A stretch of DNA of 57,125 nucleotides, taken from IMG/VR virus record IMGVR_UViG_3300033076_000756, positions 1 to 57,125 of that record; one strand, written 5' to 3'. The notes beneath the pieces were generated by a model. It was not told where the DNA came from. It saw nothing but the letters and a program-made list of their open reading frames with translations, and made no database searches. Positions within the stretch are counted from its first letter, which is position 1. Each line of letters starts with the position of its first letter. This document shows positions 1 through 57,125 of this stretch, one piece after another. Made by a program: the position numbers and the translations under genes. Origin of the DNA: a virus (taxonomy: Duplodnaviria; Caudoviricetes).

Positions 1-3000
1 TTGGCACGGCTCATCTTTTTACCGTACTCATTACGCTCTGCACGTTTTTGAGCAAGCTCTTGGTTATATTCTGCCACCTCTGCACCCAGTTCACCACGAA
101 GCTTCCATGCCTCGCGGTCTTCAGGGTTAATCTCCGTTTTCTGAATAGACTCAACAAATTCTTCCTTAGCCTCGTTTCTGATGTCAACCAGTTCCTGGAT
201 ATCATTATTGAGGAGGTCATACTCGCTAAGTAAATCAGCAAAGTTCATAGCCCCTTCAAAGTCACTTGAGTCAAACCCTTGAGCATATAAAAAGTCCAGC
301 GTATCCTGGCTAGGTGTATATGCGTTCTCAGAAGACAGTTTCTTCTTACGCGCTTTGATGAGTGGTTCCATATCTGGATCCTTCATCATGTAGCTGATAA
401 ATTCTACAAACTTACCTTGCGCATCAGAATCATAGCTGTCATAGTTACCGTAGATGTTTGGCTGACCTGCCATGTTAAAATAAGTGGCATAAGTCTGACC
501 ATATAAACTATCCACGTCAAAGTCAGAACCAGCAAGCATGTGAATGAAATGCGGTACGACAATTCCACTAAGGTTGGAGCTATCCATGAAGTCAACCACT
601 TTGATGGCGATCATGGAACGCTTATCCTCTGTAGGGATACGCACGCCAAACATCTTGTTCAGCTGCTGCATGTAAAGTCTTTCATGTGCCTTGTTTCTAA
701 AGAATGGCTTAGGCACAATAGCTTCTACAAAGTAAGTGGTAGTTCCATCCTCGTTTTCTGTAGTAGATACACCCAGCGGTCTTGACTTCACGTTAGGGTA
801 CTTAGCAGGATTGCTGCGGTATTGTTCTGTTGTGATAACATTTCCATTCTCATCTTCTAATACGCTGTAACCAAACGAGGAGATGTGGATGTTTTTAAAT
901 CCAGATCCTTTCTCATCTGTTACATGCTTGGAGTATTGTGAGAAGAAGTAGTATTCCAGCATGTTGCGAATACCTGGCAGGTTAGGAGAATGCACAGGCT
1001 GTCCGGAGCTGTCTACCTCAAAAAGCTTAATATCATTGTCAGAAGCTCCTTGTTCAATAAGTGACTCGCGGATCATGGTGAATACTTTACCAATCTGGAA
1101 GTCACCATCTTTACGCATTATAGTTTTAAGGTTGGCCAGGTTACTCTCACCAATCTGTCGTAATGTATCCTGGTACTGAACCAGCGTGTCTGCCACTTTA
1201 GCCATGGCTTTGCGATCTGCCTCAGTAATCTCTCTACCTGAATTCTTAGCAATTTCTGCAAGATTGATAAGGTCAGCTGCAATAAGCGCCTTACTTTGTA
1301 CAGAGAATTTGGCTTTATCTTTTACCCCTGAGGTTTCTACCTGAAGGTATTTGTATTTGTTTTCTACTTCAAGACTACTGAATGCAAGGTCAATGTAACC
1401 ATTAGGACCAACGTTTGCCGCCTCCTGGAAGTAATCTATAGGAAGTACTGTCGCATTCTTAGACGCAGTGGTATCAATCAACTGGTCTATCTGGTGGTAC
1501 TCCATAGAGTTAAGCAAGTTGTGAAGGATCTTACGGTGCGGCATTGGTTGATAGAAGCTATGGATCTGCTCGTACTTCTTACGAATATCATCCTGTAAGT
1601 CTTTGATGCCAGCAGTCTGACCAATCTTTTTAATAGCCTGGATCTCCTGGCGTGCACTGTAGATCTCAGAATAAAGACCATGAAGCTGATCATATACCTG
1701 GTCAATGGTCATACGCTTGCCAGTTGCAGGGTCTACAGGGCGAACCAATACACTTACATCATTGCGGTCAATGTAGTTCTCAGAAAGTTTGTGATAAGAG
1801 TTACGTGCTGCTGTAACCGTCTTCTTAGGGTTATTTACAATCTTGTTGTTTTCAAGGGCACGGATCTCTGCTTCTGTAAGATCACGGTAGTGCTTTGCAA
1901 TCAGGATACGCTCAAGCTCTGGCTTTAAACGGCCAAGGCTCATGTGCATGTCCATCTGGTGCATAAGGCTAGTAACACTCTGACCATCAAAGATGTCATA
2001 CATGGTACCATCAGCTCCGTACTCTTCCAGTAGTGCTTCTTTCTCAGCTTCTGTAAGCGTATTGTCAGCTGTGATCTCTGCCTCACTGTAGTAAGGACCT
2101 TTGGTTGGCATCTGGTTAGAAATGAATGCAGAGATAGTATTCAGGTATGAAACCCTGTGTGTGCCTGACTTAAGGGTAGAACCGGCAGCAAGGAACTTCT
2201 TGTTACGTTTAAAGTAATCCACAGGATCCTTCACGTTCATGGCCATATCACCGTCCATCAGTTCATTGAAATACAATGAGTTAGCCCAGTGGTTAAAGAA
2301 TGCATCTGCTACTAGTCCGCTAATGTTCTTTACACCATCTATTTTTTGACCAGCCTCATTATAGTTTTCTTCTGAACGCTTATAGCTGTCAAGAGCATCA
2401 CCTACGGCAATACCATTTTTCTTAAGTTCTGTAGCCAGGTAGTCAGACGTATAGAAGACAACCGGTTCTCTGCCTGGAATATTTTCACCTTTTGCATTTC
2501 TGCGTGGTGTAGCAACTCTGCGAATAGCACCAAGGTCAATAAGCTTGGTAAAGTGCGCGCGGAGCGCATCCATTGCATAATCATCTAAAGAGTCTAATAG
2601 ATCTGTATCCAGGTCTGATGAAATCTCCTCAAATGCAATATTGCTTTTGGCAGCCTGGATCAGCTGGTCCTTGAGGTCTGAATTATTCTTAAAGAAGTCA
2701 GCAAGCTTGTTGAACTGATAAGCTCTTAAGTCACTGGAGTCAGTGATCGCTTTGCTTGGATCAGTACTATCAAGTTTACCATTATACTTTAATATCAGGT
2801 TGTTAGCCTCGCGATTATCAAAAGCATCTTTGTTAGTCTCTCTGCTTTGCCACTCACGCTGGATACGGTTATACTCCTGGCGTACTACGCTTTGAAGATC
2901 TTTTACAAACTTCACACGTCCATTCTCGCGAATGAGTCCATCTTTACTTGCAGGATTAGCGTCAGCATACTTGATGTATACAGCACTCATCAGGAAGTTA

Positions 3001-6000
3001 GTCTGAGAAGCTTCCAATTGTGAGAAGCTGCGCATGTAAGTCTCAATCTTGGTAGTGTCAGTAGTAGTACTGCCGTCCTCTGCTTTTACCTGCTGTGTTT
3101 TGCTGTACGTAGTACGGTTAAGAAACGTCATCAGGTTGAGGATGTACATGGAGCGAGTGTCAATGTTTTTGAACGAGCTACCTTCTTTAAAGGTCTTGTT
3201 CACTGACTGTGCCACTCCACCAAACATGGCCATGTTAAAGTTTTCAAGGAAAAGCTCCACTGCGCGTGAACGCTTGGTGTCTTTGCCATTAATGATATCT
3301 CCTAACATGCCATTATCAGCAAGGAAGTTTTTGAGTTGGGACTCATAGTATGGATCCTGGCTCATAGTCTCCACTAATCCTTTACCACGTAGCTGTTGTG
3401 CTACAGTAAAGGCAGGAGTGTATTTTACGTAGCGGTAAATAGGTTTGCCTTCTGCGTTACGCGCTGTACTAGGAAGTTCTGTTGGATCATACTTTACAAT
3501 GTATGTAGCAGCTTTACCCAGGATAGCATTGAAGCGGTTGACAGATTCATCTCTGGTGTTTTTGTCATCCAGCATCTGCGCAAATTTGTTCTGCGTCATA
3601 TCAGAAGCAATTGCGCGGGTCATGATGTTTTCAAGATCCTTAAACCAGTCACGCTCCAGGTATTTCTTTTCCTGAACAAATTTCTCATGTGCCTGATAAT
3701 GTGCACGGATATCTCCCTGGATGTCTGCGTCTTTCAAGTTCTCTACTTCATCAATAGCAAGAATACTCATTCTTACCAGTGACTTTGGAACAGAGATCCC
3801 CACATCTTTCAAAGCAGCATGCATTTGTTCAGTAAGTTTTACCAAACGTGCCTCTTGTGAATCAATGTCAGAAAGAATATGTGTGTCAGTAGTGATCGTT
3901 TTTGTAAGCTCAAGCAGCTTGTTTACGCTTTCCTTATAGGCTGCGTATTTATCCGGTGCACTATTCTTAGCTCTGGCAGTGATGATACTGTTGATGATAT
4001 CCTTTTTCTTTTTGGAGATATCCTCATACATGATCTTGTCCTTGATGGAGAATCCTTTGGTGGTAAAATCAGTAAGGTTTCTTTCTTCATCAATGACCTC
4101 AATGGAGCTATTGACATTGATCATTACATAGTCAATCTCAGTACCATGCAATACATCTACTAACATGTTGTATAACTGCATGTTACGCTGAGGATTGCCT
4201 TGCGCATCAAATGCTACCTTGTCAGAAAGAGAATCATATACAGCTTGCAGGTCCAAACCTGCATCTCTGAATCCATCTTCTAACATGTTCTTGGCCTGAA
4301 TGCGGATGTTGTCCACTATGTTTTCAGGTTCAATCTCACTGGAGATCTTTAGGAGCTGACCAAAGATGGCGTCCCCGTTGATCATGCGTGGGAACTTAAA
4401 TTTCTTGTCTTTAGAGCTTAGCTCATCTACACTTTGGTCATAGCGTACCAGTGCCAGAAACTCACGGATCTGGCGTGGCAAAGAATCAAGACGGTTATGC
4501 TCATTAAGACCAGCGTCAAAGTCTTGCTCAGGTGTTTCATCTTTAAGTTCTGCATCCTGGTCTGTAGTCTCTTCACCATTCATTGCCTTTTCCAGTTCTT
4601 CTTTGTTTACTGAGCGGGCAGGGTTACCTTCAATGATAGAAGACACAGAATCAAGGCGTTGCTTGACAAGTTTCTTAAGTGTCTCATAAGACACCTTTCC
4701 ATCCACGTTGTCTTGCACTTCACCGGTACCTGCATTTTTAACAGTGGTAGCTGTAGTCTTTGCATCATAGGCATCATCTCCAGTTTCGTTGATGTCATAC
4801 AAAGCACCACCTCTGAAGCGGTCACCAAGCATGAAACGATAGTTCTTGATAAGATCTCCGTACTGTGCCATGATCTGGTCTTTCTTCTCAGGGTTCTGAG
4901 AAACCAGTCTATCCATGTTGTATTCTGTATCCAGGATAAGCTTTGTGATCCTGTCAAATCTCTCATCAAACTTTTCGCGGGTGTTGTTATCCTTAAGCAA
5001 ATAGTAAGTCACGAGGTTTACCAGCTGGTTTTGCTCCTCTACACCAAGTAATGACATGGCAGCTTGGGCTTTACCGGCTGGACCATTGATGATACGCGGA
5101 ATACCTGGGATCAGCTCATAGGCTACTTTACCGTCATAAAGACCTGTCTGCACAATAGCAGAACTATAGCGTCCTGAGTTGATATCTCCATATACTGTTT
5201 CAATAAGGTCTTTGTTTGCTCTGAAGAAATCAAGGATCTTTTTAAGCATCTGCATGAACTGTGCAATCAGGCCTTTTGGCTTGGAGCCTTTGTTCATGTA
5301 GTTCTGGAACCCATCTGCCAGGATCTCTTCTGCTTGCAGACGTGCAGCTTCTTCACGGTTGTAAAGCATACCACGCTGGCGGGCAAACTCTTTGAGCGAT
5401 GCTTCTGTAAATTTACCAGCATGTGTTTTGTTTTTTCTTACAGCGTCAATCAGCTGGTCACGCAATTCTGCGGACATCAGGTGACGGAACACACCGTGAA
5501 AAGCTTCGTGGTAGATCACACCTTTGCTCTTAATGGCTTCATTCAGGTAGATCACACGGTCTTTGAATGCACCTAGTACAGTACCATCAATCTGTGAAAG
5601 GTTAACAATATCACTGAGGTTCTCAGTATCAAGGCCAAACTGAGGAAGGTTTTGCTTAAGCCATTCAGCTTGCTGCAAACGCTCCTCCCCTGTTTCTGTT
5701 TCTACTGCACCATCTGCAATAGAGAATACAATATCCAGTGTTTCAATGTCATCACTAGGATCTGCCTTTAAGTTTTGTGCTACCGCCTTAGGTGCCTGCT
5801 CTTCCACAGGTGCCACGGTTTTAACTGTAGCTGCTATAGCAACAGAAGGACTTGCAGTCTTAGCAATAATGCTGAGACGCTTTTGTCCCTGGTTGAGTAC
5901 TTTGTAATTAGCCAGGTTAGTACGGCTGCGCTCTTTAGCATCCATGCCATTCTTTGGCTGGTATTGAGGACTGTAGCTGATCTTAGGGATAAGCGTACCA

Positions 6001-8480
6001 GTCTCTCTGTTTTCATCAACCAATAAGAACTCTGGGCGGAATACACCATTATAGGTAAAGTCTTTCTTGAGGTTCTCCATGAATTCAGGAACAGCAGATG
6101 TTTTAGATTCTATGTTCTTGAATACACTCTCAACAAGGAAATTGGCAAAATCATTCTGCGCCTTTTCAATAGCACTAAATAATTCTTGCACTTCTGGTAG
6201 TGGAGTTTTGTCTGCAGACATCTCTGCTACCATGGTGTAAAACTTGTAAAGGTCTTCTTGCTTTTTAAGATCCAGCTCCTGTAAAGCCGGTACAGCAGCC
6301 TGTACACTTTTTACTTTTTCACCTAACCCTTGAAAAGCGCGGGCATACTGCACAATCTTTTTCTCATTTAAAGGAAAGTTGAACAACCCTTTGTTGTCTT
6401 TAATAAAAGCATATCTGCCTGAAGAATCCGTAGGACGTAACTCAATCTGCAACTGACCTTTTGCATCAGTGGAGAAGTTTACGTACAGTGGCGCATTCTT
6501 ACGCTCTGCAGCATTATTAGAAGACTGGGCTTCAAATGTGTACTGATTCTTATCAAAGTTCTTGATATCAGCTTTTCTGTTTGTTGACGTAGTAAGTACA
6601 TCTGCCATCCCTACCAGGAATGTTGCAAACTCAGCTGCGTTATCTAAGAGAATAGCTGGGTCAATAGGCTTGTAAGCTATGCTGCCATCTTTGTTCCAGC
6701 GTAAAAGAATGTTACGTTGTTTCTGGTCATTTTGTGTAAGAAGTGCTTTGACCTTTTCATCAGTATCCAGACCTAATACCTGCTCAGCATAACGAGCCTG
6801 AGAAATGTTTACTGACTCTCCCTTGGCGTTGGTTACCTGAATGTATTCATTGCTCTTTAAAAATGGTACCAGCTTAAACGGTGCAGAGGCACTATAACGG
6901 GTAAAGTAAAAAGGAACCAGTCTTTCTTCAGAGTTTACGACATCTTTGCCAGATAATGTGACAATTGTCAGGCGCTGAGAAATAGCAGAATCGCTCTGAA
7001 CTTGATCAGCAAGAGTAGCACGTTTAGGTTTTTCTCTGCGTGAGTTGATCTCATAGTTAGCAAAGAACTCGTCTGTGATATCCATTGACTCAGCCCCTTC
7101 TGGCATATCACCCAGCTTTTCCTGGAATGCCTGCCATTTTTGATTAGCTGCAGCCAGTGCTTGCACATCACCATCTGTCATATCAGAAAGTCCAAGGAAT
7201 GTTTTCTTCTTGGACAAAGCTTTTACTTCATTGAGATGAGCAGGATTAGAGAAATCTACTTTCTCTGTAGTATTGTCACTGCTGACAAATACGTAGTTGT
7301 CTGCAGGATAGATGTAGAATTTTTCACCAGTACCAATGATCTCTCCTACCATCATCCAGTTTTGCTGTTCTTTGGTAGGCATGGATACTGTGAGCACTTT
7401 ACCGTTAGGAGTAGACTGCAGAAATCTTTGCTGTGCATCATTCTCATATGTGTAGTGTTTGCGGTTCTGTAAACCACGGAGTGCATATTCACCGTTTGCT
7501 GCATTCTGGATTCGCTCCAGTTTTTGCGTAGCAGTGTCTGCATTCTTTACAGCAGTGATCCGGATGCCAGACATAGGAGAAGACATATTCTCCAATTTGC
7601 GCATTACCACAAATGTTTCATCTGGGTTTAACGCCTTGATTGTGAAACTGGACAACAAGGTGTCCTCAAAGAACACCTGCTCTCCAGCATTGGAAACAGA
7701 CGTATCTACCAACCGCGTGTCAATGGCTGATGCAACATCACTTTCCTCAATAGCTTGTAGGGATTGATCTGGCATGATGCGGTAGAATTTGTTATCCTGG
7801 CGGATAGCTTCTACCTTTTGACCGTTGGTCAAGGTTACCAGAACATTGTTTAGTTGGGCTAGATCTGCAATGGCAGAAAGAGAGATATACTCACTGGTCT
7901 GTCTAAGACTAACTGCTGCAGCTTCAACCTGTGCGCTGAGCAATTCTTTTACAGATTGCGCTTCGTCAAACTCACTGATGCGCTCTTTGATGGCTGCAGT
8001 AAGTTCAGAAAGCAAAGTCTCACGGTCTTCTAGTGAGTCAAACTGTGTTACGCTAAAGTAGTTTTTCAGTGTGGAAAGGATACCGTCTGATGCCTGTAAC
8101 TCACGAAGAGTGATAGTCTTGTTAGACCCTAGTGCTTCAATCTTTTTCTGAAGGGTTTCCAGGCGTAATCTGCTAGGAGATTTTACACCCATCAGTTCTG
8201 ATGCAAATTTGACGTACTCTTCTGGAGTTTCAGTCAATGCCGTTGCAGACAAGATATCTTTGACCTTACCTTTTTCAAAGTAGTTATTGTCGTCCAACTC
8301 AGCCAGATCATTATAGATATGTGCTATGTTATGGACGGATAACATCTTTTGCTCAGGCGTCAGGTTACTGGAAAGCACCAGGGCCGCAGCATTATCAAAG
8401 TTGTTGTATTTGTTTGGGTCTAATGAGATAAGGTTAAGTACAACAGATGTGTACTTTTCTGTCTGTAGTTGACACGCCAT
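1..8480 (-). CDS. Virion-packaged crAss-like DNA-dependent RNA polymerase with N-terminal zincin-like domain (partial, 3' end beyond window; >2826 aa)
   Basis: ATG at 8480 (MACQLQTEKY...). The frame appears open to the window edge, so the ORF track omits it. The same frame contains YHEAFH (HEAFH at 5510-5496) with downstream EEILAD, and RIPTEDKRSM...VVPHFIHMLAGSDFDVDSLY (GSDFDVDSLY at 530-501), the DxDxD catalytic loop context of crAss-like virion RNAPs. Confidence 0.9.
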   Translation of the reverse strand, partial: MACQLQTEKYTSVVLNLISLDPNKYNNFDNAAALVLSSNLTPEQKMLSVHNIAHIYNDLAELDDNNYFEKGKVKDILSATALTETPEEYVKFASELMGVKSPSRLRLETLQKKIEALGSNKTITLRELQASDGILSTLKNYFSVTQFDSLEDRETLLSELTAAIKERISEFDEAQSVKELLSAQVEAAAVSLRQTSEYISLSAIADLAQLNNVLVTLTNGQKVEAIRQDNKFYRIMPDQSLQAIEESDVASAIDTRLVDTSVSNAGEQVFFEDTLLSSFTIKALNPDETFVVMRKLENMSSPMSGIRITAVKNADTATQKLERIQNAANGEYALRGLQNRKHYTYENDAQQRFLQSTPNGKVLTVSMPTKEQQNWMMVGEIIGTGEKFYIYPADNYVFVSSDNTTEKVDFSNPAHLNEVKALSKKKTFLGLSDMTDGDVQALAAANQKWQAFQEKLGDMPEGAESMDITDEFFANYEINSRREKPKRATLADQVQSDSAISQRLTIVTLSGKDVVNSEERLVPFYFTRYSASAPFKLVPFLKSNEYIQVTNAKGESVNISQARYAEQVLGLDTDEKVKALLTQNDQKQRNILLRWNKDGSIAYKPIDPAILLDNAAEFATFLVGMADVLTTSTNRKADIKNFDKNQYTFEAQSSNNAAERKNAPLYVNFSTDAKGQLQIELRPTDSSGRYAFIKDNKGLFNFPLNEKKIVQYARAFQGLGEKVKSVQAAVPALQELDLKKQEDLYKFYTMVAEMSADKTPLPEVQELFSAIEKAQNDFANFLVESVFKNIESKTSAVPEFMENLKKDFTYNGVFRPEFLLVDENRETGTLIPKISYSPQYQPKNGMDAKERSRTNLANYKVLNQGQKRLSIIAKTASPSVAIAATVKTVAPVEEQAPKAVAQNLKADPSDDIETLDIVFSIADGAVETETGEERLQQAEWLKQNLPQFGLDTENLSDIVNLSQIDGTVLGAFKDRVIYLNEAIKSKGVIYHEAFHGVFRHLMSAELRDQLIDAVRKNKTHAGKFTEASLKEFARQRGMLYNREEAARLQAEEILADGFQNYMNKGSKPKGLIAQFMQMLKKILDFFRANKDLIETVYGDINSGRYSSAIVQTGLYDGKVAYELIPGIPRIINGPAGKAQAAMSLLGVEEQNQLVNLVTYYLLKDNNTREKFDERFDRITKLILDTEYNMDRLVSQNPEKKDQIMAQYGDLIKNYRFMLGDRFRGGALYDINETGDDAYDAKTTATTVKNAGTGEVQDNVDGKVSYETLKKLVKQRLDSVSSIIEGNPARSVNKEELEKAMNGEETTDQDAELKDETPEQDFDAGLNEHNRLDSLPRQIREFLALVRYDQSVDELSSKDKKFKFPRMINGDAIFGQLLKISSEIEPENIVDNIRIQAKNMLEDGFRDAGLDLQAVYDSLSDKVAFDAQGNPQRNMQLYNMLVDVLHGTEIDYVMINVNSSIEVIDEERNLTDFTTKGFSIKDKIMYEDISKKKKDIINSIITARAKNSAPDKYAAYKESVNKLLELTKTITTDTHILSDIDSQEARLVKLTEQMHAALKDVGISVPKSLVRMSILAIDEVENLKDADIQGDIRAHYQAHEKFVQEKKYLERDWFKDLENIMTRAIASDMTQNKFAQMLDDKNTRDESVNRFNAILGKAATYIVKYDPTELPSTARNAEGKPIYRYVKYTPAFTVAQQLRGKGLVETMSQDPYYESQLKNFLADNGMLGDIINGKDTKRSRAVELFLENFNMAMFGGVAQSVNKTFKEGSSFKNIDTRSMYILNLMTFLNRTTYSKTQQVKAEDGSTTTDTTKIETYMRSFSQLEASQTNFLMSAVYIKYADANPASKDGLIRENGRVKFVKDLQSVVRQEYNRIQREWQSRETNKDAFDNREANNLILKYNGKLDSTDPSKAITDSSDLRAYQFNKLADFFKNNSDLKDQLIQAAKSNIAFEEISSDLDTDLLDSLDDYAMDALRAHFTKLIDLGAIRRVATPRRNAKGENIPGREPVVFYTSDYLATELKKNGIAVGDALDSYKRSEENYNEAGQKIDGVKNISGLVADAFFNHWANSLYFNELMDGDMAMNVKDPVDYFKRNKKFLAAGSTLKSGTHRVSYLNTISAFISNQMPTKGPYYSEAEITADNTLTEAEKEALLEEYGADGTMYDIFDGQSVTSLMHQMDMHMSLGRLKPELERILIAKHYRDLTEAEIRALENNKIVNNPKKTVTAARNSYHKLSENYIDRNDVSVLVRPVDPATGKRMTIDQVYDQLHGLYSEIYSARQEIQAIKKIGQTAGIKDLQDDIRKKYEQIHSFYQPMPHRKILHNLLNSMEYHQIDQLIDTTASKNATVLPIDYFQEAANVGPNGYIDLAFSSLEVENKYKYLQVETSGVKDKAKFSVQSKALIAADLINLAEIAKNSGREITEADRKAMAKVADTLVQYQDTLRQIGESNLANLKTIMRKDGDFQIGKVFTMIRESLIEQGASDNDIKLFEVDSSGQPVHSPNLPGIRNMLEYYFFSQYSKHVTDEKGSGFKNIHISSFGYSVLEDENGNVITTEQYRSNPAKYPNVKSRPLGVSTTENEDGTTTYFVEAIVPKPFFRNKAHERLYMQQLNKMFGVRIPTEDKRSMIAIKVVDFMDSSNLSGIVVPHFIHMLAGSDFDVDSLYGQTYATYFNMAGQPNIYGNYDSYDSDAQGKFVEFISYMMKDPDMEPLIKARKKKLSSENAYTPSQDTLDFLYAQGFDSSDFEGAMNFADLLSEYDLLNNDIQELVDIRNEAKEEFVESIQKTEINPEDREAWKLRGELGAEVAEYNQELAQKRAERNEYGKKMSRA

Positions 8481-8510
8481 GCTTGTAAGTCTTAGTTAAC
8501 CAGGGGTGGA

Positions 8511-11500
8511 TTAAGAGAAGCAGCTAGTAATTTTGCGCAAGTCCTCAATTATCTGTCCCTCCTCTACAAATTTACCATTTTTTTCTGTATTTTGTAGAGC
8601 TTGCTCTCTAATTTCTACTGCTTTAGCATATAACTCTTGCAATGATTCTAGTGTGAGCGCTGGTTTAGTGGCGGTGGTAGCGGTGGTGTTAAAGAGTGAC
8701 ACTTGCTGCGTAGAAGGTGTAACGGTCACTGCAGCCTTTTTAGCCTTGTAGTTTACAGGCTTGCCGGTAATCACGCTTTCACGGATTGCATCTATCCTTC
8801 TCTTACCATTTGGCGTCTTGTAGTATTCCTCCAGTGAAGAGAACATAGTTTTCTCACGGCTGTTGGAAGTCTTCATGGAGCCTTGTGCTTTTTCCATGAA
8901 ACGCACGGCAACGTTTGGATCCTTCATGTCAGCGTTTACATCACGCAGAAGCTTTTGGGCAAACTCAAGGTCATTGTAGGTAGTATTCAAGCTGTCTGCT
9001 TTTTCCTCTGCCTCAGCCTCCGTAGCAATTGGTTCAGCGTTAACTGTATGACCAGCTTTGTCTACAATGTCAAAGCCACCTTCTTCAGCAGCAGTTACGC
9101 CAAACTCCTCACCTTCTTTCTCAGAAGGAAGTCTATCGTCTTCTGGGTTAGTCTCATTTTCAATTCCAAAGAATGCCAACTGCTGAGCGTCATAGTTGAG
9201 CTGGCCCTCTGTACCAATCTCTGCGTCAACAGTAGGAATAGATGCAGCAGGTTGCTCTTCTACTTGTTCTGGTGCTGCAGCTGCTTGTTGAGCCTGTGCA
9301 TCACGAAGCATCTGAAGCTGCTGCTCCAGCTGTGCTACAATCTGAGGATCACCAAACTCACTGGTACGTTCTCTTTCAAGATTAGCTTCTATCTGAGCAA
9401 TGGCCATTTCAATGGTAGTAACTTCCTCTGTAGTTGACTCTCCCGTTTCTGGGATTTCAGTTGTATCTGTATTGAGATCACCATTTTCATCAACAATACC
9501 TACTATAGGTGTCTCATTATCCAGGCTGGCTTCTTCTACAGGATCTTGTGCTTTGATGAACTCAACGTCCTTGTCAATCTCCTCCTTGAACATCTCATAG
9601 ACCTTTTGCTCCCGCTCTGTAAGACTTTCATTTTCAGCTACTTTTCCAGCAATAATGTTACGTCTGGCAGCATCTAGTTTTTTGGTAGCAACGATCTCAT
9701 CGTACTCTGCCTCAGGAATGTCTCCGGTGAACTCCTGGGATCCATACTTGGCAGACATGCGGGCAACAGTATCCTGGATCAGTTTCTCAATATCCTTGGA
9801 AAGCTCCTGAGCATAGTCTTCTTCTTTAACAGTGATTTCAGGGTTAGCTGCCAGGACCAGAATCTTTTTATAAGCATCGCTATCCTGTACGGTATTGATC
9901 ACCTCGTTCACAAATGCCTCCTGATCTGCAGGGTTACTTACACCAGCTTTTTGCATAAGCATGATAGCCTGGATCTCTGCCCTGGTAAGCAACATGTCCA
10001 CATACAAAAGAAGGTTGTATTTAAAGTTACCATCCACCATACGTTCTGTTGCAGCCAGGTAGTTGTCAGTGTTCAAAAGAACATCCACACTGCGCATGTA
10101 ATCGCGTGTGTCACGGTCCAGACGGATGTAGTCATATACCTTTTGGAAGCCATCTTGCAAACCTTGCTCAGATAACTCAGTATTGTTGTTGACTTGTTTG
10201 TTCTTGATATTCACCAACTTACGGAAAGTATCCAAGACCTCAGGATCCATATGGTCATATTGAGGTGCTTGGTTTCCTGTAGGATTGCCATCTACATCCA
10301 GCTCATCCACTTTGCCCTGGTATTTACCAAAGAAGGTGTCTGCCAGTTTATCGCGCTCTACAACTTCTCCCTCTTCTGTTTCACCTATAACGCGTTTGCG
10401 ATTATCCCAGTAGCCAACCCATTTATTAAGAAGCGCTTGTTCTTCAATCTTGTTATCCAGGTTCTTCTGGATATCAGCTTTTGTCTCAGCATCTAAACCT
10501 TCAGCTTCAAGTGACTCTCGTAGTACGCGGATCTCACCGGCAATGTTTCCTATTTCCCCTTCCAGGTTCATTGGATTTGTCAGAACTCTGATAGCATAAT
10601 CAGAGCTGTTTTGCATTCCAGGAACATTCAGTAGATCATTAGCTACTTGCTTAGCGCGCTCTGCAGACATGGTTCCTTTGAGCTGGTTAAGTGCAATGAA
10701 CTGAATGGCATCTTCCTGAGCTTTACGGGTAAGTGCCGCGGCATACTGGGTGTTGGTACCTTTAGCATAGTCAGCTGGATCTACCAGGCGTGACTTTACA
10801 TGGCTTGTAAGATCATCAACGGCTTTGCTATATTTTTTGATTTTACCTGCCACATTCTGAGTAAACTCAGATGCAGAGTTAAAACCAGTGTCTTCTAACT
10901 TAACACCAAATGATGCTTCAAATTCATCATTGGTCATTTCAGCTCCCATTTGACTGACCGCTCTATACAGAACGTCTTGAGTACCAGTACGTTTTGCAGA
11001 TACTACGGCAGCAATAAGGGCGTTATCTTTTGCATTCTCAAATTCATAACGGTCACCCTTGGCAGCTGCGTAAGACATATCCTGGGCAGCCTGGGTTTGA
11101 GCATTAAAATTGAATGTCTTGTTTTCAAACTTACCCTCTGAGACTTGTCTAAGTATAGCATTTTGTGCAGCAATATCAGCATCAAACTGAGCTTCCTGTT
11201 GCTTCAAAGGATTGTCCGCAGGATTGTCTTTGTACTGACGGTTGACTGCCGCGCGTTGGGCAGCATCCATGGCACCAGTAGCTAGTCTGGTAGGACCGCT
11301 AATCAGAACCCCTGTGACAGCACCCATAAGGAATGTCTTGAGACCCTGCTTGCTAAACTGTTCAGAAAGTCCTTCACCAAAGGCGTCAGACAAGGTTTGA
11401 TTGGTGCCGTCAAACTGAGAAGCATAATAGTCTCTCCAGGCAGCGGCTGATGTTTCCTGTAAGTTTTCCTGCAAACCTTCTGTCACAGAGAACTTAAGGA

Positions 11501-13007
11501 AAGTATTCTTAAACATGGACTTACCTATCTGGTAGGCAGCTTCACGTTTACCAAAATCTTGTGCAATCTGGCCGGCCAAGCCAACAGTTCCCATGGCACC
11601 TTTACGGTAGATCTGAGAAAGCCCTTTACGCTCAACAGTCAAAAGATTCTCTGCTGCTTCAGTCATAAACTTATTGGCAGGAATGAACTTGTTGAAGATG
11701 TTACCAAATTGTATCTGGTTGGTGGCAAGCAAAAGAGCCATGTTTGTGTTATAGTTTGCTGCACTAGCTTTATTGGCAAGCTGTTTCATGTGCTCAAACT
11801 CATCGGATGATGGTACTTTTCCATCATTGGCCACCTGGTAATCTTTTACCATTTTGTCCAGGGTATCTCCATAAGTAGTAACCGCTTCAAAGCTGGCTTC
11901 TGTAGCAGACATATTAAGTTCCTGGGCTACACGGCGTACACCCTGTAATCCAATACCTACAAGCTGTCCGGCAGACGCACCACCTTTTACAGCGCTGGCA
12001 AACTTTTCACCATATTTCAATGCAGTACCTGCAAGCGGTACACTCTTTACCAAATTAGATGCACCTTCTGCAAACGTTTTGGATTTGGCAACGTTGAGAA
12101 TGTTATTGGAGAATACGTCAAATGTCGCATTCATTGCCGCTGTTACAGAAGACTTAGACGCATTGGCAATCTTAGACGCTTCATCCATCTGGTTGATCAC
12201 TTTGGCAGCAGCTGAGAATTCATCCTCAGAACGGTTTGCCATAGTGAAACCCTTCCCAACATCTGCAAGCATGTCTGAAAAGCTGAACGCTTTTCTGGCA
12301 GCAGTTTTTACTCCTTGTTCTACAGCCTCTTTACCGGCAACACGCATAGCAGTAGCACCAAATGATACAGCACCTGCACCTCCAGAAAGAGCAGTAACAG
12401 CAATATCCGCTGCAATTTCAAGTCCTAAACCTGCAAATGTTCCAAGAGCAAAACCAGTGTTACCTATAAGTTCGCTTATAGAGCGTTTTGAAAACAAGCT
12501 ATCCTCTGAGTCTGGTTGCTCAAACACAAAGTTTTTGAACATGTCCTTCTGGTCCTCATAGTACTGATTGGCGATAGTCTCTTCATCAGGACGCATTTTA
12601 TCCCAGTCCCAGCTAAGAAGAGCATCAGCCATGCGGCCATATCCTTTCCAGTAATCTGTAAAGGTGTTACCAAATTTGTAAGCAAAAGAGTCAAATCCTT
12701 TAGATAGTGCAGTACCCCAGGTTTCCTTATCAGCAAACTTCTGGTACATGCTGCTGTCAAATGGGTTGAAGCTTTCTTCTTTAAATCCATCCTGGTAGCG
12801 GTACATGTTGATCTGATCATCAGATACTGGAATAGCATATGATGGACCTACAGGAGCATTGAGACGCTCACTGATAGTTTGAGGCTTTGGTTCAGGATTG
12901 GCATCTTGGACAATCTGTCCCATAGCCTGGTTGAACTGCTGCTCAAATGGAGAAGATCCCTTTGGAGGATCTTGCTCTAGGTTATTTTCAAGGATGTTTT
13001 CTGCCAT
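8511..13007 (-). CDS. Large virion cargo/ejection protein (1498 aa)
   Basis: Long ORF directly upstream of the virion RNAP. It has Gly/Ala-rich hydrophobic segments (GFALGTFAGLGLEIAADIAVTALSGGAG; FLMGAVTGVLISG) and an acidic helical body. The position matches crAss-like cargo genes. Confidence 0.7.
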   Translation of the reverse strand: MAENILENNLEQDPPKGSSPFEQQFNQAMGQIVQDANPEPKPQTISERLNAPVGPSYAIPVSDDQINMYRYQDGFKEESFNPFDSSMYQKFADKETWGTALSKGFDSFAYKFGNTFTDYWKGYGRMADALLSWDWDKMRPDEETIANQYYEDQKDMFKNFVFEQPDSEDSLFSKRSISELIGNTGFALGTFAGLGLEIAADIAVTALSGGAGAVSFGATAMRVAGKEAVEQGVKTAARKAFSFSDMLADVGKGFTMANRSEDEFSAAAKVINQMDEASKIANASKSSVTAAMNATFDVFSNNILNVAKSKTFAEGASNLVKSVPLAGTALKYGEKFASAVKGGASAGQLVGIGLQGVRRVAQELNMSATEASFEAVTTYGDTLDKMVKDYQVANDGKVPSSDEFEHMKQLANKASAANYNTNMALLLATNQIQFGNIFNKFIPANKFMTEAAENLLTVERKGLSQIYRKGAMGTVGLAGQIAQDFGKREAAYQIGKSMFKNTFLKFSVTEGLQENLQETSAAAWRDYYASQFDGTNQTLSDAFGEGLSEQFSKQGLKTFLMGAVTGVLISGPTRLATGAMDAAQRAAVNRQYKDNPADNPLKQQEAQFDADIAAQNAILRQVSEGKFENKTFNFNAQTQAAQDMSYAAAKGDRYEFENAKDNALIAAVVSAKRTGTQDVLYRAVSQMGAEMTNDEFEASFGVKLEDTGFNSASEFTQNVAGKIKKYSKAVDDLTSHVKSRLVDPADYAKGTNTQYAAALTRKAQEDAIQFIALNQLKGTMSAERAKQVANDLLNVPGMQNSSDYAIRVLTNPMNLEGEIGNIAGEIRVLRESLEAEGLDAETKADIQKNLDNKIEEQALLNKWVGYWDNRKRVIGETEEGEVVERDKLADTFFGKYQGKVDELDVDGNPTGNQAPQYDHMDPEVLDTFRKLVNIKNKQVNNNTELSEQGLQDGFQKVYDYIRLDRDTRDYMRSVDVLLNTDNYLAATERMVDGNFKYNLLLYVDMLLTRAEIQAIMLMQKAGVSNPADQEAFVNEVINTVQDSDAYKKILVLAANPEITVKEEDYAQELSKDIEKLIQDTVARMSAKYGSQEFTGDIPEAEYDEIVATKKLDAARRNIIAGKVAENESLTEREQKVYEMFKEEIDKDVEFIKAQDPVEEASLDNETPIVGIVDENGDLNTDTTEIPETGESTTEEVTTIEMAIAQIEANLERERTSEFGDPQIVAQLEQQLQMLRDAQAQQAAAAPEQVEEQPAASIPTVDAEIGTEGQLNYDAQQLAFFGIENETNPEDDRLPSEKEGEEFGVTAAEEGGFDIVDKAGHTVNAEPIATEAEAEEKADSLNTTYNDLEFAQKLLRDVNADMKDPNVAVRFMEKAQGSMKTSNSREKTMFSSLEEYYKTPNGKRRIDAIRESVITGKPVNYKAKKAAVTVTPSTQQVSLFNTTATTATKPALTLESLQELYAKAVEIREQALQNTEKNGKFVEEGQIIEDLRKITSCFS
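8561..8575 (-). promoter_or_regulatory. Bacteroidota-type -7 promoter element (gTAAATTTGtagagg) upstream of RNAP gene
   Basis: Matches TAnnTTTG. An identical 15-mer occurs at 31607-31621. It lies ~80 nt upstream of the RNAP ATG, inside the 3' end of the preceding gene. Confidence 0.5.
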
Positions 13008-13016
13008 TGGAGTTGG

Positions 13017-15644
13017 TTATTGCTTTTCATACATAGCACGCATATCCATATACTGTTTTTGTGCTTGTGTAACAACTTGTTGCACTTGTCTCAAAGAGTT
13101 GACATCACCTACAGTAAACTTAAGGCGTTGGCTTTGTTGGATAACTTTGCGTGTTGAAGGATCATACATGTCATAGGTAAATAGGATCTGGTTTGACCCG
13201 TCTACACCTGTAACACCTTGCAGTTTATAATCAAACCCTGCAGCAGCGTGATAGCTTTTACCATTCACACTTGCTTTAGGATTTGTCAAAAAGCCTTCCA
13301 TCATACCCAACGCACTGTTATCTGTTGAGTTAGGTTGTATGTATTTTTCAAAACGGTTTAGCGCACCACGACTTGACGTAATGGTTGAATAAGGAATGGT
13401 CAGGTACAAAGACTGTGTGCCTTTGTAACCTAGCTTTTTCTCCCAACCAGCTTTCTGAGAAACATTGAGTTCAATTTTAACTTGCTGTTTCTTGTCATCA
13501 TAGAATACTTTTGACTGGTCCCCAAACAATGTAGCCAGGTCTGTAGCATTCATGTTTCTTAATGCGTCCGTGTTAATAGTAGCACCATCAGAAGTAGTGA
13601 TCTTTGAAGGACCATAAGGATTCTTCAACATGATGTCAATCTCAGCAGGACTCAGTTTGCTGAATAAGTAGTTATTGGTAGATGAGTTTGCACGCTGATT
13701 GAACTGAGATGATATCACATTTTTCAATCTGTTTGCAGCTGCATCAGAAATACCAGTAAGGTCAACATCATAACCACCACCAGCTAGGCGTCCGCGGATC
13801 TTAGCCCCTTTGTATAAAGGATTGATGGTTCCATCAGGTGCAACTACTTCTTTACTGATACGTTGCATTTCTGCTGTAAGCTGTTTTCTTTCCTGTTGCA
13901 ATCCGTAGAATGCATCAGATGCCTGATCAAATGCTTGCATGTATTTAGAAGCTGATCCAGTTTTGTGTGCTCTGGAATAAGTTTCAAGTTTTTTGCTGGC
14001 AGTAGTATATGTATAACCAGCAATACCATCTAGTACAGCATTAGCTTGTGATGCAGATCCAGGGATCTTAACATTGATACCAATCTCTTTACCATACTGC
14101 TGTAAAACCTGGCGATCTTTCTCAGAAAGTTTAACTTGCTGACCACCGGCCATAGACTGAAGTTTGGCAATTACACCGTACACTTCACCATAGCGTTTGT
14201 CGTCATTACCCAGTACAAGCTTCATTAAACCATTGTCAGCATTAAATGCTGCGTTGTGAGTTTTCTGACGGTTTTCTGCAAATGCAGAAGAAACAACATC
14301 TGAGCTACGTCCCTGAGAAACACCAGGACCGATATACTGCTCTGTGCCAACATAACCTTTGCCTTTCAACTCAGTCATTTTTAGCTCAGTATTTACATCA
14401 AACTTGTACTTATCCCAGGCCATGTCTTGCGCATGTTTTTCTTTATCCCAGGCAAGACGTGCTTGCTGCATTGCAATGTTTTGTTTGGTAGCCCAGGTAG
14501 TATCAGGACGATACTCAACACTTTGTTTACCCATAGCAGCTGATGAACCAAATGCCAAAGCTGTTTGATTGATCGCTTCCTTAGTAAAAATGCCATAGAT
14601 GTTGGAAGCAACATATCCTGGTCCCTCCTCTTGCATTCTGCTTACCTCAGAACGTGCACCCTCTAGTTTATCCTTGTAAGCATCACGCTCCTGGATCATT
14701 TTCTGGTACTCTTCTTTAATGTGAGGTTTGTCTGGTGGAAAACCATTAGGATATTCTTTCTCAAAGATTTTGATATCACCTTCAAGACGAGTAAGTTCTT
14801 TGTCAGCTTGAACACCTTGGTTTGATTCACGTTCATTTACTACCGGTAAGAGTTTGGTAGCAATGTTGTCAATGGCTTGTTGACGTGAAATTCCTTTTTC
14901 ACTCATTTCTGAACGAATGGCGCTTTCTGCCTGCACACGTCCCATCACCTGGAACTGGCGGTCAAAACGGTTGCCCATAGCAGCTTTTGCCCAGTCAGTA
15001 AAGATTGGAACAGCTCCTTCACCATTTACTCTTTCAATGATATAACCATTACCATCAGGGCCTGATTGTTTAATCTCAAGACCTTGATCTTTAGCTGCTT
15101 TACGCAAGTACTCCATGGTATCCTCAAAAGGCGTAAACTCTCTTGGTTGCACTGAGCGAATAGAACCATCACCACGTTTTGCGTTACGAAGATCCTCCTC
15201 AGCAAAGGCAATATCCATTTTGGAAAAGTCACTGTACATAGCGCGCATCTTAGGATCTGTACTGTTTTTGTACTGGTCCATGATCTGCTTCTGCTTAGAA
15301 TGAAATCTGGTGACTGCCATATCATATGCTAAATCCTCATCCTGACTGATAGGAGAAATCAGGCTTTGAGCACGCATGATATTGGTAGGATTGGAAAGAT
15401 CTGTTGCAGTAACGCTGCGTAGTGTTCCTTGCAGCTTCTTGAAAGCTTCAGCACGGAAGTTCTGGTTATCCTGGTTGGTTAAAGGATTATTAAGCATTGA
15501 AGTGTACAAGCTTTTAACCATGTTGAAACCACGGTCATACTCAGCTTGCTTGGTACCATACACCTGTGTCAAAAACCCGTAGTCAGGTTTGTACAGCTGC
15601 ATAGGCCCAAAATCATCCGTCATCCCTTTTATAAACGTTGCCAT
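13017..15644 (-). CDS. Putative virion cargo/internal protein (875 aa)
   Basis: Long ORF in the cargo block, helical/coiled-coil composition, no Cys; assigned by gene order. Confidence 0.6.
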   Translation of the reverse strand: MATFIKGMTDDFGPMQLYKPDYGFLTQVYGTKQAEYDRGFNMVKSLYTSMLNNPLTNQDNQNFRAEAFKKLQGTLRSVTATDLSNPTNIMRAQSLISPISQDEDLAYDMAVTRFHSKQKQIMDQYKNSTDPKMRAMYSDFSKMDIAFAEEDLRNAKRGDGSIRSVQPREFTPFEDTMEYLRKAAKDQGLEIKQSGPDGNGYIIERVNGEGAVPIFTDWAKAAMGNRFDRQFQVMGRVQAESAIRSEMSEKGISRQQAIDNIATKLLPVVNERESNQGVQADKELTRLEGDIKIFEKEYPNGFPPDKPHIKEEYQKMIQERDAYKDKLEGARSEVSRMQEEGPGYVASNIYGIFTKEAINQTALAFGSSAAMGKQSVEYRPDTTWATKQNIAMQQARLAWDKEKHAQDMAWDKYKFDVNTELKMTELKGKGYVGTEQYIGPGVSQGRSSDVVSSAFAENRQKTHNAAFNADNGLMKLVLGNDDKRYGEVYGVIAKLQSMAGGQQVKLSEKDRQVLQQYGKEIGINVKIPGSASQANAVLDGIAGYTYTTASKKLETYSRAHKTGSASKYMQAFDQASDAFYGLQQERKQLTAEMQRISKEVVAPDGTINPLYKGAKIRGRLAGGGYDVDLTGISDAAANRLKNVISSQFNQRANSSTNNYLFSKLSPAEIDIMLKNPYGPSKITTSDGATINTDALRNMNATDLATLFGDQSKVFYDDKKQQVKIELNVSQKAGWEKKLGYKGTQSLYLTIPYSTITSSRGALNRFEKYIQPNSTDNSALGMMEGFLTNPKASVNGKSYHAAAGFDYKLQGVTGVDGSNQILFTYDMYDPSTRKVIQQSQRLKFTVGDVNSLRQVQQVVTQAQKQYMDMRAMYEKQ

Positions 15645-15660
15645 GTATCTGCTTCTTTAT

Positions 15661-18600
15661 TTAGATTTCTTCCCAAGGAAGTTCAAATTCTCCACCGTAT
15701 GCCTGGCCAGGAAGAGTAGATCCTGTGGCAAAAGCATTTGCGTAAGATGTTCTCCAGTCAGGGGTAGCTGTACTTTTGTTCATCATTGTTTCAGTCATCT
15801 TGGTAGCATACTTGCGTGCTTCCTCTTCACCTCTTACAGGAAGAGCTTCATCGTAGTATTGTTTCCAAGCTGCATTTACCTGGTCTGTGGTATAGCCACC
15901 GGCTGTTGATCCTTTCTGACCTGTTACAGGATTGACATACACATCAGGTCCAAATATTTCTCTGTTAGACATACCTGGTGTTACGCTCACATCACCCATT
16001 ATTGGATCAACATATACTTCAGGGAATAGTACCTGTTCCATCTGCTTCTTGCGGAACCAGTTAGTAGTACCATTGTTAAATGCTGCAATCTGACGCCATT
16101 TCTTTTTGTTCAGCGCATTATCAATCTGCTGATTGAGTGTCGCGTTATCCTCAACATATTTAACACGTCCAGCCTCATTAGTGCCAATCTCCTGGTTCAT
16201 GATCTGAGCGTTTTTGTCATAGGCGTTATTTACAATACCAATGTTGGCATTTTCATACTGACCAAGAATGTTTGCAGAGTGACCAAGTGAATCACCGCTA
16301 GATGCAAGTGTAGCAGCAAGTCCAACGTTACCATCAACTGTGTTTTCAATTTGCTGATTTTGACGGGCATCTTGCTCTTGAATGCTTGCAATCTGGCGTG
16401 TAGGATCTAATAGATCATAACCTGGTGTCTGAAGATCTACGCTACCTTGTGTAGCACCATATCTGTTAACCTGATCTGTAGAAGCTCCAACGTAGTTTAC
16501 AATATCTTGTAACCACCATGGGCCTGCAGGTTTTTTAGCTGGGTTTGGTGTACCACCCGGTTGAGGGTTTATAGCACAGATCTTTTCAGCAGATCCTTGG
16601 TCAGCAAACGCAGATGATACACTCTTTCCTGTTGGTGGAACCGGTTGTTCACCTTCATTGTATGTTACAGATTGTACACTCTTTGTACCATCCTCATTTT
16701 CAACACAATAGTATGCCACTAAAGGTTTTGGTGTATCCAAGGTAATCTCAGTGTCCTTTTTTGGATCACCCATTTCAAAGAAACGAGGAACTGAATAAGT
16801 CACCTGACCAAACTTGCTATCACGCTTGTAAGGGGTATCTTCTTTTCCATTCAAAGGTTGGAAGTATGGAACTCCAAACTCTTTCATGGACTTTTCATTT
16901 ACCTTATCTTGGAACCATGCTGCAGCTTTATCACCTGATTCGCGACTAGCGCGGAGATCTTGCTGGTATTTAGCAAATCCTCCAGGATATTCTTTTTCAA
17001 TCCAGTCACCATGACGGTCTTGGAAGTCTTTCCATTCTTCAGGTGAAAGGTCGTTGTTAGAGCGTGCCTGTGCATTACCAGATGAAAGGTATATACCAGT
17101 ACCTTTTACATTAGGCTGACGACCAAATGATCCAAAGTTAGTATTGGTGTATCTTACGTTAGGATTCTGCGCAAGGATCTGATTTATGTTCTGAGAACCA
17201 TATTGCTCAAACTTGTTACCATCTGTACGCGGTGCTCTTTCTATAATGTTACCAGCCTCATCCTTGACAATCTTTTCATTACCCTTGTAATAAAGAGTTA
17301 CAGGTTTACCCTTATACATATCCTTGCGAACAAAGATCTCTTGGTTAGGGTCAATGCGCTGGTTAGTGCTTTGCTGCATTTGTTTTTGATCACCCACTTT
17401 TGAAGTAAGGCCATCACCTGGTCCATCACCAGGACCAACAGCAGGTTCGTCTACTTCTCCTGCAAGCAAATATTCAGGGATGTACCCACCCAAAGCAAAA
17501 GAACTCATTAATGCATTTGTATCATTATATCCTCCTTGCTTTGGAGCAGTAGTAGTTGTAGATTTTTTTACCGGAGCTGTGTTTGCAGTCTTTGTAGTAG
17601 TTGTTTGAGTAGGTGTAGAACCTGGCAGTTGAATGTCAAAACCGTAGTGCTTGTTCAAACGATCAATACTGGTTTGGTTAGTAACCGCATACCAGTTGCC
17701 ATTGTCTTCTTTAAATGCCCAGTACTTGGTACCATTTTTATCTTTGGCAGGGCGGTACTGAAAGTCACGTCCTTTAAGAGTGTAGTCTCTGTCACCAATT
17801 GCAGTGAGCTTTCCTCCAGGTGCTACAGCAGCACCGGCCTTAGCTCCAATGTTGGCAGCAGGCTTGATCTCTTCAACCATATCATTGCCCCACTCTGAAT
17901 TAGAACTGGATGCTTTGGCTGGTTGGCCAATATTGGTAACTGATGCCAGATCTCTGTTTATATCATTCATCAAAGTGCCCACCATGATGTACTCAGTTTT
18001 ACCTGTCTTTACATTTTTGGCGGCAACCATACTTGTTTCAGGCCCATGCGTACCTGGGATATGTTGAGGATCAGTCACTACAAATTCCCCCTTCATAGTT
18101 TTTACAGAGTCTCCTACATTTAAAGTTAAAGGCAGTCCATTTGCCAACTTCTTTGTAGTTGTTATACCAGGAATCTTTCCACCTTTGTTTGTAGAAAAAT
18201 TGTATTCTCTGTTATAGTCACCATTCCACCAAGAATTGTCGTTAGCACCTGTACGATTAACGCTTGTTTTGTTGCGCAGGTCTTTAAACTCATCATAGGT
18301 CAGGTAAAACGTTTTACCGTTTGCATCTTCAAAATATGCACCACCTGGATCACTAACCCAGTTAGGAGTTATATAATCAGTCCAAGAATCCTCAACCAGC
18401 TTTTTCAATTTTACTGGTTTACCGTTTACATAGTAAGTATCACCTATTTTAGGTAGCTCACCACCACCTGGATATTTACTCATGCGGCCACCGTATTTTG
18501 CTTCTGGTTGTGCAGGTGCCTCTTGTTCAGGTCCACCTTGCATAGCCATAGCAGCTGATTCAGCAAGAGCTGGAATACCATCAGGAAATCCTTTCATACT

Positions 18601-19116
18601 TTCTTGCACCAAGGCAAGTTTGGATAACATTTCTGTATTGGTCTTGAGCATCTCAGCAGCAGTACGTTTTTTCAAAGGGTCAGCATTCTCATCTTTAAGA
18701 ACCTGGATGTACTCATTGATCTGGTACTTCTTGGCAATCTCAGCCGGTGTGTATCCACCTTTTCTGTTACCCATACCAAATACCTTTGAGAGTAGCTCTT
18801 TGTCTTTGATGCGTAGTTTCTTTGTATCTGAGAAGATGAATGAACCTTCAGGAAGATTGACAGGCATACCTCCTTTAGAATGGCGTTTGCCTACAAAGCT
18901 CATGTGCTCCAAGAAGCCATCACCATTGATATCACCAACCACGGTTTCCCCGCCTTCTACTTCCACATTGGCATCCTTGCGGTCAATTGCCGTCATGGTA
19001 TTCTTTACCTCTGTATTGGCGTCACCAGGACCTACATTGTAGATCATGTTGTTAACCAAAGAGAAGTCTCTCTGGTCTCCCTTCTGAGGTTGTCTTTTTA
19101 TCCTGATTTTATGCAT
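15661..19116 (-). CDS. Virion structural/cargo protein (1151 aa), crAss-like
   Basis: The N-terminal ANVEVEGGETV...GKRHSKGG...PEGSFIFSD motif is typical of a crAss-like virion protein encoded after the tail stabilisation gene. It has a low-complexity middle and xxxGG motifs. Confidence 0.65.
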   Translation of the reverse strand: MHKIRIKRQPQKGDQRDFSLVNNMIYNVGPGDANTEVKNTMTAIDRKDANVEVEGGETVVGDINGDGFLEHMSFVGKRHSKGGMPVNLPEGSFIFSDTKKLRIKDKELLSKVFGMGNRKGGYTPAEIAKKYQINEYIQVLKDENADPLKKRTAAEMLKTNTEMLSKLALVQESMKGFPDGIPALAESAAMAMQGGPEQEAPAQPEAKYGGRMSKYPGGGELPKIGDTYYVNGKPVKLKKLVEDSWTDYITPNWVSDPGGAYFEDANGKTFYLTYDEFKDLRNKTSVNRTGANDNSWWNGDYNREYNFSTNKGGKIPGITTTKKLANGLPLTLNVGDSVKTMKGEFVVTDPQHIPGTHGPETSMVAAKNVKTGKTEYIMVGTLMNDINRDLASVTNIGQPAKASSSNSEWGNDMVEEIKPAANIGAKAGAAVAPGGKLTAIGDRDYTLKGRDFQYRPAKDKNGTKYWAFKEDNGNWYAVTNQTSIDRLNKHYGFDIQLPGSTPTQTTTTKTANTAPVKKSTTTTAPKQGGYNDTNALMSSFALGGYIPEYLLAGEVDEPAVGPGDGPGDGLTSKVGDQKQMQQSTNQRIDPNQEIFVRKDMYKGKPVTLYYKGNEKIVKDEAGNIIERAPRTDGNKFEQYGSQNINQILAQNPNVRYTNTNFGSFGRQPNVKGTGIYLSSGNAQARSNNDLSPEEWKDFQDRHGDWIEKEYPGGFAKYQQDLRASRESGDKAAAWFQDKVNEKSMKEFGVPYFQPLNGKEDTPYKRDSKFGQVTYSVPRFFEMGDPKKDTEITLDTPKPLVAYYCVENEDGTKSVQSVTYNEGEQPVPPTGKSVSSAFADQGSAEKICAINPQPGGTPNPAKKPAGPWWLQDIVNYVGASTDQVNRYGATQGSVDLQTPGYDLLDPTRQIASIQEQDARQNQQIENTVDGNVGLAATLASSGDSLGHSANILGQYENANIGIVNNAYDKNAQIMNQEIGTNEAGRVKYVEDNATLNQQIDNALNKKKWRQIAAFNNGTTNWFRKKQMEQVLFPEVYVDPIMGDVSVTPGMSNREIFGPDVYVNPVTGQKGSTAGGYTTDQVNAAWKQYYDEALPVRGEEEARKYATKMTETMMNKSTATPDWRTSYANAFATGSTLPGQAYGGEFELPWEEI

Positions 19117-19154
19117 AAACTCTTGAGATTTAAACTTGTGTGCACATAAACCTC

Positions 19155-19174
19155 CTACATTTAGAATTTACAAA
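19155..19174 (-). promoter_or_regulatory. Candidate late promoter (TTTGTAAATTCTAAATGTAG)
   Basis: Intergenic, ~40 nt upstream of ATG 19116; near-identical to the motifs at 30232 and 35825. Confidence 0.55.
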
Positions 19175-19219
19175 TTTATTTCCTGATATCCTAATTTGTA
19201 GAGGTAAAATGTAGATGTG

Positions 19220-22200
19220 TTAGTCAAGGAATTCTATCTCCCCGCCCATAGCCAGGATCATCTTTAACTCCTTGTCTGATACGTAGTATTCACCACCTTC
19301 TGCAAACTGACCACCGTACTTAGCTCCAGACATTCTGGTGCCAAAATCCTGGACAGGTGTGTTAGCTACCAAGCCAAAGTTGGAAGCAGGTCCAGCGTTG
19401 AGTGTGTAGTTACCAAACGGGTTGGTAGGGTTGTATGATTTGTAACGAGCGTCACTGTTACCAGTACGTCTCATCATTTGCTCATATTCTTTCTGGCGGT
19501 GCTCTTCACCCAGTACTGAGTTAAGCATGCCAAATCCTGCAAGTGCATTATTGGCAGCAAGCATTCCTACACTATCACCACGTTCTGTGAACTTGAATAA
19601 CTGGTTTTCCTGGAAAGGATCTCCTTGAACTGTAGTTTGAGCAGGTGTTGGTGTAACCGTAGGCGGAACTGTATTTCTTGGACCAGCAGTGTTTACCGGT
19701 GCAGCAGCAGCTTGTCCTGTCTCTGCACGCCACATTTCCATCAGTTTAGCCTGGTTGGCTGCATTAGCCATTACATCCGGGCGCTGTGCATTTTTGATAA
19801 ACCATTCTCTGAAGTCACCGCCTTCGTCTGCTCTAGGAAGTTCACCTCCAAAAGCAAAGCCAGCATCAAGATAGCCAGGCCCAAATACATCTTTGTCTTT
19901 CCACTGAGCTTCCATGCCAGCAAGTCCAGAACCACTGGTTGGAGAAAGAGTAGATGTAGGCATTTTTTGAGCAAGCATAGCTGCTCTACGAGCTGCCTGA
20001 TCGCGCTTGTCTAATATGTCTGCTGTATTGCCGTATTCTCCTGTGTTGGTATTAGCAAGCTTGCTGTCTGTTTTATCACCAGCAAATAGCTTTTCATAAC
20101 CTAAAATTGCCCCAGAAAGACCAGATGCCAAACCTGCAGCTGCTTTTACTTTTCCAAGCAAGCCTTTGTTAGGTAATGCCCATGCCATCATTCTTGGATC
20201 TCCCAAGGTGTTAGCTGCAGCAAGTCCGCGGTTCCAGGCATTGTTTTCCAGGTTTGCAACAGTATGTTGAGTAGTCTGATCAACTACTGTATCACCTTCC
20301 ATAAATGGTCCACCTTCTGCCCAGGTACCAAAGCGCTTGTGCCAGTATAGTGGGCTGAATGGATCTCTAGCCTTAGCTGAGTCTCTACCACCCATACGAT
20401 CCCAGAAACGGTCTCTGCGCTTATTGTTATGGTGCTGAGTATAATCTTTCATGCCTTTGTAGCCACCATGTACAATCTTGTACTGGTCACCTTTCTTGGC
20501 AAGCACCATCCATTTTTTACCAGGACGTGTAGATTTTCTCTTAGCCCCTACTCTGGTAAAGCCTTGTTTCTTATAACGTGCAGGAATACCTCCACCGTTC
20601 TTGAACTCAGGCATTTCACCGCCTAGCTCTTTAGCAAAGTTCTTGGCAAAGTTTGCTTTCTTTACCATTGCTGGGGAGAACTCCTCTTTATTCTTAAGGA
20701 TGTAGGTAGCAGCTTCCTGTACACTCATGCCCATGCGCGTAGCCTGTGCTTTAAATGTACCTTTCTTAGCAGGATCCAGTTTGATAGACCCTCCTGTTTT
20801 ATAGTCATTCCCGTCAGGTTCATCACCCTGCATAGGAGAAACAAGCTCATCTATTTCTTCAGCAGACATTGGAGTGTCTTCTTCTTCTGTCTCATCGTCA
20901 TCCTGCAAACGGTTCATGGCTTCCTGTACAAGTTGTACTGCAGTTTCCTGTGGAACGCCCTCACCCATCATTTCTTTGACAACAGACTCTGGATCTTCAC
21001 CATTCATGATCATGGTAGCAACTTCATTTAATGCTGCTTCTATCCCACTTTGTTGCTGATTTTGACCCATTGTGTTGGGATCTTCCAACATTTGACCACC
21101 TTCAGCCATCTGGCCACCACATTCCATGCAACCACCATATTTTTTCTGTGCTGCAGGACGTTTTGCTCCATATACAGGTTCAGATAAACCAGCTGCCTTT
21201 AATCCAGCAACAAACTGATCATGACCATAATGAGTTCCTGTACTATATCCTTCTTCAATTAAGCGGTGTGCATCACGCACATCCTGAGGATTGTTCCAGT
21301 CTACATTAATACAGTCCAGACAAAGGTTAAGACTGCCATCAGGCAAAGTCATATCAGGATCTCCTTTCCATGCTTCTGGATTATTTTGCAAGAACTTGTA
21401 CTGTTCCATTGCATAGTCGTACATACTTTTCATTGGAACAGGTTCACCTGCTTTCTTTATGGGTTCTGTTGGACCACCCATGGCAAATTCTCCATCTTCT
21501 GGAACTAGTTCTGCTTGATATCTTGATTCAATACTTGGATAATGAAAGTAGCGTCTTTTACCTTTTTTAATAAGGTCTCCACCATGTCCAGGTTTTCTGA
21601 AACGTGGCAGTCTGTATCCAACACTGTTGCCATCCCAATCAATATACCTTTCTGTTCTACCTACCCATTCAGCACCAGGTCCATCAGGTTCACCTTCTGT
21701 ATAACCTTCTGATTCTTCATAACCCAACTCTGGTTGTTGAGTTGCAGTTGTAGTTGTAATTAAACCTGGTCTCAGTGTTTGCATTGGCTGCATTACTTCT
21801 TTATTTACAGGTTGAGAATTTTTTTGTACTGGTGCTGCTACAGCAGCTGGCGCTGTGTAACTAATAGGTGCTGTAGAAACAGATGCTACATCATTAGTAA
21901 TTGGAGGGCAGTTACCTGACGGACAAGTCCAGCTCTCATTATATTTTTGCTTGAACTGATCAGCATATAACTTAGCATTTGGATTTCCCGCTTTAGCTGC
22001 TTGTTTAACTTTGTCTGCTTCAGCATATTTTGCAGCAAGATATTTTTGTTGCTCAGGAGTCAATGCAGGATTAACAGGATTGGAAGGATCAACAATAGGC
22101 CCACCTTCTGGCATCATGTAACCACCATACTCAGCTTTCTTCCAGCCTCCACCGTGTTCTTTGTACCATTTAGCTGCAAAGCCATTGGCATAGGCTGAAG

Positions 22201-22795
22201 GATAGACATCATATTTGGCTTTGGCTGCAGCTTTTGCTCTGCTCCATAGTTCAGGGTTGGTAGGCACATTACCGCCTTCTTTCATGTAGTCCATATCATT
22301 TGTCATTTCACCTCCTTCATCACGGCGTCTGTGTTGGTAAGGAATGCGCTCGCTAGAGGTTTTTGTTCTTTTAAATTTTTCTTTTTCTGAATCAGATAAC
22401 TCTGATGCAGTTTTAGGCGTGTCTTCAGATACACGTTTGCTGGGTCTGCATGCAGGATAGCTTCTGCGTTTCTCACCTTTCTGGCGTCCGCATTCTTTTC
22501 CTGTTTTTACGTCAACCCATTTCTCAGCAAACCATCTATCCAATCCACCATGCTGACCACCTTTGGCCATCTCAACCTGGGCTCTTTGTAAAAAGTCCTG
22601 AAGATTATAGCTTACCCCTTCTGCTTTAAAATCTGCTACCATGTTTTCAGCAATGGCTTTTCTGTTAGCAGGATCTTCTACCTGGGTCAGGATGTCTGCA
22701 ATACCTTCTACCATTTCACGGTCGTTCTCACCGCCTTCACGCATTTCCTGCTGGCGGCCAATGAACTTCATTAATATCTCATTCCTATTATACAT
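19220..22795 (-). CDS. Modular virion-associated protein (1191 aa) with ~19 Phi-x-x-G-G motifs separating small basic domains
   Basis: ORF track translation shows MREGG, MAKGG, MKEGG, MPEGG, FAMGG, MAEGG, YKTGG, FKNGG, WAEGG, FAFGG, FAEGG and others. Its start overlaps the upstream stop (TAATG). Confidence 0.75.
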   Translation of the reverse strand: MYNRNEILMKFIGRQQEMREGGENDREMVEGIADILTQVEDPANRKAIAENMVADFKAEGVSYNLQDFLQRAQVEMAKGGQHGGLDRWFAEKWVDVKTGKECGRQKGEKRRSYPACRPSKRVSEDTPKTASELSDSEKEKFKRTKTSSERIPYQHRRRDEGGEMTNDMDYMKEGGNVPTNPELWSRAKAAAKAKYDVYPSAYANGFAAKWYKEHGGGWKKAEYGGYMMPEGGPIVDPSNPVNPALTPEQQKYLAAKYAEADKVKQAAKAGNPNAKLYADQFKQKYNESWTCPSGNCPPITNDVASVSTAPISYTAPAAVAAPVQKNSQPVNKEVMQPMQTLRPGLITTTTATQQPELGYEESEGYTEGEPDGPGAEWVGRTERYIDWDGNSVGYRLPRFRKPGHGGDLIKKGKRRYFHYPSIESRYQAELVPEDGEFAMGGPTEPIKKAGEPVPMKSMYDYAMEQYKFLQNNPEAWKGDPDMTLPDGSLNLCLDCINVDWNNPQDVRDAHRLIEEGYSTGTHYGHDQFVAGLKAAGLSEPVYGAKRPAAQKKYGGCMECGGQMAEGGQMLEDPNTMGQNQQQSGIEAALNEVATMIMNGEDPESVVKEMMGEGVPQETAVQLVQEAMNRLQDDDETEEEDTPMSAEEIDELVSPMQGDEPDGNDYKTGGSIKLDPAKKGTFKAQATRMGMSVQEAATYILKNKEEFSPAMVKKANFAKNFAKELGGEMPEFKNGGGIPARYKKQGFTRVGAKRKSTRPGKKWMVLAKKGDQYKIVHGGYKGMKDYTQHHNNKRRDRFWDRMGGRDSAKARDPFSPLYWHKRFGTWAEGGPFMEGDTVVDQTTQHTVANLENNAWNRGLAAANTLGDPRMMAWALPNKGLLGKVKAAAGLASGLSGAILGYEKLFAGDKTDSKLANTNTGEYGNTADILDKRDQAARRAAMLAQKMPTSTLSPTSGSGLAGMEAQWKDKDVFGPGYLDAGFAFGGELPRADEGGDFREWFIKNAQRPDVMANAANQAKLMEMWRAETGQAAAAPVNTAGPRNTVPPTVTPTPAQTTVQGDPFQENQLFKFTERGDSVGMLAANNALAGFGMLNSVLGEEHRQKEYEQMMRRTGNSDARYKSYNPTNPFGNYTLNAGPASNFGLVANTPVQDFGTRMSGAKYGGQFAEGGEYYVSDKELKMILAMGGEIEFLD

Positions 22796-25700
22796 TACCT
22801 AGGGCTATTGAGTTGTTTTGTGTTTGTAAGCTTGAGGATCATTTTATAAGGACCGCTCACGTTTCTGCGTAGGATTACATAATTTCCGTAGTGACGGAAC
22901 TTCTTACGCTGTAGTGGTGACTTATAATAGTTCAGGTTTGCAGGATTGAGAATACGCTCATATCCAGAACATTTGGTATTCCAGATAGGAAGCTCTACCC
23001 CACTGAATTCTCCGCGGTCATTGGTTACATCCCAGAACTGGTTAAAGCGGAACTTGTTTTCCTCTTTACTGTACAGGATGTCAATACCATTGGCAGATAC
23101 CTGTGGATAGTTTACACCATCAAGCGGTGAATTCTTTCCTTTCAGGTTAAGTTTCAGTAAACCAGATACCTGCTCAGAGTTGTACACAATAGCGCGGTCA
23201 AAGTTCTGATCCAATGCGTGGTGGAAATCCTTACCATCATTGAAGTACTTGTAAACATCCATGTAATACTCAACATTTCTGAGTGTGGTAACCTGGTTTG
23301 GTGTTACTACAGGATATTCAACCTCCCATGCATAATCCTGGTCATAGTAGTTACAAAAGCTATCCCAACGGTCATTGTGTTTCCAGAAGGAATCACCGTT
23401 TACTGTAAGGAAATGCTGGTTACTAGGTATCATAAGAGATGGTCTCCAGTCATGGAAACTTACCCATACTTTAGTCTTAGGATCGTAACTAATGGTCCAT
23501 CCGCAAGGTTGGAAACATGTAGGATCATCATATTCACAAGGACATTTACCACTAGAGGTTTGTCCAGTACCTGGTACTGTTTTGGTACCGCAGTTATAGT
23601 AAGGTACTCCGGAAGGATCATCAAAGTAAAGATCCTCACGTAAAGGAATGTAGTCTTTCTTGGTAAAGTATACTAGCTCATACTGTGGATCATAGATAGC
23701 CTGAACTCCAATTCCTGCAACAGGGTTGTCATAAAGTGGATAATCAGGATAGATCTCAAGCATCTTGGACGGCAAGTTCTCATTAAACCAGAACTTCATA
23801 CCATTGCGAGAGATCTCTTCAATACTTCCTGCAAAGTGCATCACCTTACCGTTTTTCTGAGAAACCCAGAATAAACCAAACGGTGTGTTTACTGCAGCTC
23901 TTGAAGAAATACTTGCTCCATAGTTGATAGCGTCATCCGCATTGACAAGACCTTGCATGTTTCCAGCAAAGAGTCCACCATCACCAATGGTAACTTTTAC
24001 ACCACCTTTGGTTTGCAGCTGGTCAACACCTACAAACTGCACTGGCTCAGCATCTTCAAAAAGAACCACTGCACCAGTAGCATTGAGCGCTTTGATGTTG
24101 TTTATTCTTCCTCCGAAATCTTTATAGTTAAGAGGTAAGAAGTTTCTCCAGTTGTCTCTTTTGAGTCCTTCCTGCTGCTGGAGAGAATATATTGCACGCT
24201 TTGGATAGTACTCAAAGCACGTGGAATAAACTGCAGGGTTGTAGTCACGTGGGAGAATGACTCCCCAAGTCCCGAAATTGTTGAATAACTTGGATGCACT
24301 AAGCGATAAGTCGTACTCATGGTATATTGGTTTTTTGATGAGGTCAGAGCGGAACATGGTTTCCTCATCATTGAATGAGTTACCATATGGATCCCAGAAC
24401 TTCTGGTATTCTTCTTCTCCATAGTCACGGTAAGCCATGTTCAGTTCACTCTCAGTAAAGAAGTCACGCACCCCGTTGTGGAACAGGTATGCATACGCTT
24501 GTCTTACTGTAAGGAATCCTGATATAGCAGCATTACGGTCAAAACGGTGATAGCTGCTTGGAGAATTAAAGTCAATGATTGGTGAGTTGAGCAGACCGTT
24601 AGGGAACAACGAAAGGTTGAAATCCTCAAAGTCAAATGGCTCATAGTTTACCCAGTAACGTGGAGCAGGACCATTCACATAGTTACGGTAGTCGTAGTCT
24701 GTAGTGTCTGGCATATCATACATCCAGGTGTTGAAGAACATGTAAGGGTTCTTCTCTGTGTAACGGTTGATATACACATCCCCGCCAAAAATCACGTCTG
24801 TCTGGTGCAATGAAAAAATATCAGGCTTGGTGTTAAACACACAAGAACTGGTAGGAAGCTGTGTAATAGAAGTGAGCTGGCCGTACTGGTTTTCAAAATC
24901 TACCTTAATGGCACCATAGTAAGCCACTGTATTTGTTTTTACAGGGTTTCTTGTAGGATCTTTGTAGGTAATAGCTCCTGCACTTACTGCATCTTTTACA
25001 CGCACCTTGGTGTTATCCGTTCCTGCTACAGGATTAGGAAGGTTTGCTGTAAGTTTTACAGCTACATATTTGTTTCTGTAAAGGTTATTGATCTTGTAGG
25101 TAGCATCCAGGTCATGAACACCCGCACCAATGTACTTGGCACCAGATCCTTCCACTTTTCTTGTAAAGGATTTAGGTAGACCTGAAGGAACAGCTGTATT
25201 GGCTACAGGTGAAAAGCTTCCGTAAAACCCATGAGAGTTGTACTGGATCATGTACTGACGTGGCTTATTCACCTTGCGCAAAGTCTCAAGGACTTGGTTA
25301 GTTCCCTGGCCCAGGTAAAATGCAGAAGACGCAATTAATGCTGCAGCACCGGCTCCTGTACTTACAAGAGATCCTAATGGGTTGGTCCATCCTGCTGAAA
25401 TCAGGTTAGGGATGATCGTAGCTGGTGTAGACTCAATATCCTGACCTTGCTCTGTACCTGTGCCAAATGGTGCAAGCCATGCTCGTCCTACCGTGGTTGT
25501 TTTACCAACAGCAGCTAAAATGGCAAGTCCTGCACCCACTATTGCAGCAATGGTAAAGGCGCCATCTGTAAGGATCACATGTTTAGGGTGCTTGTAAGGA
25601 AATTGGAAGCGTCCTTCTACAGTACCACGCTCTTCTGTATAGATCTTGATATGGTTACCGCCTAGGTAAGGCTTCACAAAGTTTGTCTCTACTGAGTGGA

Positions 25701-27486
25701 AAGAGAATATGTTCTGCTTGTACTTGTCAAGTTTGGACATATTCTCAATTTGATTCACGCTACCAGAACCATCATCCAGCACTGTGTAGTCATCTGTCAA
25801 GAATGAGTCTGGACGAAGGTCATTATATGGGTAGTTCTGGAACAAGCCTTTTCTGCCAGTGTTCCCATCCATGGCATATTCCACCATGTTATTGAACAAC
25901 CCTTTAGCTACAATAGAGCGGTTGCCCTCACGTGAACCTCTAAGTATCTCATAACCAACGATATCCAGTATTGGAGCACCATTGCCATCCACTGGATGCT
26001 TGATATTTGAAAACTGAACTCCCAGCACTATGATCTTGTCACCACCCTGGTTGTGGATGTGTGTAGTCTCATTAGATGGCATTTTGTGGTGGCGGATAGG
26101 TTTGCCGCAAAGTGGTCCCCATACCTCCACGTTGTCATCAGGATAGCGCTCAGTGGATTCCCAGTAGCCCATCTTCCCTTTATTGATGATCACACCGCCA
26201 TCAGCTGTTATGCCGGTAGCTGTATACTTGGTGGACGTATCATAGACCTGCCAGGCTTTATTCTGCGCAGGATTGATCACATCAGGGGTAGAAACAGTGG
26301 TCACGTCTGTAGGCATGGCCACACGCCCTGGAATATGGAAAGAAGCGCTTCTGGCGCCAGTCTTGTATACCCAGCGGATAAAGAAAGGATACACCTCATC
26401 ACGCATGTAACCAGTATGGTTACCCCCGCCAAAGTAGTAGTCGCGTGGATATTCTACAGCCACCCATTCTGTAAGTATCTGATTTGCAAGAACTTGATAG
26501 TTAAAGTATGGCTGTGAAGTGACGCCTGTGCGTATGAGATAGCGGTTGATGTCAAACATCTTCTCACTTTTCTCATACACTACAGACTTGAGTGGAATCT
26601 GTGTAAGGTCAACCGTAGGCAGTGACTGCTGGATCAAGTCTACGTGAACCAGTTTCTGACGGGTTGAGTAATTACCAATCTTTTTGGCAATAGTTTGCTG
26701 GTTGATCACAGATATGATCACCAGCTCATATTCATTGAAGTCCTGGTCAAGATTGTCAATCAGTACATCAATGGATCCTCCAATACCAACATGATCCCAA
26801 AGACCCTGGGCAGCTGAAGGAATAGAATAATCTGTAAGACGTATAGCATTTTCTGTGTAAGCTACAACAGCAAGGTAGCTACCATTATTCAACTGTCCAG
26901 TACCTGTGGACTTCTGTACATGTACACATGGTTGTTTTACCAGTGGATGTAAACGTAAAGCGTCACAGTCAAGCTCATCAGAGTATTCAGGGGTGTAACA
27001 GTCCGGATCATCATTAGCATCCCCTATAACCTTGTAAGGAACTCTGTCAAGGTTCATCACACGGTCAGGGTTCAGATTGTCCTGCCAGTATACAGAATAG
27101 GTACAGTCATAGTTCTTTTTAGCTACACCTGTGATAAGGTTAGTCTTTTTGAAACCAAGACATGGATCATTTACTACAACAGTGTAGTTACATTTAGACT
27201 CATCCAGGATTCCAATTTCACTGTAAAGGTCATTGGTAGAGAATACTACCCATTCAGTGCCATATTTGTGCACCAGGCCAATGACAGTATAAGGAGCAGA
27301 TGCACAGTATCTGTTAGACGGCTCATTTCCAATAGAGCCAGTCTCACCAGTATGCGCGTTGTTTATCGCATTGATAGCGTTTGTCCAAAGACCATCTGAT
27401 ATGAAAATGTCAGTATAGTCTTTGACCATCCCCTTGTTGAAGGTGTTGGTCTTGCCGCTGCTGGTATTTTGTACATTCTCGCTCAT
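22795..27486 (-). CDS. Tail stabilisation / muzzle protein (crAss-like, P22 gp10-related; 1563 aa)
   Basis: N-terminal NTFNKGMVKD...NAIN motif, beta-rich aromatic composition, C-terminal WVSFHDW and FRFNQFWD. The position after the ring-protein genes matches crAss-like phages. Confidence 0.75.
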   Translation of the reverse strand: MSENVQNTSSGKTNTFNKGMVKDYTDIFISDGLWTNAINAINNAHTGETGSIGNEPSNRYCASAPYTVIGLVHKYGTEWVVFSTNDLYSEIGILDESKCNYTVVVNDPCLGFKKTNLITGVAKKNYDCTYSVYWQDNLNPDRVMNLDRVPYKVIGDANDDPDCYTPEYSDELDCDALRLHPLVKQPCVHVQKSTGTGQLNNGSYLAVVAYTENAIRLTDYSIPSAAQGLWDHVGIGGSIDVLIDNLDQDFNEYELVIISVINQQTIAKKIGNYSTRQKLVHVDLIQQSLPTVDLTQIPLKSVVYEKSEKMFDINRYLIRTGVTSQPYFNYQVLANQILTEWVAVEYPRDYYFGGGNHTGYMRDEVYPFFIRWVYKTGARSASFHIPGRVAMPTDVTTVSTPDVINPAQNKAWQVYDTSTKYTATGITADGGVIINKGKMGYWESTERYPDDNVEVWGPLCGKPIRHHKMPSNETTHIHNQGGDKIIVLGVQFSNIKHPVDGNGAPILDIVGYEILRGSREGNRSIVAKGLFNNMVEYAMDGNTGRKGLFQNYPYNDLRPDSFLTDDYTVLDDGSGSVNQIENMSKLDKYKQNIFSFHSVETNFVKPYLGGNHIKIYTEERGTVEGRFQFPYKHPKHVILTDGAFTIAAIVGAGLAILAAVGKTTTVGRAWLAPFGTGTEQGQDIESTPATIIPNLISAGWTNPLGSLVSTGAGAAALIASSAFYLGQGTNQVLETLRKVNKPRQYMIQYNSHGFYGSFSPVANTAVPSGLPKSFTRKVEGSGAKYIGAGVHDLDATYKINNLYRNKYVAVKLTANLPNPVAGTDNTKVRVKDAVSAGAITYKDPTRNPVKTNTVAYYGAIKVDFENQYGQLTSITQLPTSSCVFNTKPDIFSLHQTDVIFGGDVYINRYTEKNPYMFFNTWMYDMPDTTDYDYRNYVNGPAPRYWVNYEPFDFEDFNLSLFPNGLLNSPIIDFNSPSSYHRFDRNAAISGFLTVRQAYAYLFHNGVRDFFTESELNMAYRDYGEEEYQKFWDPYGNSFNDEETMFRSDLIKKPIYHEYDLSLSASKLFNNFGTWGVILPRDYNPAVYSTCFEYYPKRAIYSLQQQEGLKRDNWRNFLPLNYKDFGGRINNIKALNATGAVVLFEDAEPVQFVGVDQLQTKGGVKVTIGDGGLFAGNMQGLVNADDAINYGASISSRAAVNTPFGLFWVSQKNGKVMHFAGSIEEISRNGMKFWFNENLPSKMLEIYPDYPLYDNPVAGIGVQAIYDPQYELVYFTKKDYIPLREDLYFDDPSGVPYYNCGTKTVPGTGQTSSGKCPCEYDDPTCFQPCGWTISYDPKTKVWVSFHDWRPSLMIPSNQHFLTVNGDSFWKHNDRWDSFCNYYDQDYAWEVEYPVVTPNQVTTLRNVEYYMDVYKYFNDGKDFHHALDQNFDRAIVYNSEQVSGLLKLNLKGKNSPLDGVNYPQVSANGIDILYSKEENKFRFNQFWDVTNDRGEFSGVELPIWNTKCSGYERILNPANLNYYKSPLQRKKFRHYGNYVILRRNVSGPYKMILKLTNTKQLNSPR

Positions 27487-27869
27487 TAGTGGTGTAGCTG
27501 TATAGTAAACTCCTCTTTACCAAGGATCTTGTATATTTCTTGTGACAGATAGCCAATCAACCAGGCTCTGCTTTCATCGTCATTGATATCTATGTCATGG
27601 GTCATATTGGTTCCCAGGTGAAAGATCTCGTGCGCTATGAGATTGTGCGAGAGCTTGTCTTTTTGCAGTACAATATTGTACTGAAACTTGTCATCATGAC
27701 CAAGCTGAAAAACGCAACCATCACATCCGGTTACGTCTATCCTTATCTTCTTCTTCTCTAAGTACTCCTGCATGTAATCCATGTGTTCTACTACATAGAC
27801 AACCACACTGGTGTTATAGATAGGAATAGGTAGTGTCTTTTTGAAAATCTTTGCACATTCCTTCATCAA
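27486..27869 (-). CDS. Small zincin-like (HExxH) protein
   Basis: IAHEIFHL followed by DESRAWLIGY (third ligand Glu); coupled to both neighbours by overlapping start/stop codons. Confidence 0.6.
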   Translation of the reverse strand: MMKECAKIFKKTLPIPIYNTSVVVYVVEHMDYMQEYLEKKKIRIDVTGCDGCVFQLGHDDKFQYNIVLQKDKLSHNLIAHEIFHLGTNMTHDIDINDDESRAWLIGYLSQEIYKILGKEEFTIQLHH

Positions 27870-28963
27870 CTCTTAAACATATTGTAATACAAATGGTACT
27901 GTGCCTTTCTGTTCATTTCCCAAACCTTCTTCATCTCGTGGAAGTCTGGTGTGTTAATGAAAGAGAGCGCGTTGTTTCTGGCAGCACGGATGCGTTGTTC
28001 CGTCAGCTGCATTTTGTTTGCAGTATTCTCATCATTGATGAACAGGTTTTCAAATATGCGTTGTTTTAACGCATACTCATAATACTCATTCACCATAGGA
28101 TGATCCATTACAAGTAAGTTTCCATCATCGTCTTCCATCAAAGACTGATAGTTGAGAAAAACAACACCCTCATCAAAGTTTGTGACAAGGAAGCCGTTCT
28201 TGATGACAGCAGTGTGCCAGTCCTGGCTGTTCAAGTTGATACAGTCAGCAGAGACACTTTTAGATTTTTGAATGCGCATGGCCACCAGGTGTTTGTACGT
28301 GTGACGTCTTCCTGGTGTATTGTAGCTTACCACATGCTTGCCATCTGCATCCACAGAAAGCTCTGCAGAGTTTACACCGGTAAACAATGGGCGTGAAGCC
28401 ATTAGTATGATCTTGCAGTCTACAATAGGAACTGCAGCTTCAGAAATAATTTGGACCAGTGAGTTTGTAGGAGTAACAATGTTGAAAGAAAGGATCGTGT
28501 TATCTGGTCCAATGATCTGAATCAAAATGTTCTGAGAATCCAGGTTATGCTGAATATTGTTCACACCTGGGTTAATTGTCTGAATTACAGTCTGTTGACG
28601 TACCACATTACCCTGGCCAAACAAAGCTGCCTGCTGCCCAATTGAGGCTCCTTCAAGCAAACCTTCTGTATAGGTCTTTGTAGCGTGGTGATGATGGTGG
28701 TGGTCATGTACGTTATGACCCTCACAAAGCAGTGCAAAGTTGAGCACGTAAAAATCTTCAGGTAATCTACCTTTTCCTTTGTGGATCTCAATGGCTTTAG
28801 AGCGGCTAGGATTGACTTTTAAGCCAAGATCATAGTTCACCTTCATAGCCACCTTGATCAGCTGCTGTGGGTCAATCATTCCCTCCAGGTCAAACGTGCG
28901 CAGATCAATCTTGACACTGTCAAGCAAATCATCAAAAGTTCTGTATTGGATTTCAGTGTACAT
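27866..28963 (-). CDS. Tail ring/tubular protein with inserted domain and poly-His tract
   Basis: GKGRLPEDF and YQSLMEDDDGNLLV...YYEYALK motifs resemble crAss-like ring proteins; it lies between another ring gene and the muzzle gene. Confidence 0.6.
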   Translation of the reverse strand: MYTEIQYRTFDDLLDSVKIDLRTFDLEGMIDPQQLIKVAMKVNYDLGLKVNPSRSKAIEIHKGKGRLPEDFYVLNFALLCEGHNVHDHHHHHHATKTYTEGLLEGASIGQQAALFGQGNVVRQQTVIQTINPGVNNIQHNLDSQNILIQIIGPDNTILSFNIVTPTNSLVQIISEAAVPIVDCKIILMASRPLFTGVNSAELSVDADGKHVVSYNTPGRRHTYKHLVAMRIQKSKSVSADCINLNSQDWHTAVIKNGFLVTNFDEGVVFLNYQSLMEDDDGNLLVMDHPMVNEYYEYALKQRIFENLFINDENTANKMQLTEQRIRAARNNALSFINTPDFHEMKKVWEMNRKAQYHLYYNMFKS

Positions 28964-28965
28964 GA

Positions 28966-29637
28966 TTAGCGGGCTGTTTGTCTGTTATCGTGCTGTGCGT
29001 CTTGTGGGATCTGTAGCATAATGCCCAGGTCACGCATAACCAGTTGTTCAATTTCTGGGAACATGTACTCAGGTACATTGAAAGACTTATCCTGGATATA
29101 CTGGCAGTTGTCCGCAGGGTCACAGTTGTAATGACTGATGTCTCCTTCAAACACACCCTCTAAACGGACAGCATCCCACTCCATGTTAGGGAAGTAGAGA
29201 TATCCATCCAGGTACCAGTAGTATTTTTTCTTATTGTACTTGAATGTCTTTTGCTTGCTCATTTGCTCAAAAGACGTAGGGTACGTAGGAGTAAGCTCCT
29301 CAGAAAGGTCAATGGAAGTCACTGCACGTAACAGTGGGCCCCAGTAACCATCAATCATTTCAGGAAGTTTGTCTTTGGTGCGCTTGAAATAGCAGCCGGT
29401 ATCAATACCATGGCACTGTGCCTGGGCACGGTCCACCTCAATCAACTCAACAAAGTTGAGCGTTTGCCATACACTGTTAAAGCGAATGATGCGGTTGAGG
29501 TTGTCTTGTCTGCGCATGAGAAGCTTAGCGTGCTTCATCAGCTGGGAGTACAAAAAACGGTCAGTCAGGAAGGCGTCTTGCTTCACTGACTTGATCTGGT
29601 TGCGTACCCTTGAAATAACTTCTCCTATTGTAATCAT
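28966..29637 (-). CDS. Tail ring/tubular protein (P22 gp4-like)
   Basis: 223 aa with YYWYLDGYLYF...VRLEGVFE and C-terminal IPQD..HD pattern; crAss-like tail module order. Confidence 0.6.
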   Translation of the reverse strand: MITIGEVISRVRNQIKSVKQDAFLTDRFLYSQLMKHAKLLMRRQDNLNRIIRFNSVWQTLNFVELIEVDRAQAQCHGIDTGCYFKRTKDKLPEMIDGYWGPLLRAVTSIDLSEELTPTYPTSFEQMSKQKTFKYNKKKYYWYLDGYLYFPNMEWDAVRLEGVFEGDISHYNCDPADNCQYIQDKSFNVPEYMFPEIEQLVMRDLGIMLQIPQDAQHDNRQTAR

Positions 29638-29642
29638 CTAGG

Positions 29643-30224
29643 TCAGAGTTCAAATTCGTTATATGTGCTCATCTGTTGTTCTGCCACATCCATGTTCCTG
29701 AACTCTACCATGTTTTTGCGGTAGATGAAAGAAAGTTTGAGGCGCGGATCAACTTCTATGTAGCGTTTCCAATTCAAAGGGTAAGTCTTCCCTACTTCGC
29801 GCTTAAAAGCCCTGGTAGGAATAAATCCCCATAACTCGTGGTTTTTGAACCTGTACTTGGTTCCGTAGGTAGTGAAGAAGATCTTGGCCAGATAATTGTC
29901 ACTCTCCCAGTTGCGGTGTTCTATCACCTTGAGATAGTCCGCGCTCTTTTTAAAGTCCACGTTCTTTCTCTTTTTGGGAGGACAGGTACCTATGAACAAG
30001 TGACCTATCTGCTCTGGGATCTCTACCCCATCGCGGTTATCTATGGCTGCCTGCCAGACCTGACCATTGAAGGTCATGATAAGGTCCTTAAGCTGAGCAT
30101 TGGTAAGCTCTTTGGCTGCAGGGACTTTTTCTTTCAGGAGCTCATAGAACTCTGCGTTTAATGTGAAGTCAATTTGACGTCTAAAACGTGGTGCGTGAAG
30201 GTCGGGTTTACGTGCTTCTCTCAT
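29643..30224 (-). CDS. IHF/HU-like DNA-binding protein
   Basis: Basic 193-aa protein with GVEIPEQIGHLFI (HU/IHF arm-like) and F.PTRAFKR; conserved position before the tail ring genes in crAss-like phages. Confidence 0.5.
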   Translation of the reverse strand: MREARKPDLHAPRFRRQIDFTLNAEFYELLKEKVPAAKELTNAQLKDLIMTFNGQVWQAAIDNRDGVEIPEQIGHLFIGTCPPKKRKNVDFKKSADYLKVIEHRNWESDNYLAKIFFTTYGTKYRFKNHELWGFIPTRAFKREVGKTYPLNWKRYIEVDPRLKLSFIYRKNMVEFRNMDVAEQQMSTYNEFEL

Positions 30225-30231
30225 GATCCAC

Positions 30232-30254
30232 CTACAATAGAATTTACAAAAAAT
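30232..30254 (-). promoter_or_regulatory. Candidate late promoter (ATTTTTTGTAAATTCTATTGTAG)
   Basis: 23-nt exact duplicate of 35825-35847; lies immediately upstream of ATG 30224. Confidence 0.6.
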
Positions 30255-30285
30255 AATGGAGATTTGGAAGCCAGAGGTCTACAAA

Positions 30286-31584
30286 TTAGATGGTGTACGT
30301 GAACTCACCTACCAGACCTTTCTCTGCATGATGCAGATGAAGAATGGCGGAGCGCTTGTTTCCAACGTATTTGTTATGATAGTGATAGTAGTCTGATGAG
30401 GTGAGTGCAGGGATGATCCTGGTGACAAAGCCATGCTCCTCATTCTCTGTGGTGAACTCCTTGGTTCTGCGGCCATGGTAGTGCCCGGTGTAAAGCATGC
30501 GGTGTTTACAGTTACCCCATTGGGTTGGGAATTCTACTGCATATACCAGTGGGTTGTTCTTGGCAGAAACGTCCCCGTGTTCTAGGCAAAGCATGTTCTG
30601 ACCATAAGTAATCACCTTGCGCTCTGCATATTCCACGTCAAAACTGATGTTTTTCCAGGTAGAAAACGCCATGGATACAGCATGAAGTAAATGAAAAGAG
30701 CTCAGACGGTCATGGTTACCTGGAATGAATACAACGCGTACATGCTGCGTAAACTGGGCCACCTTGCCCAAAGCTTCACAGATAGCGCCAAATGCCTTGA
30801 GATAGGCTTCTGTGGCCATCTCTGAATTCTCTACCGGTGTTCCTTTGGTAGTAGTACCGCCAAAAGTATCCATGTTAAGTGTATCAGGCCCAACCACAAA
30901 AACTACTTCCTTAAGTAAAAATGACTTGTATGCCAGTCTCATTAAGTAGTTTACACTCTCATTAAGTATTTTTCCCATGTCTTCATTGCCTACTTTTCCA
31001 AAGTGAAGGTCCTGTAAAGACAAAACCCCGCAGACTTCTTCAGCTTCGGCATCACCGTTTAGCCATACAAGTTCTGTGGGGTCCAATGGTTTGATCTGAG
31101 GAATCTCATAGTTCTCAAGGATTTCCAGAAAGGTATTCTGTGCTACCTCATCCTGGCCAATGCGTGATACCAGTGCTGATACCATCCATTTGCTTCCTTT
31201 TTCTTTGTTCCAGTATTGTGAGAGTTTCCACTTGGTAGTGTCAATCTTCAGGATCTGGATGATCTCTTCAGGGCTGCGAGGCTCTTCTGAAGAAATACCT
31301 GTGATCTTACAGGTGCCGTCCTCTACGTTCTCGTGGATCTCTGTGACTTTAGAGCTGCTGTCGTCTTCAACAACTACTTCTGGTGTCAACGTTTTTCCCA
31401 GAAGCCTGCTTTCTACAAGCGATATGATCTGTGAGTCAATCTTAGGTCCAGCTGTCTGGAGCACTGCTATAACCTCTTCTTTAATCTTTAAATACTGGGT
31501 GATGGAAATGCCTAATCTGGCTGCTTCTGCCTCAGCTGACTTCTTGCGTTTCAGGCTGTGGTAGACTGCTTCTACTACATTCAT
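30286..31584 (-). CDS. Calcineurin-like metallophosphoesterase
   Basis: All five motifs present: DLHFG, GPD, GNHD, HGD, GHYH; possible N-terminal HTH-like segment. Confidence 0.85.
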   Translation of the reverse strand: MNVVEAVYHSLKRKKSAEAEAARLGISITQYLKIKEEVIAVLQTAGPKIDSQIISLVESRLLGKTLTPEVVVEDDSSSKVTEIHENVEDGTCKITGISSEEPRSPEEIIQILKIDTTKWKLSQYWNKEKGSKWMVSALVSRIGQDEVAQNTFLEILENYEIPQIKPLDPTELVWLNGDAEAEEVCGVLSLQDLHFGKVGNEDMGKILNESVNYLMRLAYKSFLLKEVVFVVGPDTLNMDTFGGTTTKGTPVENSEMATEAYLKAFGAICEALGKVAQFTQHVRVVFIPGNHDRLSSFHLLHAVSMAFSTWKNISFDVEYAERKVITYGQNMLCLEHGDVSAKNNPLVYAVEFPTQWGNCKHRMLYTGHYHGRRTKEFTTENEEHGFVTRIIPALTSSDYYHYHNKYVGNKRSAILHLHHAEKGLVGEFTYTI

Positions 31585-31606
31585 AGGTTTTGGATAAGGG
31601 GTTCAA

Positions 31607-31626
31607 CCTCTACAAATTTACAAAAA
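31607..31626 (-). promoter_or_regulatory. Bacteroidota-type promoter (TTTTTGTAAATTTGTAGAGG)
   Basis: TAnnTTTG consensus ~25-35 nt upstream of ATG 31584. Confidence 0.6.
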
Positions 31627-31659
31627 TTTCTATAGGTTCTACAAAATGAGTTGATTTTT

Positions 31660-31731
31660 AAAAAGTTACCCCCAGCTCTTGCGAACCAGGGGCACTTTGA
31701 TATCACTGGAAAACCAACAAAACCAGTGGTA
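31660..31731 (-). terminator. Probable terminator/hairpins after fibre gene
   Basis: Two imperfect inverted repeats (tatcactgg...ccagtggta at 31701-31731; cccc...gggg) followed by a T-run on the minus strand. Confidence 0.35.
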
Positions 31732-31734
31732 TTT

Positions 31735-33264
31735 TTAAGGACATGCTACTAGGAGCTCAGTGGCTGAAACCCAGTTACTGAACAATCCGTTACCACATGA
31801 TCTGCGTATTCTCACATCATAGGATACGCCTGGTTCAAGACCTTGGATTTGTTCAATACCGTTAAGGGCATCTATTGTAGTAGTTGCTGACCAAACGGTT
31901 GTACCTGTTTGTCTGTATTGGTATTCAGTTAGTGTGGAAAGTCCTGATACAGTACCAACATTTAACTCTAACGCATTACAGTCACCACCGTTTAGATGGA
32001 ATGTAGGGTCAGGGCATGATGTTGGACAAACTCCCGTAGAAAGAGAAAGCGTTATCCAGTCACTTACCAGGTCTACTGCACACAATCTGCGCACGCGAAC
32101 CTCATAGGCTTGATCTGCTAGTAGATCAATGATGTCAACTGTAGCATTTATTGAGGCATCAATACCTGTTCCAGCAGAAAGCCATGCACCACCAGCTACA
32201 CGATATTCAACGTCATATATAGGAGTTGATGATAAACCATCCAGATTAACTGTGATTTGATCACAAACAGGTGATGTCGCTGTAAATGATGGTCTTGTAC
32301 AAGACGGAGTAGGACAACTAGGAAGTACTACAATTACTGTATCCCAAAGACCAACGCTACCCATACCACACCAGTGTCTTACACGAATCTCATATTGAAT
32401 TCCAGCAGGAACTAAGTTGTCAATAGTAACTACGTTAACTGAGCTTGCGTCATAAAGAGATACTGCAGTGGTCCACACATCCACATTTGAAGGACGGTAA
32501 TCTATGTCATAAACAGGAACAGATGCGTTGCCATCAAGAGTAACAGAAATAGTCTCACAATCAACAACAGATACAGTAAACTGAGTAGAAGGACATGGAG
32601 GAATGCACTGAAGCACGTGTACCTCACCGGTAACTACACTTACAGGATACTCCTGGCCATCACAATATTTTTCAATTTTAGCAAAGTATACACCTGCAGG
32701 AACGCTGGTGAAAGATGCTGTATATGCTTGAACGTTTCCTGAAGCTGAAATGTTGAGGGTATCAACATTTGTACCGTCAGGCTGAACCAGGAATACTAAG
32801 AAACTTGCAGCACTTCCATCATCAATGAAAGAAACTTCTACCTGCTCACAACTAGGAGATGTAATTTCTGCTTGTAAAACTGGTGTACACTCATCAAGAC
32901 ATGATCTTGTTTCACTAAGTGGAGGACATGCAGTACCGCCATTTGCAGGAGGTGTAACCACAGTTCTGGTTCTGGTTTGAAGTCCATTTACACATGGAGA
33001 CCACTCAGACCATGCTGAAACAACACAGTTTACTGGCTGACCGCCATTGCAGCATTGGCACAAACGATTGGCAATTTTCTGAATGACTGAGTTAAGATTT
33101 TCATTTGCGGCAATGTTGAGGCAAGGAATAGCTGGACCGGTGTACTTGACACAGGTACCAGAATAGATTTCCTCACATTCCTCACCATCACATGCAGGTG
33201 GCAATGGTACCTCTATAGGAGGTAGCTCAGGCTCACAGCGGTGGCAATATTCGTTAGGGTACAT
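31735..33264 (-). CDS. Cys-rich fibre/decoration protein with thrombospondin type-1 repeat and ~4 FN3-like domains
   Basis: PVNCVVSAWSEWSPC..GLQTRTRTV...PANGGTACPPLSETRSC is a TSP1/spondin-type signature. Repeated Y(D/E)(I/V)xYR...W...L.P...YE(I/V)RVR..C units are FN3-like. Confidence 0.75.
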   Translation of the reverse strand: MYPNEYCHRCEPELPPIEVPLPPACDGEECEEIYSGTCVKYTGPAIPCLNIAANENLNSVIQKIANRLCQCCNGGQPVNCVVSAWSEWSPCVNGLQTRTRTVVTPPANGGTACPPLSETRSCLDECTPVLQAEITSPSCEQVEVSFIDDGSAASFLVFLVQPDGTNVDTLNISASGNVQAYTASFTSVPAGVYFAKIEKYCDGQEYPVSVVTGEVHVLQCIPPCPSTQFTVSVVDCETISVTLDGNASVPVYDIDYRPSNVDVWTTAVSLYDASSVNVVTIDNLVPAGIQYEIRVRHWCGMGSVGLWDTVIVVLPSCPTPSCTRPSFTATSPVCDQITVNLDGLSSTPIYDVEYRVAGGAWLSAGTGIDASINATVDIIDLLADQAYEVRVRRLCAVDLVSDWITLSLSTGVCPTSCPDPTFHLNGGDCNALELNVGTVSGLSTLTEYQYRQTGTTVWSATTTIDALNGIEQIQGLEPGVSYDVRIRRSCGNGLFSNWVSATELLVACP

Positions 33265-33280
33265 TTATTTCTAGTTTTTG

Positions 33281-34849
33281 TTAGCACATTGAAAGTGATC
33301 CATCCATAATAACATTTGGATTACTAATGGTCTGAACACAGTTGATAGACCTGTATTCTACATTGCAAGTATCTGGAGCACATGAAATAGTTTTTTCTGC
33401 AAAGAATTTGACATTACCAAAGGATTGACCTGTAGGAATAGTGATAACCACATCATAATCACCGCTCATGCAATCATTTGTTTTGTTGAAAGATGCTACA
33501 ATGGTTAGTGGCAAACCTGTGTTTACAATTGGAGCACCAGTTAGTAAACTGATAAGTGTGAAGGTTCCTGTTTTTTGAATGGTTGGATAATCTGTACCAA
33601 GACAAGGAACAATAGGTGAGTCTGCACTAACTACCTCAGAATATGTCAACTTGGCTACATAGGTAGATAGCACAATCATTCCATAAATGACAGACGCTAT
33701 GCTTGTACCACATGTATCGTATACTGCTGTTACTGCAACCTTATAGTATTTGGTAGGATCACCCGCACTGATTGTAATGGTGTTTGTTCCAAAAGGTACA
33801 GGCTGATCAACAACTGCAGGACCTACTTCAGTAGAACCATTCCATTCAAATACAGTTACGTTGTAGCCTATAGGGTTTTCTGTGCCTGCAATGGAAGGTG
33901 GATTCCATGTAATGGTACAACCACTGTTTGTCAAATTCGTGATCTGCACATTAGATGGTGCAACAGGTGCACATGGTGGTGCTGGTGGTTCTAAAAGGCT
34001 ACTTACAGCTGTGCGCATGTCACAAAGGGTCAACCAAAGATTAACCAGGTTCTGAGAAACATTGGTAGGGTTTGTGGTCCACCCGCTGATATCTGACATT
34101 ACAGTATCAGCTACACTTAATGATAATGAATTGTCCAGGTCAGGGCATTCTGTATCAATAAGAGTTGACAGCTCACTTAAACTGCCTAATGTATCAATTA
34201 ACTGGCAGAGAAATGTTTCCATTGTCTCAACAGCATCTGTAATAGGAATATCCAAACCTTCAGTCACACCTGTAAGGCATTTGCTTACAATAGTTGGAAT
34301 GCTTGTGTTAGTGTTAAGGTTTGCAATAAAATCCTCTAGTGTCTCTACCCTGTTTACCAGACTTGTATAGTTATTGGTAAGTGATGCAAGAGTCACTAAA
34401 ATGCCACAGATGCGTTCAGCCAGCAAAATGCTGTACTCGCGGGATGGAAGACTTGTAACCAAATCTCCATCAGCATTGGTATAATGAAGACAATCAGGAA
34501 GTGTAATTGGAGTATCTGGGGTAGATGTACCACCGTTACCAGTTTCTATTCCTGCAACAGTTGTCTCCAGTTCACAGTGCTTATCAATAAGCAACTGAAG
34601 TATTGCTATGAGCTCAGTAGGTCCATTCTGCTCTACCAGGCATTTAAAGTCAAGGGTTGTGATATCAATAACGCCTTCTGAAACCTGGCATAAAAGCAGA
34701 GCAAGGTCATACACAACCTTGTCTATTGCATCTCCACGACAAATGTTGATGCAAGGAATGTCTGGACCTGTCCAAATAACACAAGAGGATGACACCGGAG
34801 TGCATCCTTTCCCTGGTCTTGGGTGCTCGTTTGAGTTTATAGGATTCAT
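33281..34849 (-). CDS. Cys-rich fibre protein with coiled coil and FN3 domain
   Basis: APSNVQITNLTNSGCTITWNPP...GYNV...YKVAVTAV (FN3). Its N-terminal Cys module is shared with the 31735-33264 product. Confidence 0.65.
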   Translation of the reverse strand: MNPINSNEHPRPGKGCTPVSSSCVIWTGPDIPCINICRGDAIDKVVYDLALLLCQVSEGVIDITTLDFKCLVEQNGPTELIAILQLLIDKHCELETTVAGIETGNGGTSTPDTPITLPDCLHYTNADGDLVTSLPSREYSILLAERICGILVTLASLTNNYTSLVNRVETLEDFIANLNTNTSIPTIVSKCLTGVTEGLDIPITDAVETMETFLCQLIDTLGSLSELSTLIDTECPDLDNSLSLSVADTVMSDISGWTTNPTNVSQNLVNLWLTLCDMRTAVSSLLEPPAPPCAPVAPSNVQITNLTNSGCTITWNPPSIAGTENPIGYNVTVFEWNGSTEVGPAVVDQPVPFGTNTITISAGDPTKYYKVAVTAVYDTCGTSIASVIYGMIVLSTYVAKLTYSEVVSADSPIVPCLGTDYPTIQKTGTFTLISLLTGAPIVNTGLPLTIVASFNKTNDCMSGDYDVVITIPTGQSFGNVKFFAEKTISCAPDTCNVEYRSINCVQTISNPNVIMDGSLSMC

Positions 34850-35070
34850 AGGGTATTGATTCTTTCTTTTATAGACTGGATCCCGCAGCTGTCTAACCTA
34901 AGACCGCATCCTTCCAGTTCCAGTGAACGGTTCAACAGCTCTCTCATATCATTGGCAAAATCAGCGTCAACTTTAGCGCGGCAGGTCTTGATACCATAAC
35001 GCTTGCGTTTGTAATCAGCCTCTACGCTCTCAGCAAAGATTTTGTTGATATGTGTTTTAGTGTTGTCCAT
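34846..35070 (-). CDS. Hypothetical protein (74 aa)
   Basis: ORF overlapping both neighbours in the operon. Confidence 0.6.
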   Translation of the reverse strand: MDNTKTHINKIFAESVEADYKRKRYGIKTCRAKVDADFANDMRELLNRSLELEGCGLRLDSCGIQSIKERINTL

Positions 35071-35224
35071 TTAATTTTTGTTCATTTGCCTTGTTAGCAT
35101 TGATGATCTGCAATGTCTGCTCATACTGGGTATTGCAGCTACTGCATGTTTTTTTACCGTCTGAAGCGGTTCTTTCCTGGCAGCCACATGTAATGGTTCT
35201 GCCACAGTTGGTGCATTGTGCCAT
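35057..35224 (-). CDS. Small Cys-rich (Zn-binding-like) protein (55 aa)
   Basis: Start chosen at MAQCTNCG (ATG 35224, after the upstream stop); CxxC...CGC...CxxC. Confidence 0.6.
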   Translation of the reverse strand: MAQCTNCGRTITCGCQERTASDGKKTCSSCNTQYEQTLQIINANKANEQKLNGQH

Positions 35225-35235
35225 ATGTAATTGGT

Positions 35236-35796
35236 TTAGTGGTGACAACTAACACAACAGCCTGTCAGATATTTTTCCAGCAGCTTTTCTGCATAGGCAA
35301 GCATATCTGTAGCCTGTTTAGGGGAGTGGCAGTATTCTGCCTTGGCCTTGGCTGCATCAATATACATTTTGATGTAGCGCAGGTCATGAAGTTTTTGGTG
35401 TGTCTCTGCAGTCGGTTCACATGGCTCCAGTTGAACTTTACAAAGCTCACGGTAGTACATGTTCATGATGCGGGTGGTACGCAAGTGGTAATACTCCACA
35501 AACACCTTGTCGTTTGGAGAAACACTGTAGCGGATCTTATAGATACCATCTGGCAGGTTTACTGCACAGTCATCTTGTGGATGCTGGAATCCCAAGTCTA
35601 TGGCATTCAAGTTTTTAACAAACCCTGGGGTAAGATCTGTATAGTAAACAGGGGCGGTAAAGCCAGGTAACCAAATGTCTAAACGCGGACAGTCCACGTC
35701 TAGTCCCTGACCATACACAGATGCATCCCATACGCGCAGGATAGTTTCACATGCTGTGTCTGGAATGTCTAAAGCCAGTGTATGTTTTATTGCCAT
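35236..35796 (-). CDS. Putative virion structural protein (186 aa)
   Basis: LPDGIYKIRYSV motif, Cys-rich C-terminus, preceded by the late-promoter motif; position in the structural block. Confidence 0.55.
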   Translation of the reverse strand: MAIKHTLALDIPDTACETILRVWDASVYGQGLDVDCPRLDIWLPGFTAPVYYTDLTPGFVKNLNAIDLGFQHPQDDCAVNLPDGIYKIRYSVSPNDKVFVEYYHLRTTRIMNMYYRELCKVQLEPCEPTAETHQKLHDLRYIKMYIDAAKAKAEYCHSPKQATDMLAYAEKLLEKYLTGCCVSCHH

Positions 35797-35824
35797 GATT
35801 TTCTGAGATATAGGATTAAGACCT

Positions 35825-35847
35825 CTACAATAGAATTTACAAAAAAT
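35825..35847 (-). promoter_or_regulatory. Candidate late promoter (duplicate of 30232-30254)
   Basis: Exact 23-nt repeat located just downstream of a terminator and ~30 nt upstream of ATG 35796. Confidence 0.6.
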
Positions 35848-35860
35848 GTGTTACAAAAGC

Positions 35861-35895
35861 AAAAAAGGAGGGAAGGTTTTACCCTCTCCCTCCTT
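35861..35895 (-). terminator. Rho-independent terminator
   Basis: aaggaggga...tccctcctt stem followed by a T-run on the minus strand, ~20 nt after the stop at 35918. Confidence 0.75.
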
Positions 35896-35917
35896 CTATA
35901 TGCAGGTTAGGTTGATG

Positions 35918-37276
35918 TTATTTCAACACTTTGAGTTGCACGTGATTTCCAGCTGAAGTCAACAATGCGTTGAAGTAAGCTTCAAAATCTGAGTTACGTG
36001 ATGCAACAACAATTTTCACCAAGTACTGATCGCTATCCATCATTCCTGAAGGGTTGCTCTTACGAGGAACACTGTGAAGGATGTGGTATGCGTAGTAACG
36101 TGTACCACGAGCGATTTCAGAAAGGGTTGTGTCGTCTAACACTTCACGTAAACGTACATCTTGAGTCCAAGGCTCTTGACGGTAACGTTTGTCTAAGATC
36201 AACTCACGCACGTAAGTCTCACCGAAACCTTTACCTTGGTAAGAAGCTTGAAGCTCAGATACACCAAAGCAAGATACTGCACAAGGGTCACCATTCACGT
36301 CTACTGCAGAAGCGTAGATTTGGATTGGTTGGTACTCAACGTGGTCCATTGGGTTGAATGAACAGTTGCTGAAAGTAGTATCAGCGTAAGCACCAGTTAA
36401 CACTAACAATGCATCGTTTGTGTCAGGAGCAGAAGCACCAGTTTCAGGAGCATAGTTTGCAGTTGTAACCTCAGTGTAAATTTTGATCGCAGTTGTAGTT
36501 GCAGCTACAGTAGCAGCCTGGCTAAGTGTTACAGTACCACCAGAAACAGCAGTGATGTAAGTGTTAGCAGGGATACCTGTACCAACGATCAATTGACCTA
36601 CAGCAAGACCAGCAGGAGCAGAACCACCAGCACCTGAAGTGTCATCTAATGTCAAAGACGTAGATGCAGATGTAGTTGAAGCTGCGTAAGCAGTCAAAGA
36701 GTAGTTGAACACTTTTGGAGAGATGAATTGCTTAACGATCGGAGACGCAGCAATTTGGTCTTTCCACTGTAACAATACGCCAACAGGGTCAACGTTGTTG
36801 TTAGAAGCATCACAACAAGGAGTCTTTGCATCCAAAGTCTGGTACAAGTTGTGAGTTAAGAAACGTAACGCTGGAGAACCTTTTACGTCAAGACGTAAGC
36901 GGTAAGTAGAGTTACAAGCGATGTTAATACAGTCTTTAACGCTGATAGCGATAACGTTCTGTACTGGAGCAGCTGGTTCAGTCACGTAGAACTCGCTCAC
37001 ATACTTAGGGTTGATACCTTTTGACTTTACAGTCTCTTGGTAACCACCGTGGAAAGGGCCAAGTTTGTCAGTTGTGTGGAATGAACCTTGAGCCAAGTAT
37101 ACTAAAGGAGTTGTACTGTAAGAAGGAGTACCGGTGATGTCTTCGATAGTGTTGTCACTAGCTTTGATCACACCAATTTTCCCTGCAGTCAACGCAGTAG
37201 TAGCTGACCCGTAGTTTGTACTGAAACCGTTGGTACCTGCCAACAATTTCTGAAACGCATGCGGAAAATAAGCCAT
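35918..37276 (-). CDS. Abundant virion protein, probably auxiliary capsid protein, with inserted beta-rich domain
   Basis: 452 aa downstream of the MCP/ring genes, followed by a terminator. It has an Ala/Thr-rich insert (GLAVGQLIVGTGIPANTYITAVSGGTVTLS). Assigned by crAss-like gene order. Confidence 0.55.
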   Translation of the reverse strand: MAYFPHAFQKLLAGTNGFSTNYGSATTALTAGKIGVIKASDNTIEDITGTPSYSTTPLVYLAQGSFHTTDKLGPFHGGYQETVKSKGINPKYVSEFYVTEPAAPVQNVIAISVKDCINIACNSTYRLRLDVKGSPALRFLTHNLYQTLDAKTPCCDASNNNVDPVGVLLQWKDQIAASPIVKQFISPKVFNYSLTAYAASTTSASTSLTLDDTSGAGGSAPAGLAVGQLIVGTGIPANTYITAVSGGTVTLSQAATVAATTTAIKIYTEVTTANYAPETGASAPDTNDALLVLTGAYADTTFSNCSFNPMDHVEYQPIQIYASAVDVNGDPCAVSCFGVSELQASYQGKGFGETYVRELILDKRYRQEPWTQDVRLREVLDDTTLSEIARGTRYYAYHILHSVPRKSNPSGMMDSDQYLVKIVVASRNSDFEAYFNALLTSAGNHVQLKVLK

Positions 37277-37320
37277 GGTTGTTTAAGGATTTGGGTTAAT
37301 AATATAGGTTAAAAAAATTC

Positions 37321-37776
37321 TTACTTAAGGAAGAGAAGCTTGTACTTAGTGGAGTTGATAGTGCTCTTAACGTTGTCAAGGTCATTTACAATCTCGCTGT
37401 AAGGCATGACCGCCTGAAGATCAGACACACATTGCTTTAGCTCTCTTAAATAATTTAATGCATCTTCAACAGAATTCAAAACTTTGAGCTCACATTCTTC
37501 TTCTGGGATCAATGTTTCAGCAGCTCCCTGGAAACCTTCTGCAATATCATCAGCATGGTCAGGTAATGCATCATAGATCTCATTGAGTGCTTTGTGTGCT
37601 GCATAAGATCCTTCCCCTTTCACCTTTAAGTGAAGCTTGTGGAAAGAAGTCGCTGCATTCATCAGCTCTCCCACTGTATAAGCAACATGCTCTTCCAGTG
37701 TTCTTTCTTTTGGTTCTGTGGTTGTCACTATGCTGCGTGCCAACCTTCTTGGTTTATAGTCTGAAGCGAAGTCCAT
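37321..37776 (-). CDS. Ferritin/Dps-like four-helix protein
   Basis: FHKLHL...SYAAHKALNEIYD...DDIAEGFQG and C-terminal YKL.FL, the pattern of phage Dps-like proteins. Confidence 0.75.
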   Translation of the reverse strand: MDFASDYKPRRLARSIVTTTEPKERTLEEHVAYTVGELMNAATSFHKLHLKVKGEGSYAAHKALNEIYDALPDHADDIAEGFQGAAETLIPEEECELKVLNSVEDALNYLRELKQCVSDLQAVMPYSEIVNDLDNVKSTINSTKYKLLFLK

Positions 37777-38474
37777 TAGTTATTTGTTTGTGAGTTAGTT
37801 TTTGCCCGTTGAGACTGGTTCCAGCTTTCAATGTCACCTGCAAGGATTGCTGTGGCTTCTTCAATGATCATCTCTACGATATCATCTTTGAACTCACATT
37901 CCTGGTCTACAGTGGCTGTACCGGTACCTGGATCAATACATCCAGCAAATGTTACCTGTACAGGCTTTCTATAGTAGGTGAGCTTGGCATCTTCCAGGTC
38001 AAACTCATTGTTTGTATAGATCCTAAAGCGGTTGCCAATCATGGTAGCAAAGGTCTCCCCCCACTCTGCACTTGGCTTCCTGAACGAGTCTATCAGAAGG
38101 TTGCTTACGTCTGCCATTTCAGTCAAGTAAACTGTCATGGCTCGTGATGGGCAGCAATCTGTTTTACTCTTCACTGCTATTCTCTTGTAATACAAGTAGT
38201 TAGCAGGGATCACAGCTGTCTCAAAATATCTGTCATGTTCAGACATTGTGATGTTAGACTCTACCAGCAACTTCTGCAAATCATCAATTAGCATCTTGGA
38301 GGATTCATCACCTTCTTTATGGATGTTGTTTCCATGTGCCTGTTTGCGAACCCACTCAATCTGCGCTTTGTTGAACGCTTCAGCAATCTGCCAGCACTCC
38401 AGGTTATCATAATCCAGAGAGGACAGCTTGTTTAGGCGCTCCTTGATCTTTATTTGCAGCAGGTTGTTATTCAT
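37776..38474 (-). CDS. Head-tail ring protein (crAss-like conserved capsid-module gene)
   Basis: FNKAQ...DDLQKL...TYYRKP...EMIIEEA pattern; second gene after MCP. Confidence 0.65.
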   Translation of the reverse strand: MNNNLLQIKIKERLNKLSSLDYDNLECWQIAEAFNKAQIEWVRKQAHGNNIHKEGDESSKMLIDDLQKLLVESNITMSEHDRYFETAVIPANYLYYKRIAVKSKTDCCPSRAMTVYLTEMADVSNLLIDSFRKPSAEWGETFATMIGNRFRIYTNNEFDLEDAKLTYYRKPVQVTFAGCIDPGTGTATVDQECEFKDDIVEMIIEEATAILAGDIESWNQSQRAKTNSQTNN

Positions 38475-38485
38475 CTCTAGTTATC

Positions 38486-39502
38486 TTACAAATTCCAGTA
38501 CTTCTCTACATTTGCAGTGATGTCTTTTAAGATGTCCTCATTCAAAGGATTCTTTAAGTATTCCACTACATCAGAAGCGTTTTTGCCAATCATGCTGGCA
38601 CTCTTCATGTGGTAAATGAAACCATCCCCACGTGTAGCAATGATCTTGTAGAAATTGGCGTCTTTTACCATGGCGCGTAATTTCAACGTTTCCATGTCAA
38701 GGCCTGCTATCTCCAAGAAGCGTTTTGCCGTTTGACGTTTGTCCTTCTCTACAGTCTCACCATTGATGAACTTATCCATGTTATCATAAAGGATATCCAG
38801 TGGAGTCGTTTTCTTGTAATGTGTAGAGTTTGGATCTACTACCTTGCATACCAGGAACAATTTGTTTGCGTTCTTGTCATACAGTTTCTGAAGCTCTGCC
38901 AATGCTTTGTTACGCATTTTCTTCACTTCTGTACGGATAGTTGCTGTTTCCTCAAACTTATCCAGGTAGAACTTTGGTGGCGTAGTTGCCATACGAGCTG
39001 ACTCAAGTGACTTTGCTACTACAGAAAAACCTCCTGCTTCAATAGCTTTCATCTTAATGAGATCATATGGATCATTTGCAGGATCCAGGTAGATAGGCTC
39101 GTTACCAAAGCGCATTACGATCTTGCCCCAGAACTCATCATTGTCAGGACGGAGAAGTTTCACTTTGTTCCAAAAATCAGGATCCTTAGGATCAATGATA
39201 TTTGAAGCAAGTTCTTTCTCAAGCTGAGCAACTGTAACACGTATGTTGTTAATAGCTGCTTCACGCTCTTCCTCAGGCAATTGCTTGATCTCAGGTGCAA
39301 ACTCGTTAAGACCTGTCAGGTAGCGCTTGATACCGTTGTACTCAAGGCATGCTAACTGTTCTTCGTGGAATACTCCTTCAAACAGTACCATGTTGTACCT
39401 TTCAAGGCCCATGTTGGCACTTGCGTTGTCAATGAACGGACGCACCGTAATGGCGCTGGCTCTTTTAAGCGTTTGATGCTTTTCAATCATCGTTACTTCC
39501 AT
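38486..39502 (-). CDS. Conserved crAss-like capsid-module protein (gene after MCP; possible portal-vertex protein)
   Basis: 338 aa with FW....L.....LD...PYD..K and YLKNP.N motifs; gene order. Confidence 0.6.
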   Translation of the reverse strand: MEVTMIEKHQTLKRASAITVRPFIDNASANMGLERYNMVLFEGVFHEEQLACLEYNGIKRYLTGLNEFAPEIKQLPEEEREAAINNIRVTVAQLEKELASNIIDPKDPDFWNKVKLLRPDNDEFWGKIVMRFGNEPIYLDPANDPYDLIKMKAIEAGGFSVVAKSLESARMATTPPKFYLDKFEETATIRTEVKKMRNKALAELQKLYDKNANKLFLVCKVVDPNSTHYKKTTPLDILYDNMDKFINGETVEKDKRQTAKRFLEIAGLDMETLKLRAMVKDANFYKIIATRGDGFIYHMKSASMIGKNASDVVEYLKNPLNEDILKDITANVEKYWNL

Positions 39503-39565
39503 AGTTCTTCTTTTGTGTTGGTAATTTCTTCTTGTTCTTTTGTTCTGTAGTTATTAGTGGGTAAG

Positions 39566-39761
39566 CTCCTGAACCACGTCACGGTTACTACTTCTCAGGA
39601 GTACCTGGGAGAAATCCCCCAGGCGGCTTCAATATAATGTCAGTGTGAGCTGACGGTGAGGAGGTGGAGTCCTTTTATCACCGAACTTTCCACGTAAAAA
39701 GTGCGGGGAAAAGTTCGGGGTTTAGCAGTACCAGGGGAGGTTGAATTCCCCTGGTGTGCTA
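39566..39761 (-). ncRNA. Putative structured RNA (six adjacent hairpins) in MCP 3' intergenic region
   Basis: Stems at 39566-39601, 39604-39623, 39639-39654, 39655-39682, 39682-39717 and 39723-39761; no ORF. Confidence 0.45.
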
Positions 39762-39777
39762 GTGCCTTCAGCAGATG

Positions 39778-41427
39778 TTAGAATGATCCGCCAGTGATGG
39801 GGTTGCGCATCACGATTTTGAGAACTTTAGTAGGGTCCTTAACCCAGATAGAAGGCATAGTCTGAGTCATGAATACGCGGTATCCATTGAAATTGCCAGA
39901 AGATGCAAACCCTTGTGTACGACCCATGTAGTCCATTGTACCGTTCTGATAGAACCACTTCAATTCGCTATCCCACTTCAACTTCAACAAGTAGATGTTG
40001 TCGTTTGTGTTGTCAGTGATGTCAAACACGATGAAGTTGTAAGATGATAATGGATAACCATCAATGATTGGGTTCTCAATGTCATTTGTGTGTACGTTGT
40101 CAAACGCAGGGTTCAACACGAACTTCACATTTGCAAGGAAAGGAATGGTGTAGCTAGTGAACGCAAAACCGAAGTTCAAGTCCATAGCGTTGTTACCAGA
40201 GATTGCTCCTAAACCAGCCTTAGACATGTCAGCGAAGAGTGAAGTACCACCACCAGTAGTGTTGAATGCTTCTTTCTTGATCGCCTCGTTCACCATACGC
40301 ATACCGGCCATACCAGTTTGTACGATGATTTGACGTTGTGGGTCTGGTCCTTTGAACTCAACCTTACCATTGTAGAAGTTGAAGATCTCAGAACGGAACA
40401 ATTCAAGTGAGAATGAGCTCTTGTTGTATACTCTTTTGAAAGAGTTATCCAACTGTGCCCAAAGACCTACAGACAAACGAAGATCATCTGGACCGTCTTG
40501 CTTGATGCGACCACCTTGTCCCCACATTAAGTAAGTCTCGATGTCATTTGCAATTTTGGTCAAGTGAGCTGTCTCCATTTTGGTAACGAATGAGCGAGTC
40601 AACGTACCATTGTCGTAAGCTTTTTTGATGTAGTCTTTACCAAGCTTAGACACCATAGCGTCAATGTTGGTCAAAGAAGGATCGTTTGCGATGTTCGCGT
40701 CAAATGAACGCCAGATCTCAGTTACAGGAACTGTACCGTCAGCATTCATACCGCCTTGCGCCATCATGTGTGCACGGCTAGATACGCTGTAGTGAACGTG
40801 AGCTTCAGCACCTCCAACGAAGTTGTAGAACTCACGGAAACCAGCGTTCAACTCACCGATGTCAGAGAAACGCTCACCATATTCTCCGCGGGCAGAACCT
40901 TTACGGAAGAATTTAGTACCAGGCTTCAAATACGCTTTGTCCAAAGACTTAGTGTTGTCGTTGTTCACCAACTGAACTGTGTAGACAAAACCATCTCCAG
41001 AAGGAAGGATGTCTTCAGCAGTGATGTACAATTCCACACCACGGTATTTGTCATAAGTGATGATGTCTCCGTGACCAAATGAACGCTTGTTCAATTTGAT
41101 TTTGAAGTTTGTACCGTCAATACCCAAGTTTGTTAAAGCTGGCTCAACGTCCTCAACAATGTAAGGAAGGTCTTGTACGATTGGCGTCTGCCATTTGTAC
41201 TCGCCACGAGGGTTATCAACGATGATGGTATTCTTACCACCAAATGATGCCATCTGATAGAGTGGCATTTCCACTTTCTGTGTCATTGCCCATAAGTCAA
41301 CAGGTCCTAAGTCCATAGGATCTGTGCTTTTGAGCATGTTCATCAAGTGGTACGAGTCTACATGCGAAGACACTTTATAGTTGGTGTCGCGCAAGAATAG
41401 ACCGTTGTTTAGAACAGGTGTACTCAT
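39778..41427 (-). CDS. Major capsid protein (crAss-like, HK97 fold)
   Basis: 549 aa following the portal and acidic scaffold-like genes; EYKWQ, G.GLWAQL, TGMAGM and C-terminal IWVKDPTK motifs typical of crAss-like MCPs. Confidence 0.85.
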   Translation of the reverse strand: MSTPVLNNGLFLRDTNYKVSSHVDSYHLMNMLKSTDPMDLGPVDLWAMTQKVEMPLYQMASFGGKNTIIVDNPRGEYKWQTPIVQDLPYIVEDVEPALTNLGIDGTNFKIKLNKRSFGHGDIITYDKYRGVELYITAEDILPSGDGFVYTVQLVNNDNTKSLDKAYLKPGTKFFRKGSARGEYGERFSDIGELNAGFREFYNFVGGAEAHVHYSVSSRAHMMAQGGMNADGTVPVTEIWRSFDANIANDPSLTNIDAMVSKLGKDYIKKAYDNGTLTRSFVTKMETAHLTKIANDIETYLMWGQGGRIKQDGPDDLRLSVGLWAQLDNSFKRVYNKSSFSLELFRSEIFNFYNGKVEFKGPDPQRQIIVQTGMAGMRMVNEAIKKEAFNTTGGGTSLFADMSKAGLGAISGNNAMDLNFGFAFTSYTIPFLANVKFVLNPAFDNVHTNDIENPIIDGYPLSSYNFIVFDITDNTNDNIYLLKLKWDSELKWFYQNGTMDYMGRTQGFASSGNFNGYRVFMTQTMPSIWVKDPTKVLKIVMRNPITGGSF

Positions 41428-41458
41428 AGGATAAAGGATTAATAATTGTTATTGTGTG

Positions 41459-42730
41459 TTACTTACGTCCGGTAAAAATGTTGGCTGGTTTTCTTGGTAT
41501 TCTTTTTTGTTTCTCAGGTTCTTCCTCTGTGTCAGTCACTGTAGAAGCAAGGCGTCTTCCTTCTTCAGTCTTGAGTTTGCGGACAGTGTCCTGAGTCACT
41601 TGGCTTGCTACCTGCTTGCGGATGTTCTCTTTGTAGTCTTCTGGATCAGAAAGCAACCAAAGCGTTTCAGCGATCAGGTCATAGCGTGGTTCTTTGCCAA
41701 ACTGGTAGTCCTCTAATAACTTACCAAGGAGGTTAGTAGGACGGCCACTCATAGAATCATACTTTACGCTTGTCAATTCATCCCATAGGAACTTCTGACG
41801 TTTGGCGTCAAGCTTAACACCATTGAGTTCTGCAGGCTTCAGAGTGTTATAGATCTGATCCATATACTCTTCTTTCTTCTGCTGCTGTTGTTGGCGGAAG
41901 GCTTCTTGTTGTGCAAGCTTTTGTTGCACCACTTCTTCTTCCATTTGATCAAGCTTCGGTTTGAACTGTGAAGCTTTCTTGGCAATGGCACCAGACTCTA
42001 ACCACTCCTCAATCTGATCTTCAATCAGATCCTGGTCACCGTTCCCAAAACCTGAAGCTTGTAAGTACTGGCGTACAATGTGCTCCTGGTGTTCAGGTTG
42101 GCGTGGGTCTAATGAACGTGTCTCTTCCACTTGTGCTAGTGCACGGAAAAGACCTTTCATGTCTTTACCACCTTTTGCCACATATTCAGCTGCATACTGC
42201 AACTCGTCTGGCAACGATTCAAAGAACTCTTTTGGAGTCTGCTCGCGGAGTTGTTTTTCTTTCTCCTCCAGGTTAGCCTGAACTAATTCCTGCCAATCCT
42301 TTACTGAGTATTCCTCCAAGGGCTTCTCATCTTCAAATGCGAAGAAGGTTCCCTCTTCAATCAGTTTGGAGAATGTCTCTACCAAACCTGATTTATCAGT
42401 CTTCTTTCTTCCAGGTTTCTTGGATGGTTCTGGTTCGTCATCTTCGTCATCACCACCAAAAAGCTCCTCATCCAAGTCCTTTAATGCATCTGCTGTAGCT
42501 GCTGCATCCGGAGTTGGCGTTTTCTTTTTACCATCCTCATCCTCTTCTTCCTCATCCTCTTTGTCCAGGAAACTGGTGTCAACTGGTTTCTGAGTAGAAA
42601 AAATGGATGGCTTCTTGTCATCGCCTTCATCCGCTGTCACCACGCTATCAGCGCCTGGCATAGGAAGAAAATCATCTATAGAATCAAGTGTCACGTTTGA
42701 CACTGTCGTCTGTTGGTTGTTATCGCTCAT
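41459..42730 (-). CDS. Acidic scaffold-like protein
   Basis: Very acidic N-terminus, coiled-coil C-half, located between portal and MCP. Confidence 0.65.
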   Translation of the reverse strand: MSDNNQQTTVSNVTLDSIDDFLPMPGADSVVTADEGDDKKPSIFSTQKPVDTSFLDKEDEEEEDEDGKKKTPTPDAAATADALKDLDEELFGGDDEDDEPEPSKKPGRKKTDKSGLVETFSKLIEEGTFFAFEDEKPLEEYSVKDWQELVQANLEEKEKQLREQTPKEFFESLPDELQYAAEYVAKGGKDMKGLFRALAQVEETRSLDPRQPEHQEHIVRQYLQASGFGNGDQDLIEDQIEEWLESGAIAKKASQFKPKLDQMEEEVVQQKLAQQEAFRQQQQQKKEEYMDQIYNTLKPAELNGVKLDAKRQKFLWDELTSVKYDSMSGRPTNLLGKLLEDYQFGKEPRYDLIAETLWLLSDPEDYKENIRKQVASQVTQDTVRKLKTEEGRRLASTVTDTEEEPEKQKRIPRKPANIFTGRK

Positions 42731-42763
42731 ACCTTATGTTTAGGGGGTTTCTCGTGTTCTTCT

Positions 42764-42780
42764 CTTCATATATAATCTAC
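42764..42780 (-). promoter_or_regulatory. Candidate late promoter variant (GTAGATTATATATGAAG)
   Basis: Similar to the 19155/30232/35825 motif; ~35 nt upstream of ATG 42730. Confidence 0.4.
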
Positions 42781-42854
42781 TGAATAAACCCTTGAGATTT
42801 ACATCGTTAGAGTGTATCCAAACTAGATTTCAAGCACTATATCGCTATAGTGTT

Positions 42855-45584
42855 TTACTCCTTGTCAAATTTGTTTTTGTTGATGCGCGCAACTTGTATT
42901 TGCTTGTCAGCAATGCGCTCCTTGGACTGTAGTTCCTGGCGTTTCAGATCAAGCTTTTGCTGTTCTGTGAGCTGACGGTTAGTCTCTTTATCACGTTCCA
43001 GCGACTGACGGCTTTGGTCAGCAGCTTTCTTGTCCAGGTATTCAAGGGTGTCAATGTAGTCGTTCTGATTGTTGGCATTACGGTCTTGCATAGCCGTATA
43101 TCCTGCAGAGCGGATCTCAGCCTCACGAAGCTTGTTCTCGCGGTCAAGTTGTTTCTGCTCAGCCTGGAACTTAAGTTCAGCTTCCTGGCGTTTGTTCTCG
43201 CCTTCCTGCTTCATTTGCTCAGCCTGCTGCATTGCCTCCATCTCTTGTTGCTTAGCCTTGGTAGTTTTATCCTCAATGCCTTTCATCACGCTAGTGATCT
43301 CAGCCATAGAGTCAGCCTTAACAAGGTTTCCTAAGTCATAGATAGATGCACCAGCAGTGTTGTTAGAAAGTGCAAGTCCGCGGATCTGCTCAATGATCTG
43401 GCGCTGATTCACCTTAGTGGAGATAAATACGTTCAGGTCGCGTGCCAGTAACTCTGTACCATTGATCTCAAAGTTTACTTTCTCATCCATAGAGGTGAGG
43501 TACTGCAAACGAAGAGATGGTCTTGTAGAGTGGTAGTACTGTGCAAGGTCTGTACGCATTTGGTGTATACGCGGCATCAGGTACTCTGAGTGCTGTGTAA
43601 AGTAAACTTCCGTCTGAGAGTAACTCATGTTGATAGCCTGCTCTACACCGGTAGCTGTTTCCTGGCCATTGACTGCACCCATACGCTGTGGTGACAGACC
43701 TATAGACTCAAAACACTGGGTCTTGAAATAGTTAGCCAGCTGGATGCGCGACATTAAACGTTGTGTCTGCTCCAGGTTCAATACCTGGTAATGCTGGAAG
43801 TTTAGTGCATTCTCTGTGTTGGTGATAGAAGTATCCAATGGAAGCATTCCAAAGTTCTTCATAGCCACATAGGCTTTGCTAAAGTTGTTGTGCCCCCAGT
43901 CTTCACCCATTGAGTGGCGTGGCAGTGCGTTCTGGTCAAGCATGATCACTGTACCAAGCTCATCTACCAGGATATCAGCGATCTGGTTGTTCACCAGGTT
44001 GTAACCAATCTGGTAAGGTTTCATCTTGTCTACAAGAGACATGGACTTCACGTTACGGTCTGTAAATACCGCTCCTTCTACAGGAAGCTTACAACCGTAT
44101 AGGGTAAAGTCACCTTTAAATTGGAAGCGTACTGGCTTGACATCCAGATACATAGGGGCAAATCCCTGTGCGTCATTGCTACCATAGAACGTTGGGCGGT
44201 TGGGACCAATCTTGGTACCACCCCATACTTCATTGATCCAGATCCAGTCAATGTGCTCTCCGTACACCAGCGTTTCGCGGTTTTTGTTCTTGAGCACAGA
44301 AGTATCATAAACAGGTTTGTGAGTAACCTTGTAACTCTCATCCACTACCATGTCTACCAGGATACCATCATCTCCAATCTTAGAAAGATGTCCTACCATG
44401 CGCTGGCTCTTCCAGTACACAGTAGTCACACGGATAAGGCTCCAGTTGTTGAAGTCTTGTGCATCCTCTGTCTCACTAAAGATCTTGTAGATGATATCAT
44501 CACCGGTGTTCATGAAAGTATCACGCGCTGAAAGGAACTGACGCATGCCCAATGAAGGACCTTGTGTGTTCCATGCGTGATCACGTGTAGCATCATAGAA
44601 GGATCCATCGTTCTGCTGGCCTGGGATAAGATATCCTGCAGATTTCACAGGATAGATAGCCTCCAGGGCTTCCAGCTGATCCTGGTTCATCTTATGGCCA
44701 TATTTGTCAATAACGTCAGCCATGGTCATAAGATCCACACGTCCTGCCCAGTTAGACTGGGAAATGTAGCGTGCCTCTGGTGATTTATGATAGAATGTGA
44801 GCACCGGGTTCCAGAGCTCAATCTCATAATCATCCTCATTCATCTTGAAATGCCAGAACTCACGGTCAGTGATCAGCATGTCGCGGAATGCAATATTCTC
44901 CAGCTCTTTCATGTAGAAGCGCTCCTCATCAACAGCATGCTGGTGAGTGGCCCATTCTTCAATCATAGAGCGGTAGTCCTTGCGGAAAAATTCTTCAATC
45001 TCAGGAAGTGTCTTGAGGTTCTCAGGACTCATCATTTGCTGAGCCTGTTGTGCCTGCTGCTCATCTTCCATGTTAAGTCCCATAGACTCAATCATTTGCT
45101 GCATTTTCTGCTCAGCGTGAGACACCAGTACCTCTTCTACCATACTACGCTTTTGCTCAATCAGCTCATTGTAAGAAGCTTCATCTACTGCGCGGTAAGT
45201 AATGCGATCATTCCTTTTTGCAAACTCTCCTGTCAGAACGTTGATAACGTTTGGAATAATTGGGAAGAACTTCAGCTCAAATGCACTCTCATCCTGTGTG
45301 GTGAGAATGTCAATCATTTCAGCTACCTCGTTGTCTTCTTCAACAATGTAGTCCGTGCGGTCAATGATACCATTGGCCAGCTTGTAGTTCTTGAGCAAGC
45401 GTCTCGCATTTCTGCGAATCTGCTTCATACCCTGCATTTCTAACCAGTCAAGGTTCCATGCGCCCCAGGCCTCATCTTTTTCTGTAGAAGGGAGGAACTG
45501 AACCGGCTGGGTAAGCGTACCCATGCGGTTGTAGTCAGCTTTCGCTCCATTCTTGAGTTGTAATGCGTTTACAATTTTTGGCAT
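42855..45584 (-). CDS. Portal protein
   Basis: 909 aa directly after TerL; FPIIPNVINVLTGE, SLVDKMKPYQ..YN, G.SPQRMG and a long Gln-rich C-terminal coiled coil, as in crAss-like portals. Confidence 0.88.
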   Translation of the reverse strand: MPKIVNALQLKNGAKADYNRMGTLTQPVQFLPSTEKDEAWGAWNLDWLEMQGMKQIRRNARRLLKNYKLANGIIDRTDYIVEEDNEVAEMIDILTTQDESAFELKFFPIIPNVINVLTGEFAKRNDRITYRAVDEASYNELIEQKRSMVEEVLVSHAEQKMQQMIESMGLNMEDEQQAQQAQQMMSPENLKTLPEIEEFFRKDYRSMIEEWATHQHAVDEERFYMKELENIAFRDMLITDREFWHFKMNEDDYEIELWNPVLTFYHKSPEARYISQSNWAGRVDLMTMADVIDKYGHKMNQDQLEALEAIYPVKSAGYLIPGQQNDGSFYDATRDHAWNTQGPSLGMRQFLSARDTFMNTGDDIIYKIFSETEDAQDFNNWSLIRVTTVYWKSQRMVGHLSKIGDDGILVDMVVDESYKVTHKPVYDTSVLKNKNRETLVYGEHIDWIWINEVWGGTKIGPNRPTFYGSNDAQGFAPMYLDVKPVRFQFKGDFTLYGCKLPVEGAVFTDRNVKSMSLVDKMKPYQIGYNLVNNQIADILVDELGTVIMLDQNALPRHSMGEDWGHNNFSKAYVAMKNFGMLPLDTSITNTENALNFQHYQVLNLEQTQRLMSRIQLANYFKTQCFESIGLSPQRMGAVNGQETATGVEQAINMSYSQTEVYFTQHSEYLMPRIHQMRTDLAQYYHSTRPSLRLQYLTSMDEKVNFEINGTELLARDLNVFISTKVNQRQIIEQIRGLALSNNTAGASIYDLGNLVKADSMAEITSVMKGIEDKTTKAKQQEMEAMQQAEQMKQEGENKRQEAELKFQAEQKQLDRENKLREAEIRSAGYTAMQDRNANNQNDYIDTLEYLDKKAADQSRQSLERDKETNRQLTEQQKLDLKRQELQSKERIADKQIQVARINKNKFDKE

Positions 45585-45601
45585 CGTGTGTTCTGTTAAT
45601 T

Positions 45602-47803
45602 CTACCTCAGATTCTTAAAGGGGTTTCTGGGGGGTCTCATGTTAGAAGAAGAAGCATTTGGCCTTCCCATATTGCGGAAAGGAGTGCTCATAGATAATTT
45701 ACTAAAATTTTTAGTATTTGCCAACTGACCATCCTCTCTCTCAACACGTTTAGCATAACCCCGGTTACTCTCCTGGACTTTGGCAAATGCTACCAGTGCA
45801 CAGAACGCTACCAAGCGGTCAACGTTAAGTCCATCACGGTATGCTGCCATCTCCCGTAAGAGCATGATGTCAGGAATTCTTTCTATCCCATAGGTGGTCC
45901 TGACAATCTCACCATCGGATTTTGTCTCATGGTCCAGCTCCTCTTCCAGGAACTGCAGCGCATATGAGATCAGGTTTGTTTTAAAGAGTGTTCCTACGTT
46001 ACGCCAGCCATATTCCTGGTAGACGTTATTGTTACTCTGTAGTTCTTTTAAGAACAGGATCTGGTTTTTAGGGACCAGGTATTTTTGTTTACGTCTGGAG
46101 ATCATATACTGGATGAACAAGCTGATGTTGTTCTCCACAATGGTCCAGGCGTTGTACAGCTCAATAATCATTTCCAAACGCTCATGCGTTTTGTTCAGGT
46201 CATCAAATCGTCCACACCAGCTGGCTACGATCTTGTCGCGCTCAATATGCTGTTCAATGGACCCATCCTGCTTGTGTATAGTAACTTCCTGGGAAGTCTT
46301 GTAGACAAATATGGAACAGAGGGATTCAGACGTTGTAGTCTTACCTTCTGCCACGGGGTCAATGGAAGCGTAGTACATTCCAAACGTAGGATCCTTCACA
46401 GGACGCTCATAGATGACAACCACGCCCTCTTTGTTCTCTGTCTTAGGGGAAATAGGGAACTCCATGATTGGACGCTTCCTGGACTCTTTAATTTCAATTT
46501 TGCCATTGTCTGCGCGCTCCAGGTCCACGTACTCTGTGTAGTACTCTTTTTCCTCAATCTTGCGGATCTGTTTTTGGACCAGGTGTAGCGGGAACTTAGA
46601 AGCTTTTCTGTAAGCAAAGGCCTCTTCAATGTTAATAGGTTTTTGAGAAATACGAAGCTGGTAGTCGTCTGGCTTAAGCTTTCTTTTCCAGTCTTCGCGC
46701 TCAGCAAGGATCAGCTTGAGAGCTTCCTCAACAAGAGAGTTACCCCATTCGTCAATGCATGGAAGCATGGACCATTGCTCTGGAATGAACAGTCCACAGT
46801 AAGCTGTCTGTCCTTCTCCGTTTAATAGGTTGGTCTCAACGGCCAGTACGTCCTTGGAGTCTGGGTTGAGAATAAGTTCTTTTAATGGCTCACACTGTTC
46901 CAAGTCACCCACAGATCCTGCAGCGGCAAACATACCGGTGTAGATCATACCTGATTTCATGGCAGGTAAAAGGTACTCCAGCGTCTCATTCATCTTAGGG
47001 GCAATACCTGCTTCCTCGTGAAAGAAGAACCTTACCGGACCCCCTACACCATTGGTAGGATCCTTTTCAAGTGCAGTACCTGACATCACAGATTTAAGAC
47101 CCACGTCACGCTTTCTTCCGCCCTGGTTGACCTCAATCTTCTGTTCCCAGGACATTACCTTGTCTGGGTTGCATGGACGATACCATCCTGTGTAGGTATT
47201 CAGGAAGTTGCGGTATTCATCCAAGAAACGCCAGGTTCCTTTCTCGTTGATATAATCTTTGAGGGAAGCAGCGATCTTGCAGACAGCACCTTCTTCAAAC
47301 CAAAAGATGTTGATCATGCGACCGGCATGGTAGTAAGAGGATGCGATCTGACGTTTCTTGAGGATGGCTGCGTGCTTGAAGCTTACCTCAGCCAGTTTCT
47401 CATAAAGCGCCATATGGTACTGCGCATCACGGACATCCGCAAACGTAAACTTCCCTACCTCCTTGTTATAGATAGGCAGGAAGTTGATCCACATGTAATA
47501 ATCTCTTGTGAGATACCAGGTTCTTTCTCCATTCTTAAAAATGACACCATTGCGGCATTTGTCCTTCTCTGTGTCCCAGTAGGTAATATAATCCTTGGAA
47601 CGCATGGGAGCGGTGGTAAATACGCGGTACTGGTTGAATATACGCGCCTGTGAATTGAACAGCAGCGAGGTCTCGTCAAACTCATATTTGCCTGGCTCCT
47701 TGAAAACAGACCACAGGAAGTCCTGAAACTCCTGCCTGGTCTCAAAGTCAGTACGTGACCATGTGCTGGTCACAGCATCATATGTAGGTACGGAAATAAA
47801 CAT
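45602..47803 (-). CDS. terL: Terminase large subunit
   Basis: Walker A variant LKKRQIASSY, Walker B FFHEEAG, RNase H-like nuclease motifs SIDPV, VENN and NVDRLVAF. Confidence 0.92.
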   Translation of the reverse strand: MFISVPTYDAVTSTWSRTDFETRQEFQDFLWSVFKEPGKYEFDETSLLFNSQARIFNQYRVFTTAPMRSKDYITYWDTEKDKCRNGVIFKNGERTWYLTRDYYMWINFLPIYNKEVGKFTFADVRDAQYHMALYEKLAEVSFKHAAILKKRQIASSYYHAGRMINIFWFEEGAVCKIAASLKDYINEKGTWRFLDEYRNFLNTYTGWYRPCNPDKVMSWEQKIEVNQGGRKRDVGLKSVMSGTALEKDPTNGVGGPVRFFFHEEAGIAPKMNETLEYLLPAMKSGMIYTGMFAAAGSVGDLEQCEPLKELILNPDSKDVLAVETNLLNGEGQTAYCGLFIPEQWSMLPCIDEWGNSLVEEALKLILAEREDWKRKLKPDDYQLRISQKPINIEEAFAYRKASKFPLHLVQKQIRKIEEKEYYTEYVDLERADNGKIEIKESRKRPIMEFPISPKTENKEGVVVIYERPVKDPTFGMYYASIDPVAEGKTTTSESLCSIFVYKTSQEVTIHKQDGSIEQHIERDKIVASWCGRFDDLNKTHERLEMIIELYNAWTIVENNISLFIQYMISRRKQKYLVPKNQILFLKELQSNNNVYQEYGWRNVGTLFKTNLISYALQFLEEELDHETKSDGEIVRTTYGIERIPDIMLLREMAAYRDGLNVDRLVAFCALVAFAKVQESNRGYAKRVEREDGQLANTKNFSKLSMSTPFRNMGRPNASSSNMRPPRNPFKNLR

Positions 47804-48000
47804 TATTGAATGATTGCCTCAGGTGTGTCCACTAGCACGGTGACAGTTGAACCATCTGCATAATTCCAGATCACGTTGGTGACAACGTACTGGTCAGGTG
47901 AGATGGTGATGATGTTCCCTTTTTGCGGAACTTGTGTAGCTGGACGGGTAATGATATGCCCGTCTGTTCTGTGATGAATAATTACTCTGTAAGTTTTCAT
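47803..48000 (-). CDS. Hypothetical protein (65 aa)
   Basis: Short ORF coupled to terL (TAATG overlap). Confidence 0.55.
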   Translation of the reverse strand: MKTYRVIIHHRTDGHIITRPATQVPQKGNIITISPDQYVVTNVIWNYADGSTVTVLVDTPEAIIQ

Positions 48001-48212
48001 AGGGGTTTTTTTCTGTTGAATTGCATATGGCTCATAAGCTTACTTAGCTCTTTATGCCTATATACCGTATGTATGCCTTTCTCTTTTTTAAAATACGCGT
48101 CCATGTCCTCACGGTGAAACGCATACCAAGTATCATCATGGCCATTGTAATGAAACAGCCAATTATAAAACGCCTTATCATTTTTCAGTACTAATGGTTT
48201 ACTCCTGATCAT
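47997..48212 (-). CDS. Hypothetical protein (~71 aa)
   Basis: Likely real start MIRSKPL at 48212 (the longer track ORF overlaps the upstream gene); aromatic WLFHYN...WYAFHR motif. Confidence 0.5.
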   Translation of the reverse strand: MIRSKPLVLKNDKAFYNWLFHYNGHDDTWYAFHREDMDAYFKKEKGIHTVYRHKELSKLMSHMQFNRKKPL

Positions 48213-48714
48213 ACGCCAGTCGTTGGCCTCCACGTACCTGGCTTTTTTGCTCTTCCATAAGGTCTTTATACGTTCCCTTGTAAGCAGAACGTATAGCCTC
48301 AAATTTTGCCGCAGCGTTGACCAGCGCTGTGATATTTCCATCGCGACCATGCTCAATAGCAGTAGTTTCCATGTATTTCGCGAGACGGTCGAGCATGTGT
48401 TTGATACCCATGTACGCTCTGTACGTAGGCGTTTCATACAACTTTTTACAGAGCTCCAGAGCCGCGATAATAGCGTCATCTTCTGTGGAGAATTCTGCTT
48501 CCAGTTGAGACAGAATAAGTTCTTCTTTTTCATTTTCAGGAACGTCAAAAAAAGGATTCATATCAGGGTTAGGGCACGTCATGTAGAACAGGTACGCATA
48601 GACCTTTACGTGGTCCAGCGGATACTCCTCCATAATGCGTTTTAAAAATGCCAGGGTATGGCAGTGTTCTGAAGGAACAACCTCCCCTGCGTGTATATCA
48701 AATAGTTTTACCAT
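48199..48714 (-). CDS. Conserved protein upstream of terL, possible terminase small subunit
   Basis: Start at MVKLFD; helical ~171-aa protein ending ..VRGG.....DQ; position near terL. Confidence 0.5.
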   Translation of the reverse strand: MVKLFDIHAGEVVPSEHCHTLAFLKRIMEEYPLDHVKVYAYLFYMTCPNPDMNPFFDVPENEKEELILSQLEAEFSTEDDAIIAALELCKKLYETPTYRAYMGIKHMLDRLAKYMETTAIEHGRDGNITALVNAAAKFEAIRSAYKGTYKDLMEEQKSQVRGGQRLAYDQE

Positions 48715-48904
48715 TTCTTCCAAATGTTATATTCTTCTTTACTCTAATGTCCTTGTGAGTGAACTGCCACATCTCACCACTATCATTTAAAATGACAGTA
48801 TATATCGTGTCAGTCTCATGACCGTAGTCTGTCACCAGCCAGATGATTCCAGGCCCGTTAGGTGTTTCCACCTCAACTCTGTTTTGTGGCTCAAATACTG
48901 TCAT
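48698..48904 (-). CDS. Hypothetical protein (68 aa)
   Basis: ORF overlapping its neighbours; VETPNGPG...DYG...GEMW small beta-protein pattern. Confidence 0.55.
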   Translation of the reverse strand: MTVFEPQNRVEVETPNGPGIIWLVTDYGHETDTIYTVILNDSGEMWQFTHKDIRVKKNITFGRNGKTI

Positions 48905-49583
48905 TTTGTAGCTCAGGAATTTTAATTTCTACTGCTTCATCACGTGCAAGCAGTGCGTTGTACAGGTTGTAATCCTGGATCCACTCTTTGCCGGTCCAGA
49001 ATTCAAAGCCTCTGAAGGATCCTTTATACAGGCAGCAGTGCTCATATCCTCCTAGCAAGTACACATGTGTACATCCAAGGGCGCGTGCCAGGTCACACTC
49101 GTGCATCTGTGCTATGTTGCCAAGTGAGAGCTTAGGTTCAGCATAATCCCATATAAACTGCATAGCCACAAACTGATCATCATATGTCTTGTACAGACTT
49201 ATACCTACTAGTTTATTGTCATAGTGATACTCAATGACGTTACAATCCTGGAAATACTCCCACTCAATATCTCTGGCAAAACCATGGTGATCACAATAAT
49301 GCTCATACAGAGCTTTATAATTGTCCTGAGATAGTTTCATATCACCAGGTGCTGTTTGAACGTTTCTAGCCAGTTTTCTGACAGTGGCAGTAGGGGTGTA
49401 AAGCGATAGATCCAGACGCACACTTCTCAAATTAAACCAGCGGTCACCCCATGGTATCCAGCCTTGCTTAAGAGCATCCGCCCCAGACTCACTTTCTTCA
49501 AGAGTGCCATACGGGTCTGAGAAGATAAAGTCCATATGCTTCACCTTTCCAAAACCACTGACATGATCAAAGTGCACCTTCAT
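48891..49583 (-). CDS. Aminoacyl-tRNA-protein transferase-like (ATE/Bpt, GNAT fold)
   Basis: W.N.RSVR.DL, LYEHY, KLVGIS, FIWDY..PKLSLG, ARALGCTHVYL.GGYE.C..YK..F.GFE correspond to the ATE C-terminal domain pattern (SLG...A...G..YVYLGY....C....YK..F.P.E). Confidence 0.7.
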   Translation of the reverse strand: MKVHFDHVSGFGKVKHMDFIFSDPYGTLEESESGADALKQGWIPWGDRWFNLRSVRLDLSLYTPTATVRKLARNVQTAPGDMKLSQDNYKALYEHYCDHHGFARDIEWEYFQDCNVIEYHYDNKLVGISLYKTYDDQFVAMQFIWDYAEPKLSLGNIAQMHECDLARALGCTHVYLLGGYEHCCLYKGSFRGFEFWTGKEWIQDYNLYNALLARDEAVEIKIPELQNDSI

Positions 49584-50428
49584 TACTTTTTCTTCTTAAT
49601 AACATTTTCAGCGTTGTCCTTGTACCATGCCAGGATAGCCATAACCTCATCTTTGAGATAAGGCAGCTCATAAGGGATAATGGCTTTCAGGATAGGATTA
49701 CCGTCTGCGTCACGCTTAGTGATAGGATAACCGTACTGATCTGGCTCTTCCTCCTCCTCAAACTGGATATGGTGGATCACCAGCTTCCCTGGCTTGAGTC
49801 TTGGGTTATGCTTTAAGATCATGTACATGTAGATCGAAAGCTGCAGGTTGTAGTGATTCAGGTTGCAATCATCCAGGTGTGATACCGGTGGTGCCATCTT
49901 TTGAGATACACCCTCCCAGTTCTTGTAGCTTTCTGTCTTGATCTCTTTATTGGTCTTGTAGTCTGTGATATGCACTTCACCGTTAGCCACCTCTACCAGG
50001 TCACTCTGCCCGCAGATGCCCGCTGATTTGAGATACACCAGGTGTTCCGGGTAGATCCCTTCAATCAGCTTCTGAGAACTGGCCATTTTCTTACCGTTTT
50101 CATCTACAATGGGTCTGATCACCGGTAGCTCTGTATCATAGCGCACGATGGTCTCACAGTTTGTGATATCTTGTTCACGCTGGTCATGGTACCAGTTACC
50201 CAGGTTACATGCACGTTCTGATTCATTCTTCCATACCTGCTGGATCTGATCTGGTGTCATACCATACCATTTACTCTTTTTGTTGGTAGAACTCTTCTGT
50301 GCGATGTTTTTGCCGTCAAATGGCTGCTTGAGTGCGCCCAGTAAAGTGGTGACACTGATCCAACGGGTGTTATCCTGAGGATCCACAGACACATAGCTGT
50401 GGGATTCCGGGTGAAATACTAAGCTCAT
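49583..50428 (-). CDS. PD-(D/E)xK nuclease (Cas4/RecB-like exonuclease)
   Basis: Start MSLVFHPESHSY (ATG overlaps upstream TAA); SVTTLL, GNWYH, GQSDLV, ITDYKTN, YNLQLSIY. Confidence 0.85.
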   Translation of the reverse strand: MSLVFHPESHSYVSVDPQDNTRWISVTTLLGALKQPFDGKNIAQKSSTNKKSKWYGMTPDQIQQVWKNESERACNLGNWYHDQREQDITNCETIVRYDTELPVIRPIVDENGKKMASSQKLIEGIYPEHLVYLKSAGICGQSDLVEVANGEVHITDYKTNKEIKTESYKNWEGVSQKMAPPVSHLDDCNLNHYNLQLSIYMYMILKHNPRLKPGKLVIHHIQFEEEEEPDQYGYPITKRDADGNPILKAIIPYELPYLKDEVMAILAWYKDNAENVIKKKK

Positions 50429-50754
50429 TAATCTTGGTTTTCTGGGTTGATACTTTCTCTGATGAGGTCTTCTTCTTCCTGAGTGACCACGGCATCCCAG
50501 TAACCCTCTGGACATGAGGAACTTAGCGAGCGGGTCTTGAATTTGAGTGAGCATCCGCACTGTGGACAGCAAGGATGAGTGCCTGGAGCTACGCAGTTTT
50601 TAGGTCCGCGTTCTGCCATAAATGGGCAGGAGTCGCAAATGGCTTTGCGGTGTGTGGCAATCTGCTCAATGTGTTCTACTTTAAAAATGCTATTGCGTAC
50701 TCCTTCCAGGATCTTATCACGCTCCTTGAGTACTTTGATCACGTTCTTCAGCAT
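50428..50754 (-). CDS. Small Zn-finger protein
   Basis: R..ICDSC...CPQCGC.L..KTR.....CP.GYW. Confidence 0.7.
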   Translation of the reverse strand: MLKNVIKVLKERDKILEGVRNSIFKVEHIEQIATHRKAICDSCPFMAERGPKNCVAPGTHPCCPQCGCSLKFKTRSLSSSCPEGYWDAVVTQEEEDLIRESINPENQD

Positions 50755-51118
50755 GCTCTCTCTTTTTCTGTTTCACTTCTGTCTTGCGCTGATATTCAGC
50801 ATTCATAAATGCCTGGGCATTCTGGTAGATCCCTATGTGGTGTTTTACGTTCAGGCGGGTCTCATAAGCTTTCATGCTTTCTTGTGTCTCCACGTGGCTT
50901 AAAAACGCCTCATAGCGTTGCAGCTTGGCATCCAGGCGGGACTTGATCAGTACAAATGTTCCCAGGTTAGGGACATTCACGTTCACATGGTCCAGTGTCG
51001 CAAGCTTGCGCTGGATGTGATTGTAGTAAAATGAGGCAACTTCGTCCACTAGGGTCACATCATGACCGGTCAACTCAGCTGTCTTCTCACTGATCTGTTT
51101 ACGCTTTACTGGATTCAA
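50717..51118 (-). CDS. HU/IHF-like DNA-binding protein
   Basis: N-terminal helices then VNVPNLGTF (HU/IHF signature-like). Confidence 0.55.
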   Translation of the reverse strand: MNPVKRKQISEKTAELTGHDVTLVDEVASFYYNHIQRKLATLDHVNVNVPNLGTFVLIKSRLDAKLQRYEAFLSHVETQESMKAYETRLNVKHHIGIYQNAQAFMNAEYQRKTEVKQKKREHAEERDQSTQGA

Positions 51119-51494
51119 GAGCTAAAAAATTGTAGTCCAACAAAATATTTCCCTTGCGGTGGATCACCATCTCCGGGTGGATCTGCACACTCTTGTTATT
51201 GGCACCGGTCTTTACCACAATGCCACGCTTTACCAGCTTGGTAATACGGTTGCGGACGTTCTGTGCGCGAATGGAGAATTCTTCCGGGGTGACGTCTTTG
51301 TAGATGTGCTTAGCTGCGGCATTGCAGAATGCACTGAGTTCAAGTGGACCCCACATAGCCAGTAGCGTGAGGAGCTCAATGTCAGAAGGGATCACGTGCT
51401 CCTTCTTGAAAAAGATCAGCTCAGTAATGATCTGGTACTTGACCAAATCATAGGAGCTTACACGGACCTTTTTCTGTACTTTGTTTACTTCCAT
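51099..51494 (-). CDS. Putative winged-helix DNA-binding protein
   Basis: QNVRNRITKLVKRGIVVK helix-wing pattern. Confidence 0.45.
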   Translation of the reverse strand: MEVNKVQKKVRVSSYDLVKYQIITELIFFKKEHVIPSDIELLTLLAMWGPLELSAFCNAAAKHIYKDVTPEEFSIRAQNVRNRITKLVKRGIVVKTGANNKSVQIHPEMVIHRKGNILLDYNFLALESSKA

Positions 51495-51518
51495 GGTTTT
51501 TCATAGGTTAAATTTCGT

Positions 51519-51640
51519 GTGTTGCATGAGAGACTTGCACTCTGATCTATCCCCTCAACACAAGAATTGCGAGCTCTTGTGACTGGCAGTTCCACCTCTG
51601 CAGGGACATGTTGCTTAATACGCTTACACCAATGCAACAC
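51519..51640 (-). ncRNA. tRNA-like structured RNA with anticodon loop replaced by two hairpins
   Basis: Perfect 9-bp closing stem GTGTTGCAT/ATGCAACAC, T-arm-like AGAG-TGCAAGT-CTCT, TGTCCC/GGGATA stem enclosing two hairpins; 10 nt downstream of tRNA-Met. Confidence 0.55.
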
Positions 51641-51650
51641 TTACTCTTTG

Positions 51651-51723
51651 TAGCGGGGGGTGGATTCGAACCACCGACCTTCAGGTTATGAGTCTGATGA
51701 GCTAACCACTGCTCTACCCCGCA
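51651..51723 (-). tRNA. tRNA-Met(CAT), initiator-like
   Basis: TGCGGGG acceptor with U1.U72 mismatch, GAGC/GCTC D-stem (A11-U24), CT-CAT-AA loop, GGTGG-TTCGAAT-CCACC T-arm; CCA not encoded. Confidence 0.92.
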
Positions 51724-51725
51724 CT

Positions 51726-51866
51726 GTGGATCCCCGACTTTAGCTTGGGATCTCCATGTGTAAGCGCTTCGAGATACATCTTACCTTACACAGCTAGTCA
51801 GATTTACGCTGCAGCCGCATCTGACGCGCTCCCTCGTGACACTCCAGTAAGCAGAGTGACAGGGGC
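51726..51866 (-). ncRNA. Putative structured RNA (four hairpins) between groES and tRNA-Met
   Basis: Stems CACTC/GAGTG, GTCAGAT/ATCTGAC, TGTGTAAG/CTTACACA and GATCCC/GGGATC on the minus strand. Confidence 0.4.
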
Positions 51867-51878
51867 ACCGGGAAGTTC

Positions 51879-52169
51879 TTACCAGATCAGCGCGATGTCG
51901 CGTTCTGCGACCATCATCTTCTGCTCTTCACCAAATACGACAATGTCAGCATGCTGCAGGTAGGTAACCGGTACGTATACCTTATCTCCTACTTTTACCT
52001 CAGTTACCTCAGGTCCTGTTGCAAATACTTCAAGTGCCGTCCACTTGGTCATCATTTCTTTGTCTAACTCAGCTTCTGCTTCCGGAGTAAGCTGGATAGT
52101 GCTTTTTGGTCTTACGGGACGCGTTAGTAGTACGCGTGCTCCTAATAGTTTAAAGGTTTTTTCACTCAT
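51879..52169 (-). CDS. groES: GroES-like co-chaperonin
   Basis: KLLGARVLL, mobile-loop-like IQL, VFATGPEV.EVKVGDKV, MVAERDI; 96 aa. Confidence 0.8.
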   Translation of the reverse strand: MSEKTFKLLGARVLLTRPVRPKSTIQLTPEAEAELDKEMMTKWTALEVFATGPEVTEVKVGDKVYVPVTYLQHADIVVFGEEQKMMVAERDIALIW

Positions 52170-52173
52170 GATT

Positions 52174-52407
52174 TTAGTCTTTCCAGGTAATTGCTTTGAC
52201 AGCCCACATCTGTGCTGCCTGTAGTTCGGTAATAGCGATAGAGCAAAGTCTCTTTTGCTCCTGGCTGGTGCTGATGTTTCTCAGGTAATTCATCTGGTCA
52301 ATCAGATCAGCACAACCTTGTTTTGCTTTACCTACTTCGTCATCATTTGACGGGTTGAACGATAAGCCTACTGCTTTTTGTCCATAAGTCATTTTGGTAT
52401 CCTCCAT
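52174..52407 (-). CDS. Acb2/Tad1-like helical-hairpin protein (putative immune-signal sponge)
   Basis: FNPS...K...ADLID...KRLCSIAITELQAAQMWAVKAIT resembles the (L/I)A.T.L..A.MWA..A C-terminal helix of T4 Vs.4/Acb2-like proteins. Confidence 0.55.
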   Translation of the reverse strand: MEDTKMTYGQKAVGLSFNPSNDDEVGKAKQGCADLIDQMNYLRNISTSQEQKRLCSIAITELQAAQMWAVKAITWKD

Positions 52408-52437
52408 TTGGTTTTGGTTTTACGGAAGGCAGGTGGC

Positions 52438-52701
52438 TTATTCAACCACCTTTAAACCTTCCGAGTTTGGTTTTTCATCTGAAGTAGTTTCTCCACCCTT
52501 ACCTTCAGCTTGTTGTCTTGCAAGTTTCATTTGATGGTCTGCGTTGGCCAGGAATAACTGTGCCTCTACCATCTGCGCCTCTGCCACCACGGCACGGCTG
52601 TTAAGTTCTGAGAGCTCCGTGCGTAAGCGTGCTAGCTCTAGTTGGTCTTCATACCAGGCAATGATCTCTTCCCTGGTCTTTACTGGTCTTTCTTCACTCA
52701 T
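52438..52701 (-). CDS. Hypothetical coiled-coil protein (87 aa)
   Basis: First gene of the minus-strand block, with a TATATTTG promoter element just upstream. Confidence 0.6.
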   Translation of the reverse strand: MSEERPVKTREEIIAWYEDQLELARLRTELSELNSRAVVAEAQMVEAQLFLANADHQMKLARQQAEGKGGETTSDEKPNSEGLKVVE

Positions 52702-52728
52702 AATATTAGTTTTTGTAGATCTTCTTCA

Positions 52729-52790
52729 TTACAAATATACTCAACAAGTTTAACTTCTACAAATTTGTTCATATATTTGTAGAGGTTTAA
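52729..52790. promoter_or_regulatory. Divergent Bacteroidota-type promoters with inverted repeat
   Basis: TATATTTG on the minus strand (52732-52739) and on the plus strand (52772-52779); inverted repeat aacttctacaaat...atttgtagaggtt. Confidence 0.55.
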
Positions 52791-52842
52791 ACTCAAAAGC
52801 TTGATAATCCATGCTTTTTAATCATTAACATTTTGTAGAACT

Positions 52843-53088
52843 ATGAACGACAAACTCAAGCTTTTTGGAACGGGTGTGCTGCAGGTATACTTTGTGGCCA
52901 TTAACACAGTGTTCCTATCCCGTGAGCTGTACTGGGGTGTACTCTTTGCAGCCTTCTCTATCTCCATGGTCTGGAGCTATAACATCAAGAAGATAGCCTT
53001 TGGCACCCTGGCAGAACGGATCTTCTACTCAGCCGGTGCTACAGCCGGTTCCCTCCTGGGCCTGTTATCAGCCCAACTTTTCAAGTAA
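52843..53088 (+). CDS. Small membrane protein (81 aa)
   Basis: Three hydrophobic segments; Y..GA..GS..G motif. Confidence 0.65.
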   Translation: MNDKLKLFGTGVLQVYFVAINTVFLSRELYWGVLFAAFSISMVWSYNIKKIAFGTLAERIFYSAGATAGSLLGLLSAQLFK

Positions 53089-53110
53089 ATAACCCATAAT
53101 CCCAATCCCT

Positions 53111-53758
53111 ATGAAAGAACCAAACAGAGTTCGCAAGAACGAGATCAAGTATCTCATAGAGCTGAACGAAGAGCAAAAGCACGCCAAGGCATTGATCCGC
53201 GAGAACCAGATCGTGATAGTCACAGGCCGGGCAGGCTGTGGTAAATCCCTGGTTAGCGCACAGACCTCCCTGGATTTCCTCTTCAAAAAAGAATGCGACA
53301 ACATCTATGTCACCAGGGCTACGATTGAAGTGGGTAATACCCTGGGTCTGCTACCTGGTAATATGGACGAGAAGTTCAATCCATACCTGGAAGCCTTTAT
53401 GGAGAACCTGGTAAAATGCTACGACAAGAGCAAGATCGAACAGATTGTCAAGGACAAGAGAATTGTGGCACTACCCGTGCAGTTCATCCGCGGTAAGACA
53501 ATAGACGATGTGCTAATCGTAGAAGAAGCCCAGAACCTATCCAAGGCACAGATGCTTGCCATTCTCACACGCCTGGGCAAGACCGGTAAGATCATCATCA
53601 ACGGTGACAATGAACAAAAGGACATCAGAGACGAATACAACGGACTGAGTTATGCCATTGAACTGAGCAAGAACATCAAGGGAATCCAATGGATCAAACT
53701 CCAGCATAACCACCGCTCAGACCTGGTAGGACAAATCTTAGACTACGAATACAAATAG
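53111..53758 (+). CDS. phoH: PhoH-like ATPase
   Basis: GRAGCGKS Walker A, ITR-like VTR, LGLLPG, IRGKT, EEAQN, TRLG, GD..QKD, HRS. Confidence 0.93.
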   Translation: MKEPNRVRKNEIKYLIELNEEQKHAKALIRENQIVIVTGRAGCGKSLVSAQTSLDFLFKKECDNIYVTRATIEVGNTLGLLPGNMDEKFNPYLEAFMENLVKCYDKSKIEQIVKDKRIVALPVQFIRGKTIDDVLIVEEAQNLSKAQMLAILTRLGKTGKIIINGDNEQKDIRDEYNGLSYAIELSKNIKGIQWIKLQHNHRSDLVGQILDYEYK

Positions 53759-53760
53759 CC

Positions 53761-53964
53761 ATGACGATACACAACCAATTTGAAATGGGTGAGATCGTAT
53801 ATCTCAAGACAGACCCAGAACAACGCCCACGCCAGATTGTAGGTATTGTTCTATCCATTGACGGTGGCATGCTTTACAAGTGTGTTGCCGGTCTAGAAGT
53901 AGACCTTCACTTTGAGGCAGAACTTTTACGTGACCGCGACATGGTCATGGCTACCTCTTATTAA
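53761..53964 (+). CDS. Hypothetical protein (67 aa)
   Basis: F..GEIVYLKTDPEQ.PR (SH3/KOW-like small phage protein); follows phoH. Confidence 0.6.
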   Translation: MTIHNQFEMGEIVYLKTDPEQRPRQIVGIVLSIDGGMLYKCVAGLEVDLHFEAELLRDRDMVMATSY

Positions 53965-53980
53965 AATACCCCACCCTGTC

Positions 53981-54019
53981 AGCAAGACCCTCAGGTACCC
54001 CCTGGGGGTTTCTTGTTTT
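53981..54019 (+). terminator. Rho-independent terminator of phoH operon
   Basis: AGCAAGA-CCCTCAGG / CCTGGGGG-TT-TCTTGTT stem with T-rich tail. Confidence 0.7.
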
Positions 54020-54148
54020 GGGAGCACACTGTAGGAAAAGGGCGCACCCTGATATTGCTGGGCGAGCTTCTGACACGGCGGATGGAGGGACGTATGGAGG
54101 AGAGAGTGAGGGACCCCCCAGCACAGCACCCCCCACGTCCACCAACGC

Positions 54149-54173
54149 ACCCTGTACCCCCCATGTTGTCCAG
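54149..54173 (+). promoter_or_regulatory. Conserved 25-nt upstream motif, copy 1 (candidate early promoter)
   Basis: ACCCTGTAC-CCCCC-ATGTTGTC-CAG. Confidence 0.65.
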
Positions 54174-54194
54174 GATCCCTAAATCACACACGCT

Positions 54195-54293
54195 ATGAAG
54201 CAATACGTCATTGCAGGTGTGTTCATCCTTGCTAAGTCTCTGCGAGAAGCCTATGCTTACTACAGAGAGTTTTGCAAGGAGAACGGTGAGTGA
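54195..54293 (+). CDS. Small hypothetical protein (32 aa, MKQYVIAGVFILAKSLREAYAYYREFCKENGE)
   Basis: Below the ORF-track cutoff; ATG lies 46 nt after the start of motif copy 1, with an A/C-rich leader like those of the neighbouring genes. Confidence 0.5.
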   Translation: MKQYVIAGVFILAKSLREAYAYYREFCKENGE

Positions 54294-54360
54294 CATGCTC
54301 ACGCCTGCGCAGGCACAACGGAGAGGTAGTACATCTATCTCTCTGTTCTGTATATATAGG

Positions 54361-54385
54361 ACCCTTTACACCCCAAGGAATTCAG
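54361..54385 (+). promoter_or_regulatory. Conserved 25-nt upstream motif, copy 2
   Basis: ACCCTTTAC-ACCCC-AAGGAATT-CAG. Confidence 0.65.
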
Positions 54386-54410
54386 TACACACCTTAAAAA
54401 CTTTTCAATC

Positions 54411-54638
54411 ATGAAATTAAACTCACTTAAGAAAACTGTTCTGCCATTTCAAATTGCTATGCTCTTTGTAATTGGCTTTGTGCTTGCATCTGTCATGGCT
54501 TTATGCCTTACAGGCTTCATCGCATTGTTCACACCAGCGACATTAGCAGAGATGATTGAGGCGCCTATCATGGCTATCATCAACTTCCTGCTGTTCATCA
54601 TCAGCTTAGTGTGTGTTGGCAACTGGCTGTGGGATTAA
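54411..54638 (+). CDS. Small membrane protein (75 aa, two TM segments)
   Basis: Two long hydrophobic stretches; preceded by motif copy 2 and followed by a hairpin. Confidence 0.65.
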   Translation: MKLNSLKKTVLPFQIAMLFVIGFVLASVMALCLTGFIALFTPATLAEMIEAPIMAIINFLLFIISLVCVGNWLWD

Positions 54639-54667
54639 CCTCTCACAGCCAATTGGCTTCTCACATC

Positions 54668-54692
54668 ACCTTTTACACCCCACTTTATTCAG
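54668..54692 (+). promoter_or_regulatory. Conserved 25-nt upstream motif, copy 3
   Basis: ACCTTTTAC-ACCCC-ACTTTATT-CAG. Confidence 0.65.
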
Positions 54693-54725
54693 TTCATTAA
54701 TTACTAACTAAAAAACCTTTAACAC

Positions 54726-55247
54726 ATGAACAATCAAGTAACTATCGTTCCCGCATCTGAAACAGGTGCATTAGTGCAGACTTACAAGTCTAACCCTGCT
54801 TACGGCTACATCCAGCTCGCTTCTGAGGAGATGAGCATTGACGGCACCTGGATCCGCACCAAGAAACGTTCTACTCTGCTTCGCGCTGAGACTGAGCTCT
54901 TGCACAAGTTCGTTGCCACTGTTGGCAAGACTGGCTCTATTCCAGGCAAGATCGTTGTCCGCGAGTTCCTGGAGTCTCAGGTCCCTGAGAACTTCAAGAC
55001 GCGTTTCAACAAGAACGTCTCTTACGAGGACCAGATTGCGCCTTACGTGAAACGTGCTGGCAAAGACGGCATTGAGCTCACGCTTGGCGGGGAGCGCATC
55101 TTGCGTTTCACAGATTACGATGCGTCTGGCAAGGAGCAGGACGTGCAAGTTGCGCACGACAACATCTCAGCTGTTCAGCAGTCTCGTGCATCTATGGAAG
55201 TCTCTACATCTAACACAGCGTTAGGTGACGAAGAGGCACCATTCTAA
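54726..55247 (+). CDS. Hypothetical early protein, paralog A (acidic tail ending DEEAPF; possible ssDNA-binding protein)
   Basis: Clearly homologous to 55949-56437 (YKSNP.YG.IQL, DG.WIR.KKRST..RAE, NKNVSYE.QIAPY.KRAG.DG.EL..GGERILRF). Confidence 0.75.
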   Translation: MNNQVTIVPASETGALVQTYKSNPAYGYIQLASEEMSIDGTWIRTKKRSTLLRAETELLHKFVATVGKTGSIPGKIVVREFLESQVPENFKTRFNKNVSYEDQIAPYVKRAGKDGIELTLGGERILRFTDYDASGKEQDVQVAHDNISAVQQSRASMEVSTSNTALGDEEAPF

Positions 55248-55253
55248 GCTCTT

Positions 55254-55277
55254 AGGGCGGGGGTCACACCTCGCCCT
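55254..55277 (+). terminator. GC-rich hairpin after paralog A
   Basis: AGGGCGGGG-GTCACA-CCTCGCCCT; lacks a strong U-tract. Confidence 0.5.
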
Positions 55278-55308
55278 TATGCTTTACTCTATATAGAGAG
55301 AAACCTAA

Positions 55309-55333
55309 ACCCTGTACACCCCAAACTGTCCAG
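55309..55333 (+). promoter_or_regulatory. Conserved 25-nt upstream motif, copy 4
   Basis: ACCCTGTAC-ACCCC-AAACTGTC-CAG. Confidence 0.65.
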
Positions 55334-55358
55334 TATTCACTTTTAAAACACACACACG

Positions 55359-55658
55359 ATGACTACACACTTTAACATCGCAAAAAAGATTGAGGTTAAC
55401 CCATTTGAGAACGTCAAGTTCGTTAACCTCTCATCAGGTTTCAGCTACGGTGCAGAAGCTCTCAGACCATTCATGGATAACGTCTCTGAGGATGTCGTTG
55501 CCCGCAAGATCAATGGTAGCTGGGTGATTCTCTACCATATTGGTGTGCTGGACTTCACTACGCTGGTGCACTGGCTTGAGCCGTTCAGAGGCAAGTTCCA
55601 CTACAAGAACAAGAGCGTTCACTTCCGCATTGAGGAGGACGTGATGTTCTGCTGGTAA
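55359..55658 (+). CDS. Hypothetical early protein (99 aa)
   Basis: ORF framed by motif copy 4 and a downstream hairpin. Confidence 0.65.
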   Translation: MTTHFNIAKKIEVNPFENVKFVNLSSGFSYGAEALRPFMDNVSEDVVARKINGSWVILYHIGVLDFTTLVHWLEPFRGKFHYKNKSVHFRIEEDVMFCW

Positions 55659-55672
55659 CATCTTCACAGCTT

Positions 55673-55700
55673 TGAGGGCAGGGTTCACGCCTTGCTCTCA
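55673..55700 (+). terminator. GC-rich hairpin after 99-aa gene
   Basis: TGAGGGCAGGG-TTCACG-CCTTGCTCTCA; related in sequence to the 55254 hairpin. Confidence 0.5.
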
Positions 55701-55712
55701 TACGCTGTATGA

Positions 55713-55788
55713 AGTAACAGTTCCCACGCCGCTCAGATGAGTTACTCAAAAAGTAACCGTTCCCACACTCAGTAGTAAGCGTTCCCAC
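55713..55788 (+). repeat. Three direct repeats AGTAAnnGTTCCCAC
   Basis: Copies at 55713-55727, 55752-55766 and 55774-55788. Confidence 0.7.
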
Positions 55789-55886
55789 AGTTTTTTCCTC
55801 AACCTAAAAGCCTCTCAAGCTGGGGCATTCAGCTCAGGCTATACGACACGGTGAGTGCAGTTCTTTCTCACCCCTTAATACACACC

Positions 55887-55911
55887 ACCCTTTACCCCCC
55901 AAAAAATACAG
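55887..55911 (+). promoter_or_regulatory. Conserved 25-nt upstream motif, copy 5
   Basis: ACCCTTTAC-CCCCC-AAAAAATA-CAG. Confidence 0.65.
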
Positions 55912-55948
55912 TATTTACTCAAATGTTTAACCCCCAAAAAACACAGTT

Positions 55949-56437
55949 ATGTCTAAAGTACAGATTGTTCCTAACAAGGAAGGCAACGTGATTAGCGCCT
56001 ACAAGTCTAATCCAGAGTATGGTTTCATCCAGTTACAGCAAACAGCTGTAGTCTGTGACGGAGGCTGGATCCGTGAGAAGAAACGCAGCACTATTATGCG
56101 CGCAGAGATGGGCTTGTTAAGCCGCTTTGTGGCCGCTAATAAAGCGCTCGCACTTCCAGGAAACATTGTTGTAAAAGAGTACTTGGAGTCTGAGGTTCCT
56201 CAAGATATCCAGGCGCGCTTCTACAATAAGAACGTGAGCTATGAAGAGCAAATTGCTCCTTATATCAAACGTGCAGGCCAGGATGGCGTAGAGCTTTGCC
56301 AAGGTGGTGAGCGTATCCTTCGCTTCAGCTTCTATGATGCAGCCGGTCAGGATACTGATACCCGCGTGCAACATGACAATGTCACTGTAGCAGTAGCTGA
56401 AGACACTGAAATCAGCACAGAGACCACAGCATTCTAA
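55949..56437 (+). CDS. Hypothetical early protein, paralog B
   Basis: Homologous to 54726-55247; acidic tail ending TETTAF. Confidence 0.75.
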   Translation: MSKVQIVPNKEGNVISAYKSNPEYGFIQLQQTAVVCDGGWIREKKRSTIMRAEMGLLSRFVAANKALALPGNIVVKEYLESEVPQDIQARFYNKNVSYEEQIAPYIKRAGQDGVELCQGGERILRFSFYDAAGQDTDTRVQHDNVTVAVAEDTEISTETTAF

Positions 56438-56456
56438 TCCCATTAGTGTGTGTAAA

Positions 56457-56512
56457 CTCTATAGAGAGGGAGAGAGAGAACAACAACTTCTTTCTCTCTT
56501 CTCTATATAGAG
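56457..56512. repeat. Long imperfect inverted repeat bounded by CTCTAT(AT)AGAG palindromes
   Basis: CTCTATAGAGAGGGAGAGAGAGAA-caacaac-TTCTTTCTCTCTTCTCTATATAGAG directly after paralog B. Confidence 0.6.
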
Positions 56513-57125
56513 AGAGTAAGACAAACATATGCTGCTTCACTTCTTCTTCTCACTTCTATATAGAGTAAAACACAACATGTGACGCTACATTTCATGTGTG
56601 TGTTGATTGTTGTTTGATAAACCCAGCTTAGCATGTTGTGTTCCTCTTATAGATCAGTGAATTCTCACACGGAAAATCACGCAAACCCTGTACCAGTAAG
56701 GGATAGAGAGAGGGTGACTATTCACCCCTAACCCCTTCTTAACCCCCTGAAAAAGTGTCAATTAACCCCTGAAATTGTCGCATTAGATAGCTACATCTGT
56801 GAGAAGACAGTTAAGCAAGACTGTTATGTTGACTGTATGTTGTGTAGTGTATCTACTCTATACAGTACTCTATATACTTCTATATAGTGTTGTTTCTCTC
56901 TCTATAGTAAAAGAAAGAGAGCGTCCCGTTTTTGTCTAAACACCCCGCTCTTGTCCAAGCAGGATACCCCAAGGATTGCAGCCTTGCAAGAGTACGAGAA
57001 AACCATCCACCCAGACTAAGGGCTTTCTTTCTAGCAGGTAGGGATACCTGTGAGGTTGTTAGAAGAAATGCATTGTTGTATATGGAAAGGTAGAGATATT
57101 GATGCATTCTCTCTACAACTCTTAG

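Follow-up and report, generated by a model that had tools for sequence, protein, structure and literature searches.

Genomic setting of the motif-rich gene

What kind of protein carries a short motif ending in two glycines 19 times along a single chain, in the midst of the virion genes of a phage? The question is raised by an ORF, here called P0001, in the window, by which we mean the whole 57,125-nt stretch of DNA that was analysed (IMG/VR record IMGVR_UViG_3300033076_000756). The initial annotation took its product for an expandable cassette that captures small proteins between GG linkers, packages them in the virion and releases them by proteolysis, and it assumed a crAss-like phage as the source. 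The setting had been recognised correctly: the window is a fragment of a crAss-like phage genome, estimated to be 45% complete and marked by an MCP (PF23898), Ring_1 (PF24228), Ring_2 (PF25702) and portal and TerL PHROGs, and P0001 lies in the cargo slot of its virion module. The features of this region are as follows.

3-8480, minus strand: vRNAP-associated cargo ORF of more than 2826 aa, with a HEAFH motif inside
5496..5510, minus strand: the HEAFH motif of this ORF, a candidate co-packaged zincin
15661..19116, minus strand: downstream neighbour c1151, a presumed cargo protein of 1151 aa
19220..22795, minus strand: P0001, whole ORF, modular cargo-slot protein of 1191 aa
22795..27486, minus strand: upstream neighbour, muzzle-like large virion protein of 1563 aa (phrog_37948/15100, virion structural protein)
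27486..27869, minus strand: p127, small HExxH protein of 127 aa and candidate zincin; 11 homologs all keep H80, E81, H84 and E99
27866-28963, minus strand: tail ring protein R1 (Pfam PF24228)
28966-29637, minus strand: tail ring protein R2 (Pfam PF25702)

The gene order R2-R1-(p127)-muzzle-P0001-c1151-c875-c1498-vRNAP parallels gp44-gp45-gp46-gp47 of crAss001, with the muzzle-like gene in the position of crAss001 gp44 and the cr128_1 'stabilization protein'. Of 82 related loci, 65 contain a muzzle homolog, which lies upstream of the module protein wherever the gene order is listed; c1151, which matches no Pfam or PHROG family, is syntenic in 53. In keeping with a cargo or ejection protein, the annotation of phrog_220 reads 'minor head protein and DNA pilot'.

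Enrichment of GG motifs

The ORF starts with ATG and has no internal stop. All 19 pentapeptides of the initial annotation are present and in the order given there, starting at residues 18, 76, 158, 171, 221, 228, 437, 551, 557, 563, 665, 722, 731, 825, 980, 989, 1158, 1164 and 1181. Their description as Phi-x-x-Gly-Gly held as far as enrichment is concerned, but the Phi position is not always hydrophobic (RDEGG, KELGG, ADEGG), and the aromatic residue sometimes stands at -1 instead (KKYGG, AEYGG, AKYGG). P0001 contains 26 GG dipeptides (an overlapping GGG being scored twice), compared to 13.5±3.4 in 2000 composition-preserving shuffles, whose maximum was 25. The pattern [MFYW]xxGG occurs 12 times vs. 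1.8±1.3 in 500 shuffles, and an aromatic residue or Met at -3 or -1 of GG occurs 17 times vs. 3.2±1.8, a count reached in 0 of 2000 shuffles. The 23 other window ORFs tested displayed no clear enrichment, the top counts being 2 (expected 1.4 and 0.7).

The abundance of GG is a trait of the whole family, with a median of 21.8 per 1000 aa in 239 proteins (query included). In 2749 distinct GG contexts, the residue at -3 is M in 24%, Y in 18%, W in 6% and F in 6%, and that at +1 is E in 20%. The motifs also come in tandem, as the initial annotation had noticed: spacers of 4–7 aa make up 387 of 2843 distinct inter-GG segments vs. 41 of 1014 in shuffles. Not every GG belongs to this class, however, since those at 215/216, 777 and 802 are conserved positions within modules and not junctions.

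Modular organization of P0001

The motifs fall at the borders of distinct segments, with net charges from +19 to -25. The variable run of the protein consists of at least 10 small autonomous modules of about 45–150 aa each. The parts of the chain are, from the N-terminus:

22745..22795, minus strand: N-terminal signature peptide, residues 1-17 (..ILMKFI..), predicted helix 4-18
22571..22729, minus strand: acidic helical module A, residues 23-75, between MREGG and MAKGG, helices 25-71
22325..22558, minus strand: DUF5872 module, residues 80-157, basic (+9), Pfam PF19197 (72.6 bits vs. cut-off 27.5)
22271..22324, minus strand: double junction RDEGG...MKEGG, residues 158-175, gene split point in relatives
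22130..22270, minus strand: helical module C, residues 176-222 (NVPTNPELW...), pLDDT 80-91, phrog_27331
21128..22099, minus strand: variable cassette block, residues 233-556, where the closest relatives have different cassettes
21095..21145, minus strand: triple junction KKYGG-CMECGG-QMAEGG, residues 551-567, pLDDT<50
20804..21094, minus strand: strongly acidic helical module, residues 568-664, net charge -25
20624..20803, minus strand: module also found in crassvirus cargo protein 1, residues 665-724 (GG-IKLDPAKKGTF...KKANFAKNFAKEL)
20309..20596, minus strand: Tlr6F / DUF5754 module, residues 734-829, net charge +19, Pfam PF19058 (36.0 bits vs. cut-off 27.4)
19325..20308, minus strand: conserved C-terminal core, residues 830-1157, the most widely kept collinear part
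19223..19324, minus strand: C-terminal tail AKYGG-QFAEGG-EYYVSDKELKMILAMGGEIEFLD, residues 1158-1191

Of 45 distinct related slots, 11 have the signature peptide in their first gene and 34 have the tail in their last ORF; within the tail, G1167, G1168, G1184 and E1188 are conserved to at least 90%, and the GG pairs are invariant in 12 tails. The core contains two Gly/Ala-rich, semi-hydrophobic helices (879-904 and 1076-1096) and is modelled with a pLDDT of ~80 over 830-943. Module A is placed elsewhere along the chain in relatives (at 776-838 in P0017, after Tlr6F in P0222), a stretch of the DUF5872 module is 66% identical in Prochlorococcus phage P-SCSP2, and the block 233-556 harbors a confident domain at 454-542 (pLDDT ~90). 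The Tlr6F module has GG caps at both ends, both conserved (GG-IPxRY...W.EGG). In other phages (loci L055 and L063), the portal gene is followed by a multi-module protein that includes Tlr6F.

GG motifs as module junctions

A search with P0001 yielded 4122 cluster representatives at E<=1e-3, and single-module matches dominate among the matches listed. Of 773 internal HSP ends, 518 (67%) fall no more than 5 aa from a GG, compared to 17.8% expected under uniform placement; it should be borne in mind that alignment ends can be anchored by a conserved motif as such, and that the ends are not independent because the subjects are related. The bins spanning the triple junction (residues 551–570) alone contain 45 HSP starts. 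The initial annotation would have been refuted by homologs whose domain boundaries miss the motifs, and this test did not refute it.

Close relatives show what happens at these sites. In most of those examined (e.g. P0005, P0007, P0009), the breakpoints lie at or beside GG, although some are 5–10 residues past it, and no GG is present in the subject flank of P0003, P0006 and P0008. P0003 (94–98% identical elsewhere) and P0006 differ from P0001 in the block 233-556, where the breaks lie near MPEGG and at MECGG/MAEGG. P0007 has segment 315-441 moved ahead of 75-227. Cassette exchange and permutation at the motifs are seen between relatives of 72–98% identity. A collinear ortholog of 70% overall identity has kept GG at 19 of 19 motif sites, and its indels directly follow GG.

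The slot may be filled by one to three or more ORFs, totalling 865–3626 aa in the 45 distinct slots; where a muzzle homolog lies upstream, single proteins with such modules are 103 to 2181 aa long. The slot proteins have 0 to 16 motifs each. In many relatives, the break between gene 1 and gene 2 corresponds to the P0001 junction 158-175 (RDEGG/MKEGG), so that gene 1 ends with the DUF5872 module and gene 2 starts with module C (MANKPNNPSLW..). In five loci (L003, L007, L009, L017, L030), gene 1 ends in ..KEDGGQI and gene 2 begins with MEYMKNGGNTPTNP. Free-standing modules begin exactly at the GG position of the fused forms; free-standing Tlr6F proteins, for example, are 91–108 aa long, start with MxIPxRY and end in ..GTW. 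The same modules are also known as small free-standing phage proteins, which supports the initial annotation. The GG motifs are junctions at which cassettes have been inserted, deleted, permuted and split off.

Predicted structure and proposed function

In the AlphaFold model, 20 of the 26 GG, and 17 of the 19 listed motifs, lie in segments of pLDDT<50 between confident modules; such segments comprise 43% of P0001. Since the underlying alignment is shallow and partly mis-registered, low pLDDT (especially in 306–453) may not mean disorder. Helix capping accounts for few motifs, because only about 5 of 19 follow a predicted helix end. Taken together, the breakpoints near GG, the cassette changes, the gene splits and the low-confidence linkers support the idea of an expandable cargo cassette.

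The explanation that we favour, with moderate confidence, is that P0001 is an internal-virion (cargo/ejection) protein, modular and hypervariable, from a ~120-kb lineage of crAss-like phages, occupying the gp45 slot, with the GG motifs as hinge junctions. A conserved N-terminal peptide is followed by a variable run of small modules, and the chain closes with the conserved core and tail. At the junctions, the [M/Y/F/W]-x-x-G-G elements would be short, flexible, Met/Tyr/Glu-rich hinges, often doubled, that insulate adjacent modules. The protein may be packed in capsid and/or tail cargo zones and extruded before the DNA as an extended chain, module after module, through portal and tail, after which the payload would act in envelope or cytoplasm. 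In P0001 this payload would be basic, probably nucleic-acid-binding modules. The long relatives carry SLT, YkuD, glucosaminidase, LysM, SET, topoisomerase I and DUF3597 domains, and the payload domains among them are envelope-acting or DNA-acting. P0001 would then show how crAss-like phages vary the injected cargo that goes into bacteria. It is not obvious, however, why a plain hinge should require residue preferences at -3, -1 and +1 or the doubling, and the preferences suggest recognition by some factor.

Alternative explanations for the motifs

Such a factor could be a protease. The chain would then be cut at the Phi-x-x-G-G junctions by a phage zincin or an unrecognised protease, in procapsid or virion or after ejection, freeing modules and spacer peptides; p127 and the HEAFH domain of the vRNAP-associated cargo are the candidate cutters. 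We consider this rather unlikely, although several features fit it. The preference beyond GG (M/Y/W/F at -3, E/Q at +1) extends across non-homologous modules, 4–7-aa spacers are flanked by doubled sites, and the modules work as separate polypeptides in relatives, their natural N-termini being the residue after GG. Two conserved HExxH candidates are situated within the same virion/cargo block. One of them, YHEAFHGVF, has its counterpart in YHEAFHVVF of crAss001 gp47 (residue 2157; alignment with 27% identity over 193 aa, E 1e-14), a protein detected in crAss001 virions (PMC10172136). For packaged polyvalent proteins, self-processing by a zincin (MPTase) has been proposed (PMC5512222). The other candidate, p127, has Pfam matches below cut-off (DUF5700, E 0.01; M76, E 0.06), and its AF2 model (pLDDT 90.7) gave no PDB fold match at E<=1e-3, so its zincin fold is itself a candidate; it is found in 18 of 32 related loci with motif-rich proteins and missing from 14, which still carry 7–16 motifs. 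C48 (PF02902) and C5 (PF00770) peptidases at E<=1, as well as C39 and HK97-type S78 peptidases, were absent from five related records (four at least 95% complete); the window, searched with PF02902 only and 45% complete, has no C48. None of 36 long relatives scanned contains a peptidase domain, and GG is not enriched near N-termini (21 of 205 within 12 aa vs. 22% expected).

GG-directed processing is known from adenovirus protease, ASFV pS273R and Ulp1-like clan CE enzymes and from C39 double-glycine leaders, and P0001 resembles their substrates in having a hydrophobic residue before GG at module borders and in being a putative virion-internal protein. The site consensus of adenain and clan CE is (M/L/I)-x-G-G, with the hydrophobic residue two positions before GG. 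In P0001, the preference is at -3 (Phi-x-x-G-G) or -1, and the five related records are without C5, C48 or C39 peptidases. In crAss001, the resolved gp45 pieces 214-245 and 425-552 are flanked on either side by aromatic-GG motifs, which would fit cutting, but the gp45 model continues unbroken through GG at 427, 434 and 447, and its authors treat gp45 as a single chain (PMC10172136). Bands of 270 and >300 kDa in gels of crAss001 virions, given in the methods of PMC6235969, would fit unprocessed giant cargo proteins. Cleavage at the P0001 junctions is possible, but the data are explained without it, and the proposed release by proteolysis found no support.

The motifs might instead be repeated binding or 'sticker' peptides that dock on portal, ring proteins, inner capsid, each other or other cargo, so that cargo would gather in the procapsid and be retained in the cargo zones; the initial annotation had named a capsid-binding peptide as its alternative. 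Several observations would agree with this: the motif is multivalent and has a sequence preference, the GG pairs in the tail are invariant, enrichment is also seen, more weakly, in crAss001 gp45 (6 vs. 2.6±1.6) and its cr128_1 homolog (5 vs. 1.6±1.2), and the portions of gp45 that were observed in contact with ring proteins and portal lie beside such motifs. Nevertheless, it appears improbable: the partners are candidate surfaces only, the motifs lie in segments that AF2 left unstructured, the inter-motif spacers are highly variable, and 0 to 16 motifs per slot protein are a poor fit to a fixed set of binding sites. It is more improbable still, to a degree that we give it little weight, that the motif matters at the DNA level only or is a neutral scar, GAA-GGT-GGT-like microhomologies promoting illegitimate recombination around a functionless peptide. 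GAA GGT GGT does occur at several sites, and cassettes are swapped and permuted at the motifs. The codons at the 26 GG sites vary, however (GGT/GGA/GGC/GGG in many combinations, at most ~9 nt shared), so that selection acts at the protein level, as also argued by the conservation at 19 of 19 sites and the position-specific residue preferences.

Comparison with known systems

The claim that nothing of this kind had been characterised in crAss-like phages was too strong, because crassvirus cargo proteins (PMC10172136) and polyvalent proteins (PMC5512222) have been described; no account of the GG junction grammar as such was found. The nearest counterpart is crassvirus cargo protein 1, gp45 of crAss001 (Pfam PF25725, crAss_CARG1; PDB 7qog chain M and others). 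P0001 occupies the same slot, with the muzzle gene immediately ahead of it and further cargo and vRNAP genes behind. The homology of gp45, too, is module-wise, with breakpoints near its own aromatic-GG sites, and gp45 has a mild excess of GG. They have one ~60-aa module in common (residues 665-724), with 40% identity and E 8e-19 against the cr128_1 homolog, and E 4e-4 against crAss001 gp45 (hhalign probability 5%, E 0.008; one module only). The compact portal-bound crAss_CARG1 domain, which gp45 and its cr128_1 homolog both have (E ~1e-66), is absent from P0001 and c1151 even at E<=10 and from all five records searched (the window and four near-complete relatives). For gp45, an N-terminal transmembrane helix was predicted (PMC10172136), whereas P0001 has no clear one, its maximum 19-aa Kyte-Doolittle mean (1.15) lying in the C-terminal core and not at the N-terminus. 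The tie of P0001 to gp45 is therefore one of positional analogy more than of demonstrated orthology. Its GG junctions are also far denser and more regular, and the DUF5872 and Tlr6F modules are added.

Polyvalent proteins (Iyer et al. 2017, PMC5512222), which are predicted to be packaged and injected, likewise combine many unrelated domains per chain, a virion-gene neighbourhood and extreme mosaicism. The modules of P0001 are mostly tiny and uncharacterised compared to the effector and LPD domains catalogued there; none of the catalogue's effector, LPD or MPTase domains was detected in it, only DUF5872 and DUF5754 being matched, and the chain is without a peptidase, the HEAFH motif sitting in another cargo ORF. 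Since 'linker' and 'glycine' do not occur in the text of PMC5512222, the junction grammar falls outside the polyvalent class as described there.

T7 gp16 carries an SLT lytic transglycosylase, and so, by our domain scan, do relatives of P0001. Podovirus ejection proteins (T7 gp14-16, P22 gp7/16/20) are packed in the head, leave before the DNA and are mosaically conserved, and crassvirus cargo has been compared to them (PMC10172136; see also PMC8954989). P0001 has no sequence or fold match to these proteins, for which a beads-on-a-string layout with a recurring junction motif is not described. Finally, both Tlr6F (DUF5754), a conserved protein of unknown function (PMC4642659) of which a few peptides, below the significance threshold, were seen in PgVV-14T particles (bioRxiv 2022.07.28.501842), and DUF5872 occur in polinton-like viruses, virophages, giant viruses and phages. 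There they are free small proteins, whereas here they are internal, GG-capped modules of a 1191-aa protein.

Gene order and the cargo-protein slot

The IMG/VR record of the window, which belongs to a phage lineage of ~120 kb, has an estimated completeness of 45%. The features needed to place P0001, the modular protein under study, are as follows.

Features of the window and of P0001
The window: crassvirus major capsid protein (PF23898)
The window: tail ring protein R1 (PF24228)
The window: tail ring protein R2 (PF25702)
19220-22795, minus strand: P0001, an open reading frame with an ATG start, 1191 aa
P0001 residues 80-147: DUF5872 (Pfam)
P0001 residues 753-801: DUF5754, equivalent to Tlr6F (Pfam)
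42855-45584: portal (PHROG)
45602-47803: large terminase TerL (PHROG)

On the minus strand, the genes for R2, R1 and p127 (a 127-aa HExxH protein) are followed by those for a 1563-aa muzzle-like virion protein, P0001 and ORFs of 1151, 875, 1498 and >2826 aa. This >2826-aa ORF aligns to crAss001 gp47 and gp50. In crAss001, the muzzle ('stabilization protein') gene precedes that of gp45, which is cargo protein 1 (PMC10172136), and cr128_1 has the same order, with a gp45 homolog behind the 'stabilization protein' gene. P0001 thus sits in the cargo-protein-1 slot. An IMG/VR scan seeded with a 9-row Tlr6F alignment gave 80 loci, and 82 were analysed in all. A muzzle homolog was found in 65 of the 82 and a homolog of the 1151-aa neighbour in 53, counts that overstate independence since identical copies come from different records (e.g. 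L007/L008).

At two loci where no muzzle homolog was detected, the gene directly behind the portal gene, a position usual for minor head or pilot proteins, encodes a multi-module protein with Tlr6F (1663 aa in L055, 787 aa in L063). The window also encodes a 230-aa protein (48891-49583, minus strand) that matches the arginine-tRNA-protein transferase C-terminal domain (PF04377, E 8e-10) and a GNAT-like family; such an aminoacyl-tRNA-dependent transferase fold is unusual beside a terminase gene. A DNA repair exonuclease-like gene (30286-31584, minus strand; phrog_704, E 5e-45) is found within the tail/virion block.

Gly-Gly motifs are enriched in P0001

All 19 Phi-x-x-Gly-Gly pentapeptides listed in the initial annotation are present in P0001, in the order given there. 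The protein contains 26 GG dipeptides, compared with 13.5±3.4 in 2000 shuffled sequences, and 12 copies of [MFYW]xxGG (1.8±1.3 in shuffles). Met or an aromatic residue occupies position -3 or -1 of GG 17 times (3.2±1.8), a value equalled in none of the 2000 shuffles. Clear GG enrichment was seen in none of the 23 other tested ORFs of the window. Spacers of 4-7 aa between GG dipeptides are over-represented (387 of 2843 distinct segments vs 41 of 1014 in shuffles) and abundant in Met, Tyr, Cys and Glu. Among the papers found on crassvirus cargo, polyvalent proteins, DUF5872/DUF5754 and Tlr6F, none describes this junction motif in its main text.

Codon use differs between the GG sites, and just 3 of the 26 contain GGAGG, so the signal resides in the protein, not in the DNA; the latter count also rules out EGG codons as Shine-Dalgarno-like or internal-start signals. 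A leader before every module was likewise rejected: of 205 distinct N-termini, 21 have their first GG in the initial 12 aa, vs 22% expected. Helix C-caps would fit only about 5 of the 19 motifs.

Modules are exchanged at the junctions

An exhaustive homolog search with P0001 returned 4122 cluster representatives (E<=1e-3). Among the 150 matches listed, single modules were matched except in a few near-collinear relatives, and they could be placed anywhere in proteins of 135-2662 aa. BLAST comparison of P0001 with 238 stored homologs produced 493 HSPs with 773 internal ends; 518 of these (67%) lay at most 5 aa from a GG, vs 17.8% under uniform placement. As alignments can be anchored by the motif and the subjects share ancestry, these ends are not independent observations.

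The closest relatives illustrate the exchange. Other cassettes replace residues ~237-561 of P0001 in the homologs P0003 (94-98% identical outside) and P0006, and in P0007 the order is permuted, block 315-441 preceding block 75-227. For most relatives examined, both proteins have GG at or beside the breakpoints; P0003, P0006 and P0008 are exceptions, with no GG on the subject flank. In a collinear, 70% identical ortholog, GG persists at 19 of 19 sites, one of them moved by a residue, and indels come right after GG. Gain, loss and permutation of modules across relatives hence occur mostly at GG, and this comparative evidence supports the initial description of an expandable cassette in a cargo protein.

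Split and fused forms of the slot

Across 45 distinct slots (the gene position directly after the muzzle-like gene), we found one to three or more ORFs with a summed length of 865-3626 aa, some small, doubtful ORFs being counted. At three loci (L074, L083, L084) one Tlr6F protein of 103-108 aa occupies the slot by itself. Where there are two genes, the DUF5872 module closes gene 1 and the next module opens gene 2, so that the gene boundary corresponds to the P0001 junction RDEGG...MKEGG (residues 158-175); in L030 the gene break lies between the two GG motifs. Free-standing modules (MANKPNNPSLW, MAIPDRYK) begin at the position right behind the GG of fused forms, and free-standing Tlr6F ends in ...GTW, the point where fused forms run on with xEGG. 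P0001 retains a gene-1-type N-terminal peptide (..ILMKFI.., seen in 11 of 45 slots) and a last-gene-type C-terminal tail (..ILAMGGEIEFLD, seen in 34 of 45).

Many 'gene 1' proteins (L007, L011, L031, L040, L045, L073, L076, L080 and others) are closed by GG-x(0-3)-WL-x-(K/N)-Y (..GGQTNWLDNYND, ..GGWLSKYK). The WLxKY motif opens other slot proteins (MSWLKKY.., MGWLKKYQQGG..), like a portable terminal peptide. At L071, L072, L077 and L082, adjacent small genes encode a DUF5872-like protein (112-114 aa) and Tlr6F (91-97 aa), ordered as in the larger proteins.

Predicted structure

The AlphaFold2 model of P0001, built on a 59-row alignment, has a mean pLDDT of 58.9. It contains confident compact modules at residues 176-222, 245-290, 454-542 (pLDDT ~90), 584-632, 680-724 and 830-943, among others. 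Confidence is no more than moderate for the Tlr6F module (737-825), with 10-residue block means of pLDDT 44-68. Segments with pLDDT<50 comprise 43% of the residues and contain 20 of the 26 GG and 17 of the 19 initially listed motifs, with the caveat that the alignment is shallow and shuffled and low pLDDT therefore does not prove disorder.

A PDB sequence search with P0001 gave no match, nor did Foldseek with the full model against the PDB at E<=1e-3. Foldseek in BFVD gave only long poor alignments and, at E 2.6e-3 or weaker, matches to proteins named 'Cargo protein 1 compact domain-containing'; these weak matches we discounted as evidence. In a protein atlas, residues 442-550 resembled small viral hypothetical proteins with scores of 0.82-0.84, too low for a usable lead. 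Complex prediction for the portal (909 aa, 6-row alignment) and the 80-aa C-terminal tail (12 rows) scored 0.00 without controls, which speaks neither for nor against binding.

Are the junctions cleaved?

The GG elements are best read as hinge or insulator junctions, which would separate modules within an ejected protein. From the gene position and one module shared with gp45, we infer that P0001 is packaged and ejected. The initial annotation had proposed that the modules are released by proteolysis, and we regard cutting of the chain at the Phi-x-x-G-G junctions as unlikely. It would agree with the residue preferences at -3, -1 and +1, which hold across unrelated modules, with the frequent doubling of GG sites, and with the resolved pieces of gp45, which lie between aromatic-GG motifs (gp45 homologs likewise break near such motifs). 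In crAss001 gp45 the aromatic-GG sites are located around residues 205-210, 260-265, 329-333, 424-428 and 558-563. However, the cryo-EM study describes its gp45 model as unbroken from residue 425 to 552, across three GG sites (PMC10172136), and the crAss001 virion gels are described with bands of 270 and >300 kDa, taken here by size alone (PMC6235969). GG is not enriched near N-termini either. Moreover, searches of five related records, of which four are 95% complete or more, turned up no Peptidase_C48, C5, C39 or S78, and among 36 long relatives scanned not one had a peptidase domain. The extra domains in these relatives are DUF3597, YkuD, SLT, LysM and topoisomerase I; a precomputed list adds SET and glucosaminidase.

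Two features of the window could nevertheless supply a protease.

5496-5510, minus strand, inside ORF 3-8480 (vRNAP-associated, >2826 aa): YHEAFH, counterpart of crAss001 gp47 residue 2157
27486-27869, minus strand, between the R1 and muzzle genes: p127, with H80, E81, H84 and E99 invariant, in 18 of 32 related loci

YHEAFH is conserved between the vRNAP-associated cargo ORF and gp47, which has been found in crAss001 virions (PMC10172136), and PMC5512222 proposes that zincins process packaged polyvalent proteins; judged from sequence, the motif is a candidate zincin-like site. p127 is a further candidate zincin: its AlphaFold2 model reaches pLDDT 90.7, Pfam matches stay below the cut-off, and Foldseek gave no match at E<=1e-3, with YbeY (1oz9) only at rank 46. 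Yet p127 is missing from 14 of the 32 loci with R1 and muzzle genes, and those loci still hold 7-16 motifs. That either candidate, as a virion-borne zincin, cuts the sites in the particle or just after ejection, freeing lineage-specific small effectors including Tlr6F, is likewise unlikely in our view.

Significance and relation to known cargo proteins

Crassviruses count as some of the most abundant phages, and to our knowledge what they inject other than DNA is largely unknown. At this locus, the cargo slot behind the muzzle gene proves to be a rapidly evolving array of cassettes that obeys a simple junction grammar. This grammar offers a rule by which to find and delimit cargo modules in metagenomes, and the array a naturally occurring scaffold that accepts insertions at set points, suited to cargo-delivery tests in laboratory phage-host pairs.

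Viruses widely encode Tlr6F/DUF5754 and DUF5872, whose function is unknown; Tlr6F is an uncharacterised core protein shared by polinton-like viruses, virophages and giant viruses. Both now appear in a virion-cargo context, which suggests that they are particle-internal, probably nucleic-acid-binding proteins. According to PMC4642659, Tlr6F is conserved among viruses and its function is unknown; for PgVV-14T particles, a few Tlr6F peptides below the significance threshold are reported (bioRxiv 2022.07.28.501842).

If the junctions were cleavage sites, the published single-chain gp45 model would need revisiting. If a zincin were responsible, gp45 in the crAss001 virion would consist of pieces rather than one chain threaded through the portal, and the system would be a phage counterpart of adenovirus/ASFV core polyprotein maturation.

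In the cr128_1 gp45 homolog (L002:8494-11058), residues 102-155 form a Gly-zipper region near the class IIc bacteriocin threshold (PF10439, E 1.9e-5, 25 vs 27.1 bits), which hints at a membrane-inserting peptide-like segment in this gut crassvirus cargo protein 1.

Residues 623-722 of P0001 share 40% identity with the same homolog (E 8e-19); with crAss001 gp45 the similarity is weak (E 4e-4; hhalign E 0.008). CARG1 (PF25725), the defining domain of gp45, is absent from P0001 and its 1151-aa neighbour and has no match in the window or in four relatives that are 95-99% complete. BLAST, phmmer and hhalign detected no distant homology between the C-terminal core of P0001 and the gp45 C-terminal region. 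With one common module, no CARG1 and no clear transmembrane helix, P0001 is, by sequence comparison, a positional counterpart of gp45 rather than a demonstrated ortholog. Overall, it represents a new variant of the known cargo/polyvalent proteins.

Follow-up and report, generated by a model that had tools for sequence, protein, structure and literature searches.

Introduction

A described counterpart of the locus studied here is found in the Cellulophaga crAss-like phage phi14:2, whose virion polymerase gp66 transcribes the rightward early genes; as reported there, the entire rightward module is early and largely rifampicin-resistant, and the authors give no common motif upstream of the early transcripts (preprint 10.1101/2020.03.07.982082). 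Among two-barrel virion polymerases, the tail-tape-fused gp96 of the Thermus phage P23-45 has been assigned a conserved, AT-rich motif that is confined to the pre-early genes and was located with cappable-seq and ChIP-seq; relatives encoding the polymerase are described as keeping the motif, the same block carries a dedicated conserved termination motif, and the pre-early block lies at a genome end, with a later handover to a second phage polymerase (PMC10770324). A similar gene arrangement is seen in the promoter-early stem-loop (PeSL) cassettes of the T4-type phages RB49 and phi1, in which small non-essential genes each have a repeated promoter on one side and a stem-loop on the other; whole cassettes distinguish close relatives, and recombination between the repeated elements was the proposed cause (PMC2839356). 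For the crAss-type virion RNA polymerase (RNAP), the sole bench study, on phi14:2, gave no common motif, and our literature search found no published promoter consensus. When the first 9 kb of phi14:2 were searched for repeats, the 20 largest of 50 families, mostly two-copy and AT-rich, included none comparable to the motif described below.

We analysed a stretch of 57,125 nt (hereafter the window), a ~45% complete fragment of a distant crAss-like phage from fresh water, in which five copies of a 25-nt motif head an array of small genes. The phage has a polymerase of the same family as phi14:2 (DFDxD, tblastn matches) and a similar layout, in which early genes run rightward, structural genes run leftward in an opposing block, and host-type promoters serve leftward genes. 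Unlike phi14:2, in which the whole rightward module is early, the window has a sharp motif, yet over ~1.8 kb and five genes only. With P23-45 it shares a single-polypeptide two-barrel polymerase fused into a giant protein, a conserved motif limited to a small gene block, and the retention of the motif in relatives that encode the polymerase; it differs in that its candidate motif is C-rich and has two parts, whereas the P23-45 motif is AT-rich and mapped, and in that no second phage polymerase was noticed.

In coliphage N4, the early promoters P1-P3 are reportedly read by the injected virion polymerase and drive the first genes expressed. These promoters form small DNA hairpins, and the enzyme that reads them is a T7-like single-subunit polymerase. 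The arrangement proposed here resembles that of N4, since a few promoters of the first genes would be specific to an injected virion polymerase, and departs from it in having no hairpin on either strand and a two-barrel polymerase. In the T7 group, promoters are ~23-25 nt long, reach the start site, and contain a block of positions that differs from phage to phage and matches the phage's own polymerase, a T7-like enzyme made after infection. Our element is likewise compact and would likewise reach the start site, with a block of positions that differs between lineages and would match each phage's own polymerase, but has no sequence likeness to these promoters.

A repeated motif heads five small genes

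In order to count the motif, both strands of the window were searched for ACCYTKTACMCCCCANNNNRTNCAG with up to 2 mismatches. This yielded five matches, all exact and all on the + strand (Table 1); none of 100 shuffles contained a match (mean 0.00, maximum 0). The 15-nt core, with up to 1 mismatch, was found five times in the forward and 0 times in the reverse direction, and a reversed control pattern gave 0 and 0. These counts agree with a preliminary description of this DNA, made from the letters alone, which had named five copies of fixed spacing at these positions, each starting 46-62 nt before an ATG; the distances calculated from the coordinates are 46, 50, 58, 50 and 62 nt. Measured from the end of the motif, the ATG lies 21-37 nt away, and 29-228 nt separate the preceding stop codon from the motif. 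A copy is present 5' of the first cassette gene and absent 3' of the last, which, together with the tight distance to the ATG, fits a 5' signal better than a terminator. The short gap between copy 3 and the palindrome that precedes it leaves no space for another promoter there.

Table 1. Features of the window that bear on the motif and its proposed reader (coordinates in nt; a dot marks a feature without strand)
Feature	Coordinates	Strand	Remarks
Giant ORF, crAss-type virion RNA polymerase homologue	3..8480	-	At least 2826 aa, runs off the window; proposed reader
Terminator-like hairpin, T-rich tail	53985..54011	+	Closes the PhoH operon ahead of the array
Motif copy 1, ACCCTGTACCCCCCATGTTGTCCAG	54149..54173	+	Heads the 32-aa ORF
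32-aa ORF, first cassette gene	54195..54293	+	Tiny ORF at the matching place in relatives
Inverted repeat at end of 32-aa ORF	54286..54303	+	Same repeat listed on the - strand by the terminator scan
Motif copy 2	54361..54385	+	Heads the 75-aa ORF; kept in G001, with ~110 nt inserted directly after
75-aa ORF	54411..54638	+	Hydrophobic look, from reading translated DNA only
Perfect palindrome AGCCAATTGGCT after 75-aa ORF	54647..54658	.	Read directly from the sequence
Motif copy 3	54668..54692	+	Heads the 173-aa ORF; begins 9 nt after the preceding palindrome
173-aa ORF	54726..55247	+	Paralogue of the 162-aa ORF; 112 homologues, none named
Terminator-like hairpin after 173-aa ORF	55254..55277	+	Terminator scan
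Motif copy 4	55309..55333	+	Heads the 99-aa ORF; part of the variable cassette
99-aa ORF of variable cassette	55359..55658	+	
Imperfect GC-rich inverted repeat after 99-aa ORF	55674..55699	+	Read directly; absent from the terminator scan list
Motif copy 5	55887..55911	+	Heads the 162-aa ORF
162-aa ORF	55949..56437	+	Paralogue of the 173-aa ORF
Long inverted repeat after 162-aa ORF	56456..56517	.	No motif copy after it
Partial copy ACCCTGTAC	56685..56693	+	Upstream half fused directly to CAGTA, no C-run

Each small ORF of the array is followed by an inverted repeat. The earlier statement that a copy stands before every early gene was too broad, as the PhoH operon (three + strand genes at 52843-53964) has none and neither do the + strand genes that occupy 19 kb downstream in G001, a 30-kb close relative; the motif therefore heads a short 1.8-kb array only. 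The partial copy that had also been pointed out at 56685 does exist as sequence, but the C-run is missing from it. It lies within a 189-nt segment that is swapped for 39 other letters in three of four public DNA runs and is also replaced in G001, and it is probably not functional. A second partial core was found at 55930-55946, near motif copy 5.

Relatives carry their own versions of a two-part element

At least 600 related contigs were found in IMG/VR, from genomes of ~110-125 kb. The exact motif occurs in IMG/VR on only one other contig, G001, while JGI metagenome contigs gave 31 single matches, none of them clustered, and the shorter pattern T[GT]TAC[AC]CCCCA was found in none of 80 TerL loci. 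A check of 185,579 species genomes returned 27 single matches, with no clusters and none similar to the window; 23 of these are one unrelated coding stretch, mostly in haloarchaea. Matches of an nhmmer profile built from 6 copies were weak (E 0.05-50; 25 of 33 on the strand opposite TerL) and served as leads only. Repeated k-mers in three relatives were considered as motif analogues and discarded, those in L078 and L088 being coding repeats and those in L059 inverted-repeat elements.

The comparison showed that the 25-nt motif represents, in this window, an element in two parts that occurs across the family and consists of a lineage-specific box of ~9 nt, a C-run, 7-9 nt, and then CAG or a similar triplet. 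In the window the box is ACCYTKTAC. All copies in one genome have the lineage box in common, and it differs between lineages; it is shared by 5 copies in the window, 6 in L174, 3 each in L168, L190 and L194, and 9 in L046. The likeness of paralogous promoters within a genome was 0.75 (a value inflated because each genome's copies had initially been picked out by their resemblance to a seed from that genome) versus 0.56 for orthologous promoters between genomes, and 0 of 10000 permutations reached the observed value. This concerted evolution of the box within a genome points to a phage-encoded reader.

The C-run could be followed more widely. A run of at least 5 C within 80 nt upstream was present at 40 of 82 paralogous early-gene starts from 47 fetched loci, versus 8 of 545 control ORF starts. 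The other 42 starts have no C5 run in the 80 nt; in some the motif stands farther upstream, at ~100 nt, with a conserved hairpin leader in between, and in others the C-run is degenerate. Upstream of their own first tiny ORF, the counterpart of the gene headed by copy 1, relatives keep the C-run, ATG, N4 and YCAGGA, and at orthologues of the copy-5 gene the C-run is followed by N7-9 and then CAGTA, TAGTA or CACTA. The motif thus persists in the corresponding position although the DNA around it has diverged. In near-complete relatives the matches fall in a single array of 1.7-4 kb (6 of 7 in G009, 9 of 9 in G002 and 3 of 3 in G011), which is the outcome of the scan of the rest of the genome and of relatives proposed in the preliminary description. 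The same signal before five genes, with relatives' own versions at the same place, makes the motif very probably a promoter, and one most likely read by a phage-supplied polymerase.

Whole cassettes are gained and lost

Whole cassettes, each along with its own motif copy, were gained or lost across the four public DNA runs; changes were seen in all four, and G001 differs from the window by two such changes. One is an additional cassette of 174 nt, present in run X5 and in G001 between two copies of a 38-nt stretch that contains motif copy 3. The cassette of copy 4 (55302-55773) is skipped in 4 of 4 runs and absent from G001; in run X2 it was present only on a minor contig (depth 193 vs 2366). 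This second change ends inside GTAAC repeats and not at a motif copy. The suggestion that the repeats serve as recombination points thus fits the one change that is bounded by two motif copies and does not fit the other. The number of cassettes among relatives ranges from 3 to 9.

As in the PeSL cassettes of RB49 and phi1, a repeated element and a stem-loop surround single small genes, and whole cassettes turn over among close relatives. Unlike in those phages, where the promoters are strong and of the sigma-70-like host type, no sigma-70-like site fits here, and the motif copies bound one of the two cassette changes only.

The phage encodes a candidate reader, and its host-type promoters lie elsewhere

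The preliminary description spoke of the phage's own RNAP, and the phage does encode a homologue of the crAss-type virion RNAP. The giant ORF has a DFDVD motif at residue 2653, of the DFDxD catalytic type, and by tblastn 81 phage records hold crAss-like phage proteins that match its residues ~2320-2696 (best E 5e-15); among the 20 records listed, those with a name bear the annotation 'RNAP catalytic subunit'. Sequence searches of PDB and Pfam with the giant ORFs yielded no match. A homologue was found in 12 of 15 relatives searched, a set that left out G001, and the 3 relatives with no match are fragments or 62-67% complete; the open frame in relatives measures 2994-4446 aa. Two relatives carry a terminal-repeat flag, and in one of them, G012, the record is interrupted within the polymerase gene. 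A search for sigma-70 region 2 in 5 near-complete relatives yielded no match, with the control positive in 10 of 14 genomes; for the T7-like polymerase family PF00940, matches were found neither in the 5 relatives nor in the control genomes.

The polymerase is fast-evolving, with 32-53% identity in 13 relatives versus 72-80% for TerL, and the genomes with a deviant core, G002, G014 and G015, have the lowest polymerase identity (38, 33 and 32%). This link between polymerase identity and motif type is based on ~7 lineages and follows phylogeny. In a TerL tree of 14 genomes the main lineages radiate as a star, with 4 of 10 inner branches unresolved, and the tree for that reason cannot separate a motif type that tracks the polymerase from one that tracks overall phylogeny.

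The host is taken to be a freshwater bacterium of the Bacteroidota. TAnnTTTG at -7 is the primary-sigma promoter consensus of the Bacteroidota. None of its 30 matches in the window falls between 52780 and 56521, in agreement with the earlier remark that the motif bears no resemblance to it. The longer form TAnnTTTGTA occurs 6 times (2.6 expected), in 5 of these 36-94 nt 5' of a gene start on the same strand, and the genes that it heads include the polymerase gene and the PhoH operon. The same divergent TAnnTTTG site is kept in 5 of 5 relatives compared; this host-type signal is constant across lineages, whereas the 25-nt motif changes by lineage. Sigma-70-like sites number 6 in the window versus 6.3 expected, and none is placed to serve a cassette gene. 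Ten folds of the motif (5 copies on 2 strands, DNA parameters) gave no DNA hairpin, with minimum free energies of 0 to -4.1 kcal/mol and z of -1.6 to +1.0.

Proposed reading and alternatives

Given their anatomy, placement and conservation, the five copies very likely have promoter function. In the reading that we favour, with a probability of roughly 0.55, they are read by the phage's injected virion RNA polymerase and would be the promoters of a short immediate-early array. Each unit of the array would comprise a promoter, an A-rich leader of 21-37 nt that lacks a Shine-Dalgarno sequence, one small gene and an inverted repeat. The promoter would be composed of a lineage-specific upstream box and a part shared by the family, namely the C-run, 7-9 variable nt and CAG, with transcription inferred to begin at or close to the A of CAG. 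As reader, we consider most likely the virion-packaged two-barrel polymerase encoded at the left end of the window, which would enter the cell with the DNA, while host RNA polymerase would serve the TAnnTTTG promoters elsewhere in the genome. The preliminary description had also regarded the motif as the recognition sequence of the phage's own RNAP. The promoter-like placement, the concerted evolution of the box and the presence of a polymerase gene speak for this part of the proposal, and its extension to every early gene is the part that did not stand.

The motif could instead be a promoter that host RNA polymerase reads by means of an alternative sigma factor, or of a virion-delivered or early phage factor, with the T-A-rich hexamer after CAG as a -10-like box. 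TATTCA, TATTTA, TATTAA or TATAAA does follow CAG in many copies of the window and of relatives, T(T/G)TAC(A/C) in the motif resembles a -35 box, the motif is limited to few genes, and the virion polymerase of phi14:2 is reported to have yielded no motif (preprint 10.1101/2020.03.07.982082). However, the two boxes lie 15 nt apart, while the sigma-70 criterion is 16-18 nt, no sigma-70-type site was called at any copy, and the -35-like part is not kept in relatives. The host-type promoter of this genome, TAnnTTTG, is constant across lineages and unlike the motif, no clustered copies occur in the 185,579 species genomes, and no sigma-70 region 2 turned up in 5 near-complete relatives. We consider a host polymerase an unlikely reader; if it were the reader, the motif would represent an undescribed promoter class in freshwater bacteria, inferred to be Bacteroidota.

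It is more doubtful still that the motif acts in RNA, in which case the array would be one transcript and the copies would be sites of leader processing or binding for a co-evolving phage RNA-binding protein or nuclease. Only 2 of the inverted repeats between cassettes resemble intrinsic terminators with a T-rich tail, so that read-through could occur; a box that differs by lineage would suit a co-evolving RNA-binding protein just as well, and some relatives have the conserved hairpin leader between motif and gene. Yet the motif is free of secondary structure on either strand in the 10 folds (DNA parameters), no separate promoter is visible ahead of the array, the copy of the first gene directly follows a terminator-like hairpin, and each cassette is gained or lost with its own copy. 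The fact that no other promoter is visible for the array genes also weighs against the idea, which we hold to be quite improbable, that the motif serves mainly as a scaffold for recombination in cassette exchange, or as an operator for a repressor that switches early genes off, with no promoter activity of its own. The extra 174-nt cassette bounded by two copies of the motif-holding 38-nt stretch and the variation from 3 to 9 cassettes among relatives would fit such a role. The change at 55302-55773 does not, because it ends in GTAAC repeats, and a repeat that served recombination alone would not be expected to hold to one strand, to a set distance from the ATG, and to a variable spacer of 4-7 nt with invariant sequence on both sides.

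If the virion polymerase does read the motif, this would open the way to in vitro study of promoter finding by an unusual polymerase and of how these phages begin infection. The family offers a sharp candidate signal with predictions as to the key positions, the place of the start and lineages that should not cross-react. We tentatively put forward the element as a first promoter grammar for the crAss-like two-barrel virion RNAP, in which a lineage-specific specificity box is followed by a C-run, a 7-9 nt spacer and a CAG-type initiator, and the box may co-evolve with the polymerase; it might drive a fast-changing immediate-early array, and possibly small RNAs, and the lineages might form a natural panel of matched polymerase-promoter pairs. 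Use of the motif as an orthogonal expression system is speculation. The same reading would delimit the immediate-early genes, whose products are for the most part small unknown proteins with a likely role in host takeover or anti-defence. Cassette turnover shows where these phages try new genes.

Products of the array genes

The 75-aa ORF had no PHROG or Pfam match. A single-protein search with the 173-aa protein reached G001 only, and an alignment-based search was therefore needed to find other relatives. No fold match to its model reached Z 5 (the best wide VIA-align match had Z 4.4), and the best Foldseek match, to the OB folds of SSB and PriB, had an E of 0.038, so that no fold was assigned. 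The AF2 model itself has a pLDDT of 90.

Results

A search of both strands of the window for the 25-nt motif (ACCYTKTAC-MCCCC-A-N4-RT-N-CAG), with up to two mismatches permitted, gave five matches, all exact and all on the plus strand, confirming the positions and spacing in the preliminary description; 100 shuffled controls gave none. The 15-nt core (at most one mismatch) had five forward and no reverse matches, and its reversed control pattern had none. Since the gap between the motif end and the ATG is tight (21-37 nt) whereas that from the upstream stop codon to the motif is variable (29-228 nt), and since the first cassette gene is preceded by a copy and the last has none after it, the motif is a property of the downstream gene. 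An inverted repeat lies 3' of each cassette ORF (32, 75, 173, 99 and 162 aa); apart from the terminator-scan calls in the table, the cassette inverted repeats were identified by direct reading of the sequence (53600-57125). The partial copy at 56685 was likewise confirmed, in a segment for which three of four public runs have other sequence. The second partial core resembles a local duplicate of copy 5. Five relatives have a tract rich in C and A ahead of their first cassette. All four exact palindromes lie in the early region and two copies sit just 5' of motif copies 2 and 4; together with the long inverted repeat, they could form an operator or origin-like region.

Coordinates of features in the window and in the related contig G001 (fetched as locus L006); motif copies are from the pattern search and ATG distances from the ORF list
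Feature	Position	Strand	Remark
Motif copy 1	54149 (start)	+	motif start to ATG, 46 nt
Motif copy 2	54361 (start)	+	50 nt
Motif copy 3	54668 (start)	+	58 nt
Motif copy 4	55309 (start)	+	50 nt
Motif copy 5	55887 (start)	+	62 nt
Partial motif core ACCCCCAAAAAACACAG	55930-55946		162-aa gene leader, 3 nt 5' of ATG
Partial motif copy	56685		without C-run
Terminator-like hairpin	53985-54011		ahead of array; terminator scan
Terminator-like hairpin	55254-55277		within array; terminator scan
Three six-C runs in 50 nt	54114-54163		last reaches into motif copy 1
Palindrome CTATATAG	55289, 56503, 56556, 56880		4 against 0.59 expected
Palindrome, looser forms	54345, 56460, 56855-56910		
Long inverted repeat	56456-56517		3' of 162-aa gene
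Direct repeats GTAAC(A/C)GTTCCCAC or GTAAGCGTTCCCAC	55714-55727, 55753-55766, 55775-55788		228-nt spacer 5' of copy 5; two in G001
Paralogous genes	54726-55247, 55949-56437		
TAnnTTTGTA sites	8565-8574, 19169-19178, 31611-31620	-	
TAnnTTTGTA divergent pair	52730-52781		
1191-aa protein gene	19220-22795	-	
Insertion with inverted repeat	L006 3239-3345		~110 nt, directly 3' of copy-2 motif
Rfam tRNA model match	L006 5986-6075		just past window's right end; 45 bits over 90 nt

TAnnTTTG, the primary-sigma promoter element of Bacteroidota, is not enriched overall in the window (30 matches, 44 expected). Its longer form TAnnTTTGTA, often continued as TAGAGG, occurs six times (2.6 expected), and five of these sites lie 36-94 nt 5' of a same-strand gene start. 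These starts belong to the polymerase gene, to three genes that begin at 19116, 31584 and 52701, and to the PhoH operon at 52843 (+). The divergent pair lies where the leftward and rightward blocks meet, in a gap of 140 nt, and is kept in all five relatives examined. Because TAnnTTTG promoters occur and Shine-Dalgarno sequences are absent, a Bacteroidota host is suggested. Scans of the window found no TAnnTTTGTA site within the array and no sigma-70 site able to serve any cassette, which argues that the motif is a class apart from the host-type sites and bears out the earlier remark that it does not resemble TAnnTTTG.

The window's version of the motif was absent from all 80 large terminase (TerL) loci, which bear versions of their own. 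In L046, whose TerL is 76% identical, (T)CCAAACACCC-N7-CTAA occurs nine times, ~35-50 nt 5' of small same-strand genes, with the exception of one copy that heads ~500 nt without an ORF (3680-3140, minus strand). Because of this copy and the insertion after copy 2 in G001, the motif may also drive small non-coding RNAs; a study of the Cellulophaga crAss-like phage phi14:2 reports such RNAs for early intergenic regions (10.1101/2020.03.07.982082).

The 47 loci fetched with an alignment of the 173/162-aa protein family showed a common plan upstream of the paralogues, a C-run followed after 7-9 nt by CAGTA, TAGTA, CACTA or similar. Of 82 paralogue starts, 40 have a C-run of at least five within 80 nt, compared with 8 of 545 control ORF starts; among the remaining 42, some have the motif ~100 nt 5', before a conserved hairpin leader, and others a degenerate C-run. 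In one sub-family (L186-L200) a conserved hairpin of the form GCACTATGGCCTTGAGAATTATAGTGC, possibly a leader RNA element, lies ~30-75 nt 5' of the first paralogue, between it and the lineage motif; its stem letters vary with pairing preserved (for example GTACTAT...ATAGTAC and GCATTAT...ATAATGC). The family comprises 112 unnamed homologues, usually two copies per genome, and the AF2 model of the 173-aa paralogue (pLDDT 90) gave weak best matches, with E 0.038 in Foldseek (OB folds of SSB and PriB) and Z 4.4 in VIA-align.

The ~9 nt 5' of the C-run (the lineage box) carry an identical theme across the copies of one genome and a different one between lineages: ACCYTKTAC in the window (five copies), CAACCTTCAA in L174 (six), CAACACCTAAA in L168 (three), ACAGCA in L190 (three), ACCACA in L194 (three) and ACGTCA in L196. 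The promoters of the first tiny ORF and the 162-aa-type gene had a within-genome likeness of 0.75 (13 genomes), a value biased upward because copies were found by likeness to a same-genome seed, against 0.56 for orthologous promoters between genomes (156 pairs), and the observed value was not attained in any of 10000 permutations. The scan of relatives proposed earlier thus yielded own motif versions at matching genes, and in near-complete relatives the lineage motif was limited to a single array (6 of 7 matches in 1.7 kb in G009, 9 of 9 in 4.0 kb in G002 and 3 of 3 in 2.3 kb in G011).

The exact motif was found in one other IMG/VR contig, G001 (30 kb, ~95% identical in shared parts), which holds copies 1, 2, 3 and 5, lacks the copy-4 cassette and has an additional variant copy heading an additional 45-aa gene. 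Its downstream plus-strand genes, operon-packed over 19 kb, have no motif, so that the claim of a copy before every early gene holds for the five cassette genes and not beyond them. ARAGORN called no tRNA at the Rfam match in this contig, which could be a tRNA carrying an insertion. We compared contigs from four public DNA runs (four studies) with 53950-56950. The copy-4 cassette (55302-55773) was skipped in all four, and one run, X2, also has it on a minor contig (depth 193 vs 2366). In another, X5, 174 additional letters lie between two copies of a 38-nt stretch containing motif copy 3; this insertion is the extra cassette of G001, and loose ends in X2 match it. On this evidence, cassettes turn over in natural populations. 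The idea that the repeats serve as recombination points fits one change, flanked by motif copies, and does not fit the copy-4 change, whose right end falls within the GTAAC repeats (55714-55788).

The window is an entire, linear IMG/VR record with an estimated completeness of 45%, and TerL relatives in IMG/VR amount to at least 600 contigs, with genome sizes up to ~110-125 kb. Matches to PHROG families typical of crAss-like phages were obtained for its portal, large terminase and major head protein; the closest isolate for the major head protein is a Leptolyngbya phage (27.8%), with crAss-like gut phages weaker. DNA runs containing the array stretch are labeled freshwater, riverine, estuary and seawater. 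The structural genes form a leftward block (3 to ~52700) whose end is a giant ORF, at least 2826 aa long and continuing past the window edge. For its residues ~2320-2696, matches to crAss-like phage proteins came from 81 records (best E-value 5e-15); where the listed records give a name, the annotation is RNAP catalytic subunit. Sequence searches of PDB and Pfam gave no match. Because of these matches and a DFDVD at residue 2653, the proposed reader of the motif is encoded within the window, and we infer by homology that this polymerase would be packaged in the virion. Another probable ejected protein is the 1191-aa one, which contains DUF5872 and DUF5754 and has a weak match to the PHROG for "minor head protein and DNA pilot".

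Discussion

Set at a tight distance ahead of each cassette gene, the motif very probably has promoter function; that it is a scaffold or an operator lacking such activity seems highly improbable. At the start of infection, virion-delivered proteins are the only ones available, and we give a probability of roughly 0.55 to the motif being read by the injected polymerase, as the preliminary description had proposed. Because the specificity box changes in concert while the host-type promoter stays constant in the same genomes, the comparison points to a phage-encoded reader. Recognition by the host enzyme with an additional factor of unspecified identity appears unlikely; sigma-70 region 2 was not found in five near-complete relatives, with the control detected in 10 of 14 genomes. 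A search for a T7-like polymerase (PF00940) matched none of five near-complete relatives and none of the control genomes either. Across 185,579 species genomes the exact motif had 27 matches, all single and 23 of them one unrelated coding stretch, which excludes a bacterial signal for the exact motif.

Since neither strand of the motif folds into a hairpin, an N4-type promoter was ruled out. Action as an RNA-level site is improbable. The giant polymerase protein of 13 relatives is 32-53% identical to that of the window (TerL 72-80%), and the deviant-core genomes (G002, G014 and G015) have the lowest polymerase identity, a link that tracks phylogeny, the two explanations being inseparable on a star-like TerL tree. 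Against the polymerase reading, a repeat search of the first 9 kb of phi14:2 gave nothing comparable among the 20 largest of 50 families, and the authors of its description report that early transcripts share no upstream motif and that the rightward module is entirely early (10.1101/2020.03.07.982082).

Our literature search turned up no published promoter of a virion polymerase of the crAss type; the motif array is supported here by family-wide comparison and population data. The nearest experimentally grounded parallel is the Thermus phage P23-45, in which a two-barrel virion polymerase that is fused to a giant protein is reported to be assigned a conserved motif confined to pre-early genes (PMC10770324). 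The promoter-early stem-loop (PeSL) cassettes of T4-type phages are alike in layout and turnover (PMC2839356), but the promoter in the window is not sigma-70-like.
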